From the NCBI GenBank assembly GCA_051294905.1, contig CM119372.1, forward strand, positions 35,590,001-35,654,000: a stretch of DNA of 64,000 nucleotides, in the 5' to 3' direction. The notes below the pieces were generated by a model, which saw only the letters and a program-made list of their open reading frames with translations, did not search any database and was not told the origin of the DNA. The DNA is from Botryllus schlosseri. Lineage: Eukaryota. The translations under genes were made by a program, and so were the position numbers. Positions 1 through 64,000 of this stretch are shown in pieces (position 1 is the first letter of the stretch; each line of letters starts with the position of its first letter).

Positions 1-1438
1 AACTCAACAATTTCGTGGGGCTGGCAAAATAATTTGAAATTTATTTTTAAATTTTACCGAATAAATTAAAAATTTTAGTTGGATCTGCATAGTCTTATAC
101 TTGTTTGAATTGAACCAAATTTGGTGTGCAGCGTTTTTTAGGGTAACCCGACAATTTAATGACTGAATGGATGGAATCCGGGAAAAAAAGTTATTTTTGA
201 ACAGCCCTAATGCATATGCATAGATCATGTGTATGTATATCAGGAGTCGTTTTATATGCGGCAAAAACATCAAAGACAAAAATGAACTATGTCCTATTCC
301 TATTCCTACCGCTACCTATATGAAATATGCCTGTCAAAATGATATACCGACACACCAACATATATCATTGATTCTGTATGGTATACTGTATATTTTGTTA
401 CCAGTCAATTTTATTCTGATAGCTTACCGTTTTTAATCAGTTGGAAAGCACCAGCGAGGGTCGAATTAGTCACTGATGGTACTAAAGTCTCCCGAAAAGC
501 AGATGAGGTCAAAGAAGTCACCATTGTTACTCAAGTAGTCGAAACAATATTAATACTTCTTCTTTCTACTCAATTCGGCCTCTAGTAGAAACCGCGGCTT
601 CAAAGGTATTTCTAATCTACTTCAAGCGGAAGTAGAAAAGGAAAGGTCCTCAAAGTACTCATGTTAGTAGTTATAACTAGTCTAATTGGTTTGTTTGTGG
701 TTTTCAGTATGTTAGTCGACTACCATGGTCATTTACACCAGACCAATTTTTTCACTCTTATTCCTTAGCTGCCGACCTGTAGCACGACCCACTTCTAGGC
801 TTCTGTAACACATCGCTTACACGGATGATATGGCGAGGAGGAGTCGAGAGGTCGCATACTTTTAGCTGTTATTGGGAGGTTACTATACTTACAAAATTGC
901 AAGATGGATTTTTGCGAAAAATATATTGACATTGATATGACATTGAGCTAAACTGTAATCCAAACTAATTACTGCGTTTTGAAATCCAAAATGCAGAAAG
1001 TAAGTAGTTTTGCTAGAGAAACTGTTGAGTAGCCTACAAAACTTCTAGATATAGTCTGAAAAAGTATCTACCTGACTAACTTATAGTTCATGCAAGCTGA
1101 ACTTGCCTTGGGACTGCAGAAAGTTTAAATTCTTCTGCGCAGACAGGGATGTCAAACTCACTTCGAGTCACGAGCTGGATTCACACCTTTCTATTCCTTG
1201 CGGTCCGGACGATTGTATTGATGCCAAAATGGTACGTTCAAATACATACCTTACTTTATCAGTTGGGCGTTAGTTATCAAGCCTCTACATCAGTGGTTCT
1301 CTTTTTTGGCTGACTCTCATTAGTAGCGAACGTCAGTGATAGGGTGAATCAAATTCCAAATATGAGAACTATTTTATCTGTATGACGTAATAATAACAGA
1401 AACAAACAACTAGTAGACGGGCAATATACCGTAATAAC

Positions 1439-3744
1439 CAGGGCTTTGGAGCAGCCGCAAATTTGCATTGCTCCAGCTCCGACTCCGGAGCTTTTTTCTA
1501 TCATACATTAGCTCCGGCTCCAGCTCCGGAGCCGCATTATCACCACTGCTCCGGATCCAGCTCCGGCTCCGGCTGTGAAAACTATCGAAGGTGTCTGTCT
1601 AAATCAAGGGTGGGCAACCCGCGGCCTGCGAGCCATATGTGGCCCGCGAGAAGGTTTTGAGTAGCCCGCGAGCTAATTTCCTATTATATTATCGAAATTC
1701 TGTTATATTATCGAAATTGAATTGCTCAGATTGTGAACTTGCAAGGCCAACCAAAAATATGATTAGTATGGCTGCGACACTTGGGATGTTGATGACTAAA
1801 ATATCAGTTCCGACGCATTGGCAGACCCAGGGTCCAGTCACATTTTTAGTAAATCGTCGCACATTACAATAAACTAAAAAAGTAGTAAAATTTTTCTTCA
1901 CACTTCGCGTGTTTAATTTTGACACGATTTCTTTCTCTGTAGCTTACCCCCACCTGAAAATAAAAAAATCCTGATTTAGCCGATTGAGTCTAACTATATT
2001 CGCCATTACGAGAGAAAGCCTTCTCGCGTTCACGCTCGCAGAAAGATCGTCGACGATGAAATATAGGCAAAAAATGATTGTCGTATGTTAGCGGAAATCT
2101 TCGATATGGATATGTCCAGATGCCGAATAGTCTTGAGCTGAGCACAGAAAGCGATATACAGTCTACCCACAATATACTCAAGTAATAATAATATTACCTT
2201 TGAAAATTTTACGCGCCTGGCGCGGCTAATGGGCAGCGCACTCGTTCGTCAATTTCATGTGGCCCTTTAGCCGAAAAGGTTGGCCATCCCTGGTCTATAT
2301 AGATTACTAATTTACCCGTAGGTTTGTTATCTATGGTAATCTAGAGTCTGTCAGCCATCAGTAACATCGGATGCAGCAACAAAGACATGGGTGGCCTGTG
2401 ACGTCATAATGAATACTTGGCAATTGTCGATAACATGACAATTGCACTAGAACGCACTTTATACACCATGCCATTGCTGTGTACAGCATTAAAATTCTGA
2501 TGGGGCGCTTTAACACTGGCACTGCACTCGTTAACATTAAGCCATACAGCTCAATTCAATCTTTAAATGTGCGATTATATTATTCAACTGTAACTGTGGT
2601 AAGAGCAATATGGGCGGATATCACGACATCATTAATAGAAATTCGATTTATACCAAATTGTTCAAATGGCCAATGGTTTGACGTTCGGTACTGGTGCACT
2701 CGTTACCAGTCCATCCGGTGTCGATCAAGTTTATTGGAATATAACATTTTCCCGTTTAAACGAATCGGATAATCGAATTAAACACTGCGCCATGCACATT
2801 GCACCATGCCCATAACGAATTAAACTATGCAGTAAGCACATTGCACAATGCACATTTACAAATCACAGTGCACGATAATCCGGGAATACTAGAGTATCAA
2901 GCATACATCAAGAACGAATTGGAAATCGCGATTCAAATCAGTAATTTGCCTCCAACATAAAATACCATGGGGTCCTGATATCGCATTGAGTAGCTCGCAC
3001 CGCTACAATTGTTTGCTGAGTGTAAAGGCGTTTTGGGCTACTCTTCTGCCATCCCCTATTCACGCTCGAAAATCCTCATTGGAGTGAATGACGATCATGC
3101 GCAGTAATGAATTCCAATTCGCATGTATAAATGCATACACAATGACACTGTCCAATGTCGCTGTCCGATTCAAGAACTATCACGAAAGAACGAGTATTTG
3201 CTCATCCGATTCCTAGCAACGATGAGATGGAATTTCTCGGCTCGTGCTCGTCATATTTACATGTGCAACGAAATCACGTTTTTATCCTGTCCCATTTCGA
3301 ATAATACATAGTGATCATTATTTTCGAACCGTACAATTGGCCAACAAGGTTGTACTGGTGATGAAATTGCGGGTATGCCGAATACCCAGAATATTCATAG
3401 GCATATTTAGCATACCAAGGTTCAGCAGTCATGTAGGAAAATTTAGCATTGAAAATATGACTGTTCTGCTGTTAAATCCCAAGGAACACGGTTAGTCGGA
3501 AAAGGTAGCGTCAAAGAGGAAAATCTTAATTTCGCGATGGTCTGCTGTTGAATTATCTGAAGTCAGCAGATATGGTTGTTGCATATAATAGCATCTTTTG
3601 AAATAAGTCGGAGCCGGAGCTCCCCCTCAAATAACTGGCTCCTGCTCCGGCTCCGGCTGAATTTTATGTAAAGCTTCGGCTCCAGCTCCGGTAAAAATGC
3701 ACGGCTCCGGGGCTCCGGCTCCGGGCTCCGGCTCCAAAGCCCTG
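1439..3744. mobile_element. hAT-type non-autonomous element with GCTCCG-rich subterminal repeats (duplicate at 8914-11219)
   Basis: Termini CAGGGCTTTGGAGC...GCTCCAAAGCCCTG; imperfect 8-bp TSD GTAATAAC/CTAGTAAC; arrays of GGCTCC at both ends. Confidence 0.75.
1605..2292. mobile_element. Nested hAT (Charlie/Buster-like) MITE (duplicate at 9080-9767)
   Basis: Termini CAAGGGTGGGCAACC...GGTTGGCCATCCCTG; TSD GTCTAAAT/GTCTATAT; GGCCCGCG subterminal motifs. Confidence 0.8.
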
Positions 3745-4731
3745 CTAGTAACGGTACAAAATAAACGTTAACGAGTACATATTCGGTTATAAATAACCGA
3801 GAACACAACACACAACATTTATGAAATATTTCAAGAGTGTAGAGGCGTTATGAGTTGATTCATCCGGAGCGCGAAAAGCTTTTACGACTAAACGAAACAT
3901 AACAACCCAATGGTTACGTGACAATTACCCACATCATCGGCAATGCCATGGTCACGTGTGTATATTTATCAGCTGTGAAGCAGTTCGAGCGATTTCAAGC
4001 TGCATATGGTAGCATGGTAGCATGTATACCTCATTTAAAAATGTATGAACTATTTTCCAAAATTACAAAAATATTCGCGGCACACCGGAGAATCTGTGGT
4101 GGCACACTAATGTGCCGCAACTTACAGTTTGGGAATCACTGCTCTACATAATAATTTTAATATTCATATTAAAAACACTTTTATTCGCACACAAATCAAA
4201 TGGATCAAATGGATGAATGGCCGATTGAATGCAGTTGTACACCGGTAATCGTAACCACAAACCGCGTCTAACTTCCGGGCAGCCACGATATAAGCTGCCA
4301 TATCATTATGATCCCGTCGTTTCTGTCGCAGTGCGGCGAGCTGGTATTGCGTATGCAAATTGACGAGTACAAAATATTAAACTGTAATCAAATTCGTTCA
4401 TTATAATAAAATTACCTATCAGGATGCTACGGAGGCCGGGTATCTTTTGAATTACAAGTTATACAGCAATACGACCACATATATTTGCATTATATCCTGT
4501 ATGTAACTATCATAATGTCTATTTGTAATTTGGATACAACGGTTCCGGATAGACGCCTACGCCTGTGTAATTTCCCGTGTATAATTGCCTTTTGGTCAGT
4601 TTTGTTAAATCTCTGAACCACATGGGCAATTTTCACCACTAAATTTGGTGTCGATCAGCCGCTTATTACTAAGGACGACTAGAGTTAGAATTTAATATTG
4701 CTTTCGGGTGGTTATAATGTGGCATCTAAGC

Positions 4732-5121
4732 TGGGGTTACCATATTTCGGCAATCTGAAAAGAGGACACTTTTTCAAAATTTTCAGACTTGCAATACTGG
4801 AGTAAAATCCTGAAAATGGTAAATTTTCACGAATCTGTGGTTGATTGAAAAATAGGTCAATTTCCCAGCTCAAATCCCGAATTCCGGCTTTCTCTGAAAT
4901 ATTTCCGTTGGTTGTCTAAAAATAAGGTCATTTTTCAGGCTCAAGTCCCGAAAACCCCGTTGGACCGTTCCTTGGCCGCCGATTCCCTATATCGCTGTCA
5001 ATTTCCACGCTCATTCAACCAAAATTCTCAAAATAAAAGACATTTAGGCGGCCTCCGAGGACACCTTCAAATAAGTCAAATAGGGGACAAATCCTCGTAA
5101 AAAGGACGTATGGTAACCTTA
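4732..5121. mobile_element. hAT-type MITE (duplicate at 12207-12596)
   Basis: Termini TGGGGTTACCATA...TATGGTAACCTTA; TSD ATCTAAGC/ATCTAAGG. Confidence 0.7.
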
Positions 5122-5784
5122 ATCTAAGGGTTCGACATTTGCTGTCTTGCGGGTTTATCCTACAACTATGCCATAAAAATGTTCTGTATAATACAAGTAT
5201 TTTTTTCATTTACTCAGAATTCCGATCTCGGGCCGCAGGAAATCTTCTGGAGGGCCCTATGTTTGACACCCGTGGCGAAGAATTTTCGATTGCCTTGCTA
5301 ATCGTTCAAGCGTCATGTAGTGTTGCATACAACTTATGGTAATAACTCCATTGTTTTATTCTGTACAGGCCCAGTAATATGGGGGCGGTAGACGTGCCGT
5401 CATATTTTATGGCAAAGGGGATTTGATCAACAGAAGGTAAAATTACACTGTTCTATAGCAAGGAAATGATTAATTAAATGAAAATATATATCTCGTGCAT
5501 GGTTTCGAGCAACTAAAACCCAGCTCTATACACCGTCCGCTCATGTCAATATTCAGGTTTTTATAATGGCGTATTTATGACTGCTCTTCAAAACTAACAT
5601 ACTTGCTTGATTAATTTTCCAGGACCGCGTGAAGTTGGCTTCTGCATGAAGTACTTTTAGACTGCTTCGAAAAGCTCTACTTCTACTCGTACTTGAGTCG
5701 AATTCTGCGTCACTATACTTCTAATTGAGTAACCTCTTTGATTATTTGACCACCAGTGCTTAGGCTTGATATTCTTACATAATA

Positions 5785-6150
5785 GAAGAGAGAGAGAGAG
5801 AGTCTTTATTAACATCGAACCAAAATACATAACAAACGGCAGTGATGGTGGTACAGAAAATATGCGTGCACAGTATTCGGTATTAGATAGGAATGATCGA
5901 TTAGACCGTGAAGGTCATCTAGTCTGATCACACCAGCATCAAACAGGTACACTTGACTCAGAACAGTCTGGCTGTAAAAAAATGTTTAGTTAGGAAAGGA
6001 AAATAGAAAAAAATTAAGCAATGGTAGCAAATGATCAATGAAGCAATGTCTGGGCGAGGTAGGGCAAGAAATAAAAACGAATTCATCCGAACCATCTAGG
6101 AGTGGAAATTCTATGGACGATAACTGTTATTGTCAGCGCGTTGTGTCGTC
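5785..6150 (-). mobile_element. 3' end fragment of a CR1/L2-like LINE (duplicate at ~13260-13625); 5' boundary approximate
   Basis: Minus strand ends AATAAAGA followed by (CT)n, the same tail architecture as the LINE ending at 46745. Confidence 0.55.
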
Positions 6151-6932
6151 ATATAAGCACGTCGAAGCATTAAGCGACGCCATCTGATCTCAGATTAGTG
6201 GCGAACGAAATATCGCATATGTAATCAATGCTTAGATCGAATATGTAATATGCAACTTCACGCTGTATCACTGGTAAACCCGTGTGTATAGCCGTGATGA
6301 GCGGGTAGTGCTTTTCGAGACTTCGAATCCCTCTGACAACTTTAGTGTCTGAGGAAAACTCCCTCCGACTCCGAAGAGTTCAATCCCAGACTCCGAGATA
6401 CTCCGATGAATCTCGTCAGTATCCGAAACACTGGCAAGCATGGTAATGTGTTTTACTAAATTATTGTGATAATTGGGTCGGCCTCAAAGTATTGTCTACT
6501 CTCCAGTCCCCGATTGCAGTGTAGATGGCTGATTTTTATGCACTTGGCAATCATTTCTGCATGTTACCCGTCATATTACAACTTTACAAGGTGTCAACTG
6601 ACTGTGTTTTGGTTTGTAATCATATTAAAGAGTGTATTCTGGTCAGGGCTATCCAAAGATATCGGAGACAAAAGTTAAATTATTAATTAATTGGAATATA
6701 CCTATATAAACAATGTACTCGTCGAGTACAGAGTCTTATGAAGTATGAAAAGCGGCCCGTCTACTCATTTTAATCCATAGACCTATGATTTATGCTACTA
6801 ATTCGATACCCTCTAATAACCGATATGATTAATTATATTCGTTTTTTTATTGAGCTAGTTTCAATGTTAACAACTGTAACTGCGTATTTGTATGCGATAT
6901 AATTTAACAATGGCATGTTCATTCATCTACAG

Positions 6933-7107
6933 ATGTCCCCATGTATCGATCAAGACCAACAACTGTCATGCCGAGTCTAGTGAACGCATGGTGTCTGATG
7001 CATGCGACGGAAAGTCGCAATGTCACCTCGCGGCTTCGAATTCCGTGTTCGGTGATCCGTGTGGCGGTACATTCAAGTACCTGCGAGTCAAACATCGGTG
7101 CTTCTGA
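6933..7107 (+). pseudogene. Orphan terminal exon of a rhamnose-binding lectin (SUEL domain C-terminal half)
   Basis: Acceptor TTCATCTACAG; encodes CPHVSIKTNNCHAESSERMVSDACDGKSQCHLAASNSVFGDPCGGTFKYLRVKHRCF*; same length (175 bp) and phase as exon 7 at 28256; AATAAA at 7196. No upstream YGR-containing exon found in 1-6677. Confidence 0.85.
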
Positions 7108-7320
7108 AGCGCGGACGAAATTGATGGATATTACGAATCTTTGTGACTTAGTAATCACTTCGTAACATACGGTCTTTGACTATTATCTTGTTTCGAATAA
7201 AACTGTCGAAAAGCAAGACAATCTAATCGTCGAGTCATGAAATCGCTTCGGTTGAGGAGTCAGTCGTAGAACGGGGCTCGAACACGATGCCAGCATGCTA
7301 TAGCTACTGCAAATGCATAT

Positions 7321-7684
7321 GCCCTAAAAAAACGCTGTATGTGAGTTTTTCGATGCTAATCCTTGGATTATACTTGATCGGTGGATAATCCGAGAATTAT
7401 CAATGAAAAACTCACATAACACCGCTTCTACTGGTCGGAATTGACTCAAATTTGCTTTGCACCGTCTTTGAAGACAACTCAACAATTTCGTGGGGCTGGC
7501 AAAATAATTTGAAATTTATTTTTAAATTTTACCGAATAAATTAAAAATTTTAGTTGGATCTGCATAGTCTTATACTTGTTTGAATTGAACCAAATTTGGT
7601 GTGCAGCGTTTTTTAGGGTAACCCGACAATTTAATGACTGAATGGATGGAATCCGGGAAAAAAAGTTATTTTTGAACAGCCCTA
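7321..7684. mobile_element. Partial MITE of the TAGGG...CCCTA hAT family (right part also at 1-209)
   Basis: Right end TTTTTGAACAGCCCTA resembles the element at 49821-50426; flanked by ATGCATAT at 7313-7320 and 7685-7692. Confidence 0.65.
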
Positions 7685-10600
7685 ATGCATATGCATAGAT
7701 CATGTGTATGTATATCAGGAGTCGTTTTATATGCGGCAAAAACATCAAAGACAAAAATGAACTATGTCCTATTCCTATTCCTACCGCTACCTATATGAAA
7801 TATGCCTGTCAAAATGATATACCGACACACCAACATATATCATTGATTCTGTATGGTATACTGTATATTTTGTTACCAGTCAATTTTATTCTGATAGCTT
7901 ACCGTTTTTAATCAGTTGGAAAGCACCAGCGAGGGTCGAATTAGTCACTGATGGTACTAAAGTCTCCCGAAAAGCAGATGAGGTCAAAGAAGTCACCATT
8001 GTTACTCAAGTAGTCGAAACAATATTAATACTTCTTCTTTCTACTCAATTCGGCCTCTAGTAGAAACCGCGGCTTCAAAGGTATTTCTAATCTACTTCAA
8101 GCGGAAGTAGAAAAGGAAAGGTCCTCAAAGTACTCATGTTAGTAGTTATAACTAGTCTAATTGGTTTGTTTGTGGTTTTCAGTATGTTAGTCGACTACCA
8201 TGGTCATTTACACCAGACCAATTTTTTCACTCTTATTCCTTAGCTGCCGACCTGTAGCACGACCCACTTCTAGGCTTCTGTAACACATCGCTTACACGGA
8301 TGATATGGCGAGGAGGAGTCGAGAGGTCGCATACTTTTAGCTGTTATTGGGAGGTTACTATACTTACAAAATTGCAAGATGGATTTTTGCGAAAAATATA
8401 TTGACATTGATATGACATTGAGCTAAACTGTAATCCAAACTAATTACTGCGTTTTGAAATCCAAAATGCAGAAAGTAAGTAGTTTTGCTAGAGAAACTGT
8501 TGAGTAGCCTACAAAACTTCTAGATATAGTCTGAAAAAGTATCTACCTGACTAACTTATAGTTCATGCAAGCTGAACTTGCCTTGGGACTGCAGAAAGTT
8601 TAAATTCTTCTGCGCAGACAGGGATGTCAAACTCACTTCGAGTCACGAGCTGGATTCACACCTTTCTATTCCTTGCGGTCCGGACGATTGTATTGATGCC
8701 AAAATGGTACGTTCAAATACATACCTTACTTTATCAGTTGGGCGTTAGTTATCAAGCCTCTACATCAGTGGTTCTCTTTTTTGGCTGACTCTCATTAGTA
8801 GCGAACGTCAGTGATAGGGTGAATCAAATTCCAAATATGAGAACTATTTTATCTGTATGACGTAATAATAACAGAAACAAACAACTAGTAGACGGGCAAT
8901 ATACCGTAATAACCAGGGCTTTGGAGCAGCCGCAAATTTGCATTGCTCCAGCTCCGACTCCGGAGCTTTTTTCTATCATACATTAGCTCCGGCTCCAGCT
9001 CCGGAGCCGCATTATCACCACTGCTCCGGATCCAGCTCCGGCTCCGGCTGTGAAAACTATCGAAGGTGTCTGTCTAAATCAAGGGTGGGCAACCCGCGGC
9101 CTGCGAGCCATATGTGGCCCGCGAGAAGGTTTTGAGTAGCCCGCGAGCTAATTTCCTATTATATTATCGGAATTCTGTTATATTATCGAAATTGAATTGC
9201 TCAGATTGTGAACTTGCAAGGCCAACCAAAAATATGATTAGTATGGCTGCGACACTTGGGATGTTGATGACTAAAATATCAGTTCCGACGCATTGGCAGA
9301 CCCAGGGTCCAGTCACATTTTTAGTAAATCGTCGCACATTACAATAAACTAAAAAAGTAGTAAAATTTTTCTTCACACTTCGCGTGTTTAATTTTGACAC
9401 GATTTCTTTCTCTGTAGCTTACCCCCACCTGAAAATAAAAAAATCCTGATTTAGCCGATTGAGTCTAACTATATTCGCCATTACGAGAGAAAGCCTTCTC
9501 GCGTTCACGCTCGCAGAAAGATCGTCGACGATGAAATATAGGCAAAAAATGATTGTCGTATGTTAGCGGAAATCTTCGATATGGATATGTCCAGATGCCG
9601 AATAGTCTTGAGCTGAGCACAGAAAGCGATATACAGTCTACCCACAATATACTCAAGTAATAATAATATTACCTTTGAAAATTTTACGCGCCTGGCGCGG
9701 CTAATGGGCAGCGCACTCGTTCGTCAATTTCATGTGGCCCTTTAGCCGAAAAGGTTGGCCATCCCTGGTCTATATAGATTACTAATTTACCCGTAGGTTT
9801 GTTATCTATGGTAATCTAGAGTCTGTCAGCCATCAGTAACATCGGATGCAGCAACAAAGACATGGGTGGCCTGTGACGTCATAATGAATACTTGGCAATT
9901 GTCGATAACATGACAATTGCACTAGAACGCACTTTATACACCATGCCATTGCTGTGTACAGCATTAAAATTCTGATGGGGCGCTTTAACACTGGCACTGC
10001 ACTCGTTAACATTAAGCCATACAGCTCAATTCAATCTTTAAATGTGCGATTATATTATTCAACTGTAACTGTGGTAAGAGCAATATGGGCGGATATCACG
10101 ACATCATTAATAGAAATTCGATTTATACCAAATTGTTCAAATGGCCAATGGTTTGACGTTCGGTACTGGTGCACTCGTTACCAGTCCATCCGGTGTCGAT
10201 CAAGTTTATTGGAATATAACATTTTCCCGTTTAAACGAATCGGATAATCGAATTAAACACTGCGCCATGCACATTGCACCATGCCCATAACGAATTAAAC
10301 TATGCAGTAAGCACATTGCACAATGCACATTTACAAATCACAGTGCACGATAATCCGGGAATACTAGAGTATCAAGCATACATCAAGAACGAATTGGAAA
10401 TCGCGATTCAAATCAGTAATTTGCCTCCAACATAAAATACCATGGGGTCCTGATATCGCATTGAGTAGCTCGCACCGCTACAATTGTTTGCTGAGTGTAA
10501 AGGCGTTTTGGGCTACTCTTCTGCCATCCCCTATTCACGCTCGAAAATCCTCATTGGAGTGAATGACGATCATGCGCAGTAATGAATTCCAATTCGCATG

Positions 10601-13600
10601 TATAAATGCATACACAATGACACTGTCCAATGTCGCTGTCCGATTCAAGAACTATCACGAAAGAACGAGTATTTGCTCATCCGATTCCTAGCAACGATGA
10701 GATGGAATTTCTCGGCTCGTGCTCGTCATATTTACATGTGCAACGAAATCACGTTTTTATCCTGTCCCATTTCGAATAATACATAGTGATCATTATTTTC
10801 GAACCGTACAATTGGCCAACAAGGTTGTACTGGTGATGAAATTGCGGGTATGCCGAATACCCAGAATATTCATAGGCATATTTAGCATACCAAGGTTCAG
10901 CAGTCATGTAGGAAAATTTAGCATTGAAAATATGACTGTTCTGCTGTTAAATCCCAAGGAACATGGTTAGTCGGAAAAGGTAGCGTCAAAGAGGAAAATC
11001 TTAATTTCGCGATGGTCTGCTGTTGAATTATCTGAAGTCAGCAGATATGGTTGTTGCATATAATAGCATCTTTTGAAATAAGTCGGAGCCGGAGCTCCCC
11101 CTCAAATAACTGGCTCCTGCTCCGGCTCCGGCTGAATTTTATGTAAAGCTTCGGCTCCAGCTCCGGTAAAAATGCACGGCTCCGGGGCTCCGGCTCCGGG
11201 CTCCGGCTCCAAAGCCCTGCTAGTAACGGTACAAAATAAACGTTAACGAGTACATATTCGGTTATAAATAACCGAGAACACAACACACAACATTTATGAA
11301 ATATTTCAAGAGTGTAGAGGCGTTATGAGTTGATTCATCCGGAGCGCGAAAAGCTTTTACGACTAAACGAAACATAACAACCCAATGGTTACGTGACAAT
11401 TACCCACATCATCGGCAATGCCATGGTCACGTGTGTATATTTATCAGCTGTGAAGCAGTTCGAGCGATTTCAAGCTGCATATGGTAGCATGGTAGCATGT
11501 ATACCTCATTTAAAAATGTATGAACTATTTTCCAAAATTACAAAAATATTCGCGGCACACCGGAGAATCTGTGGTGGCACACTAATGTGCCGCAACTTAC
11601 AGTTTGGGAATCACTGCTCTACATAATAATTTTAATATTCATATTAAAAACACCTTTATTCGCACACAAATCAAATGGATCAAATGGATGAATGGCCGAT
11701 TGAATGCAGTTGTACACCGGTAATCGTAACCACAAACCGCGTCTAACTTCCGGGCAGCCACGATATAAGCTGCCATATCATTATGATCCCGTCGTTTCTG
11801 TCGCAGTGCGGCGAGCTGGTATTGCGTATGCAAATTGACGAGTACAAAATATTAAACTGTAATCAAATTCGTTCATTATAATAAAATTACCTATCAGGAT
11901 GCTACGGAGGCCGGGTATCTTTTGAATTACAAGTTATACAGCAATACGACCACATATATTTGCATTATATCCTGTATGTAACTATCATAATGTCTATTTG
12001 TAATTTGGATACAACGGTTCCGGATAGACGCCTACGCCTGTGTAATTTCCCGTGTATAATTGCCTTTTGGTCAGTTTTGTTAAATCTCTGAACCACATGG
12101 GCAATTTTCACCACTAAATTTGGTGTCGATCAGCCGCTTATTACTAAGGACGACTAGAGTTAGAATTTAATATTGCTTTCGGGTGGTTATAATGTGGCAT
12201 CTAAGCTGGGGTTACCATATTTCGGCAATCTGAAAAGAGGACACTTTTTCAAAATTTTCAGACTTGCAATACTGGAGTAAAATCCTGAAAATGGTAAATT
12301 TTCACGAATCTGTGGTTGATTGAAAAATAGGTCAATTTCCCAGCTCAAATCCCGAATTCCGGCTTTCTCTGAAATATTTCCGTTGGTTGTCTAAAAATAA
12401 GGTCATTTTTCAGGCTCAAGTCCCGAAAACCCCGTTGGACCGTTCCTTGGCCGCCGATTCCCTATATCGCTGTCAATTTCCACGCTCATTCAACCAAAAT
12501 TCTCAAAATAAAAGACATTTAGGCGGCCTCCGAGGACACCTTCAAATAAGTCAAATAGGGGACAAATCCTCGTAAAAAGGACGTATGGTAACCTTAATCT
12601 AAGGGTTCGACATTTGCTGTCTTGCGGGTTTATCCTACAACTATGCCATAAAAATGTTCTGTATAATACAAGTATTTTTTTCATTTACTCAGAATTCCGA
12701 TCTCGGGCCGCAGGAAATCTTCTGGAGGGCCCTATGTTTGACACCCGTGGCGAAGAATTTTCGATTGCCTTGCTAATCGTTCAAGCGTCATGTAGTGTTG
12801 CATACAACTTATGGTAATAACTCCATTGTTTTATTCTGTACAGGCCCAGTAATATGGGGGCGGTAGACGTGCCGTCATATTTTATGGCAAAGGGGATTTG
12901 ATCAACAGAAGGTAAAATTACACTGTTCTATAGCAAGGAAATGATTAATTAAATGAAAATATATATCTCGTGCATGGTTTCGAGCAACTAAAACCCAGCT
13001 CTATACACCGTCCGCTCATGTCAATATTCAGGTTTTTATAATGGCGTATTTATGACTGCTCTTCAAAACTAACATACTTGCTTGATTAATTTTCCAGGAC
13101 CGCGTGAAGTTGGCTTCTGCATGAAGTACTTTTAGACTGCTTCGAAAAGCTCTACTTCTACTCGTACTTGAGTCGAATTCTGCGTCACTATACTTCTAAT
13201 TGAGTAACCTCTTTGATTATTTGACCACCAGTGCTTAGGCTTGATATTCTTACATAATAGAAGAGAGAGAGAGAGAGTCTTTATTAACATCGAACCAAAA
13301 TACATAACAAACGGCAGTGATGGTGGTACAGAAAATATGCGTGCACAGTATTCGGTATTAGATAGGAATGATCGATTAGACCGTGAAGGTCATCTAGTCT
13401 GATCACACCAGCATCAAACAGGTACACTTGACTCAGAACAGTCTGGCTGTAAAAAAATGTTTAGTTAGGAAAGGAAAATAGAAAAAAATTAAGCAATGGT
13501 AGCAAATGATCAATGAAGCAATGTCTGGGCGAGGTAGGGCAAGAAATAAAAACGAATTCATCCGAACCATCTAGGAGTGGAAATTCTATGGACGATAACT

Positions 13601-14751
13601 GTTATTGTCAGCGCGTTGTGTCGTCATATAAGCACGTCGAAGCATTAAGCGACGCCATCTGATCTCAGATTAGTGGCGAACGAAATATCGCATATGTAAT
13701 CAATGCTTAGATCGAATATGTAATATGCAACTTCACGCTGTATCACTGGTAAACCCGTGTGTATAGCCGTGATGAGCGGGTAGTGCTTTTCGAGACTTCG
13801 AATCCCTCTGACAACTTTAGTGTCTGAGGAAAACTCCCTCCGACTCCGAAGAGTTCAATCCCAGACTCCGAGATACTCCGATGAATCTCGTCAGTATCCG
13901 AAACACTGGCAAGCATGGTAATGTGTTTTACTAAATTATTGTGATAATTGGGTCGGCCTCAAAGTATTGTCTACTCTCCAGTCCCCGATTGCAGTGTAGA
14001 TGGCTGATTTTTATGCACTTGGCAATCATTTCTGCATGTTACCCGTCATATTACAACTTTACAAGGTGTCAACTGACTGTGTTTTGGTTTGTAATCATAT
14101 TAAAGAGTGTATTCTGGTCAGGGCTATCCAAAGATATCGGAGACAAAAGTTACAATACTCCGAAAGTCTCCAAAAAAATATCTGTAGTAAACTCCGACTC
14201 CGCTCCGACTGTCACAAAATCGTCAAAACTCCGCTCCGAATCCACTTCGACTCCGCTCCGATGCCCATCAGTAGTGTATAGGTGTTGGCCAAATTGATGC
14301 CTGTCGACATGGCAGCTGAAAGTATGTTAATTTTCGAAACGCCCCGTTTATGTCCATGGAAACTATTATGCTGACTATTTTCATGGTTTTTGCATTGTAG
14401 GCTCCTGTTGCTGACCTCCATCGATAAGAAACGGATGCAGGCAGGTGCCTACACGGATGAATATTATGTTTTGCCTAGGTATGTTATGTTATGTTGTGCT
14501 ATTTTATGATATGTTATAATATGGAAATGAAAGTGGGAATGTAAATCAGCCGTATACACGCGGTAGGCGTGAAGGATCTAAAACTAATATTTTTCCGCGG
14601 GTTAATTCAAATATTGCAGTCAATCAATAGGTAACAATATCATGATTTCTGGGCCCACGGTAAGCAGGGAAAATATCGGATAGAGTACATAAACGTCAAC
14701 GCGTTACGATTTTGCAGTTGCGTGATTGACGGAGGAGAGTGTTGGCACAAG

Positions 14752-14818
14752 ATGAAGTTGATTCCGTTTGTCGGCGTGTTGGTGTTCTGTGCACATACAC
14801 AGTTCCCTTCAGTTGCAG
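14752..14818 (+). CDS. RBL exon 1, signal peptide MKLIPFVGVLVFCAHTQFPSVA
   Basis: AAG-ATG context, hydrophobic core ending SVA, donor G|GTAAGT (phase 1). Confidence 0.85.
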
Positions 14819-17800
14819 GTAAGTTAAGTGTATGATACGATGAGCATAAATGTGAATAATTAAGTTGTATGCGTCGATAACGGTCTCTGAATAAGGGCCT
14901 TTAGCATATGTTTCCGATCTCACAGCCTCTCACGCAATGAAGATTCGTCGATTAAGAGGCAGAATATTTTTTCTTTTTACTGACTTTTCATCGAAATACG
15001 CCCTATTCCAACCCACGGTATGTTCGATTTCAAAAGACAGGGAGGCTTTTATGGTGGTTTCATCAACACATTTCCTTCGATGAATTGGCATATAGATAAA
15101 ACGTAAAATAATAATTCGGCGCATGGATTTGTTACAGTGACACTTCGTGAGCTCACTTCGTTTGTGAACAAGAAGCAGCTGTTTAGTTTCAACAAAATAT
15201 CATCAATGAAATGGCGTCAACTGTCCTATACATAGACTTCACCATCTTAAAATAATAATTTCCTTTTTTACCAGAAGTTGAGGCCTTTCACAACTTTCAT
15301 ATGATCCACACTTTTTAGAACAATCAGACTTCCTGTCATTGCATCTCCTAGTTTTGATTGCATATGCATATATGTTTCATATGGATAATAAATATCAAAT
15401 ACTTTTCTTTTAGCCAAAACCAGAACAGTCTGTGAGCATCAATCGATGACTTTATCTTGCGGTAGATCTTCGAAGATCCACATAATGCATGCAAGCTACG
15501 GGAGACAGGACGGTGCACATACGTATGATGTTTGTCATATATTCGAGCCGGATAAAGCTAACTGCTAATATTACCGTATAAGTATATCTGAAAACCACTA
15601 ATCATTCGGTGAATGCGTGTATGTTAAAGATATGATACCGTAAGGAATAATTTTGGATACGGGACTTAAGTTCACGTTACTGTACCAAGATGTTCTGTGC
15701 ACTTTAAATGAAAATGTTATACTACTGGCATCACCAAATAGCGCGTCTGCAAGGCAATATATATCTGCAATTTCCTTGTCCAGCAGCATATCGAAATCAT
15801 GCACTAATGGTAGTCATATACACTGATCGTGTGTATGTGTCTACGATGAGGCGGTGTATGTGCCGCAAAAACATCAAGGACAAAAATAAACTACGTAATT
15901 GACTAACCCACAATTTCCTACCTAGCGTCGAGCTTTTATATCCATTCCAGTACAGAACATACAACAACAAAATATAACAATCGATAATCTGGTATCTCAT
16001 AAGTGTAATATATTTTACAATGCCTTTTGGACTAGGGAATTAGTCTAAAGGTGGCCTAATTAGACAGCGTTGACACTCGAGAAGAAAATATACCGTCGAT
16101 TTATACTTAATGACAAGTAGAATTAGCAATCCGGTAACGAATATACTTGAGTACTATACATAAGTACACAACATGGAAATTTCCTATAATCCTAATTTGG
16201 TCTTGCTTCTTCAAAATGGAATCCGGCACACATCTGACTTCGGCCGAATCAGTAAAATATGAAAATATATTAATCTGGCGCCAATCCGATTCCGGTCGGC
16301 AATTTTTAAAAATCCAGCGAATATCAACCCACGCTAAATCTTGCACACTACTCCCTAGTATTACAGCCGTATCAGAAAAGGTACGAACCGGCTCCAAGCC
16401 AGATCCAGCCGAATCAGCAACAGGAACAAGCGCCGGATATCCACTCCATGGACTATCCATGCCCCACTATATTATATACTCACTACGGTTGGCGAATTCA
16501 CTGATGTTGTCGAAGTGATGAACGTTTATACGCAAGTGAACGTAGTGGCAGTTACGTAAATTTCCACTCAATCACAAGTAGAGTTGCCTAATTCCGAATA
16601 GTGTCAGAACTACGTCAAGTCAAATTAGAAAAAGACGTTATGAAAACTACTGAGAAGGTCATTTCAAAGAGTTCGTTGAGTCGAGCGGTCGCATGCTTTT
16701 GTTACGTTAATCGGTGGTGGGCACTTTGATATTGCTAAATGCACCTTCGCGACTGAGGCAAAGTGATAAGGGACGTTACAAATAGGGACTACACCTGAAC
16801 ACATTGCCAGTTACCGCAACATATGACTGTTTCATGCTGTTCACATGCTCAGCAGTAGATCCGGCGTACATCCCATTAGTGGTGAGCGGATCAGAACATT
16901 TCCTGATTCCACTCCAATCGTATTTCTCCAAAACGGAATCCGGCTGCGACCCGACTCCGGTCGTACCTCAATAAAAGTATTAATCCGGCTTCGATTCTGT
17001 TCCGGACGAAAATGAAGAAAATCCGGTTAACACCCACTGCGACAGTTGCCTCTAGCTTTATGCCCAGCCCTAATATCCACCTGTGAAAATTAATACTAGC
17101 AATGCTCACTTTCTTCACAGTATGCCAATCGAAATTTACATTCGAATGCGCCATTAATCATTATTAAGGCTGGACAGATTCGAGAACCTGAATGATTTGA
17201 TTCTGAATCACGTAATATGCTTCGAGTCGAGTATTCGAACATCGATCATTATGACGTCATAACATAATGTGATATTTCAAAGATCAAACGAGTACCTTGT
17301 ACCTTTTACGCCACCAGCCACCACAGAGAATATAATACTCGTTTCAGATTCGAGTACTCGAATCATTGTGCCCATGCAGTCCTAATCGTTATGGCGCTGC
17401 GAACCGTATGTTAATCTGAGTGTTGAAGATACAAAATAAAATTCATCCCGATATTTCGTTCCATAGATGCCCGCATCCATCGATCAGATCCAGGTCGTAC
17501 AGATGCCGCGCTTCATCGAGTAAGCGCGTGCTAATTCACGCCTGCGAAGGAAAGTCTCGATGCCGCGTCGAGGCCAACAACGGTGTGTTTGGTGATCCGT
17601 GCCGTGGTTTATTCAAGTATTTGCGGGTCCAATATCTATGCATACAGTCATCAGGTAAGTGAATCACATTATTTTGAAAGGTATATCTCCATTATGCGCA
17701 ATGTGTTGGCGGACTCGTTCCCACTTGTATTATTACTCAAGTGGTTACATTTTAAGCGATTTCTAGTTCTATTTGAACACAATTGTGGAAACACTACCTA

Positions 17801-20800
17801 CCTTAAGTACTTTAGATTTTTGGCAAACCGTAGAAATATGTTTTCTAGATAAGTGTGCATCACATTTTTCAGTAAAATTGTCACAAGAGTCGCGTAAAAT
17901 AGCCCTATATCACGGAATCTGTCTATATTTTGATAGATCCTACGTATCTGTCATTTGACGTTAATCGTGAAGATGAATCTTGAAACTTCGAGAGTAGTCA
18001 CATCCGTTTAATTAATCAGAGCATGCTACGCGTTGAATCAAACTACTTGTCGTAACTTACACGCAACATTCTCATGCATTCCCGTCCACGGAATTTGTCG
18101 CGGAAGGAATAACACTGGTCAAGAAAATAAAGCAAATTTTTTTGCAGAACATCTAGGAGTCGATTTGGGGGTTTTCAAGGTTGCTGTTTACGAATATCAC
18201 ATTACTTTTGCCAGATTGGCTCTAGAAAAGAAGATATTTATACCCCTAAAAAGTCAAGCCCAAACCTGTACTTTTGCACAATGGAAATATATATTCTCCT
18301 GTACCAATTGGTCATTCTACCAAGATGAAAGAGGAGTATAAAGCTATCGAGTTTGAGTTTGTCCCTCAGGATAGCTTAACTAAAATACTCATATGCGTCT
18401 CATCTCTTTTCACTTGTAAATGGATAATTTTCCGTTAAGCCAACAAAGTGGGTATGGGTATACCTAGTATCCATATCAAACGAGAAGCTTTAAATCTGAA
18501 TTCTTTGATGGATCTCAGATTCGAATATGGACTAAGGATTACAATTTCCTATTAAGAAAGGTGCTCACTGCATGGAATCTCTTCTAGTATGAAGTAAATA
18601 AAAGTTTTTGGAAGATCACAAAGCAACAAACTACAAACAGGTAGTCCGAGAATTGGTATCTGCATATGGAAACCTTGAAAAAAATATGAGCATTAAATCA
18701 TACTTCCTGTTCCGTCATCTTGATATATTTTCTGATAATAATGCTGATTAGAGGGAATGGAAAGTGGAAAGGTTCCACCAGTACATCAAAACAACCAAAG
18801 AAAGATATCAGTGCAGATGCGACGAACATATTATGGCAGACTATTGCTGGAACCTTTCGAAAAACTGCACCAAATTGCTTACAACAGAAAATATTACAAG
18901 AACCTACTTTGCTTTGATATCAGTTATTAATATTATATTCCAACTGATTATTTGAAATTTGAAATAGGTGGTTGACATGAAACTGATTCAATTAATGCAA
19001 CGTTATTTGAGTATTTAGGTAAATACTAATGTACATTATTGAAGTTTATTTATGTACATGATATCCGTTAAAGTCTCCAATTATGATAATACTAATACCC
19101 CGAAATATAATTCATTTTATGTATTTTGATTTAAAACAGTCTTCAGCGTGCCAAAATAACAAGTAGATTAAATTTCTGAACTTTATAGTATGACTGAGCC
19201 TATTTTTTATCCAGCCCATACAGCAAACATATGAGATTTTAGTCAAAATAGCCCCATGGATTATCTCAAAAAATAGAGCCAATTTGAAAAAACGAAGGTC
19301 ATATTCGGAATCAGTGCCCTTCAGATCCCCCAAAACCACTCTTACTTTGTCTGCCAAAAATATGTGTTGACCAGTGTCATCAATTATATTGCGACCAGGA
19401 CCGTAACTGCCGCACCCCATCATCCCCCCCTCCACACACACACACACACACACACCTCAATTGGGTGGAGCGAGCTAGAAGTGGGCCCTAAAGTCAAATC
19501 GTGAATAAACATAAATCATAGCGTATTCCTTTAGAAAGTGATACAACTTTTTCAAACAAGTCCGGAAACTTCAGTATATTTACAATAGACATGCCGGGAT
19601 ATGTTTAATTGTCCATAGGAGCCTAAATGGCTGGCGCCGAATGTGCCTGTCCTGGCGATCTGGGCCCCACAAGACATATGCCATCCCCCGCAGGGGACAT
19701 TATTTGCCTGAAAACAAATACAAATTCGAAATCGCGCGCATCTTTTAGTTTAGTACGTTTGGGCGATTTCAATATATTTTGACATAGCAGATAAGAGGTC
19801 ACGAAACACCTTAATGTACGGAAGTCATTATACCAACGTGTCTGTCCCAAGACGTTTAAATATTATTTAGGGGTCTTACCTTTTCCAACACACCTCACTA
19901 AGCTCTACCGATAAATCTGATTACGTGAGTAGAGAGAGTATAAAAAGTGATACCGATATATATGCAATTCCCAATTTTTAACATAGTGGTGACTTTGCAA
20001 TCTGAGCCACACCGTGTAGATTCGAACCCTAAAGTAAAATGACGGGCCCCATGTATAAATATCAATTTGGAATTTTGTGCGCCACACTAATGAAGGTTTT
20101 TCTTGTACCTTTGGGTGACTCCTATTAATATTTTGACTACACCGACATTTGTGTTGGGAGGACAAGAAATAACGACATGCAACAAATTGAATACTAACAA
20201 CTTGAAGATGAACCATAATTAATTTTGTGCCTAAAATTTTTGAAGGCACCCTCTCCCTAAGAAATAATGGTAAATCTGTTCACCTGGGTGGGGAAAGGAT
20301 AAATCTGTAAATAGTAGTATGAAATGTGCGTTATGCATCGTGCAACCACCAATATTATGGACGAAATTCATTCACGCAGTTGAAATATTTTTCGTGCTGG
20401 GCGCGACTAGACAACGAATTTCAATAACTTTTCATAAAATTAATACTAGCGATTTCGGTGCTTAATAAGCCTGCGAAAGCGTTCTGCTTCTACAATTAGT
20501 AACTTTTATAGAAAGACCGATGGCGCAATCCGCGGTACGAAGTCAACCAGTAGCCAATTTACCAAGTATAGTTTCCGACCAGGTGAACCATTTCGACTGT
20601 CCGCTGCAGTGCGTTCGTATGCTATATATGTATTGAGAATGCGCCAGTCAATAGCAAAAAAGTTGAACACCCCGATGTAAGCTAGTCGATGAATACACGG
20701 CCTTCGGCACGAGAGACTGTGACTGAGTCTCGGTGGTGCCGCGTTTATCCACGCAAGGTAATTTTACCTTGACTCTGCAGACGCATACTACGGCAAAATT

Positions 20801-23800
20801 ACATGATTACTATCATGAACATCAAAATATCACTTTCCAGTACCATACTTGCAACAAATGGCTGCATACATTTGTAGTAATTGTATTTTGGGTTGATTTC
20901 AAGTTCTAGATCATCCTGTCCATCGAATAGTTTTAAAATATTACCGGTCCATGAGCTAAAAAAGGTTGAGAACCACTGTATGTGTACGCTATACATGCAG
21001 TTAATTCTTAAAATACAAATCTTAAAAACCCCGGATCATCTACACAGCCCACGCCTGACTTTTACATTCTATCCCCCTCAACATATAACGTATATCTATA
21101 TTGCACCAAACAGCGTTTGCCATGAGACAGTGAAGCGCCGGATCAGGTGTATGTATAGGGATGTATTATTGAACCAACACTTTAATAATATATTCATAAT
21201 AAAATATATTAAAACCCGAAGCTTTTCGAGCTGACACTTTTCAAGGGCAATCGTCAGCATATGGAGGATTTCAAAAACATGCATCTAGCTACATTGCAAA
21301 CAACCAATTATGACGTCATAGAAACAAACAACATGAAATACAGGCAAACCGCGAGCGCAGCTAGTGGCCAATTTTTAGATTCACTAAAAATTCCTTCTGC
21401 TGACACAAGCGCGGTCGGTGGATTTTAATATAAGTCGATTCCAGTGCAGACAGATGGAAATTAGTGCGGCCTCTGCCTAATATAGAAATCTTTCATCGCG
21501 ATAGTTTTTAGCGCAAGTTGCATTCTCAGCCAAATGCTTGCCGATGGCAGAGTTCATAGCCATGGCCTGATTACGTTCTAGTAATCGCAGATCAGTTAAA
21601 GCTGCGTCTTCGCGAGAGTCCAATGTGCGTGATCTAATAACGCTAGGAACATGTTGTTTGATGCGTTCCTGCAAGCGCTGAGTTGTTCTTCCCACGTACC
21701 GACAATCACAGTGGCACTTGAAATCATAGACTATATTGCTTTGTTGAGAAGCAGGAAGAACATCTTTGCGCGTTGCAGGAAGCATTTGTTTGGTGGTAAA
21801 CACAACATTAGTTTTTACATTATCGTAACAGCGATTTACAGCAGAAATCAATTGCTTTTCAAACCGGGAAGAGATGGGGCCCAGCCACGGTAAATGGCTA
21901 TGAACTCTGCCATCGGCAAGCATTTGGCTGAGAATGCAACTTGCGCTAAAAACTATCGCGATGAAAGATTTTCTATATTAGGCAGAGGCCGCACTAATTT
22001 CCATCTGTCTGCACTGGAATCGACTTATATTAAAATCGACCGACCGCGCTTGTGTCAGCAGAAGGAATTTTTAGTGAATCTAAAAATTGGCCACTAGCTG
22101 CGCTCGCGGTTTGCCTGTATTTCATGTTGTTTGTTTCTATGACGTCATAATTGGTTGTTTGCAATGTAGCTAGATGCATGTTTTTGAAATCCTCCATATG
22201 CTGACGATTGCCCTTGAAAAGTGTCAGCTCGAATAGCTTCGGGTTTTAATATATTTTATTATGAATATATTATTAAAATGTATATTAAAGTTCTGTACCC
22301 CAAAGAGTCTCTTGAACCAACACTGTAAGCAACAGTGAAGCCAACTTGTAACAGCACAGTTTCGCTGTGAGCACCAAGTTATTATGCTATTAAGGATTCC
22401 AGTCTCCTAGAGGGCGAACTGCAGTTGGCTGGATCATTCTTGTTGTCATCATCTCTAACGATACGCCCATTCATGACCATATCCGCTGCCAGTTTTCAAT
22501 TGCATTCCCTTTCAAATGCGCTTTTGTTAATATGCAGTTCATTGCCGTCACGCAATTCAAAGAACAGAAAATATCGAAACCGTTTGCGAGCATCATAGGA
22601 TGAACATTGATTGCGGAGATTCCTTGAAAATTAAAATCAAAAGCGCCATGTACGGAAGAAAGGACAATAGAGACACGTATGTAGCTTATACTTTACATTC
22701 ACATATTCAGCGTCTAATAATGCACAACTTAAAACTCATGAAAATTCCCAAGCTCATTTTCTTTAACTTCTAATGGTAACCAATCAGGGTTTACATGACC
22801 CGACCGGTTCACTGAGCCAGTGTCACGGATTCGTTGTAGGTTAATACACACGCCTCAGTCATACGACAGAGTTAACACTGAATTTCAGTCAATATTCATT
22901 GTATTCTAGTTGCGATGTGTGTCAATCATATTCTATTGGATTTGTTGTTGATTTGAACACAGTTAATTTTGTTTGGGTAAACATATGACCTCCTTATTAG
23001 GAGTTATCCACTTTTATCAGTAGATTGAAAATGTCCTCAGAGGACGCCTATATATCCTCCTTTTTTGGAAATTAGTCATCCTTTGCAGCTTTGGCAGTTA
23101 TATGATAATGGACAGTGTCAACTAAAAATCGGCACAAATGACGCAAAATATGTTATTCGAAAGTTCGAGTGGGTAATTGGGGAGTCGAGTCAAAATGATG
23201 ACCGTTTTTTCGTCAACACAACAATATTATTAATTATTAAATATTATTAACACTAGAACGAACAAGTGGCTTTTTTGACGCGTTTTCATTTTTCAGTCAG
23301 ATCCCGCGCTGTTCGGCTGAAACTTCTTGACTTTTATCTATTTTATGTAGGCCGCTTAACCTATGATTTTCATCACTCGTCTAGTACAAATGAAAAAGTT
23401 ATACACAGAACTACCGATAGGCTTTTTTGACGCATTACAGTTTTTATACCGCGAGGCATCGCAGTTTGTCATATTCTTGATTCTGGTTATGTATCTGCCA
23501 AACCCAGAAAAGTCATTTGTAACAACAAAACTTCGGTATATATCGACTTCGTCTAACTGTGTTAGCAGCAACATCCCTTTCAGTACAGAGCATTGTATCT
23601 TCCTCTTTCCGAGTCATCAAGTGTCTGTAATATTATATTTCGGAAGCTCAGCGTGCTACAGGACATGAAGATTGAAATGTACCACTAGACCAGTGGTTCT
23701 CAACCTTTTTGTCTTCGCCGACCCCTTTCGCACCGTCACAGATCCCGCGGACCCCCACAAAATTGTCTTGAAATTTAGCTCAATTATCGCGCAATCGTCA

Positions 23801-26800
23801 TCTTTCTTGTGCAAATTATAACTGTAGGCTTGGTGCTAAACTGCTACAAATTGACTTTTCTTGAAAATAAGATCATACTATCGATGTAGAAATTAAGTCG
23901 ACTTCTATTACTTCAAAGCTAATTCTGCAATTGCATTTCTTGAAATACGTGGTGGTGTCTTGTAACTCCGCGCCCCCGATAGGATATTAACGAGTGCAGA
24001 AAATCCATTTCTACAAATATGGGTGGTAGTGAATGTAATAATAACGCGTAACGCTTCCGACGACACATTTGCGTATGATCGCAACAAATGTGGCACCACA
24101 ATTTATGGACAATTTTTTGATGAACATATAACGTCAAGCTTGGTCATTTCAATCTAGCATCTTATCTTGAAGTTATCGTGAAGAAAATGGTTATACATAT
24201 ATATCACAGGAGAAAATGGATTTTTGTAAACATTTCGAAGTCACCGTGATTGACCTTACTCATCCAACTTTTTTTCCACAATCCACAACAAAAACATCTC
24301 TAAACAGGGAAATGTTTGTATCCGTAGGCTATTGGCAATTTAGCAATCAAAATGAGTGCGCAGAGAAGGCTATTTCCTCTCAGACTGCCATTCTGTTGAT
24401 GTATGCTCTGGAGTTTCGCTAGTCGTGATTTTCTAGTCGTGCCTCGTGATTTTCCGAATTTAAAAAACACACACATTAGTTTATCAACTGTTTTTAGGCT
24501 TCGCGGACCCCCTGAAAATGCTTCGCGGACCCCCGGTTGAGAACCACTGCACTAGACCAAGCCGACATCTGTATTGGTCATACTAAAATACTGGGGTTGT
24601 ACAATGGCGAAGGGCCATTGCTCTAGTGTACGAGATGGATCTTGGGGGGAGGGGGCTGGATCTGATAAATTGAATGCATATGAAGACTGAGTGCATGAAT
24701 GCATTATGTTTAGTCAGACCCTCTCGAGAAATGGGTTTGTGGAAGTCATTAACTTTCTATTGACATAAAGAGTAAAAAGAGGTAGACTCGATAAAGATCA
24801 TTTTGTTTTCATTTGTTACATGGTTAAAATTCCAAAGTAATAGGGGTATAATGTCTGATGGTGGATGCTGCTGCTATCAAGTATTTGTACAACGGCGTCT
24901 AATATTTAGGCAGGGATAAGACAGCACACCTCTCCTATAATCTATACAGTTGCCAAGCATAGTAATGTAAAGAGTCTGATGTAATCCATCTTGAAACAAT
25001 GTTACGTGAATGTAGCTGTGTATACGCTTGGTGAAGAAAAAAACGAAGTCCCAGTTGACACTATTGTCAACAGTTGCTTGAAGCTACCCAGACCCAGAAG
25101 GAAAAAAAGCAGCTTCATGTAGCCACACTTTTCAAAACCATCATCTCGTCGATAAGCGTAACGGCGAGATGCCAGTGTAGAGATCGAAGTTGTACACATA
25201 TACATCCAGCCCACTTCAACCGAAGGTGACTGTTTCCTTCAGAAACAACACAAACAAGAAACCAGTGACAGTTAAATGTTGTAACGAAACAAAACCAGGG
25301 GGTTATTATTGACCAGGTTGTAAGGCAATATTCTAAGAGGGTACCAGCAATTTGACGATAGTCCATGCATGTTTTCTCATAATGTGATTGATCTACTACT
25401 TGCCGAAAGGCCAATACTATAAAAATATGCAAATCGAGGAACATTCTCGAATAACAAATGCGCACTAAAACTACACTGATATGTTACACCAAAAATAACG
25501 GCGATTTGTCATAAGTGTTGCACTAAAGTGTGTCTAAAATATTGCAAGTAGCTGTGAGCGCAATAAACAATGGCTTTCTGATGCCGTCTGTTGATCTTTG
25601 TGCTGATTTTTAGCTCTCTTGAATGCATCTTATAGGAAAAAGTTAAACATGCGTCAAAAAAGTCACTTGGTAGTTTTAGGTAGTTCGAAGTTCCAGTCGT
25701 TCTAGTGCTATATATTACAAAATCAGCTATTTTTAATTTCGTAAATCAACTATTATGATTTGAAAAAAGTGTCCTCTTCTCCCTATTTCAAACTAGGGTA
25801 GCACTAATTTTGTACACCAGTACTCTATGGGCATATCACAGGCATAGATATTTGTTTTGTTGACTAGGCGAAAACTTGCGGTTTGCTGAAGGCTGATGGA
25901 CAAACGTATAGGTTCGCAAGGCTAAGAAAATTAAGAAATATTGCTTTGCATCAAACAGATGCCCTGATCCGTCAGTCAAGTCCAGTGAGTATGACTGTCG
26001 CGCTGCATCAAGTGATCGAGTGATAAATCAGGCTTGCGAAGGGAAGTCCCGATGCCTCGTCGACGCCAATAACCGTGTTTTTGGTGATCCGTGTTACGGT
26101 GTATTAAAGTATTTGCGGGTTCAATATCAATGCATAAAGGCACCACGTAAGTAAAGCACAGGATTATTAGTGGCATATGCCTAATATGCGTAATGCAGTG
26201 GCGGACTTGAAGAGCTTTTACTTTGTCAGAACTCAAGGATTGGCTTTATTCTAGTACTGAGTCACGTGGTTCCGATTCTACATGAACACTATTTCGGATT
26301 TTGAACAGTATTGAAATAATTTTCCGGATTTGATTGCATCACTGTTATTATTGAAATTGTCATAAGAATCCAATGACGTATTAGACATTTACACAGCTGA
26401 TTTCACAGCTCTTTCTATAAAATTCGTTCTCAATCGGTATGCCGTGCCGTGGCAGATTAGCGTGTAGACTGGTCTACTGAGGGCTGAAGCGACAAACTGT
26501 TATAAACAAGGTCGATTAGTAACACAAATTCAGGAATTCAAATTCTGAACGTGGTATAATCGGCGGTTATATCCTTTTACCATGCAGCTCGAGACACCCA
26601 AGGTACAATGCGATGCAACGGACCGATAGAGATGTTTCGAAACGACCAAGTACAATCTCTCAATCTGGCATCCCGCCAGCCTAATGCCAGTGTTCGATGT
26701 TTATTTTCTGTATTTGGGCTTCCTCGCACTTTTCATTCTCTTCCTTGGATTGGTTCTTGATTGGGTAGATCTCTTAACTTGTTATTATAAAGACGCCATG

Positions 26801-28430
26801 AGCACAGCGACGTACGGAGGGAAATGCCAAATAAACTTCCGGCGGAACTTGCTACTGCCAAGATTAAACCGTGGCCTCCACATTCAACGATGGTGGTACG
26901 CTAACTCGCCCACCTATCGTAGCATTGGGGAAGGTGATTATTAAACGAAGGGTAATCACTCCGGCAATTCGGTCGTGATGTTGAGGTTTGGTTCAAGGTG
27001 TCACTCCAATCAGAAACGGGAGCTGAACACCGACATGACTCAGGTTGATGACATTTTTTTCTTTCTTTTTCAGTCATCATCTTGCCAAATCTTCGAGTTC
27101 TATGGTCATTTTACACCAGACCGATATTGCTTGTTATGATTCTTGAGACACTAACTTTTATGGCGTCCCACTGCGCACCGAACTTTCTGTAAGACACCGA
27201 TTATGCAGATCGGGTGGTGAAGAGGAATCTAAATAGGCCCTCAACACGCATGAGGGATTCTGAAGTCGACGACTACGCTACTTTCTACCCAGGACATTCG
27301 AGGTGCTATAGGGCGCCGCGAGTTATTTTTTCCCTTTGAGAGGTTGCCGCGAGGTCGAAAATATTGGGAACCACTGCTTCATTCTTTTCCGCTCTTTCTT
27401 TCTGATATTCTCCCTTTCTTTCCCGACTTCTTTCATTTGTTCCTCTCGTATGTACAGTGTTTTAACGTTCCATACCAAATGAATGACACCATGTGAGGTT
27501 CGCACTCGTGTTTACTGCGAGCTTGAATCCGCGACGTTTTTCGCACTCATGCATACGTTACCTTTACATTACATCCACAGTGAAATCCATGACGGCCTGT
27601 GAGCATCAGAGGATGAATATACGCTGTGGCGGGTCGAAGAAGATCATAATTGAGAGGGCAAGTTACGGGAGAAGTAATCGAAACACGTAGGTCGACTATT
27701 GTTTTTTCCCGGATGAAACATCGTAGAATACGCATCTGTTAACATTACTAATTTCGCGAAGCTACTAACTTCAAATTATTGAAGGGTATATCATCAAGCT
27801 CTGAGAGCTCACAGAGCTCTGCAACTGTATCATAGTGTGGTATCCAATAACTTTTCGCGATGAAGTAGCCGAACTGCGGTAGATGGATGTAGATTAGAAG
27901 ATTTAAACTCGGGAGATTAATTTCATTCTATTGAACCATGGTATTCACGGACTTTACGAAGTAGGAAAAGTAGCTCTTTCCCACTTCGAGCCGTAAACCA
28001 ATAATATACGCGGCACCTGTGGCAGCCGTGCTTCATAATGCTGCGGCAGTTGTAGTGATGTCTCGGATTGTCTTTGTCTCTTTTGCTTTCGGTCGCTTCG
28101 GCTTACGGGCGTATTATAAAGTATCGAGCGGTTGTTGCATCATGTGTGTGGTCAACTACAGACCTAAGAGACGGAGGTCTTTGCACACCATCGACAGCGC
28201 TATCACTAGACTAGTTGACGATTAACTTATGCATGACTACCTCATTCATACACAGATGTGGCCATGTATCGAAATGGAGGAGACAATGTCATGCCGTGTC
28301 AAGTCATCCTGTGGTTTCCCGGACGTGCCAAGGAAAGTCGCAATGCCACCTCGTGGCCTCGAATTCCGTGTTTGGCGATCCGTGCTGGGGTATATCCAAA
28401 TACCTGCAAGTAAAATATAGGTGCCTCTGA
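14752..28430 (+). CDS. RBL: Secreted L-rhamnose-binding lectin with three tandem SUEL (Gal_Lectin) domains, 313 aa, 7 exons: join(14752..14818,15414..15522,17467..17654,22568..22676,25959..26146,27581..27686,28256..28430)
   Basis: All introns GT-AG; exon lengths 67+109+188+109+188+106+175 = 942 nt (314 codons) with consistent phases. Each domain has 8 Cys, CE, AxYGR and FGDPCxGxxKYL motifs. N-terminal signal peptide; AATAAA at 28518. Confidence 0.92.
15414..15522 (+). CDS. RBL exon 2, domain 1 N-half (AKTRTVCEHQSMTLSCGRSSKIHIMHASYGRQDGAHT)
   Basis: Acceptor TTTTCTTTTAG, donor AC|GTATGA; VCE and ASYGR motifs; absent from the ORF track. Confidence 0.92.
17165..17384. mobile_element. Small hAT-type MITE in RBL intron 2
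   Basis: Termini TAAGGCTG...CAGTCCTA; TSD ATCATTAT/ATCGTTAT; TTCGAGTA/CTCGAAT motifs. Confidence 0.55.
17467..17654 (+). CDS. RBL exon 3, domain 1 C-half (CPHPSIRSRSYRC...FGDPCRGLFKYLRVQYLCIQSS)
   Basis: Acceptor TTCCATAG, donor G|GTAAGT; DPC/KYL motif. Confidence 0.93.
18113..19376 (+). mobile_element. Chapaev3-like (CMC) DNA transposon, internally deleted and degenerate
   Basis: TIRs CACTGGTCAA...TTGACCAGTG; flanks TAA/TCA; remnants FDGSQIR (~18504) and ERFHQYIKTTKERYQCRCDEHIMADYCWNL (from 18764) resemble Chapaev3 transposase C-terminal motifs. Confidence 0.78.
21181..22277 (-). mobile_element. 5'-truncated Penelope-like element (GIY-YIG endonuclease part) with an inverted copy of its 3' end
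   Basis: Minus ORF has NIVYDFKCHCDCRYVGRTTQRLQERIKQH...SAIGKHL (Penelope GIY-YIG). 21181-21563 is the reverse complement of 21894-22277. Direct repeat TTGAACCAACACT at 21169-21181 and 22312-22324. Confidence 0.9.
22568..22676 (+). CDS. RBL exon 4, domain 2 N-half (ENIETVCEHHRMNIDCGDSLKIKIKSAMYGRKDNRDT)
   Basis: Acceptor GAACAG (weak pyrimidine tract), donor AC|GTATGT; same 109-bp length as exon 2. Confidence 0.88.
23251..25707 (-). mobile_element. Degenerate piggyBac-like element in RBL intron 4
   Basis: TTAA then CACTAGAACGA...TCGTTCTAGTG inverted termini; right TTAA degenerate; decayed transposase-like fragments on the minus strand. Confidence 0.55.
23691..24549 (-). mobile_element. hAT Charlie/Buster non-autonomous element nested in the piggyBac-like element
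   Basis: TIRs CAGTGGTTCTCAACC...GGTTGAGAACCACTG; perfect TSD CACTAGAC; decayed transposase C-terminus (YANVSSEALRVIITFTTTHICRNGFSAL). Confidence 0.9.
25959..26146 (+). CDS. RBL exon 5, domain 2 C-half (CPDPSVKSSEYDC...FGDPCYGVLKYLRVQYQCIKAP)
   Basis: Acceptor AAACAG, donor C|GTAAGT; 188 bp like exon 3. Confidence 0.92.
27581..27686 (+). CDS. RBL exon 6, domain 3 N-half (LKSMTACEHQRMNIRCGGSKKIIIERASYGRSNRNT)
   Basis: Acceptor TCCACAG, donor AC|GTAGGT. Confidence 0.92.
28256..28430 (+). CDS. RBL exon 7, domain 3 C-half and stop (CGHVSKWRRQC...FGDPCWGISKYLQVKYRCL*)
   Basis: Acceptor ATACACAG; TGA ending at 28430. Confidence 0.93.
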
Positions 28431-28517
28431 TGCGGGACGGGGTATTTGGGCATTCCAAAGCTGTATGACTTCCTGATTAATCCAGTATGAAACCGTGTTC
28501 GTCGATTTATGGTTTTG

Positions 28518-28523
28518 AATAAA
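28518..28523 (+). terminator. Poly(A) signal of the RBL gene
   Basis: AATAAA ~90 nt after the stop; the orphan exon has one at the equivalent position (7196). Confidence 0.7.
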
Positions 28524-31257
28524 CTTATATTCAGCAGCAAAGAAATATATTACTCACGTATTCACTTATTTCGTTTGCTGCATCAGTCGGATATCAGAGA
28601 GCTGATACATTGTTAGCATGTGAGCTACCTATGAAATAATCAGGTCAAAATGATCTAGCGACAGGCCTACACAATTAACTTTCTACAGTATATGGATGCG
28701 ATCACCGGGGACGGTTAAATTAGTCATTGATGCTGCTCCACGAGAATCAACCGTGGTCAAGGTTGTCAGATATGATACTCAAGTATAGCCGTAGTAGTAG
28801 TATAGTAGTAGTAATTACGTACATTTTTTTCCTAATTATACTGCTAATAGAAGTCGCGATATCAAAAACATGTCGAATCTGTTGCAAGTGGACTTATAAA
28901 ATGAAAGGCCTTAAACCTAGCAGTTTCCAAAAGTATATTAGGTCGGGGGGTCGCATATTGTTTACAGTTATTCGTGTGCACTGTGCATACATTCGAAATT
29001 GCCAGTTACATCTTGACGACTTACGCCAAATGACTAATGACATTACAAATATGTGCATGTGCATCTTGCAACCTTAAAAATATATATACAATTACGGAGG
29101 GTTTATTAACGCAGATGACAATTTTACTCGTGACATTAATGTGAACTTTTCTCTAAACTACTTTCATTTTCTTTTCAGACATAATGCAACAGTAAGCCAG
29201 TTGTTATGCCTCAAAATACTGTTTTGAGTAGAAATGGGAGAATTCCGAAAACATATCCACCTAAGTCACTAGTGCTAGCAGGCTTAGTCTGCTTCAGTAC
29301 TCCTAACCGTTGAATTTCTTCTTTACTGATCACTAGGGCGAATTTTTTACCTAAAATAGTAGGATTTTCACCTTAAAATAAGAATTTTACCATTTTCTTA
29401 CCTTAAAAAACTTCATGTTGACAAGATTTTGCCCTCATGTATGCAAACTAGGTGTTTTCGCACATGATGTTACAATTGTTCTACTTATCTTCGTTTCTGG
29501 TTGTAACTTTTTGTCCTTACAAAGTAGTTTGGCGTGAAAAATTTTGACTTAAAACCTGGCAAATTTTTACATGAAAAATCATATTTTAACGAAATATGGT
29601 CCTACGAAAAATCCCAACAGTTACACGCATTATGATATAAATAGTTAGAATTTGTTATAGTACACCGGAAGATACTTTCCTACATTCGTGTAGAAAGTGT
29701 CTGTCGTTACTAAGTTGCTTGCCAAAATTGGTGAAAGAACATTCAACAGCAGCAATTGTTGGCTGACATACCGTGTCACATATTCAATTGTGACGTCATA
29801 ATGGATTAAAGTGAACCATTGAAACTATAGGGTAAATATAGCCCCTTTGATAAAATATCTGTACTACAACTGTTGAACCGACTATTTTTAGGGTTCCAAC
29901 CATCCCATAACGATATACGTCGTTTAAATTGGGTGGTAATTGTCCGTGTGCTCATACAACATGTTTTTGGAAAGTATTTACACAATTATGGCATAATTTT
30001 ATAACTAGAAAAAAAAATACAATTTTGTTTTTTTAATAAGGCTTTTGTTTAAAATATGTTTTCAAAAAAGTGTTTCAAAACACCGTTTGTTTTAAATGCA
30101 ACCCTACTTTGGACATTACAATTGGTCAGGCTGTCAAACGCTGGTCGCAAATTTTCAGAAAAATTAAGAAAACGGCCATAAGACATAACTCCACATGTCA
30201 TGCCATAATTTATTGAGCAACCATGCGAGATCCAAGAAACATTTGTGGAGGCTTTATCGAAAATTCGTATTTCTTCACTGGCAAATAATTTTTCTCTGAG
30301 AAATGTTATTTGACCTGTGGGGTTCAGATTGCCGCGATAGAATAATTAGACACGAGCCATCTAGGCAGCTATGGACAATTAGATAGGCTTACATTTATTT
30401 CGAATTTCACGGTCAACATAAGGGCAATCCTTTTCGGCTAAGGTTTTCTCGCAGGCGATCTATTGGCACACTTTTCAGAGTACCATATTGGCGAATACTT
30501 CGTATGTTTTTGTGCATCGCGGCGTGGTAATGGTCGTCGCTGAAATGCCTATTTTTATTTTCTATAAATCATGCTTTTCTCGTGGGGGAAGGGTACTCAA
30601 TAATCAAAAATTTGGCAACATGAAATCGCGTCCAGCGCGAAAAAATTGAAAAGAATTGCATAAATTGTCGATAAGTGATGTATAAATAATTTATGTCCAT
30701 TCACCGACATAATTTCGGGCCCCCTTCGAGCTCGGGACAACCAATTGGACGATTTGGGGTGCGGCAGTTACAGTCCTGGTAAGAGGTCAAAGTCCGGCCG
30801 CTGTTTTCTAGTTGGGATTTTACTATTGGAAATATTTTGCGCTTCAATCGCATATATATATATATTAATTGCATGTGGTAGGCCTATATTCAGGGTCAAA
30901 TCAAGGTTGTTATAACAGCCATCGGGGAAGGGTTCATACCATGTGCTTCGAACCAGATGTACGTAGTCCGAATTCCCATCTGTGATTGGCAATACAGGAA
31001 ATTAATTGTATTGAGTTTTGTTTTAGTGCTTTGTGCGACTAGTAAATCAACTGGAAATGTCAGGAGATATCTGCCCACATTGAATTTGGTGCTGCACCCA
31101 GTTATTAATTTTAACGCGAATGTATTCCAAACAAAGCTCCGCTCCGCGACGATGTTGGCTGCATATGATTTCATAAATGTATTAGCCTTAACAGCCCCTA
31201 AAACGCGGTAACTGAATATATTTTCGAATATTCTACCAATGTGTATTGTGTCATTAT

Positions 31258-32269
31258 TAGGGCCATTTAAAGTCATTAAAGTCATATTTTTTTCTATGCA
31301 TCAGTAAGTCGTGAAATCAATTTTAGCGCAAAAACCGCATCCATATGGGGTATATTAAGAAAGTTATAAAGTCATATAAAGTCATATTTTCTTGGTTAGG
31401 TCATATTTGAGTTATAAAGTCATATTGTTGTATACTTTAAATAAAAAGTGCCAATTGAAGCAATTACGCACTAAGAAAGTAAGGCAATTTCTGGTTGAAC
31501 GAAGGCAAACTGTAAGTTTAGCCTACATAACATTACAGTTACAGTCGCAGACCTATGAGGTCACACATTGCATTATGAGGTCACATATTGCATTGTGTTG
31601 CTACACAATCTGTTTTACTTCTGTGCACTGAAGTGGGACGTCATTTGAAGTTCAGAGACTTCCACAAGTGAAAGAAATAGTCAACGCACGGGAAGCTGAA
31701 CGAGTTATTGTAAAGAGCGTCAAAGATTCAGTGAACGATCCAAAGTTGACGAGTCAGTTAACAGAAATACGCCTCCACTACAAAAATATTTCAAACTTGA
31801 TACTGAAAATTGAAAGTTGTGCGTACACTATCAAAGAAGCTAATGCTGATCTAAATGCCCTCGATTTCGGAAAAGATCCGCTTGAGCTCAAAAATTACAT
31901 TAAGAAGCGATTGGACAAAAACGATGTGAAACAAATTATTGAGCTACAAAGACAAGACATTTCACCAGCGCTGTATGCAATACTGCAGAAGTGTCAACCA
32001 ACATCAGCGTCTGTGGAGCGCTCATTTTCCTTAATAAAGTCAATTCAACTCCAACATTCCACACTACATGAAACTGTACTACAAAAGTGGTTTAAAATAA
32101 AAATGGATGTGTATTACTGTTATGTTGTTCATGTTTTACTCGTCAGTTCCATGAGTGAGGATGGTTACATGTAAAAACACACGATTTTCGCATAAAGTCA
32201 TATAAACTCATATTTTCCCAAAAATAAAGTCATATAATTGATTTTTAAGGTCATATAAAAATGGCCCTA
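31258..32269 (+). mobile_element. hAT element with transposase C-terminal fragment (ORF 31668-32174)
   Basis: TIRs TAGGGCCATTT...AAATGGCCCTA; perfect TSD GTCATTAT; AAGTCATAT subterminal repeats; PTSASVERSFSL dimerisation-domain motif. Confidence 0.88.
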
Positions 32270-32520
32270 GTCATTATAAACATTTTGCGTTACCCGAGAA
32301 GATACATGTTGCGATTTCGTATGTAGCCACCTCCGACAACCTGTCGAAATTATGCGACTATACTCTCCCCCCGACCAAATATACTTGGATATTTCTGCCA
32401 CTTGAAGTACTTATCACGTGTCTTAAAAATTACTACTTATACTGCTAATTGAGTAGAAAATATAGGGAGTTACTTGTGCTACTTGAGTAGCAACGGCAAT
32501 CACTTCTACAAACTCTAGTT

Positions 32521-33370
32521 CAGTGGCTCTCAACCGGGGGTCCGTGAAGCATTTTCAGGGGCTCCACGAAGCGAAGCGAATATACAAAATAGTTTATATT
32601 TTTCAAATTAGGAACATCATGAGGCAGTTTTGCTTCATTACAATTCAACTCACATCAACAGAATGGCCGTCTGAGATTGAATATCCTGCTGTGTGGACTC
32701 ATTGTAGTTGCTGAATTGCCGATAGCCCACTGATGCAAATATTTGGCTGTATAGAGGTGTTTTGCTGGGCATTGTGTAAAATATAAATGGTTGGATACGT
32801 AAAGTCAATCACTGAGACTTCGAAATGTTCGCAAAAATCCGTTTTCTCCTGTGTCATAGGTCTACATAACCATTTCCTTAATAACTTCAAGATGAGCTGC
32901 TAGATATAAATTAACAGGCTTGACGTAATATGTTCAATAAAAAAAATTGTTTGTCAATTTTGGTGTCATCATTGTTGCGATCATACCCAAATGTGTCGTC
33001 GGAATCGTTATGCCCTATTATTACATTCGCCATCACCTTTCTTTGTCTAAATGGATTTTCAGCACTGGTTGATATGAAATCGAAAGATTTTAGAAATATT
33101 TTAAAGACACGACCACGTATTTCAAAAAATGCAGTTGAATACAGTAATTAGCTTTGAAATAATAAAAGTCAACCCAATTTTACGTATATAGAATGCTGTT
33201 ATTTTCAAGAAAAGTAATTTTGTTGCTGTTAATCACTAGCCTATAGTTATCATTTGCTCAAGACAGATGTCGACTGTACGATAATTGAGCTAAATTTGAA
33301 CTAAAACTTCGGGGGGGGGTCCGGGAGGGTCCAAAAGGGTCCGCGAATACAAAAAGATTGAGAACCACTG
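32521..33370 (+). mobile_element. hAT Charlie/Buster element, same family as 23691-24549 in opposite orientation
   Basis: CAGTGGCTCTCAACC...TTGAGAACCACTG; TSD CTCTAGTT/CTCAAGTT; YPNVSSESLCPIITFAITFLCLNGFSAL remnant. Confidence 0.85.
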
Positions 33371-34339
33371 CTCAAGTTCATAGTAGAATATCACGGAAAA
33401 TCAAAAACCGCCAAAACCGTAAAGCTTTTTGTATATAGAACTGGCGTTTAATATTGCAAAACATAAACAAAAAGCCTCGATGCCATTTAAAAACATCTCT
33501 GCCTCTGTTCCAGTATGGTATTCGGTGTGGTTCTTTGAATTTGTTGACCAGTGTAAATGTATGGGTCGAAAAGAGCTTCTGGTTGAACGATGATAGAGAA
33601 TCACTGTATTCAAGTTCACCAAAAACTCACTCATTCTGTATTACAACAACCCAGGTTTCATGATAGATGATTTCAATAACAATATTTGATCTGTTACTAT
33701 TGTATACTAACCGTGATGTCACTAACGAAAGCTGAAATTTGATTAATTCATGAAAATGAGAAAAATTAATAGGGAAAAAATCTGACGTGACGGAGAAATG
33801 ATTAGCACAGCAACCATAAATTAGCCTATATCAATCGTTAAAATTTTTGACGCTAATATTTTTTCGAAATTTGTAAACCGGTGTTATCTCCGTCTCGGTC
33901 AACTTTTGCCCCTTAACGTATAATAAATACCTCTTAATAAAGTTATGTTTCATTTTTTTGCTGTTTGCTTTACTGAGAGTGATATTTCAATTTATGGTGT
34001 TGTATTCTGTTACGAAGGTATCGTGTTTTAGCTTATAACTGTATTTTAATGTTAGGCAAAATAGTGCTTTACCCCCTGGCACGTTTTTGGTCATAACTTT
34101 TTTTCCCCAAGGTAAAAAAAGTGACAAAACCCATCATTGAAAAGCTGATAAAATTATCTTTCCAACAATATATAATATGCCTTTATAAGAATTTTTTCTA
34201 GGTTGACCGAAAATTCTACAGGACTAACATACCACCCCATTTTGTCGCTTGCGTCTTATATTCTCTGCATTACCTTGCATTCAGTGTGCATGCCTCTTCT
34301 TTACTTCGCCTAGGCTAAGGTGGGTGTCTGATCTTAAAG

Positions 34340-35411
34340 CAAGGGTCGGCAACCTACGGCCCGCGGGCCGGATCCGGCCCGCCAAGCGAAATCGTCCGGC
34401 CCGCGACGTATTACTTAGTTACCACAAGAGTACGGCCCACTTTTTGATATTGAATTTCAAATTGCAGTATTGGCGTTTTTACGATTTACGGCATTGTTAC
34501 GATTTTAGTAAGTCGTACTAGTCTAGTGTTACGCAATAAAACTAGTGTCGAGGGTGTATACTAGCATCTCGTAAAGTACGATATTGTCTGTAAAGTAGAC
34601 TAGTAGACTTGACCAGTGCTTTTCATCCAGATCCGGTGGTATCATACACCCGAAAGGTTGCAAAAATGGTGTTCCACTCTGATGGAGTGTACCATATACC
34701 ACAATATAGACATTAGGCCGATGACTAGCTATCGCACTGAATAGACTGTATGTGTCACCGTGATACGAAATTTGATTAATGTATTTTGCCCTCGTTTTTT
34801 CCGGGATTCGTTCTGTACGAAATAAATACAGGCTAGTACTCCGTTTCATGAGGACGCTAATGCCTTTCCCATAAAATTTAAAATGGAACTGATCGAAATA
34901 CAATGCAATGACGAATGGCAGGCAAAATTTCATACCACTATACCAGGGGCATATGCATATCGCTGCTTGGCTTTTACTAAAAGCACCTTACTGAATGTGA
35001 CCTTATTCCCAGCTTGACCACTAATGCAAAATAAATGGCAACGATGTTTCGTAGCGCGTACTCAAATGAACTAATGTTTTCAACAATGAAATTCACGAAG
35101 AGCAAGCTAAAATCACGCATTTCCGGCCTCCATTTAGAAAATGTTATGGTTTTTGCTTCATCTGGCTGGTTACCAGATGTTGAAAAAGCTGTCACAAAGA
35201 AAGCAGCACCAAGTGTAGCAATAATGCAATGTTGTTGAAGTGTGAATACATATATGTTGCTCTTTTTGTGATTGGTGTGGTTGAGATTACAGCATTGTAG
35301 CGTGATGCACTGAAGTGAGTGTGAATTACAGCGATAATGAAAATTCCGGCCCGCCAAAGAGTTTTACGCTCGACTTCTGGCCCGTGACGAGCAAAAGGTT
35401 GCCGACCCCTG
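34340..35411 (+). mobile_element. hAT (SPIN/GTF2IRD2-like Buster group) non-autonomous element inserted in a LINE 3' UTR
   Basis: TIRs CAAGGGTCGGCAACC...GGTTGCCGACCCCTG; perfect TSD TCTTAAAG; remnant MFRSAYSNELMFSTMKFTKSKLKSRISGLHLEN. Flanks ~34240-34339 and 35412-35530 match the LINE tail at ~62136-62330. Confidence 0.88.
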
Positions 35412-35638
35412 TCTTAAAGGCTACTCCAAGTTGTTCCGGTACCTTCCCATCTTTTCATTGTATCGCAGTCTTGTGTTTTGAAACGATGGCAATATTATTA
35501 AACCTGATTGATTGATTGATTCATTCATTCATCTGGGTTCAATACGTCACAGTGAGTTTTTGACATCATGGTGCTGCTAAGAAGTTACCCAAAAACACAC
35601 CACTTTATCTACCTGTACCAAATTTGTAGCCTGACAGG

Positions 35639-36062
35639 TATTGCGACGCAGGAATAGCGTATTGCGGCAACAAGCATTTCGTGGCTAGTCGGTCTTCCCA
35701 ATAGTTGCAATTGTACTGCAGTACGTCTAATCGTTTGATTGTTATTTAATTTGATTAGTTAATTTAATTGTTGCGTCGTCCGTTCTCGTTTTCCTTTATA
35801 TTCCACTGCTGCTGTTTCATTTTCTCCAATCGACTTCTATATCGGATGAGCAAGCAATCTTGCGAATCTCGCCATTTACGTATCATTATATACTGAACAA
35901 GCTATTCCATATTCTTCGTCTTTGGACTGCTTGTATTAGAACAGAAGATATTTGAGATACGCAACGCTTGCCGAGGTCCCATTGCTAGGTTTAGTGTGCA
36001 GAAGACAGGATCCCGACACCTGATAGAGCGCCACTCATTGAATCCAGTGCCGCGTCGGAATA
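35639..36062 (+). repeat. 5' LTR (424 bp)
   Basis: TATTGCGACGC...GCGTCGGAATA; matches 52850-53273 with 8 substitutions counted by eye. Confidence 0.95.
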
Positions 36063-39000
36063 ATTCGCAAGAAGCCAATTAAAGCCGATATCTTCAAGAC
36101 GTTCTTCGGCCGCATATACGTCTACATTCAAGACTCTGCTACCGTACGAAGATCGATCGACTCTGCTTGACACTAAACCTGCTAATATTTACATAGTTTC
36201 ATACGTTTGATTGATGTCGTTTGTGAAATCTCCAACGGATTCCCGCAAGTCTCCAACCTTAGCACCGACTTGGAAGCCACTAACTAAGATGACGGTCGAC
36301 GATTTACGATCAGAGTTACAAGATCTTGGTGAAGCTACAAGTGGGAGTAAAGCTGTGTTGACGGAGCGATTGAGAAAAATCCGCGATTCCGACAAACCCT
36401 CGCAAAAGAAAGAACCGAAGTCCTCTCCATCGACCGCCACCGAGAGTCCATCTGAACTGGTTATGCTTTTTCAGATGATGAAGCATCAGCAAGAAGCTGA
36501 CCGCCAGCAGCAGCAATTAGACCGAGAAGCTGCCGACCGCAAGTTTCAAATGCAGCTCGAAGAGCTCAAGCTGAAGCAAGCCCAAGACCGTGAGGAATCC
36601 GAAAGACGATTCAAGCTGCAACTGGAAGAAATTCGCCATAAGTCCGACAACCATCCATCGGCAAACAAAGGAGATTCATGTGTACCTGCGGTTATTCTAA
36701 GGAAATTTAGACGCATGAATACCGAAGTGGTCGAGTCTTTACAGGCGCTGGAAAATACATATAAAAATTCCATGTCCGCGGAGGAAATCAACGTCTTCAG
36801 ACGGTCGGTAGAAATAGCAATGACTGATCTGAAGGCATTCGTGGACTCGAAAATCGACCAGCTTGACGATGGTGATTTGAAGACTGAAATTATTGATGGC
36901 ACGAGAAGAGCGAAAGAGATTTATATGGTACGCATTCCTCTTGCCAATTCCAGATCTTCATCACTTAAAGCTGCCGAGGATGCTGAAAAAACTGCCGGTT
37001 CTCTACCCAATGGAATAGTCCCTCCTACATTCAACGGTGACATTTTGACCTTTCCTGCGTTTTGGGAGTCGTTCGAGCCGCTGGTTCATAACAATCCAAA
37101 GGTCAGTCGGTTTTATAAAATCTCTTATTTGAAAGCGGCTCTCAGAGGATCGTCGTCTGGCCTTCTCAATGGGTTCCCCTCGACTGCAGCGAGTTACGAG
37201 CCTGCCATAGACGCCGTCCTTAAAAGGTACGGAAGGAAACAGGCCATAGTGAGAAACCACATCAAAGACTTGCTGCAAGGTGAGAAAGTCGAATTTAAGA
37301 TCGATAAAGTCAGGCGACTTCTCGATGCCGCCACTGCCAAAAGGGCGATATTAACACAGTATGACGTTTCTTGGGACCAACTGTTCACACAGGTGCTAGA
37401 ATCTCAGCTGCCTGGTACGCTGCATGAACGTTGGATCAGGAAAATTAATCCTTTAATCGACAGCGATGAAGTTCCTGATTCGGAACTCTTATTTGAATTT
37501 TTGACAACCGAGGTGGCGACGATGGAATCCTTGCAGTCGCAGAGTGGGCGTCGTCCTACTGAAGCACGTGACAAGCCACCGCATAAGGATAAAATGGTTA
37601 ATTGTGGTGCTGGTGAAGTAGGAAAATCGTTTTCAGCACAGTCCCTGGTGACGCAATCCGTAACGCCATGCTGTAGCTACTGCTCGAGTGCTCATATGTT
37701 AAAATACTGTGACGAGTTTTTGAAATTGACTCCCTCCCAGCGAATGGCTGACTTGGTCATGAATAAGCCTGGGAAGGTATGTTTTAGATGTTTGTCTCCT
37801 AAAGGACACGAAGGTCATCCGAAGACCTTCCACCAATGTAAGGAGCGTTGTTCCTTTGCGGGATGTGGGAAACCCCACCACGAATTGCTACACGTCTCTG
37901 CGGAACCATTTGATGACGTTAAGTGTATGGTCTCAACCAGTGACGGACCATTTTCCGCTCCTGTCTTGCGAGATGCAGACATTGACACATTACTGCCTAC
38001 TGCATTAGGAAGCATCAACCACAATGGCGAAAGGAAACAGGTTAGAATCGCATTCGACTCCTTTTCCCAGAAGAGCTTTATCACTCGTGAACTTGCAGAT
38101 TCGTTAAAGTTATCACCAACTAAAAGTGATTGCCTGGACATTCGTGGATTCGGGGGTAATTCTGCTTGCTGTGTAGTAGACGTGGTGAAATTCACGCTGG
38201 AGTCCACTAATGGTCTCGAAAACGTTTGTGTTGAGGCTTACGTTCAAGAAGGCGTTATTTGTGCGACTTTGAGAAATGTAGATCTGCGCGCTCATCAAAT
38301 TTCTCACATAAACGGTCTGAACCTTGCCGGTCCCCTTCCAAGGAATAATGGGACCATTGATATTCTTCTCGGAGGGCGATACTATTTTTCGTTGATGCAA
38401 GGAGATGTGATCAGTCCGAATGTCCCGGAAATGGGGCCTTATGCGATAAAAACTATATTTGGCTGGGTGCTAGCGGGCCCTTGCATTAAACTAGAACAAG
38501 ATAAGAGTGAAACTTCTAGATGTCTACTTCTCACAACTACACCAAACGACGTTTCGTTAAAGTCAGATCCATGGCAGTCGTTAAATGACAAGTTAGAAAG
38601 ATTTTGGGATCAAGATAGCATCGGCATTCGTGATAAGGAGACTCTTCCGACTGCAGAGGAACGGGACGCGATGGAACAGTTCGAAAGGTCGGTTCAGTTT
38701 GACGGTGCTAAATACATTGTTTCCTTGCCATTCAGACGGAACGCGCCGGATTTGAAATCCAATTACCGCGAGGCCTATTCAAGATTGCTTTCAGCAGAGA
38801 AGACGATGCGCAGGGATCCTGACAAGTCGCGGAACTATGACGCTGCAATCATGGATTATGAGAAAAACGGGTTCTCGAGAAAATTAACGCAGGGGGAATT
38901 TGTACAGATTGGTAAGCTTCCTCATTACTTTGTCCCGCACCACCCGGTATTCAAAGAATCCAGCACCTCCACTAAGCTTCGCATAGTATTTGACGCGAGT

Positions 39001-39902
39001 GCACGAGATCGTCAAGGTATGTCGCTGAATGACTGTCTACTCAAGGGGCCTAACTTGTTACCCGACATTGCGTCTGTGTTACTGCGTTTTCGTACTCACA
39101 GGATTGCGCTCAGCGGGGATATCAAAAAGATGTTTTGCCAAACGGGGGTTGTTCCCGATCATCAAAGGTTCCAGTTATACCTTTGGCGTAATTGTGACTC
39201 TACTCGACCGCCCGATGTTTATGTTATGACCCGGGTGATGTTCGGCATTACCTCTAGTCCCCCAGTAAACACAGTACAGACCAAAGATGTAGAAAGCCGA
39301 GCCCGATATAGTAGATATTAGATCTCGGCAGGTCGTAGAAAGGGGGATTTTGTGTCGACTCAATTCAATGTCTTTTCCATGTCCTTCAATAATGTAAATA
39401 TTATGCAGATGCTACAGCCTTTAAACATGGTGAGTGGAATGTAGATCCTACATTAGAAGAAGATCCTGATATAATAACCTGTTTTCCACCACTGGGCATA
39501 ACCTGATCACGGCTGCGTACACACACCACATTATCTACTACATATTAATCACATTTGTGTTAATTTAATTGTAAACGAATTGGCAATAATGCCGTTGTAA
39601 AAAATGAAATGAACAAACGAACGAATGCCCGAAGAAAGAAACTGAAAACAGTCCGTATCATCAGGTTTCATCTTCTGATGAGCTGGATAAATAACCCTGC
39701 GGCCTTTTCTTTTCAACACCCTGCAGAAATAAAATGGAAATGACGATTAATAGCTAAGACATTCGTACTGCGAAAATGGCAGAGGTAGCGAGTAACGAAT
39801 GACTCCTACATTTTTTTCGCCCATACTTACTAAAATGGATTTGATTCTGAACTATTTCCACTCAAGTTTTCAAGTTTTATTATTATATTTTTCAATATTA
39901 TA

Positions 39903-40321
39903 TGACTAGAGAACTGACTTCAATCGCCACTTCTACTTGATTATCAAGATCAACGATGACTACTTCAGCACTCTTTGAAAACAGCCACTAACACAAAAAG
40001 AATTCTTGACTAGAGAACTGACTTCAATCGCCACTTCTACTTGTTTATCAAGATCAACGATGACTACTTAAGCACTCTCTGAAAACAGCCACTAACAAAA
40101 AAAGAATTCTTGACTAGAGAACTGACTTCAATCGCCACTTCTACTTGTTTATCAAGATCAACGATGACTACTTAGGAATCTTTGAAAACAGCCACTAACA
40201 CAAAGAATTCTTGACTAGAGAACTGACTTCAATCGCCACTTCTACTTGATTATCAAGATCAACGATGACTACTTCAGCAATCTTTGAAAACAGCCATTAA
40301 CACAAAAGGAATTCTTGACTA
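39903..40321. repeat. Minisatellite, ~4 copies of a 101-104-bp unit
   Basis: Unit TGACTAGAGAACTGACTTCAATCGCCAC...GAATTCT starts at 39903, 40007, 40111 and 40212. Confidence 0.95.
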
Positions 40322-42178
40322 AAATTTCTTCACATTCTGTCAGAAATGATCAATTCAACAATCCAAATGAATCAGTTATTTGGCAGCTAGTTGGAGAGAT
40401 ACATACTCAAGTCTAGAAAGCGGAATGATACTCTGCCTGGAAAGCTGAAGACCTAACAATATTGTGTACAGAGAAGAAAACATTTGAGTGGCGGCACTGG
40501 TATAGACATTAACAAATTATTAGAATTGACAGCAAGATAACCAGCAAGACATTAAAATGTGAATTAGTGCAGTTTCTTAGGCTGTAGTGATACTCAGCCA
40601 GTAATTGACCTAGCAGAGAGCAAAACGTTGTAAAAAAAGCGAGCGAAACCTCGGACAAATAATACGATAAAACATTAGAATCGACAGTCTTACTAGAAGC
40701 AGAATAACAATCATGAGGGGTTAGAGAACAGAAGCCCGGGAAGTGACCATCAGAAATTACTGCATACTGGCCGAACAAATCCATGACCACTAACAAATGG
40801 TCTTTTAATAGTCAATATTGATACCAAATGACACCACCCCTATTTCACCGCAACATTTAGCAAATACAGCGCTGGAGTCAACCTTATAAAGCGCTAACCA
40901 AACGCCCATTAGTTTTCCCACCTACTACTTCGCGCTTCGCGGATGGAAATACGCATTAAAGCGAATGGACGCGACTTGTCACACTCTTGCTATTTCTGCT
41001 CCCTTTTTCTCTTCCTTCCTCTTGAGGAGAGAAACAGTCGGCCACGTTTACGGATCGTGAATTCCCGGCTTAAGGGTGATTCTTCCTCCAATGGTCAGCA
41101 CCTTGAAAATTGAGAACAATGTTGTTGCAAAATGCATGACAATTTGAAAGTTACATCATTCTAATTATTCCAGTTATGGCCGTGAATCGTTACAAGTGCG
41201 GTAACCATAAGAATTATTACTATACTTCAACTACAAATACAATATATTGTATAAAATAATTACTAATTCTTTTACGTTGATCGAGTCCCAAATGGATGAA
41301 ATATGTCAAAGAGTTTGCTAAATTTTTTTGTATAATTTGACAGATTCCGAAATCTTCTCAAAGTGCACCTTTCAAAAATTTGATATCAAGACTCCCAACA
41401 TTTTACAATTCGAAGTTGGATGGCTTAACCAATACAAGCGAACAGTTTGTATCGCAATTGACAATTATGTAGAGAACGCTGCGAGACATGTGAGTAGGCC
41501 TACCCTAAAACGTTTCTGACATGGACATTAGGGCTCTTAAAAAATGACTTTTTTTCTCAAATCGTTCTGGCTACTTGATAAAATTGTTAGGTTACCTAAT
41601 TCAAGCCTACACACCAAATTTGGTTCAATTCCAACCAGTAACCGCATTGCTACAGGAAAAGAAACTTTCTATTTATTATATAAAAATAAATAGAAAAAGT
41701 TTGAAAATTTTCTGTTCACCCCATGAAAGTGTTAGGTTATGTATGGAAACGATGTTCATCAAATTTGGTTCGATTCAAACAAGTGGAAACGGAGTTATTG
41801 CCATCGAAAAATTCGGATTTTAATAAAATAGTATTTACGGTGGGCACCACTATAACAAATAATTAAAGAATTGTGTCACGCTGTCATACTGTTTTACGCA
41901 ACCGTTGTTATGCACTGCATTGTTGCTGTGTTCTGGCTCCATTGTTGTTATTTCTAAATTCGACATTAATGCGTCATAATTCTCCATCTGGTTTTGAATT
42001 CAACTCTGTTTTGCTTCCTTTATCGTGCCGGTAGCTCTTTATTAGGCACGCGAAAAGTTCTTCGGGTTTCAATAACGTTTATCATGAAGGTACTTTTGAA
42101 AGCAGTATTAAAATTTTGTACCACCAACCAGTTATTTAATTACTATTTATCTTCAAAGTAAATGCTCATTGCATGAAG

Positions 42179-42665
42179 CAGGGTTGTAAGACTCGAGTCA
42201 GGATTTTCTGTTGACTCGACTTGACTCAGGTCATCTTCTCAAAGTACTGAAATGACTCGACTCATTGCGCATGACTTGAGACTCAGACGGCCAAGACCGA
42301 CATTTCATGATTATTTCAAAGAATAGTACAGCAAATCGCTATTGGGATTTCGTTTATTGATACTGGTATTTGAAAATGCGGCCAGAAACTGCTAAAAGTA
42401 AGGAAAAATCGTATATTAAAAATGCGACCCACTCCATATCACAAAAAATGTATAAAAAGTTGGTTTAACAAGACTTAAATTGGAAACTGAGCAGCTAACA
42501 CAATGACTCTGGCTCGAGTCATAATACCATAACTCGGACTCGGCCCTCTGCTCGCTGACTTGGACTCGGACTTGACTCGGTGGTGAATTGAAAATGACTC
42601 GAGTCAAAACTATAAAAGTGAGATTGACTTGCGACTCGGAGCCCTGTGACTTGGTTACAACCCTG
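42179..42665. mobile_element. hAT MITE with GACTCG repeats
   Basis: TIRs CAGGGTTGTAA...TTACAACCCTG; perfect TSD GCATGAAG. Confidence 0.9.
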
Positions 42666-43498
42666 GCATGAAGCCTCAATAGTTACATGAGTGGGGTGAC
42701 TAGACAAAGAACACAGTGACATTTGCAGCATATCATGAATGATGAAAGCGTATTTCCCATTCTTTCCGACTCTGCTAAAATTTCACCAGACTGGCAACCT
42801 TCTTCATGATGCTTTTTGCTGACTGACCAATATTGTCGCCGCCAACGGTAAGAGTGCAAATGTCTGATATGTCAATATAGGAACAGAATTAGTTGACTGT
42901 TCATGACCGTCCACGTTCAGAGTTACATTTCAAAGATGCTAAAATAAGCCTAAATATAATCCAAGCAATACGATCGTCCACTTTGACTGACTGAATTTCT
43001 AAAAATAATAAACATGACACCTTGATAGCTTCCACATCTTACGTTTATATATACCGTCTGCTATCGGCAAGCATTTGAAAATAACAAAACAGATTCAACA
43101 TACCACATCTCTTGCAAAGGCTTTTGCTTTCATTCAATATGTCATCAGACTTCTTTAAATCCTCCTTTGTGGTGAGTGGCTTCGTTTTATCATATACAAT
43201 CTATGGCGGAATAAAAGTTTCGGATAAGTTCTAAAACGAACACAATTTTCCACACAAAAGTCAATTGCCACACGAAATACCAAATGCTACGGTCCAATTT
43301 TACAAGGTATGGCGAGGTAACGTAGTGGTACCCTCCATTATAGCTAAACACCAATGAATTGCGAGTTCGAGCCTGACACGTCGACTCCATAATTCCTACC
43401 GAAGTGTTGGCCGTTTATCTAGGCTCCTCCTCGCCATCTGATCCGCATAGCCATGTCTTAAAAAGCCTAGGAGTGGGCCGTGCTATAAGTGGGCAGAT

Positions 43499-44357
43499 GG
43501 TTGCCGATGAACTCGACACTTGGTGAATTCGGCCCTCGGGAAATTTTGTAAGAAGTGTATTAACAGCTATTAATATGAATTATTAAACTAATAATAGTAT
43601 TATCAAGTGATTCGTCAATCTTGTAAGGAGGTCAGGGCATCCGTAGATCACGCAGTCACGGCGTGATTAGATCACGGATTGCGTAGCCGCGGGAAATAAC
43701 GCAGCGCTCATATACCGACCACGCGCGGTCTGCTTGGAATCGATGGCGTGAGTGACGGGCCTGTGTCGTGTAAGTTTTGAGAAGATGGATCTTGGCGTTG
43801 TATGTGAGATCGAAACTGTGGAAGATCAAGCGGCGCTTCTTCGTTTATCGATCACGACAAGCCAGTGTTCCTCATCAACCAATGTTTCGCATGATCACGT
43901 CAAAATAATTTATTTTTTGCCTTTGAAGAGACGATTCCACTCTGGGGTGAGGGTGTCTCGATAACAGGGTTGAAGGATCCCAAGATTACGAGATCTACCG
44001 CGAGCCACGACACGTTTAAATTTCCTTTTTGATACTGTTCATTCATATTAAATGCATTTCTAATGCGAAGGTGTTCTAGTGCCAATTCCTCCAAGGGCCG
44101 AGTTCACCAAGTGAAGAGCGTCGCGTTATTTCCCGCGATTACGCAATCTGTGATCTAATCACGCCGTGACTGTGTGATCTACGCATGCCCTGACCCCCGT
44201 ACAACATTGACAACCACTCAAAGTGCCAAGTTCACCGGCAAACATTCCAGTAACCAATCATGGTGACCGGTACCGCTACGAGATCTACCACGGCCGAATT
44301 CACCAAGTGCCGAGTTTGTGCGGCCGAATTCACTAAGTGCTGAGTTCACTGGTAATC
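43499..44357. mobile_element. MITE with 8-bp TSD and internal inverted repeats (Merlin-like, tentative)
   Basis: TSD GGGCAGAT on both sides; imperfect TIRs GGTTGCCGATGAACTC / GAGTTCACTGGTAATC; internal IR ~43615-43705 vs ~44120-44210. Confidence 0.7.
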
Positions 44358-45344
44358 GGGCAGATACGGAATGATAATAATAAGAACCGGCCTAGTGTAA
44401 AATGACCAGTGTAGTCGAACCACCACCATGAACACCACAAACAAACAAACAAACATCTAACATGAAAAAGAAATTACCTTTGCAGCCTCTGACAAACACA
44501 GTTACCATTGAAATCAGCAATTTAGGTCTTATTCGAAAGCAGAATAACAGCTGTTTTAGCGGACATATCAAATCAAATGTTGGAAAGTTCATGTAAATTA
44601 GCCCAAAATATTATCTTACTGTGACCATATTCTATCAATATGGTCTGGCTAGCCAAATTCTCTGGGCCAACATAAACAAGCTGTGTTTGGTTTCAACGAT
44701 TATTAATCTTGTCACTGGATTCGAGGTATAATTGCACTCAAATATCAAATTTTGCTCCATTAATCAACATCAAGTTGAAAATGTCCATTCTTGCACCAAC
44801 TTGTATAAAATCACGAATCAGTGTTCCACAGGTATGTATCTATATGACTTATATACCTAGAAAATTCAAGCATAAATATTATGATATACCGTAGGTATAT
44901 AGGTACCGGTAATTCAGATGTTTGAAGCGACTTGGACAACTAGATAATTATAGTGGTCCAATTTCACTAAATTAGAGCGAAATGCCAGCAATATAATTGT
45001 AATCTAATTCGGGAAAAACGGTTTAGCTCTAATTCTAGCCTGGAAAAGCTGAAACTTTTCTATAGTTGTCTTCACCTGTTTGCAGAAAGTCAAACAGCTC
45101 TAGGCGTCATCTACTATACAGGCAATTCGAAATACCCCGTAAGCTATATGCTACTGCGTATATACCTTTAACCCGCTACCTCAGTCAGTCACAATTCCTA
45201 TATATTTACGGCATTTACCATACAGAAAGAGCGAACTATACCTGGCTGCGACCTGTTGCGCGTCAAATCTTTGTCCGGCGCGATGACGTAAAATTTGAAT
45301 CGCCGAAATATTCTAGAAGTCACGCATCGATAATCATTTTCCTA

Positions 45345-46718
45345 AACGTACAACATCTCATTGAGCTCATTGACTCTAAAAATGTTGCCACTGGCGTGTT
45401 TTTAGATCTGAAAAAGGCATTCGACTGTGTCATTCATTCCAAACTAGTTGACAAACTTGAATTCTATGGTATACGTGGACTTGCAAAAATGTATTTCGAA
45501 TCTCACTTAAAAAATAGGAAACAATTTGTTCATATTGGAACAACGCGTTCACAATTACTACCCATACAGACTGGTGTACCTCAGGGATCCGTTCTCGGGC
45601 CCCTGCTGTTCATAATTTACATCAATGATATTGGTCATTTAATTGACAATGACATCACACTGTTTGCTGACGACACCAGCCTAGTTATACCCGGTAAAAA
45701 TTTATCTGATGCATTTGACAACATTAACACTAAGCTATCGACAGTGTCAAAATGGATGGCATCTAACCAACTTCAGCTCAATGCCTCCAAAACCAAAACT
45801 CTCGTATTTCATACACAAGTGAATCGCAGTAGAATTATAGTAAATAACGCACATCTTGATACACATAAAACTGTTAAATATCTTGGCATTATCATTGATG
45901 ATAAACTCGGATGGTCTGATCATATCAACAATATAAAAACTAAAATCTCGCGTGGTGTCGGGGCTCTCTATCGCCTTAAAAATTTAATTCCTCATCAAAC
46001 TCTCAGATCAGTCTACTATGCCTTAATTCACTGCTATCTCATTTATGGGATCCTAGTTTGGGGACCTGCTGCGAAAAAACATCTGCAGAAATTGCAAGTC
46101 TTGCAAAATCGAGCCATACGAATTCTCTGTCGGAAATCTAGATATGAGAATTGTAATAGCATGTATCGTAGCGTTAGAATATTGAAAGTGGAAGACATTT
46201 TCAAATTTGAGGTAATGAAATTCATGCATAGCTATCATCAGGGTGAACTGCCACTATATTTTGATAATCTGTTCAAGATACCTTCAGATACCCACCAACA
46301 TCATACCAGATTTTCTTCTAACTTGTCTCTGTCTGTGCAACACCACTCTACCAGTCTAGTGCAAAATTCAATCAGTTTTATTGATGTCAATGTTTGGAAT
46401 AAGCTGCCACCTAATCTCCGCAATTTAGACTCTTGTGCTTTCAAAAAACAATGTTTTGAATCTCTTATCTCTAACTACCGCTAAATTGTATTTGCGTTGT
46501 ATTTCAAATTGGTCCATGATACTGTGTCTTATTTTCCCTTTCGTTCGTTAGTTTATTTTAATTTTTTTTTCATTAGTTATCGACTGTGAAAATTGCTCCT
46601 GTCCCGGGTGGCTCGGCTCTGAAGACTTTGTCATATCGAGCCTCCCGTCTACCTTGCATGTCGCATTTCACTGTAACATTTTTGTAGCGTTATGTTGATA
46701 TGTAATGTATACGAATAA

Positions 46719-46745
<27 letters not shown>
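45345..46745 (+). mobile_element. 5'-truncated CR1/L2-group LINE: open RT C-terminal ORF (to 46484), 3' UTR and (TC)n tail
   Basis: FLDLKKAFDCV, GVPQGSVLGPLLFIIYIND, LFADDT, KYLGIIID motifs; AATAAAGATTCTCTCTC tail. The first ~90 aa of ORF 45066 are read-in from flanking DNA. Confidence 0.9.
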
Positions 46746-46750
<5 letters not shown>

Positions 46751-47588
46751 TTATTTAGTTATTCTCTGAATAAAACTATTAGCCATACTCGTTGAACATG
46801 CGAGATTACCGAAAGAGCGAATATATATATAATGAAGATCATATATATCAGAAGAAAACAAAACTGATCGACCTTAGAGCAACAACACGAATATACAACA
46901 CCGGTGACATCCTCACGCAATAAAACGAAGGGAGAACATTGTTTTCTAATTGATAGAACGAAGCTACCGCATGAGATCGAACAAAACCGGATAGGAATTC
47001 ATCGTGATTGAATGTACCGACAAAGTCATCCCCTCTACGTATTTTAGTCATACCAACGAGAGATAGAAAATTTGCATTATTAGGTTAACTACCTTATATA
47101 ACGAAGCCTAATGCATGAGATGGAACAACACCGAGTATGAATTTATTCTGATTGAATATAACCACAATACCATCCTACTACGTATTTTAGACATTCCCTC
47201 GACACTTGGAAAATCAGAACCTAATCGAGATGATCCCGGATGATCCTTTTACGGTTTTGTGTTTGCTGGGGGCCGTTTCTAGTAATTCAGACCATTCTGC
47301 ATCACTCTCGTTTGCAGAGAGGGGATGCTGAAATTTCAAACATAATTGAAAGAAACATGGACGTAGACGATGTGCATCTTGGTGGTGATAACGTCGACGA
47401 AGTACTCGCATTGCAGCGCCGATTAGTTGATTTTTTTCGGGCAGGTGGATGGACACTAGTCAAGTTCGGATCGAATAGCCGGGACTTGATCGAAAAAATC
47501 CCGCAGAACGCGAGATTGCCGGACTGTGAACTGGATTTGGACGATGCTAAGTGTGGCGAAGCTTCTTCGTTAGGGCTGAAATGGCATA

Positions 47589-48550
47589 GGGGAGATGTGG
47601 TACCGATGGATCACTGGGACCGAAAATACTTTGAAAATTCTCTATGATAATTCCATGATTACATTCTGTGAACTTGTCTACAATTGCATGCTGGCAAAAT
47701 CTTTCCTCTCATACAAAAAAATTCGACGTGTGCGAGCCATGGGGTCTCTCACAGATGTTTTTTGTTTTGGGGGGTGTAAAGTAAATTTAGATCGACACAT
47801 ACATTTTTCTTTGTAACCTTCAACACGAACAAACCAGCAATCATTTTTATTGTGAAGTTTAGGGCTTGTATCAGGCTGTATATTGGCACCTATTATTTTT
47901 TTCAGTACTTTCCTTGAGTGGAAATTTTTTCGATTCATGTATAAACTTCGTAGGGTGGGGACTGATGATACAATAGCCAAATCAAGCAAAATAATCAAGC
48001 ATACTAATCATGAAACAAATGAAACATGCCTACGTACAGAAGATATTTATGTAATAATTGCATATGATGTTTTATCGCTATAACGAGGTATTTGGAAGTC
48101 ACACAGTCGACTTTCGGGCAATGTGTATGTACCCTAAAATTCATAGGTCCGAGCACAAATCGAAACGTGATTTTATGACAACATTTGAGTTAATATTTAT
48201 TCTATGTTTTGACGGTTGCGATCAAACATTCTACTTTGGCTTCCTGTAGCTTAGATTATAATACTGAGCAAGAAAAGTTGTCACATCTGAGTTTTTTAGG
48301 GAATGTGTGTCATAGGTCCCCGGGTCGTGTGCCATTGGACCCACCCGGTGGGGACCGATGACACGTTCGAGCAACGAATTTTGAACGTCGATAAATATTT
48401 TTCGAAAAGACGGATATTCATGTATATGTGCGCGATAGGTAGAGCTTGTATCGAAGTGCTGCGCCAGCAAAAGATCTGCACTTTTCGGCTGAACATTTTG
48501 GGGCCAGCGATCATTTTCCAGTTTTTGATCCATCGGTACCACATCTCCCC
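47589..48550. mobile_element. Non-autonomous DNA transposon with 25-bp TIR and TA TSD
   Basis: GGGGAGATGTGGTACCGATGGATCA...TGATCCATCGGTACCACATCTCCCC, flanked by TA; removal restores LGLKWH-TLNDLMY. Confidence 0.9.
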
Positions 48551-49820
48551 TACTCTTAATGACCTGATGTATTGTAATGTGACTCCAAAACTCTGCGAGC
48601 AAGACAAATTGGTTACTAAAAGAACCATGCTCAGCAAAGTCAGTCAAATTTACGATGTTTTCGGATATTTTGCAGCCTTTGTACTTCGCGTCAAGATTCT
48701 TCTTCAGGATTTGTGGAGGAAGAAATTGGATTGGAACGATGAAGTCGATGAAGTCACAGCCGCCAAGTACCGTCGATGGACAGAAGAACTGTCCGCGCTT
48801 GAATCTATAAAGATACCAAGGTATCTATTCGTTGGGCTTCGGCGTTTGAAGAATATTCAGCTTCACGGATTCGCCGATGCTTCTGAAGCTGCTTACGGCG
48901 CCGTCGTATACATCAGAGCCACGGACGAGGAAGGTACAGTAGTGATTCGTTACCTGATGTCGAAAACGAGAGTCGCTCCTTTGAAAGCTATGTCCGTTGC
49001 GCGACTAGAACTAATGTCAGCAAATTGCCTCGCTAAACTAGTTCTGTATTGCTTAGACGCTTGGTCCTCGGTTCTAACTGTCGACAACATTTATTTGTGG
49101 TTAGACTCGGAGATTGCTCTTGCCTGGCTCGCCAAACCGAGTACATACTGGAAAACCTTCGTGAGAAATTGAGTGCAGGAAATACATGATCTCGTCTCGC
49201 CGGACGCCTGGCGTCATTGCCCCGGTTGCGAGAATCCAGCAGACCTACACAGTCGCGGCATGAGTCTACACGACTTGAAGTCGAGTAGCGTATATTGGTA
49301 TGGACCGCATTGGTTAATTGAGGATGAGTCATGTTGGCCAACCAAAATTCTCCCTAACAATATGACTCTTGACGCCCCATTGTTGGATAGAGCAAATAAT
49401 GTCCTTGTCGCTCAAATTAAAGATTCGGTTCCATTTTTTGAGAAAGATTACCGCGACTTCAACAAGATCGTTCGTATCACCGCGAGAATTCTTCGTTGGA
49501 AGAATCGCAACTTTTCGACATTGGACCCACATTGCAACGACGACCTAATTGGACCGAATGAATACAATCTTGCTAAAGATCACTTATGGCGCCTTGTCCA
49601 GAGATCCGAATTCGCGCGCGACTTCGACGATCTTCAAAGTGGTAAAGACGTGTCGCGTAAGTGCATATTTATCAACATGGACCCTCAGTACGATGATGAT
49701 CGCAAATTGATTGTAGCAGGAAATCGTTTGCTACTATCCGATTTACCGGAGTCCGCTAAACATCCCGTAATACTTCCTTCAAAACATTCTCTCGTCGAAA
49801 AATTCATCTTGTATGTTCAT

Positions 49821-50426
49821 TAGGGTTGTTCAAAAAAAACTTTTTTTTCCAAATCTCACTCGCCTACTGACTAAATCGTCATGTTGTCCAAGAAAACGAT
49901 GCACACCAAATTTGACTCAATTCTAACCAGTCACGGCCGTGCAATCTTGAATTGAAATTTTTCATTTATTAAAAAAAATAAAAAAATAAAAAATCTCAAA
50001 TTTTTCTGTCAACCCCATGAAATTGTTGAGCTGTCTTCAAAGACGATGCAAAACAAATTTGAGTCAATTCCGACCAGTAGAAGCGGAGTTATTCGCGTTT
50101 TTCGTTGATATTTGTCGGATTATCCTTGAGCCGGGGATTATCAACGAAAAACTCAAATAGCTCCGCTTCTACTAGTCGGAATTGACTAAAATTTGTTTTG
50201 CATCGTCTTTGAAGACTGCTCAACAATTTCATGGGGTTGACAGAAAAATTTGAGAAATTTTTTTTTTAATTTTTTTAATAAATTAAAAATTTCAATTCAA
50301 GATTGCACGGCCATGACTGGTTGGAATTGAGTCAAATTTGGTGTGCATCGTTTTCTTGGACAACCTGACGATTTAGTCAGTAGGCGAGTGAGATTTGGAA
50401 AAAAAAGTTTTTTTTGAACAACCCTA
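49821..50426. mobile_element. Almost fully palindromic 606-bp hAT MITE
   Basis: TAGGGTTGTTCAAAAA...TTTTTGAACAACCCTA with ~300-bp inverted arms; perfect TSD ATGTTCAT; removal restores YVH-ATNCH. Confidence 0.93.
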
Positions 50427-50968
50427 ATGTTCATGCTACGAATTGTCACTCTCCACAAGATACCACTATTGCGATCGTCCGCGAATGTTACAGTTTCATT
50501 CATATTCGAGGCGAAGTAAGGCGAGTCCTACGTAAATGTATCACATGTCGACATTGGCGCACGAAACCCTTGACCCAGAAAATGGGAATATTGCCCCCAG
50601 AAAGAATTCGTGAAGCTCCTGCATTTTCAGAAGTGGGTCATGATTTCACGGGTCCCGTTTATATCGACACTGGTACGAAAACCATGCAGAAGGCGTACAT
50701 CTGTCTATTTACCTGTCCTCACAGTAGGATGGTTCATTTTGAATTAACGAACAGTATGTCGACTGAAGAGTTTTTAGCTGCCTTGAGACGCATGATGAAC
50801 CGAAGAGGTTGGTGCAGAGAGATAATCAGCGAAAACCAGAAAACTTTCAAGAAGGCCGAGAAGATCATCGGACTATCCATCCGTGCGTTATTCAAAGGCA
50901 CTGCCGATAACGAAAAATTGCAGAAGTTCATGACTGACAACGGTATTCACTGGAAATACATAGTAGAG

Positions 50969-52249
50969 CAGGGGTTCTCAACTTTCCTTGCATAACGGGC
51001 CGCATCTTAACAGCAAAAACCGCTGCGGGCCGCAGAACATTATTACGGTATATTTGTGGACTACTATTATATTTAGGCTAATATAACCTATTTACCAGTC
51101 GCATATGGGCATTTAGTACATTTGTATGTATTCTACAGCATTAATGGACGGCGTTCATAAGCTTTCAGTTGCTGTTTCTATTGAGATTATGTCATCTTCC
51201 GACGGAACAAGTAAATCCCTTCATGAAGCGTGCATTGCATTCGTTCACAAGTCGGTATGTGCACCTTCAAACCCTTGCACCAGAGAACTGAACTCCCTGT
51301 TTCAATGCGTTAGCGAATAAGTATAAAATTACGGTAACTTTTTCGTTACAGAGGCCATTGTCACTTTGAGCTCTCAGTGATATGAGAAGAAGTCTCATGT
51401 TCGGGGTAATTTCTGAGCAAACCAATCAACCCTTCTCCTTTCCTTCCATGGCTGATGCCCGGCACCAATAGTTACAGAAGTCAGCTTTGACAAGTTGATG
51501 TTGTTTGCTAGTCCCCTCTCCCCACGTTTGCCCGGCCAGCATTACGTCTACAAATATATCGACTCCGATAAAATACTCCAATACAATTGGCGTTGCAATG
51601 TCCGTGGATTTTATCCAATACTAGGTTAAAGTAGTCTACGCGGCAACGTGTTTCAAAATATGCGACAAAAGATCAACTGACATTGCTGTTACTCTTCTTG
51701 TCACGGTCGAATCAGACAACTGCAGCTTCGAAAATTGTTAGGTGAAGTTGTCCTTGCTACTAAATTCCGGAAGCAGCGGAGATTCGCACAGTATAGTAAC
51801 GTTTTGTTGAAAACACACCCTTTCTAGCAGATTTCATGGGTTTAGCGATATACCAAGCAATTTTGAACCATTCGTCTTTAACGTCGTCGGCAATCTCAAC
51901 AATGCCTCGAAATATGGATTGCTGGGCCTGAGACCTAGCTAGCAACGCTTTTTTCTAAGATCAGGTGATATGTATAACTCCAGATGGAACTGCCCGAATA
52001 GGCGAAGACCTATTCAAAGCAATAAGAAATCTAAACTCAACCATATATCAAGAAACCAGAACACATTGAAGAATGAGAATAAATCAAACGAAACAGAGAC
52101 GATGCGATAAGAGAGCTTAAGTATAGCAAATTAGTATGTAACAATACTGTGCCGGCAGTAATTGCGATCATATTGAAAGATCTCGCGGGCCGCAGAATAA
52201 GCGTCTGCGGGCCGCATGCGGCCCGCGGGCCGCGGGTTGAGAACCCCTG
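50969..52249. mobile_element. hAT Charlie-type non-autonomous element inserted in the BEL integrase
   Basis: TIRs CAGGGGTTCTCAAC...GTTGAGAACCCCTG; perfect TSD TAGTAGAG; GCGGGCCGC subterminal repeats; removal restores WKYIVE-RAPHRG. Confidence 0.93.
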
Positions 52250-52827
52250 TAGTAGAGCGTGCGCCTCATCGCGGAGCGTTCTACGAGAGAATGAATCGCT
52301 CTCTTAAAGAGCCGCTTCGGAAGATATTGGGTAAGGCCAGTTTAACCTACGTTGAGATGTATACCGTTCTTACAGACATCGAATGTGCCCTCAATCAAAG
52401 ACCGCTGACCTATTTGGGTGCAGACTCCGGGAATCCACAGGCTATTACGCCGGCTCATCTTTGCATTGGACGTCCGCTTGGTCAACTGCCGTACTTACCT
52501 ACAAGCGCCAACGTCACAAAGCGGTTCCGATATCTGCAGACCCTGCTCAAACACTTTTGGACAAGGTGGAGCAAGGAGTATCTTCCTTCGTTGCTTCGAC
52601 GAAACAAATGGAACATTCAACAAAGAGCTCCGAAGATAGGAGATGTCTGCCTTATTGCAGAAGACGGGCGCAACAGACCGAGTTGGCTCACGGCACGAGT
52701 CATCAATACGATTGAAGGCAAAGATGGCCTTGTAAGGACGCTCAAGTTGAAAACGGCAAAAAGCATATTGACTCGCCCCATTCAGAAAATTCATCTGTTA
52801 GAACCTGTTGACTGACTACTGTCGGTC

Positions 52828-52849
52828 AAGGGGGGGGGGGGGGGGAGGA
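52828..52849 (+). other. Polypurine tract
   Basis: AA, a long G run, then AGGA directly before the 3' LTR. Confidence 0.9.
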
Positions 52850-53273
52850 TATTGCGACGCAGGAATAGGGTATTGCGGCGACAAGCATTTCGTGGCTAGT
52901 CGGTCTTCACAATGGTTGCAATTGTACTGCAGTACGTCTAATCGTTGGATTGTTATTTAATTTGATTAGTTAATTTAATTGTTGCGTCGTCCGTTCTCGT
53001 TTTCCTTTATATTCCACTGTTGCTGTTTCATTTTCTCCAATCGACTTCTATATCGGATGAGCAAGCAATCTTGCGAATCTCGCCATTTACGTATCATTAT
53101 ATACTGAACAAGCTATTCCATATTCTTCGTCTTTGGCCTGCTTGTATTAGAACAGAAGATATTTGAGATACGCAACGCTTGCCGAGGTCCCATTGCAAGG
53201 TTTAGTGTGCAGAAGACAGGATCCCGACACCTGATAGAGCGCCACTCATTGAATCCAGTGCCGCGTCGGAATA
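52850..53273 (+). repeat. 3' LTR (424 bp)
   Basis: Direct repeat of 35639-36062, followed by TSD ACAGG. Confidence 0.95.
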
Positions 53274-54703
53274 ACAGGTATGATTTGGGCAAAGCATCAT
53301 CGTCTTTTCAGATATATTGCTGGAGTTAGGTATACGTAGGAGTCGCGTTTCTATCAATATATTGAAACCGAATATCTCCAAACGAACGCTTTCGATCGAT
53401 TCCCCTGTAGCGCTTTCGACGGGTGAACTACATACCTATAGATGACTGTATGCTCTCCAATGAATGTTTCATGCGAATTGATCAAGCTGAAGGACGTAAT
53501 AGTGGATTGCAGATGCCGCATTACCAGCGAGCGGCCCGAGGGCGAAGATATCGTGCGTTTCGTTATAGTTAGGTAGAATATCGCGATGAATTGCCTTCTA
53601 ACCAGAACGTATAATGCCTGAGAAAAGAAATGTATAATTATCATGCACGCGTGATATATCTATTGTTGCTATTTTATTAGGTTGCAGAATTGACAGTAGT
53701 AACAAAATTTGTAGTTGATTTCAACCGTTCATATTGAGCCTTTTCATATTGAAACGTAGCTATGGTATAACCGGTACATTGTATTCAGCATCACATCACA
53801 GACTGATGGTTTTCGTCTTTTATAGCTGACAAAACGGAATCTAGCTTTGCACATTCGAATCGAACAATCATGTTCATCGCTTTGATTACTGAGTAGCCTA
53901 AGCACTGAAATCCTTCCCGTGGCTTCTAGCATACGTAAACTGATTCATGGATTTTATCGTGAAAGCGAAATAGGATCACTCAATAACCTTAAGTCGGAGT
54001 TGATATGTTCTGTTACGGATTTAGCAGCAATACTTTTACTGCTAGCTTCCAGTCAGATATCATTTGGACCAAGATTACTGCATAGGCCAAACTGTAGCCG
54101 TGATTCCAGACAATTTGAAATCGCCTGATCCTGCAAACAGTTTCGTGTAAGATTCGGAAGTATGCGAATCCGCTCTATATGCAGGTAAATTAAACGTTAC
54201 TTTTGTTCTTGTTTCATTATGCAACAAAGATATTGTTTTTAGACAACCGCCCGCAACTTCTTATCGCAAAAAGTTCGTTGACTTCCGCATTTCTGATGAT
54301 TTTCGATATGCGATAGTCGGTAAGTCTACCAATTTTGATTGCACTCTCGGACTCACTTGGGAAATTTGATTGGTTAATTTATTGATCGACATTTGATCAC
54401 GTTATCGAATCTGACTATCGGCTGCTATGTGAACAAAGTTACGGTCGCAACCGCTTCGATGCAAAGTCTTGATCATTTCAATTTTCAAGTGCCCTTTGAG
54501 GATTGGCAACTCGAGTTCCATAGCAGAGTACATCTCTTTTTTAACAGCATATGTCATAGTACAACTAATAAGTATAATAAATTCGACTTCTGCAACTTCT
54601 TTAAAATACCATGTTAAAATCGAATCCAAATCTGGTAAAAATCTTCAATCTCGCATTTTACACGCCCGACATTAATGCGCACTGTTATTTTCATACAATA
54701 AAG

Positions 54704-55596
54704 ATTATCTTGACGAAAAAAGAAAGATAAAATATGATGATCCTCTACTGCCAAAAGATACCCACGCGTACGCACGCTATTTGGATGAAACAATCATCGA
54801 TTTGGTGACCGCCGTTTATCTCGGAGAGGAGAATAAGGACGGGATATTGAACCAATTACGGATAGCTTTGACGCCGCTATTGGCGTCGGCAGATGTCGTA
54901 GCATCATGGGGAAAGGTCCTAGATGGTTCGAGGCATGCTCTCGCCGCTATTTTAATGTACACGATCGCCGCGGACCAGTATTTGCACGAAAAACACGACG
55001 CGAAGCCGGCGGTCGAGTGGATATGGTCGCGCACACAGGAGGCTATATCGTGTGCACTCAGGTTGCACCGATGCAAGTCAGTTCTGAACGACTACGTGTT
55101 AGATTACATCATGATCATCTTCGACGCAATGCACGACATTCCCATGTCATACCGAAAGACCATCGCGATGTGCGAGTTCAATCAGTTAATTTTCGAGTTG
55201 ACCGAGGCAGCGAAAAAGTTTGGACGATGCCGCATATGCGCCGAGAAGGGGATTTCATATCGCTGTTCACATTTCTCGTCAGACTTGATGCCGTCATATC
55301 TATCTGCTAACGTTGATGTCGCCGTGGCGTCGCTGTACCATTTTCTACCACACTACGCAGAAACCGTTTTATACGGCGTCCTGTCCGATGCAAAGGAAGC
55401 TAAAGATCATGTTTACGAAACAAGCAGACGCGAAGTGATTGACTATGCGGAAGCCGTTCGGGACCAAATGCCTTTGTTCGGACATAGCAAAAATGTGTTG
55501 CTCATCGCTCGAATTTCTACCTGGATGACGTTTGCTTATTTATTGTGCGTGCTGGTTATCGTCTTTTGCATGTGCTATTCAATATTTACCAGGTGA
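54704..55596 (+). CDS. Unrecognised ~297-codon open frame, probably a terminal exon; helical-looking protein with C-terminal transmembrane segment
   Basis: Stop-free from 54676 to TGA at 55596; more GC-rich than flanks; no ATG near the start but a possible acceptor AATAAAG at ~54703; ends WMTFAYLLCVLVIVFCMCYSIFTR. Confidence 0.6.
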
Positions 55597-55654
55597 ATGG
55601 CGATAATCTAGCACGCGGATAACAACAGTGGGCCCATTTGTAGAAGTATGACAA

Positions 55655-57070
55655 GATAATGTGATGGTAGGGAGTCCGGTTTCTTGATCGGCAGGCCGAG
55701 TCGTGGATTCATTCCAAGGCCGGGTCAGACCCATGACCTGACCAATAACACTGGTGTATGTAGCTTCCCCTTTTGTCGCTGATCATTCTCGGGCAACATG
55801 AGGGGGTGGTGCAAGACTTTACATGGCTATATCTGTACTTTCCTTGTCCAGCGGCATATGCACATCACTCACTCATGGTATGCATTGCATACGCACAGAT
55901 CATGTGTATGTATATCATGAGTGGATGTTTATGCCGCAAAAACATCAAAGATAAAAATATACAACGTCCTACTTCATCTCCAAGGCCCGAGATCAGCCGA
56001 AATTATATGATGTAAATCCTGTTTCAGATTTCATATCCAAATCGTAATCCAGAATTCATTCGAAACATGTCCGAGTCCACGCAACGGTTGAACTTTATTC
56101 ATGCCCGAGCTGAATTTCATAATCGGCTCAAATGATAACAAGAGAGATCGTTTCAGGTTAGCCCAGTTGCCTGGTTGCCACAGCGGATCAGTGCTCAGCG
56201 ATCAGCGTCGGGCAACTGAAGTTTTTTTATGTGGCATTCCTTCCCCAAAGCTTACCAAGTAACCGGGCTTGGGGCCGGAAAGTTAGCCTGGATCTGACTG
56301 CCGACCTCTCATTTCCGATGTATTGGTGTAACCATTGTGCTACTGCTTCTGTGACTTTATTATACGTTGTAAACTCAAATCTCTCCGAAATCTTCGCATC
56401 GGAATTTTTCGAAGTCAAACCCACCTTTATAGGCTTAAGGTGGATAAATGGGAAGCTGTTGATAGGTATTTACTGCCAATTTGTACCTCCCTCACAAATT
56501 TACCGACTCGAAAGTCACGCTTTATACATAAAACAACCGGACCCCTCCCATTACTATAGTCTCAGCATTCACACGTCAATAGTGCGTCAACTATAGGTGT
56601 ACGGAAAATATGCTCAAACTCTATTTCCTGATATTCTGTGAAACCATCAATGTCAAATGTCAATGGCGGACCAATTTATAGGCGAATGTATGGCACATTT
56701 TCTCGGAGGACCGACGGCAGCTACCGGATGTTAAAAGCCATCGGTTTATTGCAAACCAGACGTACACGATATTGCGATTACCTGTCATATATTGTGAGTT
56801 GGATGGAATATTAAACTGTGACTGCAAAAATTTCTATGGTTTATTTAGTGTATTGGACATGCAAACAGTTACATCCTCACGGAAAAGTAGTGTTTCAAAT
56901 TAGTGACGTCAGGGGTTCGTTTTCACAGCGAGATAGTGTACTGTTGATGAGTCCGGCTTCTTGATCGGTAAGTCGTCGGCTCGATCACCGGCCAGTTCAG
57001 ACCCAAGACTCAAAAACTGGTATCCGCAGCTATCCTGCTAAGCGCTCAGCTTCCACAATTAGCAGGGGGA
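55655..57070. mobile_element. Cluster of decayed tRNA-derived SINE copies (~55655-55960 +, ~56230-56350 -, ~56925-57070 +)
   Basis: Degenerate A/B-box-like heads; GAGTCCGG.TTCTTGATCGG and CAGACCCA shared by two copies. The tail ...GCAAAAACATCAAAGA.AAAAAT recurs at ~260, ~7735, ~15865 and ~55935. Confidence 0.5.
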
Positions 57071-58526
57071 GAAAAAACGTGGGTGCTAGGTGACCTTACG
57101 GTAGGGTTGCCATACGTCCGGAATTTCCCGGACATATCCGGAATTTCACTGTTAAAACTGCGTCCGGGAGGAATTTCTGAAATATGCCTAAATGTCCGGA
57201 ATTTTGAAGTAAGCTCATAATTTTTTCCTGAATCAACATAAACAATATTATACAATATTATTTTTGAGCAGATGTATACGCTACATGGAATTTACGGTGA
57301 GCACAACTATAATAAATAAACAAAGAATCGGTCACCGTAAATACCATTTTATTCAAATCCAAATTTTTCAACGGCAATAACTCCGCTTCCACTGGTTGGA
57401 ATTGAACCAAATTTGGTGAGCATCGTTTCTATAGACAGCCTAACACTTTCATGGGGTGAACAAAAAATTTTCAAATTTTTCATTATTTATTTCTATATAA
57501 TAAATATAAACTTTCTTCTCCTGTAGCGAAGCGTTTACTGGCTGGAATTGAACCAAATTTTGTGTCTAGGCTTAAATTAGGTACCCTAACAATTTTATCA
57601 AGTAGCCAGTACGATTTGAGAAAACAAAAGTCATTTTTGAAGAGCCCAATTCTGCAGCTTTGTATCAGCCAAAGAACCATTGGTCTCCTAGAGATATGTT
57701 GATGCTTTCGGGAACATGTAAGAGTCGTGTTGCAATCAATATGTCGATGATTATGATCGCAAAACGGGCCTGCTACTCCTTGCTGCGACTTTGACAGATG
57801 CTCAATACGCCAATCGATCCCGGTATGCTTTCCAATCAACATCGTGTAAGAATTGATCGAACTGGCTGACATATACCCAAGGGCTGTTGCGTTAGTTCGG
57901 CAGCTTACCGCTGTATACTGTAGCTTAAACCGAACTCATGCTGACTAAGGAGATACAGGAATGATTGTTCAGCAGCCATCAGAGAGATACAGTAGCTATT
58001 TTATTGAGATTAGGATTTTACGCCAGAAGTATATAAATGAAATATTTATAGGTCTAGTTCGTTTCGACCGTTCACACATGACAAATTAGAACGCAGCAGT
58101 AGCGCCAGTAAATTAATATAAGCACCATATCACAATATTATAATATTTCTGTTTTCCAATCTCTAAAAGTGCATATTAGCATCGAAGAAACCTGATTGTA
58201 ACTTTGAATACACAAAGGGAACTGATATTTTGTCTCCCTGAGTTCAAGCATAAGCCAAGGTATATTACCTCATGGATTCTACTGCATGGTTTCTAGATTC
58301 ATCCTATGGGATAATCTTGAGTGAACGATGATCTGTTTCTTGTTACATGTTCATGACTAATATTATTTCTGCAATCATTCGGTCTGCTATCATTTTGAAC
58401 CTAATTTCACTGCTGCGTTCTATAAATAGTCGTCATTTTCAAGGCAATTTGATATCTCTGGATCTTGAAAAATGGTTCGTACAGGATATGAAAAGAGGCA
58501 GGTCTTTGCTCCATTCAGGTAAATTA

Positions 58527-59454
58527 GGGAGATGTGGTACTGATGGATCAAAAATTGGAAAATGATCGCTGGCCCCAAAATGTTCAGCCGAAAACGGCAG
58601 ATCTTTGGCGGGCTAGGAACTTTGATACAAGCTCTACCTACCGCTCACATATACACGATTATCCGTCTTTTCAAAAAATATTTATGAGTGTTTAAAATTT
58701 GTTGCTCGAACGTATCATCGGTCCCCATCCGGTGGGTCCAATGACACACGACCCGGCGACCTATGAGACATACTCTCAAAAACTCAGATGTTATAACTTT
58801 TCTTGCTGTGTATTATAATCTAAGCTACAGCAAGCCAAAGAAGCATGTTTGGTCGCAACCGTAAAAAAAAAAGAATTTATATCAACTCAAATGAAATCAC
58901 GTTTCGATTTAGGCTCGAACTTAGAAATTTTAGGGTATATACATATTGGCCGAAAATCAACATTGTGACTTCCAAATACCTCGTTATCGCGATAAAACAT
59001 CACATGCAATTATTACATAAAGATTTTCTGTACGTAAGCATGTTTCAGTTGTTGCATGATTAGTATGCTTGATTATTTTGCTTGATTTGGCTATTGTATT
59101 ATCGGTCACCACCCTACGAATTTTATACATGAATCGGAAAAAATTCCACTCAAGGAAGGTATTGAATAAAATACTATGTGCAATTATATAGCCTGAGAAA
59201 AATGTATGTGTCGATCGAAATTTAGTTCACCCCCCCCCCCCCAACCCCCCCCCCCCACCCACCCCTCAAAAAAAAACAGAAACATCTGTCAGAGACCCCA
59301 TAGCTCGCGCACGTCGAAAAGTTTTGTATGTGAGGAAAGATTTTGCCAGAATGCAATTGTAGACAAGCTCACGGAGTATAATCATGGAATTATCATGGAG
59401 AATTTTTTCGAGAAGTATTTTCGGTCCCAGTGATCAATCGGTACCACATCTCCC
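58527..59454. mobile_element. Second, more diverged copy of the 47589-48550 family in opposite orientation
   Basis: GGGAGATGTGGTACTGATGGATCA...TGATCAATCGGTACCACATCTCCC; internal sequence resembles the reverse complement of 47589-48550. Confidence 0.88.
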
Positions 59455-61458
59455 TCTATGTTACTAGTACATTGTGCTTTCTACAATTTCTGAAGTGTAT
59501 TTAGATATATGCCGACCGCTGTTTTTCTTGAAAAGTACAAAAAGTACCGTGTTTCCGATGAATTTCGATCTTCGATAGTTGGTGAGTGAACTCGTTTTCA
59601 TTGCACTGTCGGACTCAAACTGTTGGCAGATGATTGGTTAATGTATTGTTTAATCTTTTATTCTGTGACCGCATTTCACTATTGGCTGCTTATACAAGCG
59701 AAATTAGAGTTGCATCTGCATGTACAGTCAATTTCGGAACGTCAGGGAAAGAGGATTTATAGCTGCAAACTTTTAAACTAATGCCTTGAATGAGCCGCGA
59801 GTGTGATTATAAAGCAATATTATTTCTTGTATGTAACAGCATAAATCATGATAAAATGGATATTTTAAAATAAATATCATTGCTTCGTAAATCTTGCTAA
59901 GCTATAGGTTGTGTCAAAATTTACTCGAAATCCGGTAAAAATCAATATTTTTCCAAAATATTCAATTCGGAACCATGCTCATCGATATGTAAAATGCTTT
60001 AACTATGCCATTCAAGCTAACATGTTCCGAATTGCACGATCCTACCGTCACAAATGAATTTTCAGGGAGGTGAAGGTGAATGAACGGAAGCTCGGTTGAT
60101 TGGAAAGACGTGGTTGTGTACTGATCCGAATAACGTGTTAATTTGTACATTGTGTTAAAATGGGTTTATGTCTTGACTCGTGTGGTATTTGTGCGTAATG
60201 CTTGATTGCCCAATTATGTCTAAGGTTCAATTAATTCTTCACACATTTGCGGTTAGTTCGGTTTGCTTGGTGGTGGTCTTGTATTGATTGCGAATTTGAT
60301 TACGACGTTTTTGTTTAATCCGTCACCGATGGTCATCGTTGCAGCAAATTAAAATCTGTCAGAGTGATATTAGCAATATTTCCTTATCTCTGACGGGGGA
60401 TATTGATTGCACTTTTCAGGCTAATTACCTGTCATGGACGTACACAATGACCAAAATCGAGTATCAATGCTTCCAATGTCTCGTGACACTACTCGCAAAT
60501 AACTTCTATTTCTCAATTTATGGGATATCATTTAAAGGTGGATTAGTAAATTCTCTACGTGCAGTCCCGACATATATCTCTTGTTATATGATCGGCTGTA
60601 GCAGTGGTTCGCAACCGAGTGCCGATTGGATTGCTTAGAGATCCGTGAGTAAATGAGGTAAACAGAATTCCGGTTGATATATACCTCAAGTGAAGGACAT
60701 CCAAATTATCAGTTGCAATGAGGAAGCTAATGATATCATCAGCAATATGTGTTTGTACGCGAAGGAGGTGAAGACAACAGGCAAGAAGTCGCCCGCCGCT
60801 TGAATGACTTTGATATAGATTTGTTACTGTCGATCACCCTGCAACTGTAATCTTACGCAGAGGCCGGTATTGGTCTGCCGTGATTTTGACGGAGGTTAAT
60901 ACCGGCATTGTTGGCAAGATTTCTTATGGTGTATCTTGATGATGAATCTAACACAGTGCCAAGTTTTAAGTTTCACACACGACGCTTTGCGCGTGAGCAT
61001 GCGTTCTGATTTGTTTGATCAACATGGAATAATAGTGGATCGCGAACTGAAAATGTTCGGGAAGCTCTGATTTAGTCTATATTCATTACTGGATTCAGAA
61101 TAAGCGATGACGCAATCTGTAATTTTAATATCTTGCAAAATGCAACGACTTTGAATCATGCCTCGGTCTTCGAATATTCGACTTGCCTTGAATCGGTCAC
61201 TTTCAAAATTCAGCAACTTGACTAGACTCGAAAAGCGAACATTGGATTCTGTCCGATTTTATGCTGAATCCAAAAATGCCGAATAAAATTGCTGGTGGGA
61301 TCCAGTTCAAATATAAGTGCCTTTTCATTTTTGTATGTGGATGCATAGGCTACATGACAAATCGGTGCGTTTTAATAAATACAAACGCTATAATCCACAA
61401 ACACTTTACTAATTGCATGCATTTATATTTAAGTAGAGCATTCGCATGGAAGCGAATA

Positions 61459-63045
61459 CAGTCATCTCCCGGTTAAGTACGCAACTTGATCTTAAGTAGT
61501 TTGTGCGAACTTATGTGGTAGGGCGTACTTAGCAGATATGCAGTCACCTAGTGCACCCAATACACAGATTTTGCATTTATTACGTCATTCTATATCTTTG
61601 GATTGATAGCATGCGCCGTGCAAGTCATCCCGTTCCCCCTCACTGGTCATTGCAAAAGCTAAACAAATCGGTCAATAATTATCGATATCAGAAGTTGATT
61701 TTCAAGCGTCGTGGCAGTGGCTTAGCCGATTCTTCATGGTGAAGGAGCTGACGTGGACAAGGAAGAGTTAAAGGTATTGGCTGCTTTGAATGATTTACAT
61801 GCTATAATTGCACGATACGATCCTGAAAATGTCTAGGCTATCACACGGAGGAAACTGCGGCCCTAGCCCCAAATATTTCAATGCCTTCTTTACCTCGGAA
61901 TCAAAAGCGCACAAGTACAACACACGTGCTTCCACGTCGTCCAGGTATCATATGATCGACCGAAAAGATCATCGCTTTATCAAATATGTCGGACCTGATG
62001 TGTGGAACAGTATCCCGCCGGTCATCCGACAGTCGATGACCACGTCCACATTCAAGTCGAAATGCAACCAATTACTACTAAATAACCACGACCTGACCTA
62101 TCGATCTCACCATCCATGACATGCCACGTCATTGCTTGTCGCTTGCTTTTTTCTATACTGTCTTCTTTTACTTTTCATTCGGTGTGCATGCCTCCTCTTT
62201 ACATCGATTAGGCCAATGTGGGTGTCTGATTCCATAGACTAGCCTACACCTTCCTATATTTTCATTGTATCGCATTGTGGTGTATTGAACTGATAAAAAT
62301 GGCTAATAAACCAATGATGATGATGATGAAGCATGGGTTGTTGTTTCGTCTGCTACCTAGATATACCATGCTTAGCTTATGCCATTCGAAGATCTCAGCA
62401 GCATCCGTGGGAAGGAGAAAGCTAATGACCGTATGTCTCTGTGTCGACACAGACACATAATTGTACTGTTTGGAAACAGCCATGTGACATGGGAATCATC
62501 GTGGCACTGAAGAAGAGGTACACATATTCGTATCTCAGGGAGGTTCTGGATTTATAGGAGGTTGGCGAGAATTTGAAGACCCACAAGCTAAAAGATTACC
62601 CAGAGGGACAGCAGGTGTTGCTCAAGGGAACCCTGCTCATTTGTTGGATGCTGCTTATAAGCCAGCATTAGTTTAATATTGGATGCGTCGGCGGTAAGAA
62701 ACTAATTTACCGAGGCTCCACTCTGTAGGAGTGTGGCGTTGATGAAGAAACTATAACTTCATGTGTGACATGTCGGAGATTTTGCGCTATTTTTGGTCTA
62801 TGGATATTTCGATTCACAGAGACGAGCTAGAAGGATTTATGCGTGTTGAAGATGAGGATAACGAAAAGTATTCACAGGCGATTGTTAAGTTGACGTTTAA
62901 CATTTCCTGGCATCAAGTTACTTGTGCTTGCTGTTTAAAATGAATGAATTGTTGAAAAAGTTGAACCCAGACTTTGTGAAGAATTTTTGCGTACTTATCT
63001 GGGATGCGAACTTAAACGGGTGCGTACTTAACCGGGAGTTAACTG
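61459..63045 (+). mobile_element. Degenerate pogo/Tigger (Tc1-mariner) element with a nested LINE 3' end (~61860-62330)
   Basis: TA-flanked TIRs CAGTCATCTCCCGGTTAAGTACGCA / TGCGTACTTAACCGGGAGTTAACTG; PCDMGIIVALKKRY remnant ~62480; nested piece encodes HKYNTR...KYVGPDVWNSIP and ends AATAAA..(ATG)n. Confidence 0.8.
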
Positions 63046-63204
63046 TATCGCTGCGGAAAACCTATAAACTTCATCCGGCAGAGCTCAGACCGATATAGGG
63101 ATACGCACGGTCCTATGTCAAACCCCTGTGAACTGACCTATAGTCCCTATGCAATGTTATGGGACAGTGCTCTTCAACCTTTTTTGCATTGGTGGGTCTC
63201 TTAA

Positions 63205-64000
63205 CCCTAGACTGCTCAGGTTGGGGTCAAAAAGACCCCAGGCGAACAAAAATGTGAGCCATATTTTTTTGTGCGGTCGGATTGTTCTTTCCAGACATGT
63301 AATCCTCAATGGTGTTACACACTATCATTCGGAATAAAGCATTAGCTGATTATCGCTAATACCTCGCCGCAATGAGCTATTGATTGCGCATGGGTCTGAT
63401 TTTGCAAGTATAGTTGGCAGACTAAGTAATTATCTCCTCATTGTGATCGGATGGATTTCGACTTTTAGTTGCTGTTTGGCATTGGTTCTGTCACTTGCAG
63501 TCTACGAGATGATCAAGAAAATCCTGAAGAAGGTGAAGCTGGCAGTGATGGGTGGTTAGGAAAAGACGGTACCACGTTTCGGAGAAAGACTGCTCCGACT
63601 GCCAGTCGAAGTGCAGCGAATATGATAAAGTTTTCACCGGGTCTCACTGGGCCCGCACTAGAAGCTGATAACTGCATTGATTATTGGAAGCTCTTCTTTA
63701 CACCACAAGTGATAGATTTACTTGTTGAATTTACAAACAAGAAGACACCTGAAGAAGCCCAAAACTACAAAGAGAAGTGCAGGGTAGGGCCAAGTAATTC
63801 GGTGGAGATGGAAGCTGTCATTGGTCTTCTTCTTCTGACTGGGGTTCATAAAGCTCATGATTGTCACTTGATGAGTTTTGATATCTTCAAGGTAACAATG
63901 TCATGCGAAAGATTCCGATTCACTTTGCGATGTCTTCGGCTTGATGACATTACCACACGCGAAGATAGAAAAAATGACAAATTTGCGATAATTCGAACAA
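63205..64000 (+). mobile_element. piggyBac transposon 5' part with PGBD-type transposase frame running off the window end; inserted in a hAT MITE starting at 63165
   Basis: TTAA|CCCTAG terminus; open frame from ~63500: WLGKDGTTF...YWKLFFTPQVIDLLVEFTN...EMEAVIGLLLLTG...TMSCERFRFTLRCLRLDD. Confidence 0.85.

Follow-up and report, generated by a model that had tools for sequence, protein, structure and literature searches.

A BEL/Pao retrotransposon of Botryllus schlosseri whose candidate primer-binding site pairs with its own LTR, a probable case of Tf1-like self-priming

To our knowledge, self-primed reverse transcription is established only in the Tf1/sushi branch of Ty3/gypsy retrotransposons, and it has been predicted for a few plant lineages. 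Tf1 uses no tRNA primer; 11 bases of its own LTR RNA can pair with the site just behind U5 (PMC7175516, PMC5341516). Self-primers were predicted in silico for plant Tcn1 (Ty3/gypsy) and for TAR/Houba/Osr-1 (Ty1/copia), in a survey that does not extend to BEL/Pao elements (PMC6317226). In the fungal copia element GalEa, a "conserved hairpin site" is reported to replace the primer site (PMC5445492). BEL/Pao elements, in contrast, are described in the ICTV profile as primed by a host tRNA, tRNA-Arg or tRNA-Gly, whose 3′ end is matched by a complementary site of 18 bases (PMC8742986), and Achilles has a tRNA-Tyr site (PMC4580426). The original prediction had proposed a self-priming BEL/Pao element at the locus analyzed here, a kind of priming not known to have been described for this superfamily; our literature search found no report of self-priming in BEL/Pao either, and the ICTV profile calls the group tRNA-primed.

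The window, the whole stretch of 64,000 nucleotides that was analyzed, contains a broken and degenerate BEL/Pao (Belpaoviridae) LTR retrotransposon copy of about 17.6 kb. Its features, in window positions, are as follows.

35634-35638, no strand: target-site duplication ACAGG, 5′ copy; the 5 identical bases stand at 53274-53278, directly outside the LTRs
35639-36062, plus strand: 5′ LTR, 424 bp, aligning with 52850-53273; boundaries set by the target duplication
35858-35867, plus strand: candidate self-primer 10-mer TCTTGCGAAT inside the LTR, exact reverse complement of 36063-36072
35986-35997, plus strand: U5 arm of a second helix, pairing with 36170-36181
36028-36053, plus strand: U5 hairpin GCGCCACT / AGTGCCGC, 7/8 pairs, just upstream of the candidate primer site
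36063-36072, plus strand: candidate primer-binding site ATTCGCAAGA, abutting the LTR end and pairing with 35858-35867
36170-36181, plus strand: leader-side partner of the U5 arm 35986-35997; their helix, the second one, spans the primer site
36211-39321, plus strand: open frame with Gag (SAP domain, DUF1759) and a protease-like region (DUF1758), by Pfam scan
45066-46484, plus strand: reverse transcriptase fragment (RVT_1), by Pfam scan
48300-49172, plus strand: Peptidase_A17 (Pao) domain fragment, Pfam E 1.6e-46
50384-50995, plus strand: integrase core fragment (rve), Pfam 25.6 bits, below the cut-off of 32.6 bits
52201-52815, plus strand: C-terminal Pol fragment (DUF5641), by Pfam scan
52828-52849, plus strand: polypurine tract AA-G16-AGGA, read from the sequence directly before the 3′ LTR
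52850-53273, plus strand: 3′ LTR, with a copy of the 10-mer at 53069-53078
53274-53278, no strand: target-site duplication ACAGG, 3′ copy, repeating 35634-35638

The BEL/Pao domain order (DUF1759 Gag, protease, RT, Peptidase_A17, integrase, DUF5641) was detected by Pfam along 36211-52815, distributed over at least six separate frames, and about 5.7 kb without BEL/Pao frames lie between the gag frame and the RVT_1 fragment. Further BEL/Pao hallmarks are the LTR pair, the short target duplication and the G-rich polypurine tract. The two 424-bp LTRs align with 8 mismatches, and the 5′ LTR has the ends TATT..AATA where relatives have TGTT..AACA. The element is thereby like the classical BEL/Pao elements (Belpaoviridae, genus Semotivirus; Tas, Achilles) in domain set and order, LTRs, 5-bp target duplication and polypurine tract. 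Unlike them, it and three further families of the same genome have no tRNA-type primer site: the 18-base complement of a host tRNA 3′ end, an ICTV trait of BEL/Pao, is missing from the window element. The tRNA primer site is a descriptive, not a defining trait, so membership of BEL/Pao by the proteins stands. Because the window proteins are BEL/Pao by Pfam (DUF1759, Peptidase_A17, DUF5641) and not those of a chromovirus, the element, which has an animal host, would be Tf1-like in its working, by analogy, and not a member of Tf1/sushi.

The sequence after the 5′ LTR contains no TGG before about 36268, which confirms the earlier claim that a TGG-initiated primer-binding site is absent. The 10 bases immediately following the LTR, ATTCGCAAGA (36063-36072), were claimed to be the reverse complement of TCTTGCGAAT (35858-35867), retained at 53069-53078 in the 3′ LTR; on re-reading, this match is exact, and it stops at 10 bases, with no extension on either side. 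The LTR 10-mer lies 205 bases before the LTR end, at the predicted start of R. Of 2000 dinucleotide shuffles of the LTR, 8 produced a complement of at least 10 bases at an offset of 0-4 from the LTR end, which is near the earlier chance estimate of ~4e-4 for offset 0 only. In the fold of 35858-36084, the primer site is paired with probabilities of 0.82-1.0. The R-U5 fold as a whole is not more stable than its shuffles (z = -0.83), a point against the reading. The hairpin previously noted at 36028-36053 is real but not perfectly paired, with one C.C mismatch among the 8 positions of 36028-36035 / 36046-36053; in 27 copies, 97.4% of its cells are paired, without compensatory change. A stem-loop in U5 adjoining the site is likewise found in Tf1-type elements, where priming needs it; the hairpin here is a candidate counterpart.

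Among 28 distinct 5′ junctions of the window family in the genome, 26 are perfectly complementary, and the other two (L015 and L081) carry one mismatch, on the LTR side. Loss of complementarity in other copies, which had been named as evidence against self-priming, was thus not what we found. At the variable position, 23 junctions are C/G, five are T/A and none is mixed. The T/A junctions belong to five copies of a sister subfamily, in which both sides changed in a compensatory way to TCTTGTGAAT and ATTCACAAGA; a comparison of family members for such changes had been proposed. Over the 27 copies that could be aligned, pairing reaches 99.6% in the helix formed by the 10-mer and primer site. Five of these copies differ in both bases of one pair, and the LTR 10-mer is constant save for that one co-varying position. 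The gag-only 2.9-kb relatives differ in the upstream U3 and have the same R-U5-PBS-leader.

Three further BEL/Pao families of the genome, with LTRs that have no similarity to those of the window family, repeat the layout with different letters. A single genome is thus the source of all four self-pairing families, and the three others were picked by the analyst blind to their primer sites. In the family with GTCAGAAACTT the complement starts at offset 0 and its partner lies 212 bases before the LTR end; in that with GTAGATACAG it also starts at offset 0, with the partner at 231 bases; in that with GTTAACAACA it starts at offset +4, with the partner at 264 bases. No TGG-type primer site is present in any of the four families, the complement is 10-11 bases long in all of them, and in three the pairing begins immediately behind the LTR. 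The observed complement length was attained by 8, 1, 3 and 14 of 2000 shuffles in the four families.

The GTAGATACAG family holds a second, independent compensatory change. Of its 25 junctions, 23 could be linked to their own LTR site: 13 combine GTAAATACAG with CTGTATTTAC, eight combine GTAGATACAG with CTGTATCTAC, one is mixed and one is a point variant. Each compensatory change represents a single evolutionary event. No within-family co-variation was found in the other two of the three further families (L093 and L091), where the sites are nearly invariant. In a tree built on about 200 C-terminal Pol columns, the self-pairing families fall on one side of a branch with weak support (64/44), a placement in which host and group are confounded.

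As controls we used 17 boundary-defined BEL/Pao elements of metagenome contigs, each with a 5-bp target duplication. All 17 have a TGG-type site (TGGTCCTTCGAGCCGGA-type) 1-5 bases after the LTR, and none has an LTR complement longer than 7 bases. No tRNA matching the control primer site was found in the control loci.

The core of the original prediction, that the window element lacks a tRNA primer site and that its primer site pairs with RNA of its own LTR, as in Tf1, is strongly supported. Like Tf1 and Tf2 of Schizosaccharomyces pombe and the other Tf1/sushi elements (Ty3/gypsy chromoviruses), it combines the lack of a tRNA primer site with a short self-complement, of 11 bases in Tf1 and 10-11 bases here. 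It is also like Tcn1 and TAR/Houba/Osr-1 in having a primer site complementary to its own LTR, likewise an in silico prediction, and unlike them in superfamily and host. With GalEa it shares a conserved self-complementary sequence in the position of the missing tRNA primer site; in GalEa this is a local palindrome that stands at the LTR end and has no LTR-internal partner, whereas the Botryllus families have the partner within the LTR, 205-264 bases further upstream. The most likely explanation, and one we consider probable, is that this lineage swapped its tRNA primer for a Tf1-like self-primer, a short piece of its own R. We also lean, with somewhat less confidence, towards the wider proposal that a whole BEL/Pao lineage of this animal dropped host tRNA primers in favor of Tf1-like self-priming. 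The lineage would include four or more families whose LTRs are unrelated and which may share one origin, together with gag-only non-autonomous riders carrying the same R-U5-PBS module.

By analogy with Tf1, the genomic RNA would start in the LTR at, or within one or two bases of, 35858. Its first 10 bases (UCUUGCGAAU) would fold back over about 205 bases and pair with 36063-36072, directly after U5. The RNase H of the element would then cut the RNA behind the paired stretch, and the reverse transcriptase would extend the freed 3′ end through U5 and R into minus-strand strong-stop DNA. Plus-strand synthesis would later copy the primer back, and such copy-back, as we propose, would renew the primer site with each cycle, using the primer as its template, so that the two sequences stay complementary. 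Unlike in Tf1, the RNA start, the RNase H cut and the priming are here argued from analogy, as is the copy-back. Of the original claim of self-priming, the lack of a tRNA primer site and the conserved pairing with the element's own LTR therefore stand as observations, while priming itself is a step we infer. The fixed length of 10-11 bases argues that the paired bases would be the first bases of the transcript: the 5′ flap of a longer primer would stay unpaired at the second strand transfer, which would place the 5′ end of the primer at the start of the site.

Promoter motifs and RNA reads bear on the predicted start. Judged by eye, the promoter motifs are ambiguous. The nearest TATA-like sequence, CTATAT, precedes 35858 by only about 20 bases, and the earlier caveat that no TATA box is well placed stands; a further TATA-like motif, some 60 bases upstream, is missing from part of the subfamilies. 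Four RNA runs of the same species gave 9, 2, 7 and 67 reads at 85% likeness or more, none of them at least 99% alike, and these few reads show no pile-up of molecule starts or ends on the element. Some reads of relatives cross from U3 through the site, as 3′ LTR transcripts would, and are uninformative on the start.

The pairing between R and the leader could instead be a 5′ UTR structure serving packaging, dimerization or translation control, the real primer being a host RNA, such as a fragment from inside a tRNA, at the same or a neighboring site. We regard this as unlikely, although it is the best placed of the alternatives. A second helix between U5 and leader (35986-35997/36170-36181), reading AGGTTTAGTGT / ACACTAAACCT in the window, speaks for conserved leader structure unrelated to the primer position: 26 of 27 aligned copies have A-U at one of its pairs, and only the window copy has G-C there, with both bases replaced. 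Since this helix also co-varies, co-variation alone demonstrates pairing, not priming. Against a purely structural role, pairing in three of the four families starts with the first base beyond the LTR, the position that a primer has to occupy. A host primer gains some room from the host tRNA sample, a small part of the set: the best 63 matches scored in the RF00005 search gave loci with 35 distinct sequences, nearly all tRNA-Lys. It would, however, have to account for four families with four primer-site sequences, each mirrored by its own LTR, which requires one host primer per family, and in two cases for a primer that switched along with the subfamily. Moreover, no site begins with TGG, a genome-wide pattern search for the 10-mer with a T-loop motif hit one place, which is not tRNA-like, and neither Rfam families nor tRNAs gave a match in the window.

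A second alternative, less probable again than a host primer, takes the LTR-internal site as marking not where R starts but where it ends, at the poly(A) site, with priming by the 3′ terminus of an RNA that is either the element's own or co-packaged. By eye, the LTR sequences contain no canonical AATAAA downstream of the site, as such a reading would have it, but AATAAA is also absent 10-30 bases upstream of the site in all four families, and a polyadenylated RNA would not terminate in the paired bases. In addition, one single-cell RNA run has U3-containing reads of relatives that extend at least 30-40 bases beyond the 10-mer, with loose ends behind 35878-35879; those transcripts, represented by few reads of unknown strand, pass the 10-mer and so do not end there. 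The idea that the match arose by chance in a dead element, or that the window copy lost a normal tRNA primer site by deletion, as raised earlier, draws on the broken state of this about 17.6-kb copy and is refuted, with a negligible residual probability, by the recurrence of the junction in 28 copies, by the analogous junctions in three other families, by shuffles that attain the observed length in only 1 to 14 of 2000 per family, and by the compensatory changes.

If Tf1-like self-priming holds for these elements, it would have arisen or been kept in the third LTR-retrotransposon superfamily, and in animals, and would be a feature of all three. It would imply that a BEL/Pao RNase H is able to cut an RNA-RNA duplex, and the compensatory changes, together with the one mixed copy, would constitute a natural record of the primer site being rewritten from the primer. 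For BEL/Pao elements that tRNA-based finders score as lacking a primer-binding site, pairing of the primer site with the element's own LTR would provide an annotation rule. The element would also be independent of the host tRNA supply. It would likewise escape those host defenses that turn tRNA fragments against primer sites.

The element in the window is a BEL/Pao LTR retrotransposon by its proteins, since its open frames at 36211-52815 encode, in order, SAP and DUF1759 (Gag), DUF1758, RVT_1, Peptidase_A17, rve and DUF5641 (Pfam; the rve match is under the Pfam cut-off). The following features delimit it.

Boundary features of the window element.
35639-36062: 5' LTR, 424 bp, ends TATT..AATA
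52850-53273: 3' LTR, 424 bp, differing from the 5' LTR at 8 positions
35634-35638 and 53274-53278: 5-bp target duplication ACAGG, flanking both LTRs
last base 52849: polypurine tract AA-G16-AGGA

The LTRs of its relatives end in TGTT..AACA, whereas those of the window copy do not. This copy is dead, with Pol broken into at least six frames, and it is 17.6 kb long, whereas the relatives span ~6.8-9.2 kb between paired LTRs. Its gag and RT are separated by ~5.7 kb (39322-45065) without BEL/Pao frames, a gap that contains a tandem repeat of four copies with a unit of 101-104 bp (39889-40321). Upstream, window positions 1-6680 and 7476-14156 form a 6.7-kb tandem repeat with 99.94% identity and a spacing of 7475 bp, and 1-35600 has no open frame reaching 250 aa.

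Immediately past the 5' LTR, the 10 bases ATTCGCAAGA (36063-36072) are exactly reverse-complementary to TCTTGCGAAT (35858-35867), a stretch that lies 205 bases upstream of the LTR end and recurs in the 3' LTR at 53069-53078. Neither end of the match can be extended, and no TGG of a tRNA-type primer site is present in the leader. The original prediction had described this complement and its retention in the 3' LTR, the lack of a TGG-initiated site and a hairpin at 36028-36053, and its coordinates are all right; the hairpin has 7 of 8 pairs. When each LTR was shuffled 2000 times with dinucleotide composition preserved, and complements at least as long as that observed were counted at leader offsets 0-4, the window LTR gave 8/2000.

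Two DNA searches of the 495-Mb assembly, with an alignment-based read-out, yielded 28 distinct 5' LTR-leader junctions of the window's family; two loci with an A-type site but a truncated LTR (L072 and L073) were excluded. In 23 junctions TCTTGCGAAT occurs with ATTCGCAAGA, two of them carrying a single LTR-side mismatch (a G.U wobble in L015, the 3'-terminal base in L081). The other five (L005-L008 and L085), whose LTRs are ~82% identical to that of the window, have TCTTGTGAAT with ATTCACAAGA, one pair being changed on both sides; this is the kind of compensatory change for which the original prediction had proposed a check. None of the 28 junctions is of mixed type. Across 27 aligned copies, which leave out L015 with its cut leader, the primer helix is 99.6% paired, the double change being present in five sequences.

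A second long-range helix, between U5 (35986-35997) and leader (36170-36181), spans the primer site and cannot nest with the primer helix. It is paired in 97.2% of cells across the 27 copies, with both sides of one pair changed, G-C in the window copy versus A-U in the other 26. The leader is therefore structured, and because the second helix also has a compensatory change, co-variation alone is no proof of priming. The case for priming depends instead on the position of the pairing at the LTR end, together with the lack of any other primer site.

The family also has gag-only relatives of ~2.9 kb, at least seven within the larger group (L013 with L030 at G000 C15:19702437-19705288, and at least six similar pairs), which keep the R-U5-PBS-leader but have a different upstream U3, unrelated to that of the window's family. 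Their Gag (SAP and DUF1759) is 74% identical to that of the window copy, where the SAP domain that opens Gag in this family lies at 36280-36379 (Pfam E 1.3e-8). They are likely to be non-autonomous riders on the autonomous family.

A Peptidase_A17 search of the genome found at least 150 places, many within open frames of 1900-2150 aa. Three further families, L093, L095 and L091, were picked before their primer sites were known. Neither in the LTRs nor in the first 650-850 internal bases is there detectable similarity to the window's family or between the three. All three have TG..CA LTRs and a 5-bp target duplication, none has a TGG site, and in all the leader start is complementary to a mid-LTR stretch.

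Leader complements in three other BEL/Pao families, with dinucleotide shuffles reaching the observed length.
L093: GTCAGAAACTT, 11 bases, offset 0 after LTR; LTR site 212 bases from LTR end; 1/2000
L095: GTAGATACAG, 10 bases, offset 0 after LTR; LTR site 231 bases from LTR end; 3/2000
L091: GTTAACAACA, 10 bases, offset +4 after LTR; LTR site 264 bases from LTR end; 14/2000

At leader offsets 15-379, a complement of at least 10 bases was found in only one of the four families, that of the window, and corresponds to the second helix. For L095, patterns in which the flanks were fixed and the centre left free matched 25 junctions and 68 LTR sites; 23 junctions are tied by position to a site ~230 bases upstream, and two are without a listed partner. 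Thirteen of the 23 have GTAAATACAG with CTGTATTTAC, eight have GTAGATACAG with CTGTATCTAC, one carries a point-variant site and one is mixed, so that by sequence comparison this family provides a second compensatory change. The mixed copy (G000 C3:33259989-33260253) has an A-type primer site and C-type sites in both LTRs, a state expected if the primer is the source of the primer site and the 3' R that of the LTR site. The L093 matches (38 junctions: 36 identical, one variant, one unrelated; five linked pairs) and the L091 pairs (complementary in 6/6) are uninformative on co-variation because neither varies. The base directly after the LTR-internal site is C in all four families (35868 in the window); with the fixed length of 10-11 bases this may reflect a cleavage preference, in a sample of four families.

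As a control, an A17-region profile identified 79 loci in metagenome contigs, many on long contigs of another organism, and the 60 of ~3.8 kb or more were screened. An LTR pair surrounds the match in 31. Seventeen of these, of ~nine LTR types, show a 5-bp target duplication, and every one of the 17 carries TGGTCCTTCGAGCCGGA or a close variant as its TGG-initiated site 1-5 bases past the LTR, and none has an LTR complement longer than 7 bases. The screen therefore detects tRNA-type BEL/Pao elements, and self-complementarity is not general to BEL/Pao LTRs. Among the other 14 LTR-paired loci, eight have a TGG motif but unsure boundaries and six are unclear; one of the six, L131 (contig of 7727 bases), has 563-bp LTRs but, past the 5' LTR, lacks both a TGG site and a complement to the LTR; its 3' LTR reaches the contig end, so its boundaries are provisional. 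In a tree of ~200 C-terminal Pol columns, the self-pairing families fall on one side of a branch with weak support (64/44), host being confounded with group; a single origin is possible.

A reading of the LTR-internal site as a poly(A) site with which the primer site pairs is an unlikely rival, with weak evidence against it. In four RNA runs, 9, 2, 7 and 67 reads map to 35500-36400, all from relatives, with no pile-up of starts among these few. When the RNA from LTR site to primer site was folded, the arms paired in every one of the four families, with per-pair probabilities of 0.2-1.0 that were mostly >0.9, as expected because they are terminal complements; as a whole, the fold is of unremarkable stability (z = -0.83). 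Priming by a host RNA fits less well. No Rfam family or tRNA was found in the window region, the tRNA comparison set comprised 63 scored matches of a genome-wide search, almost all tRNA-Lys, and a pattern of the 10-mer plus T-loop motif matched one place in the genome, not a tRNA. The stronger argument is parsimony: a host primer would not readily account for four different sites that each match their own LTR, two of which change together with it.

According to the Belpaoviridae ICTV profile (PMC8742986), BEL/Pao elements are primed by a host tRNA through an 18-base site for tRNA-Arg or tRNA-Gly; a tRNA-Tyr site is given for Achilles (PMC4580426). The 17 metagenome controls have a TGG-initiated site, whereas the four families of this genome have a self-complement instead. 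The words PBS, primer binding, tRNA and self-prim are all absent from the survey of de la Chaux and Wagner (PMC3118150), and Neumann et al. (PMC6317226) list self-priming for Tf1/sushi and predict it for plant Tcn1 and TAR. In literature drawn mainly from outside subscription journals, and from work other than the original papers on BEL-like elements, we found no description of self-priming in BEL/Pao, in agreement with the original prediction; an older account is possible.

The leader start pairs with the element's own LTR, directly at the LTR end, and this pairing has been maintained. The proposed mechanism is self-priming as in Tf1 by the element's own LTR RNA, which would start at the LTR-internal site, be cut and then prime. 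In standard LTR reverse transcription, plus-strand synthesis extends through the primer as far as its 5' end to give the sequence for the second transfer, so an unpaired 5' flap on the primer would block that transfer. As the complement is only 10-11 bases in all four families, the 5' end of the primer should lie at the start of the LTR-internal site, a likeness to Tf1. The core of the original prediction of self-priming, a primer site that pairs with the element's own LTR in place of a TGG site, is supported, but this support does not extend to its start site at ~35857-35858. By its proteins the window element is a BEL/Pao member, and from these comparisons it appears to work like Tf1.
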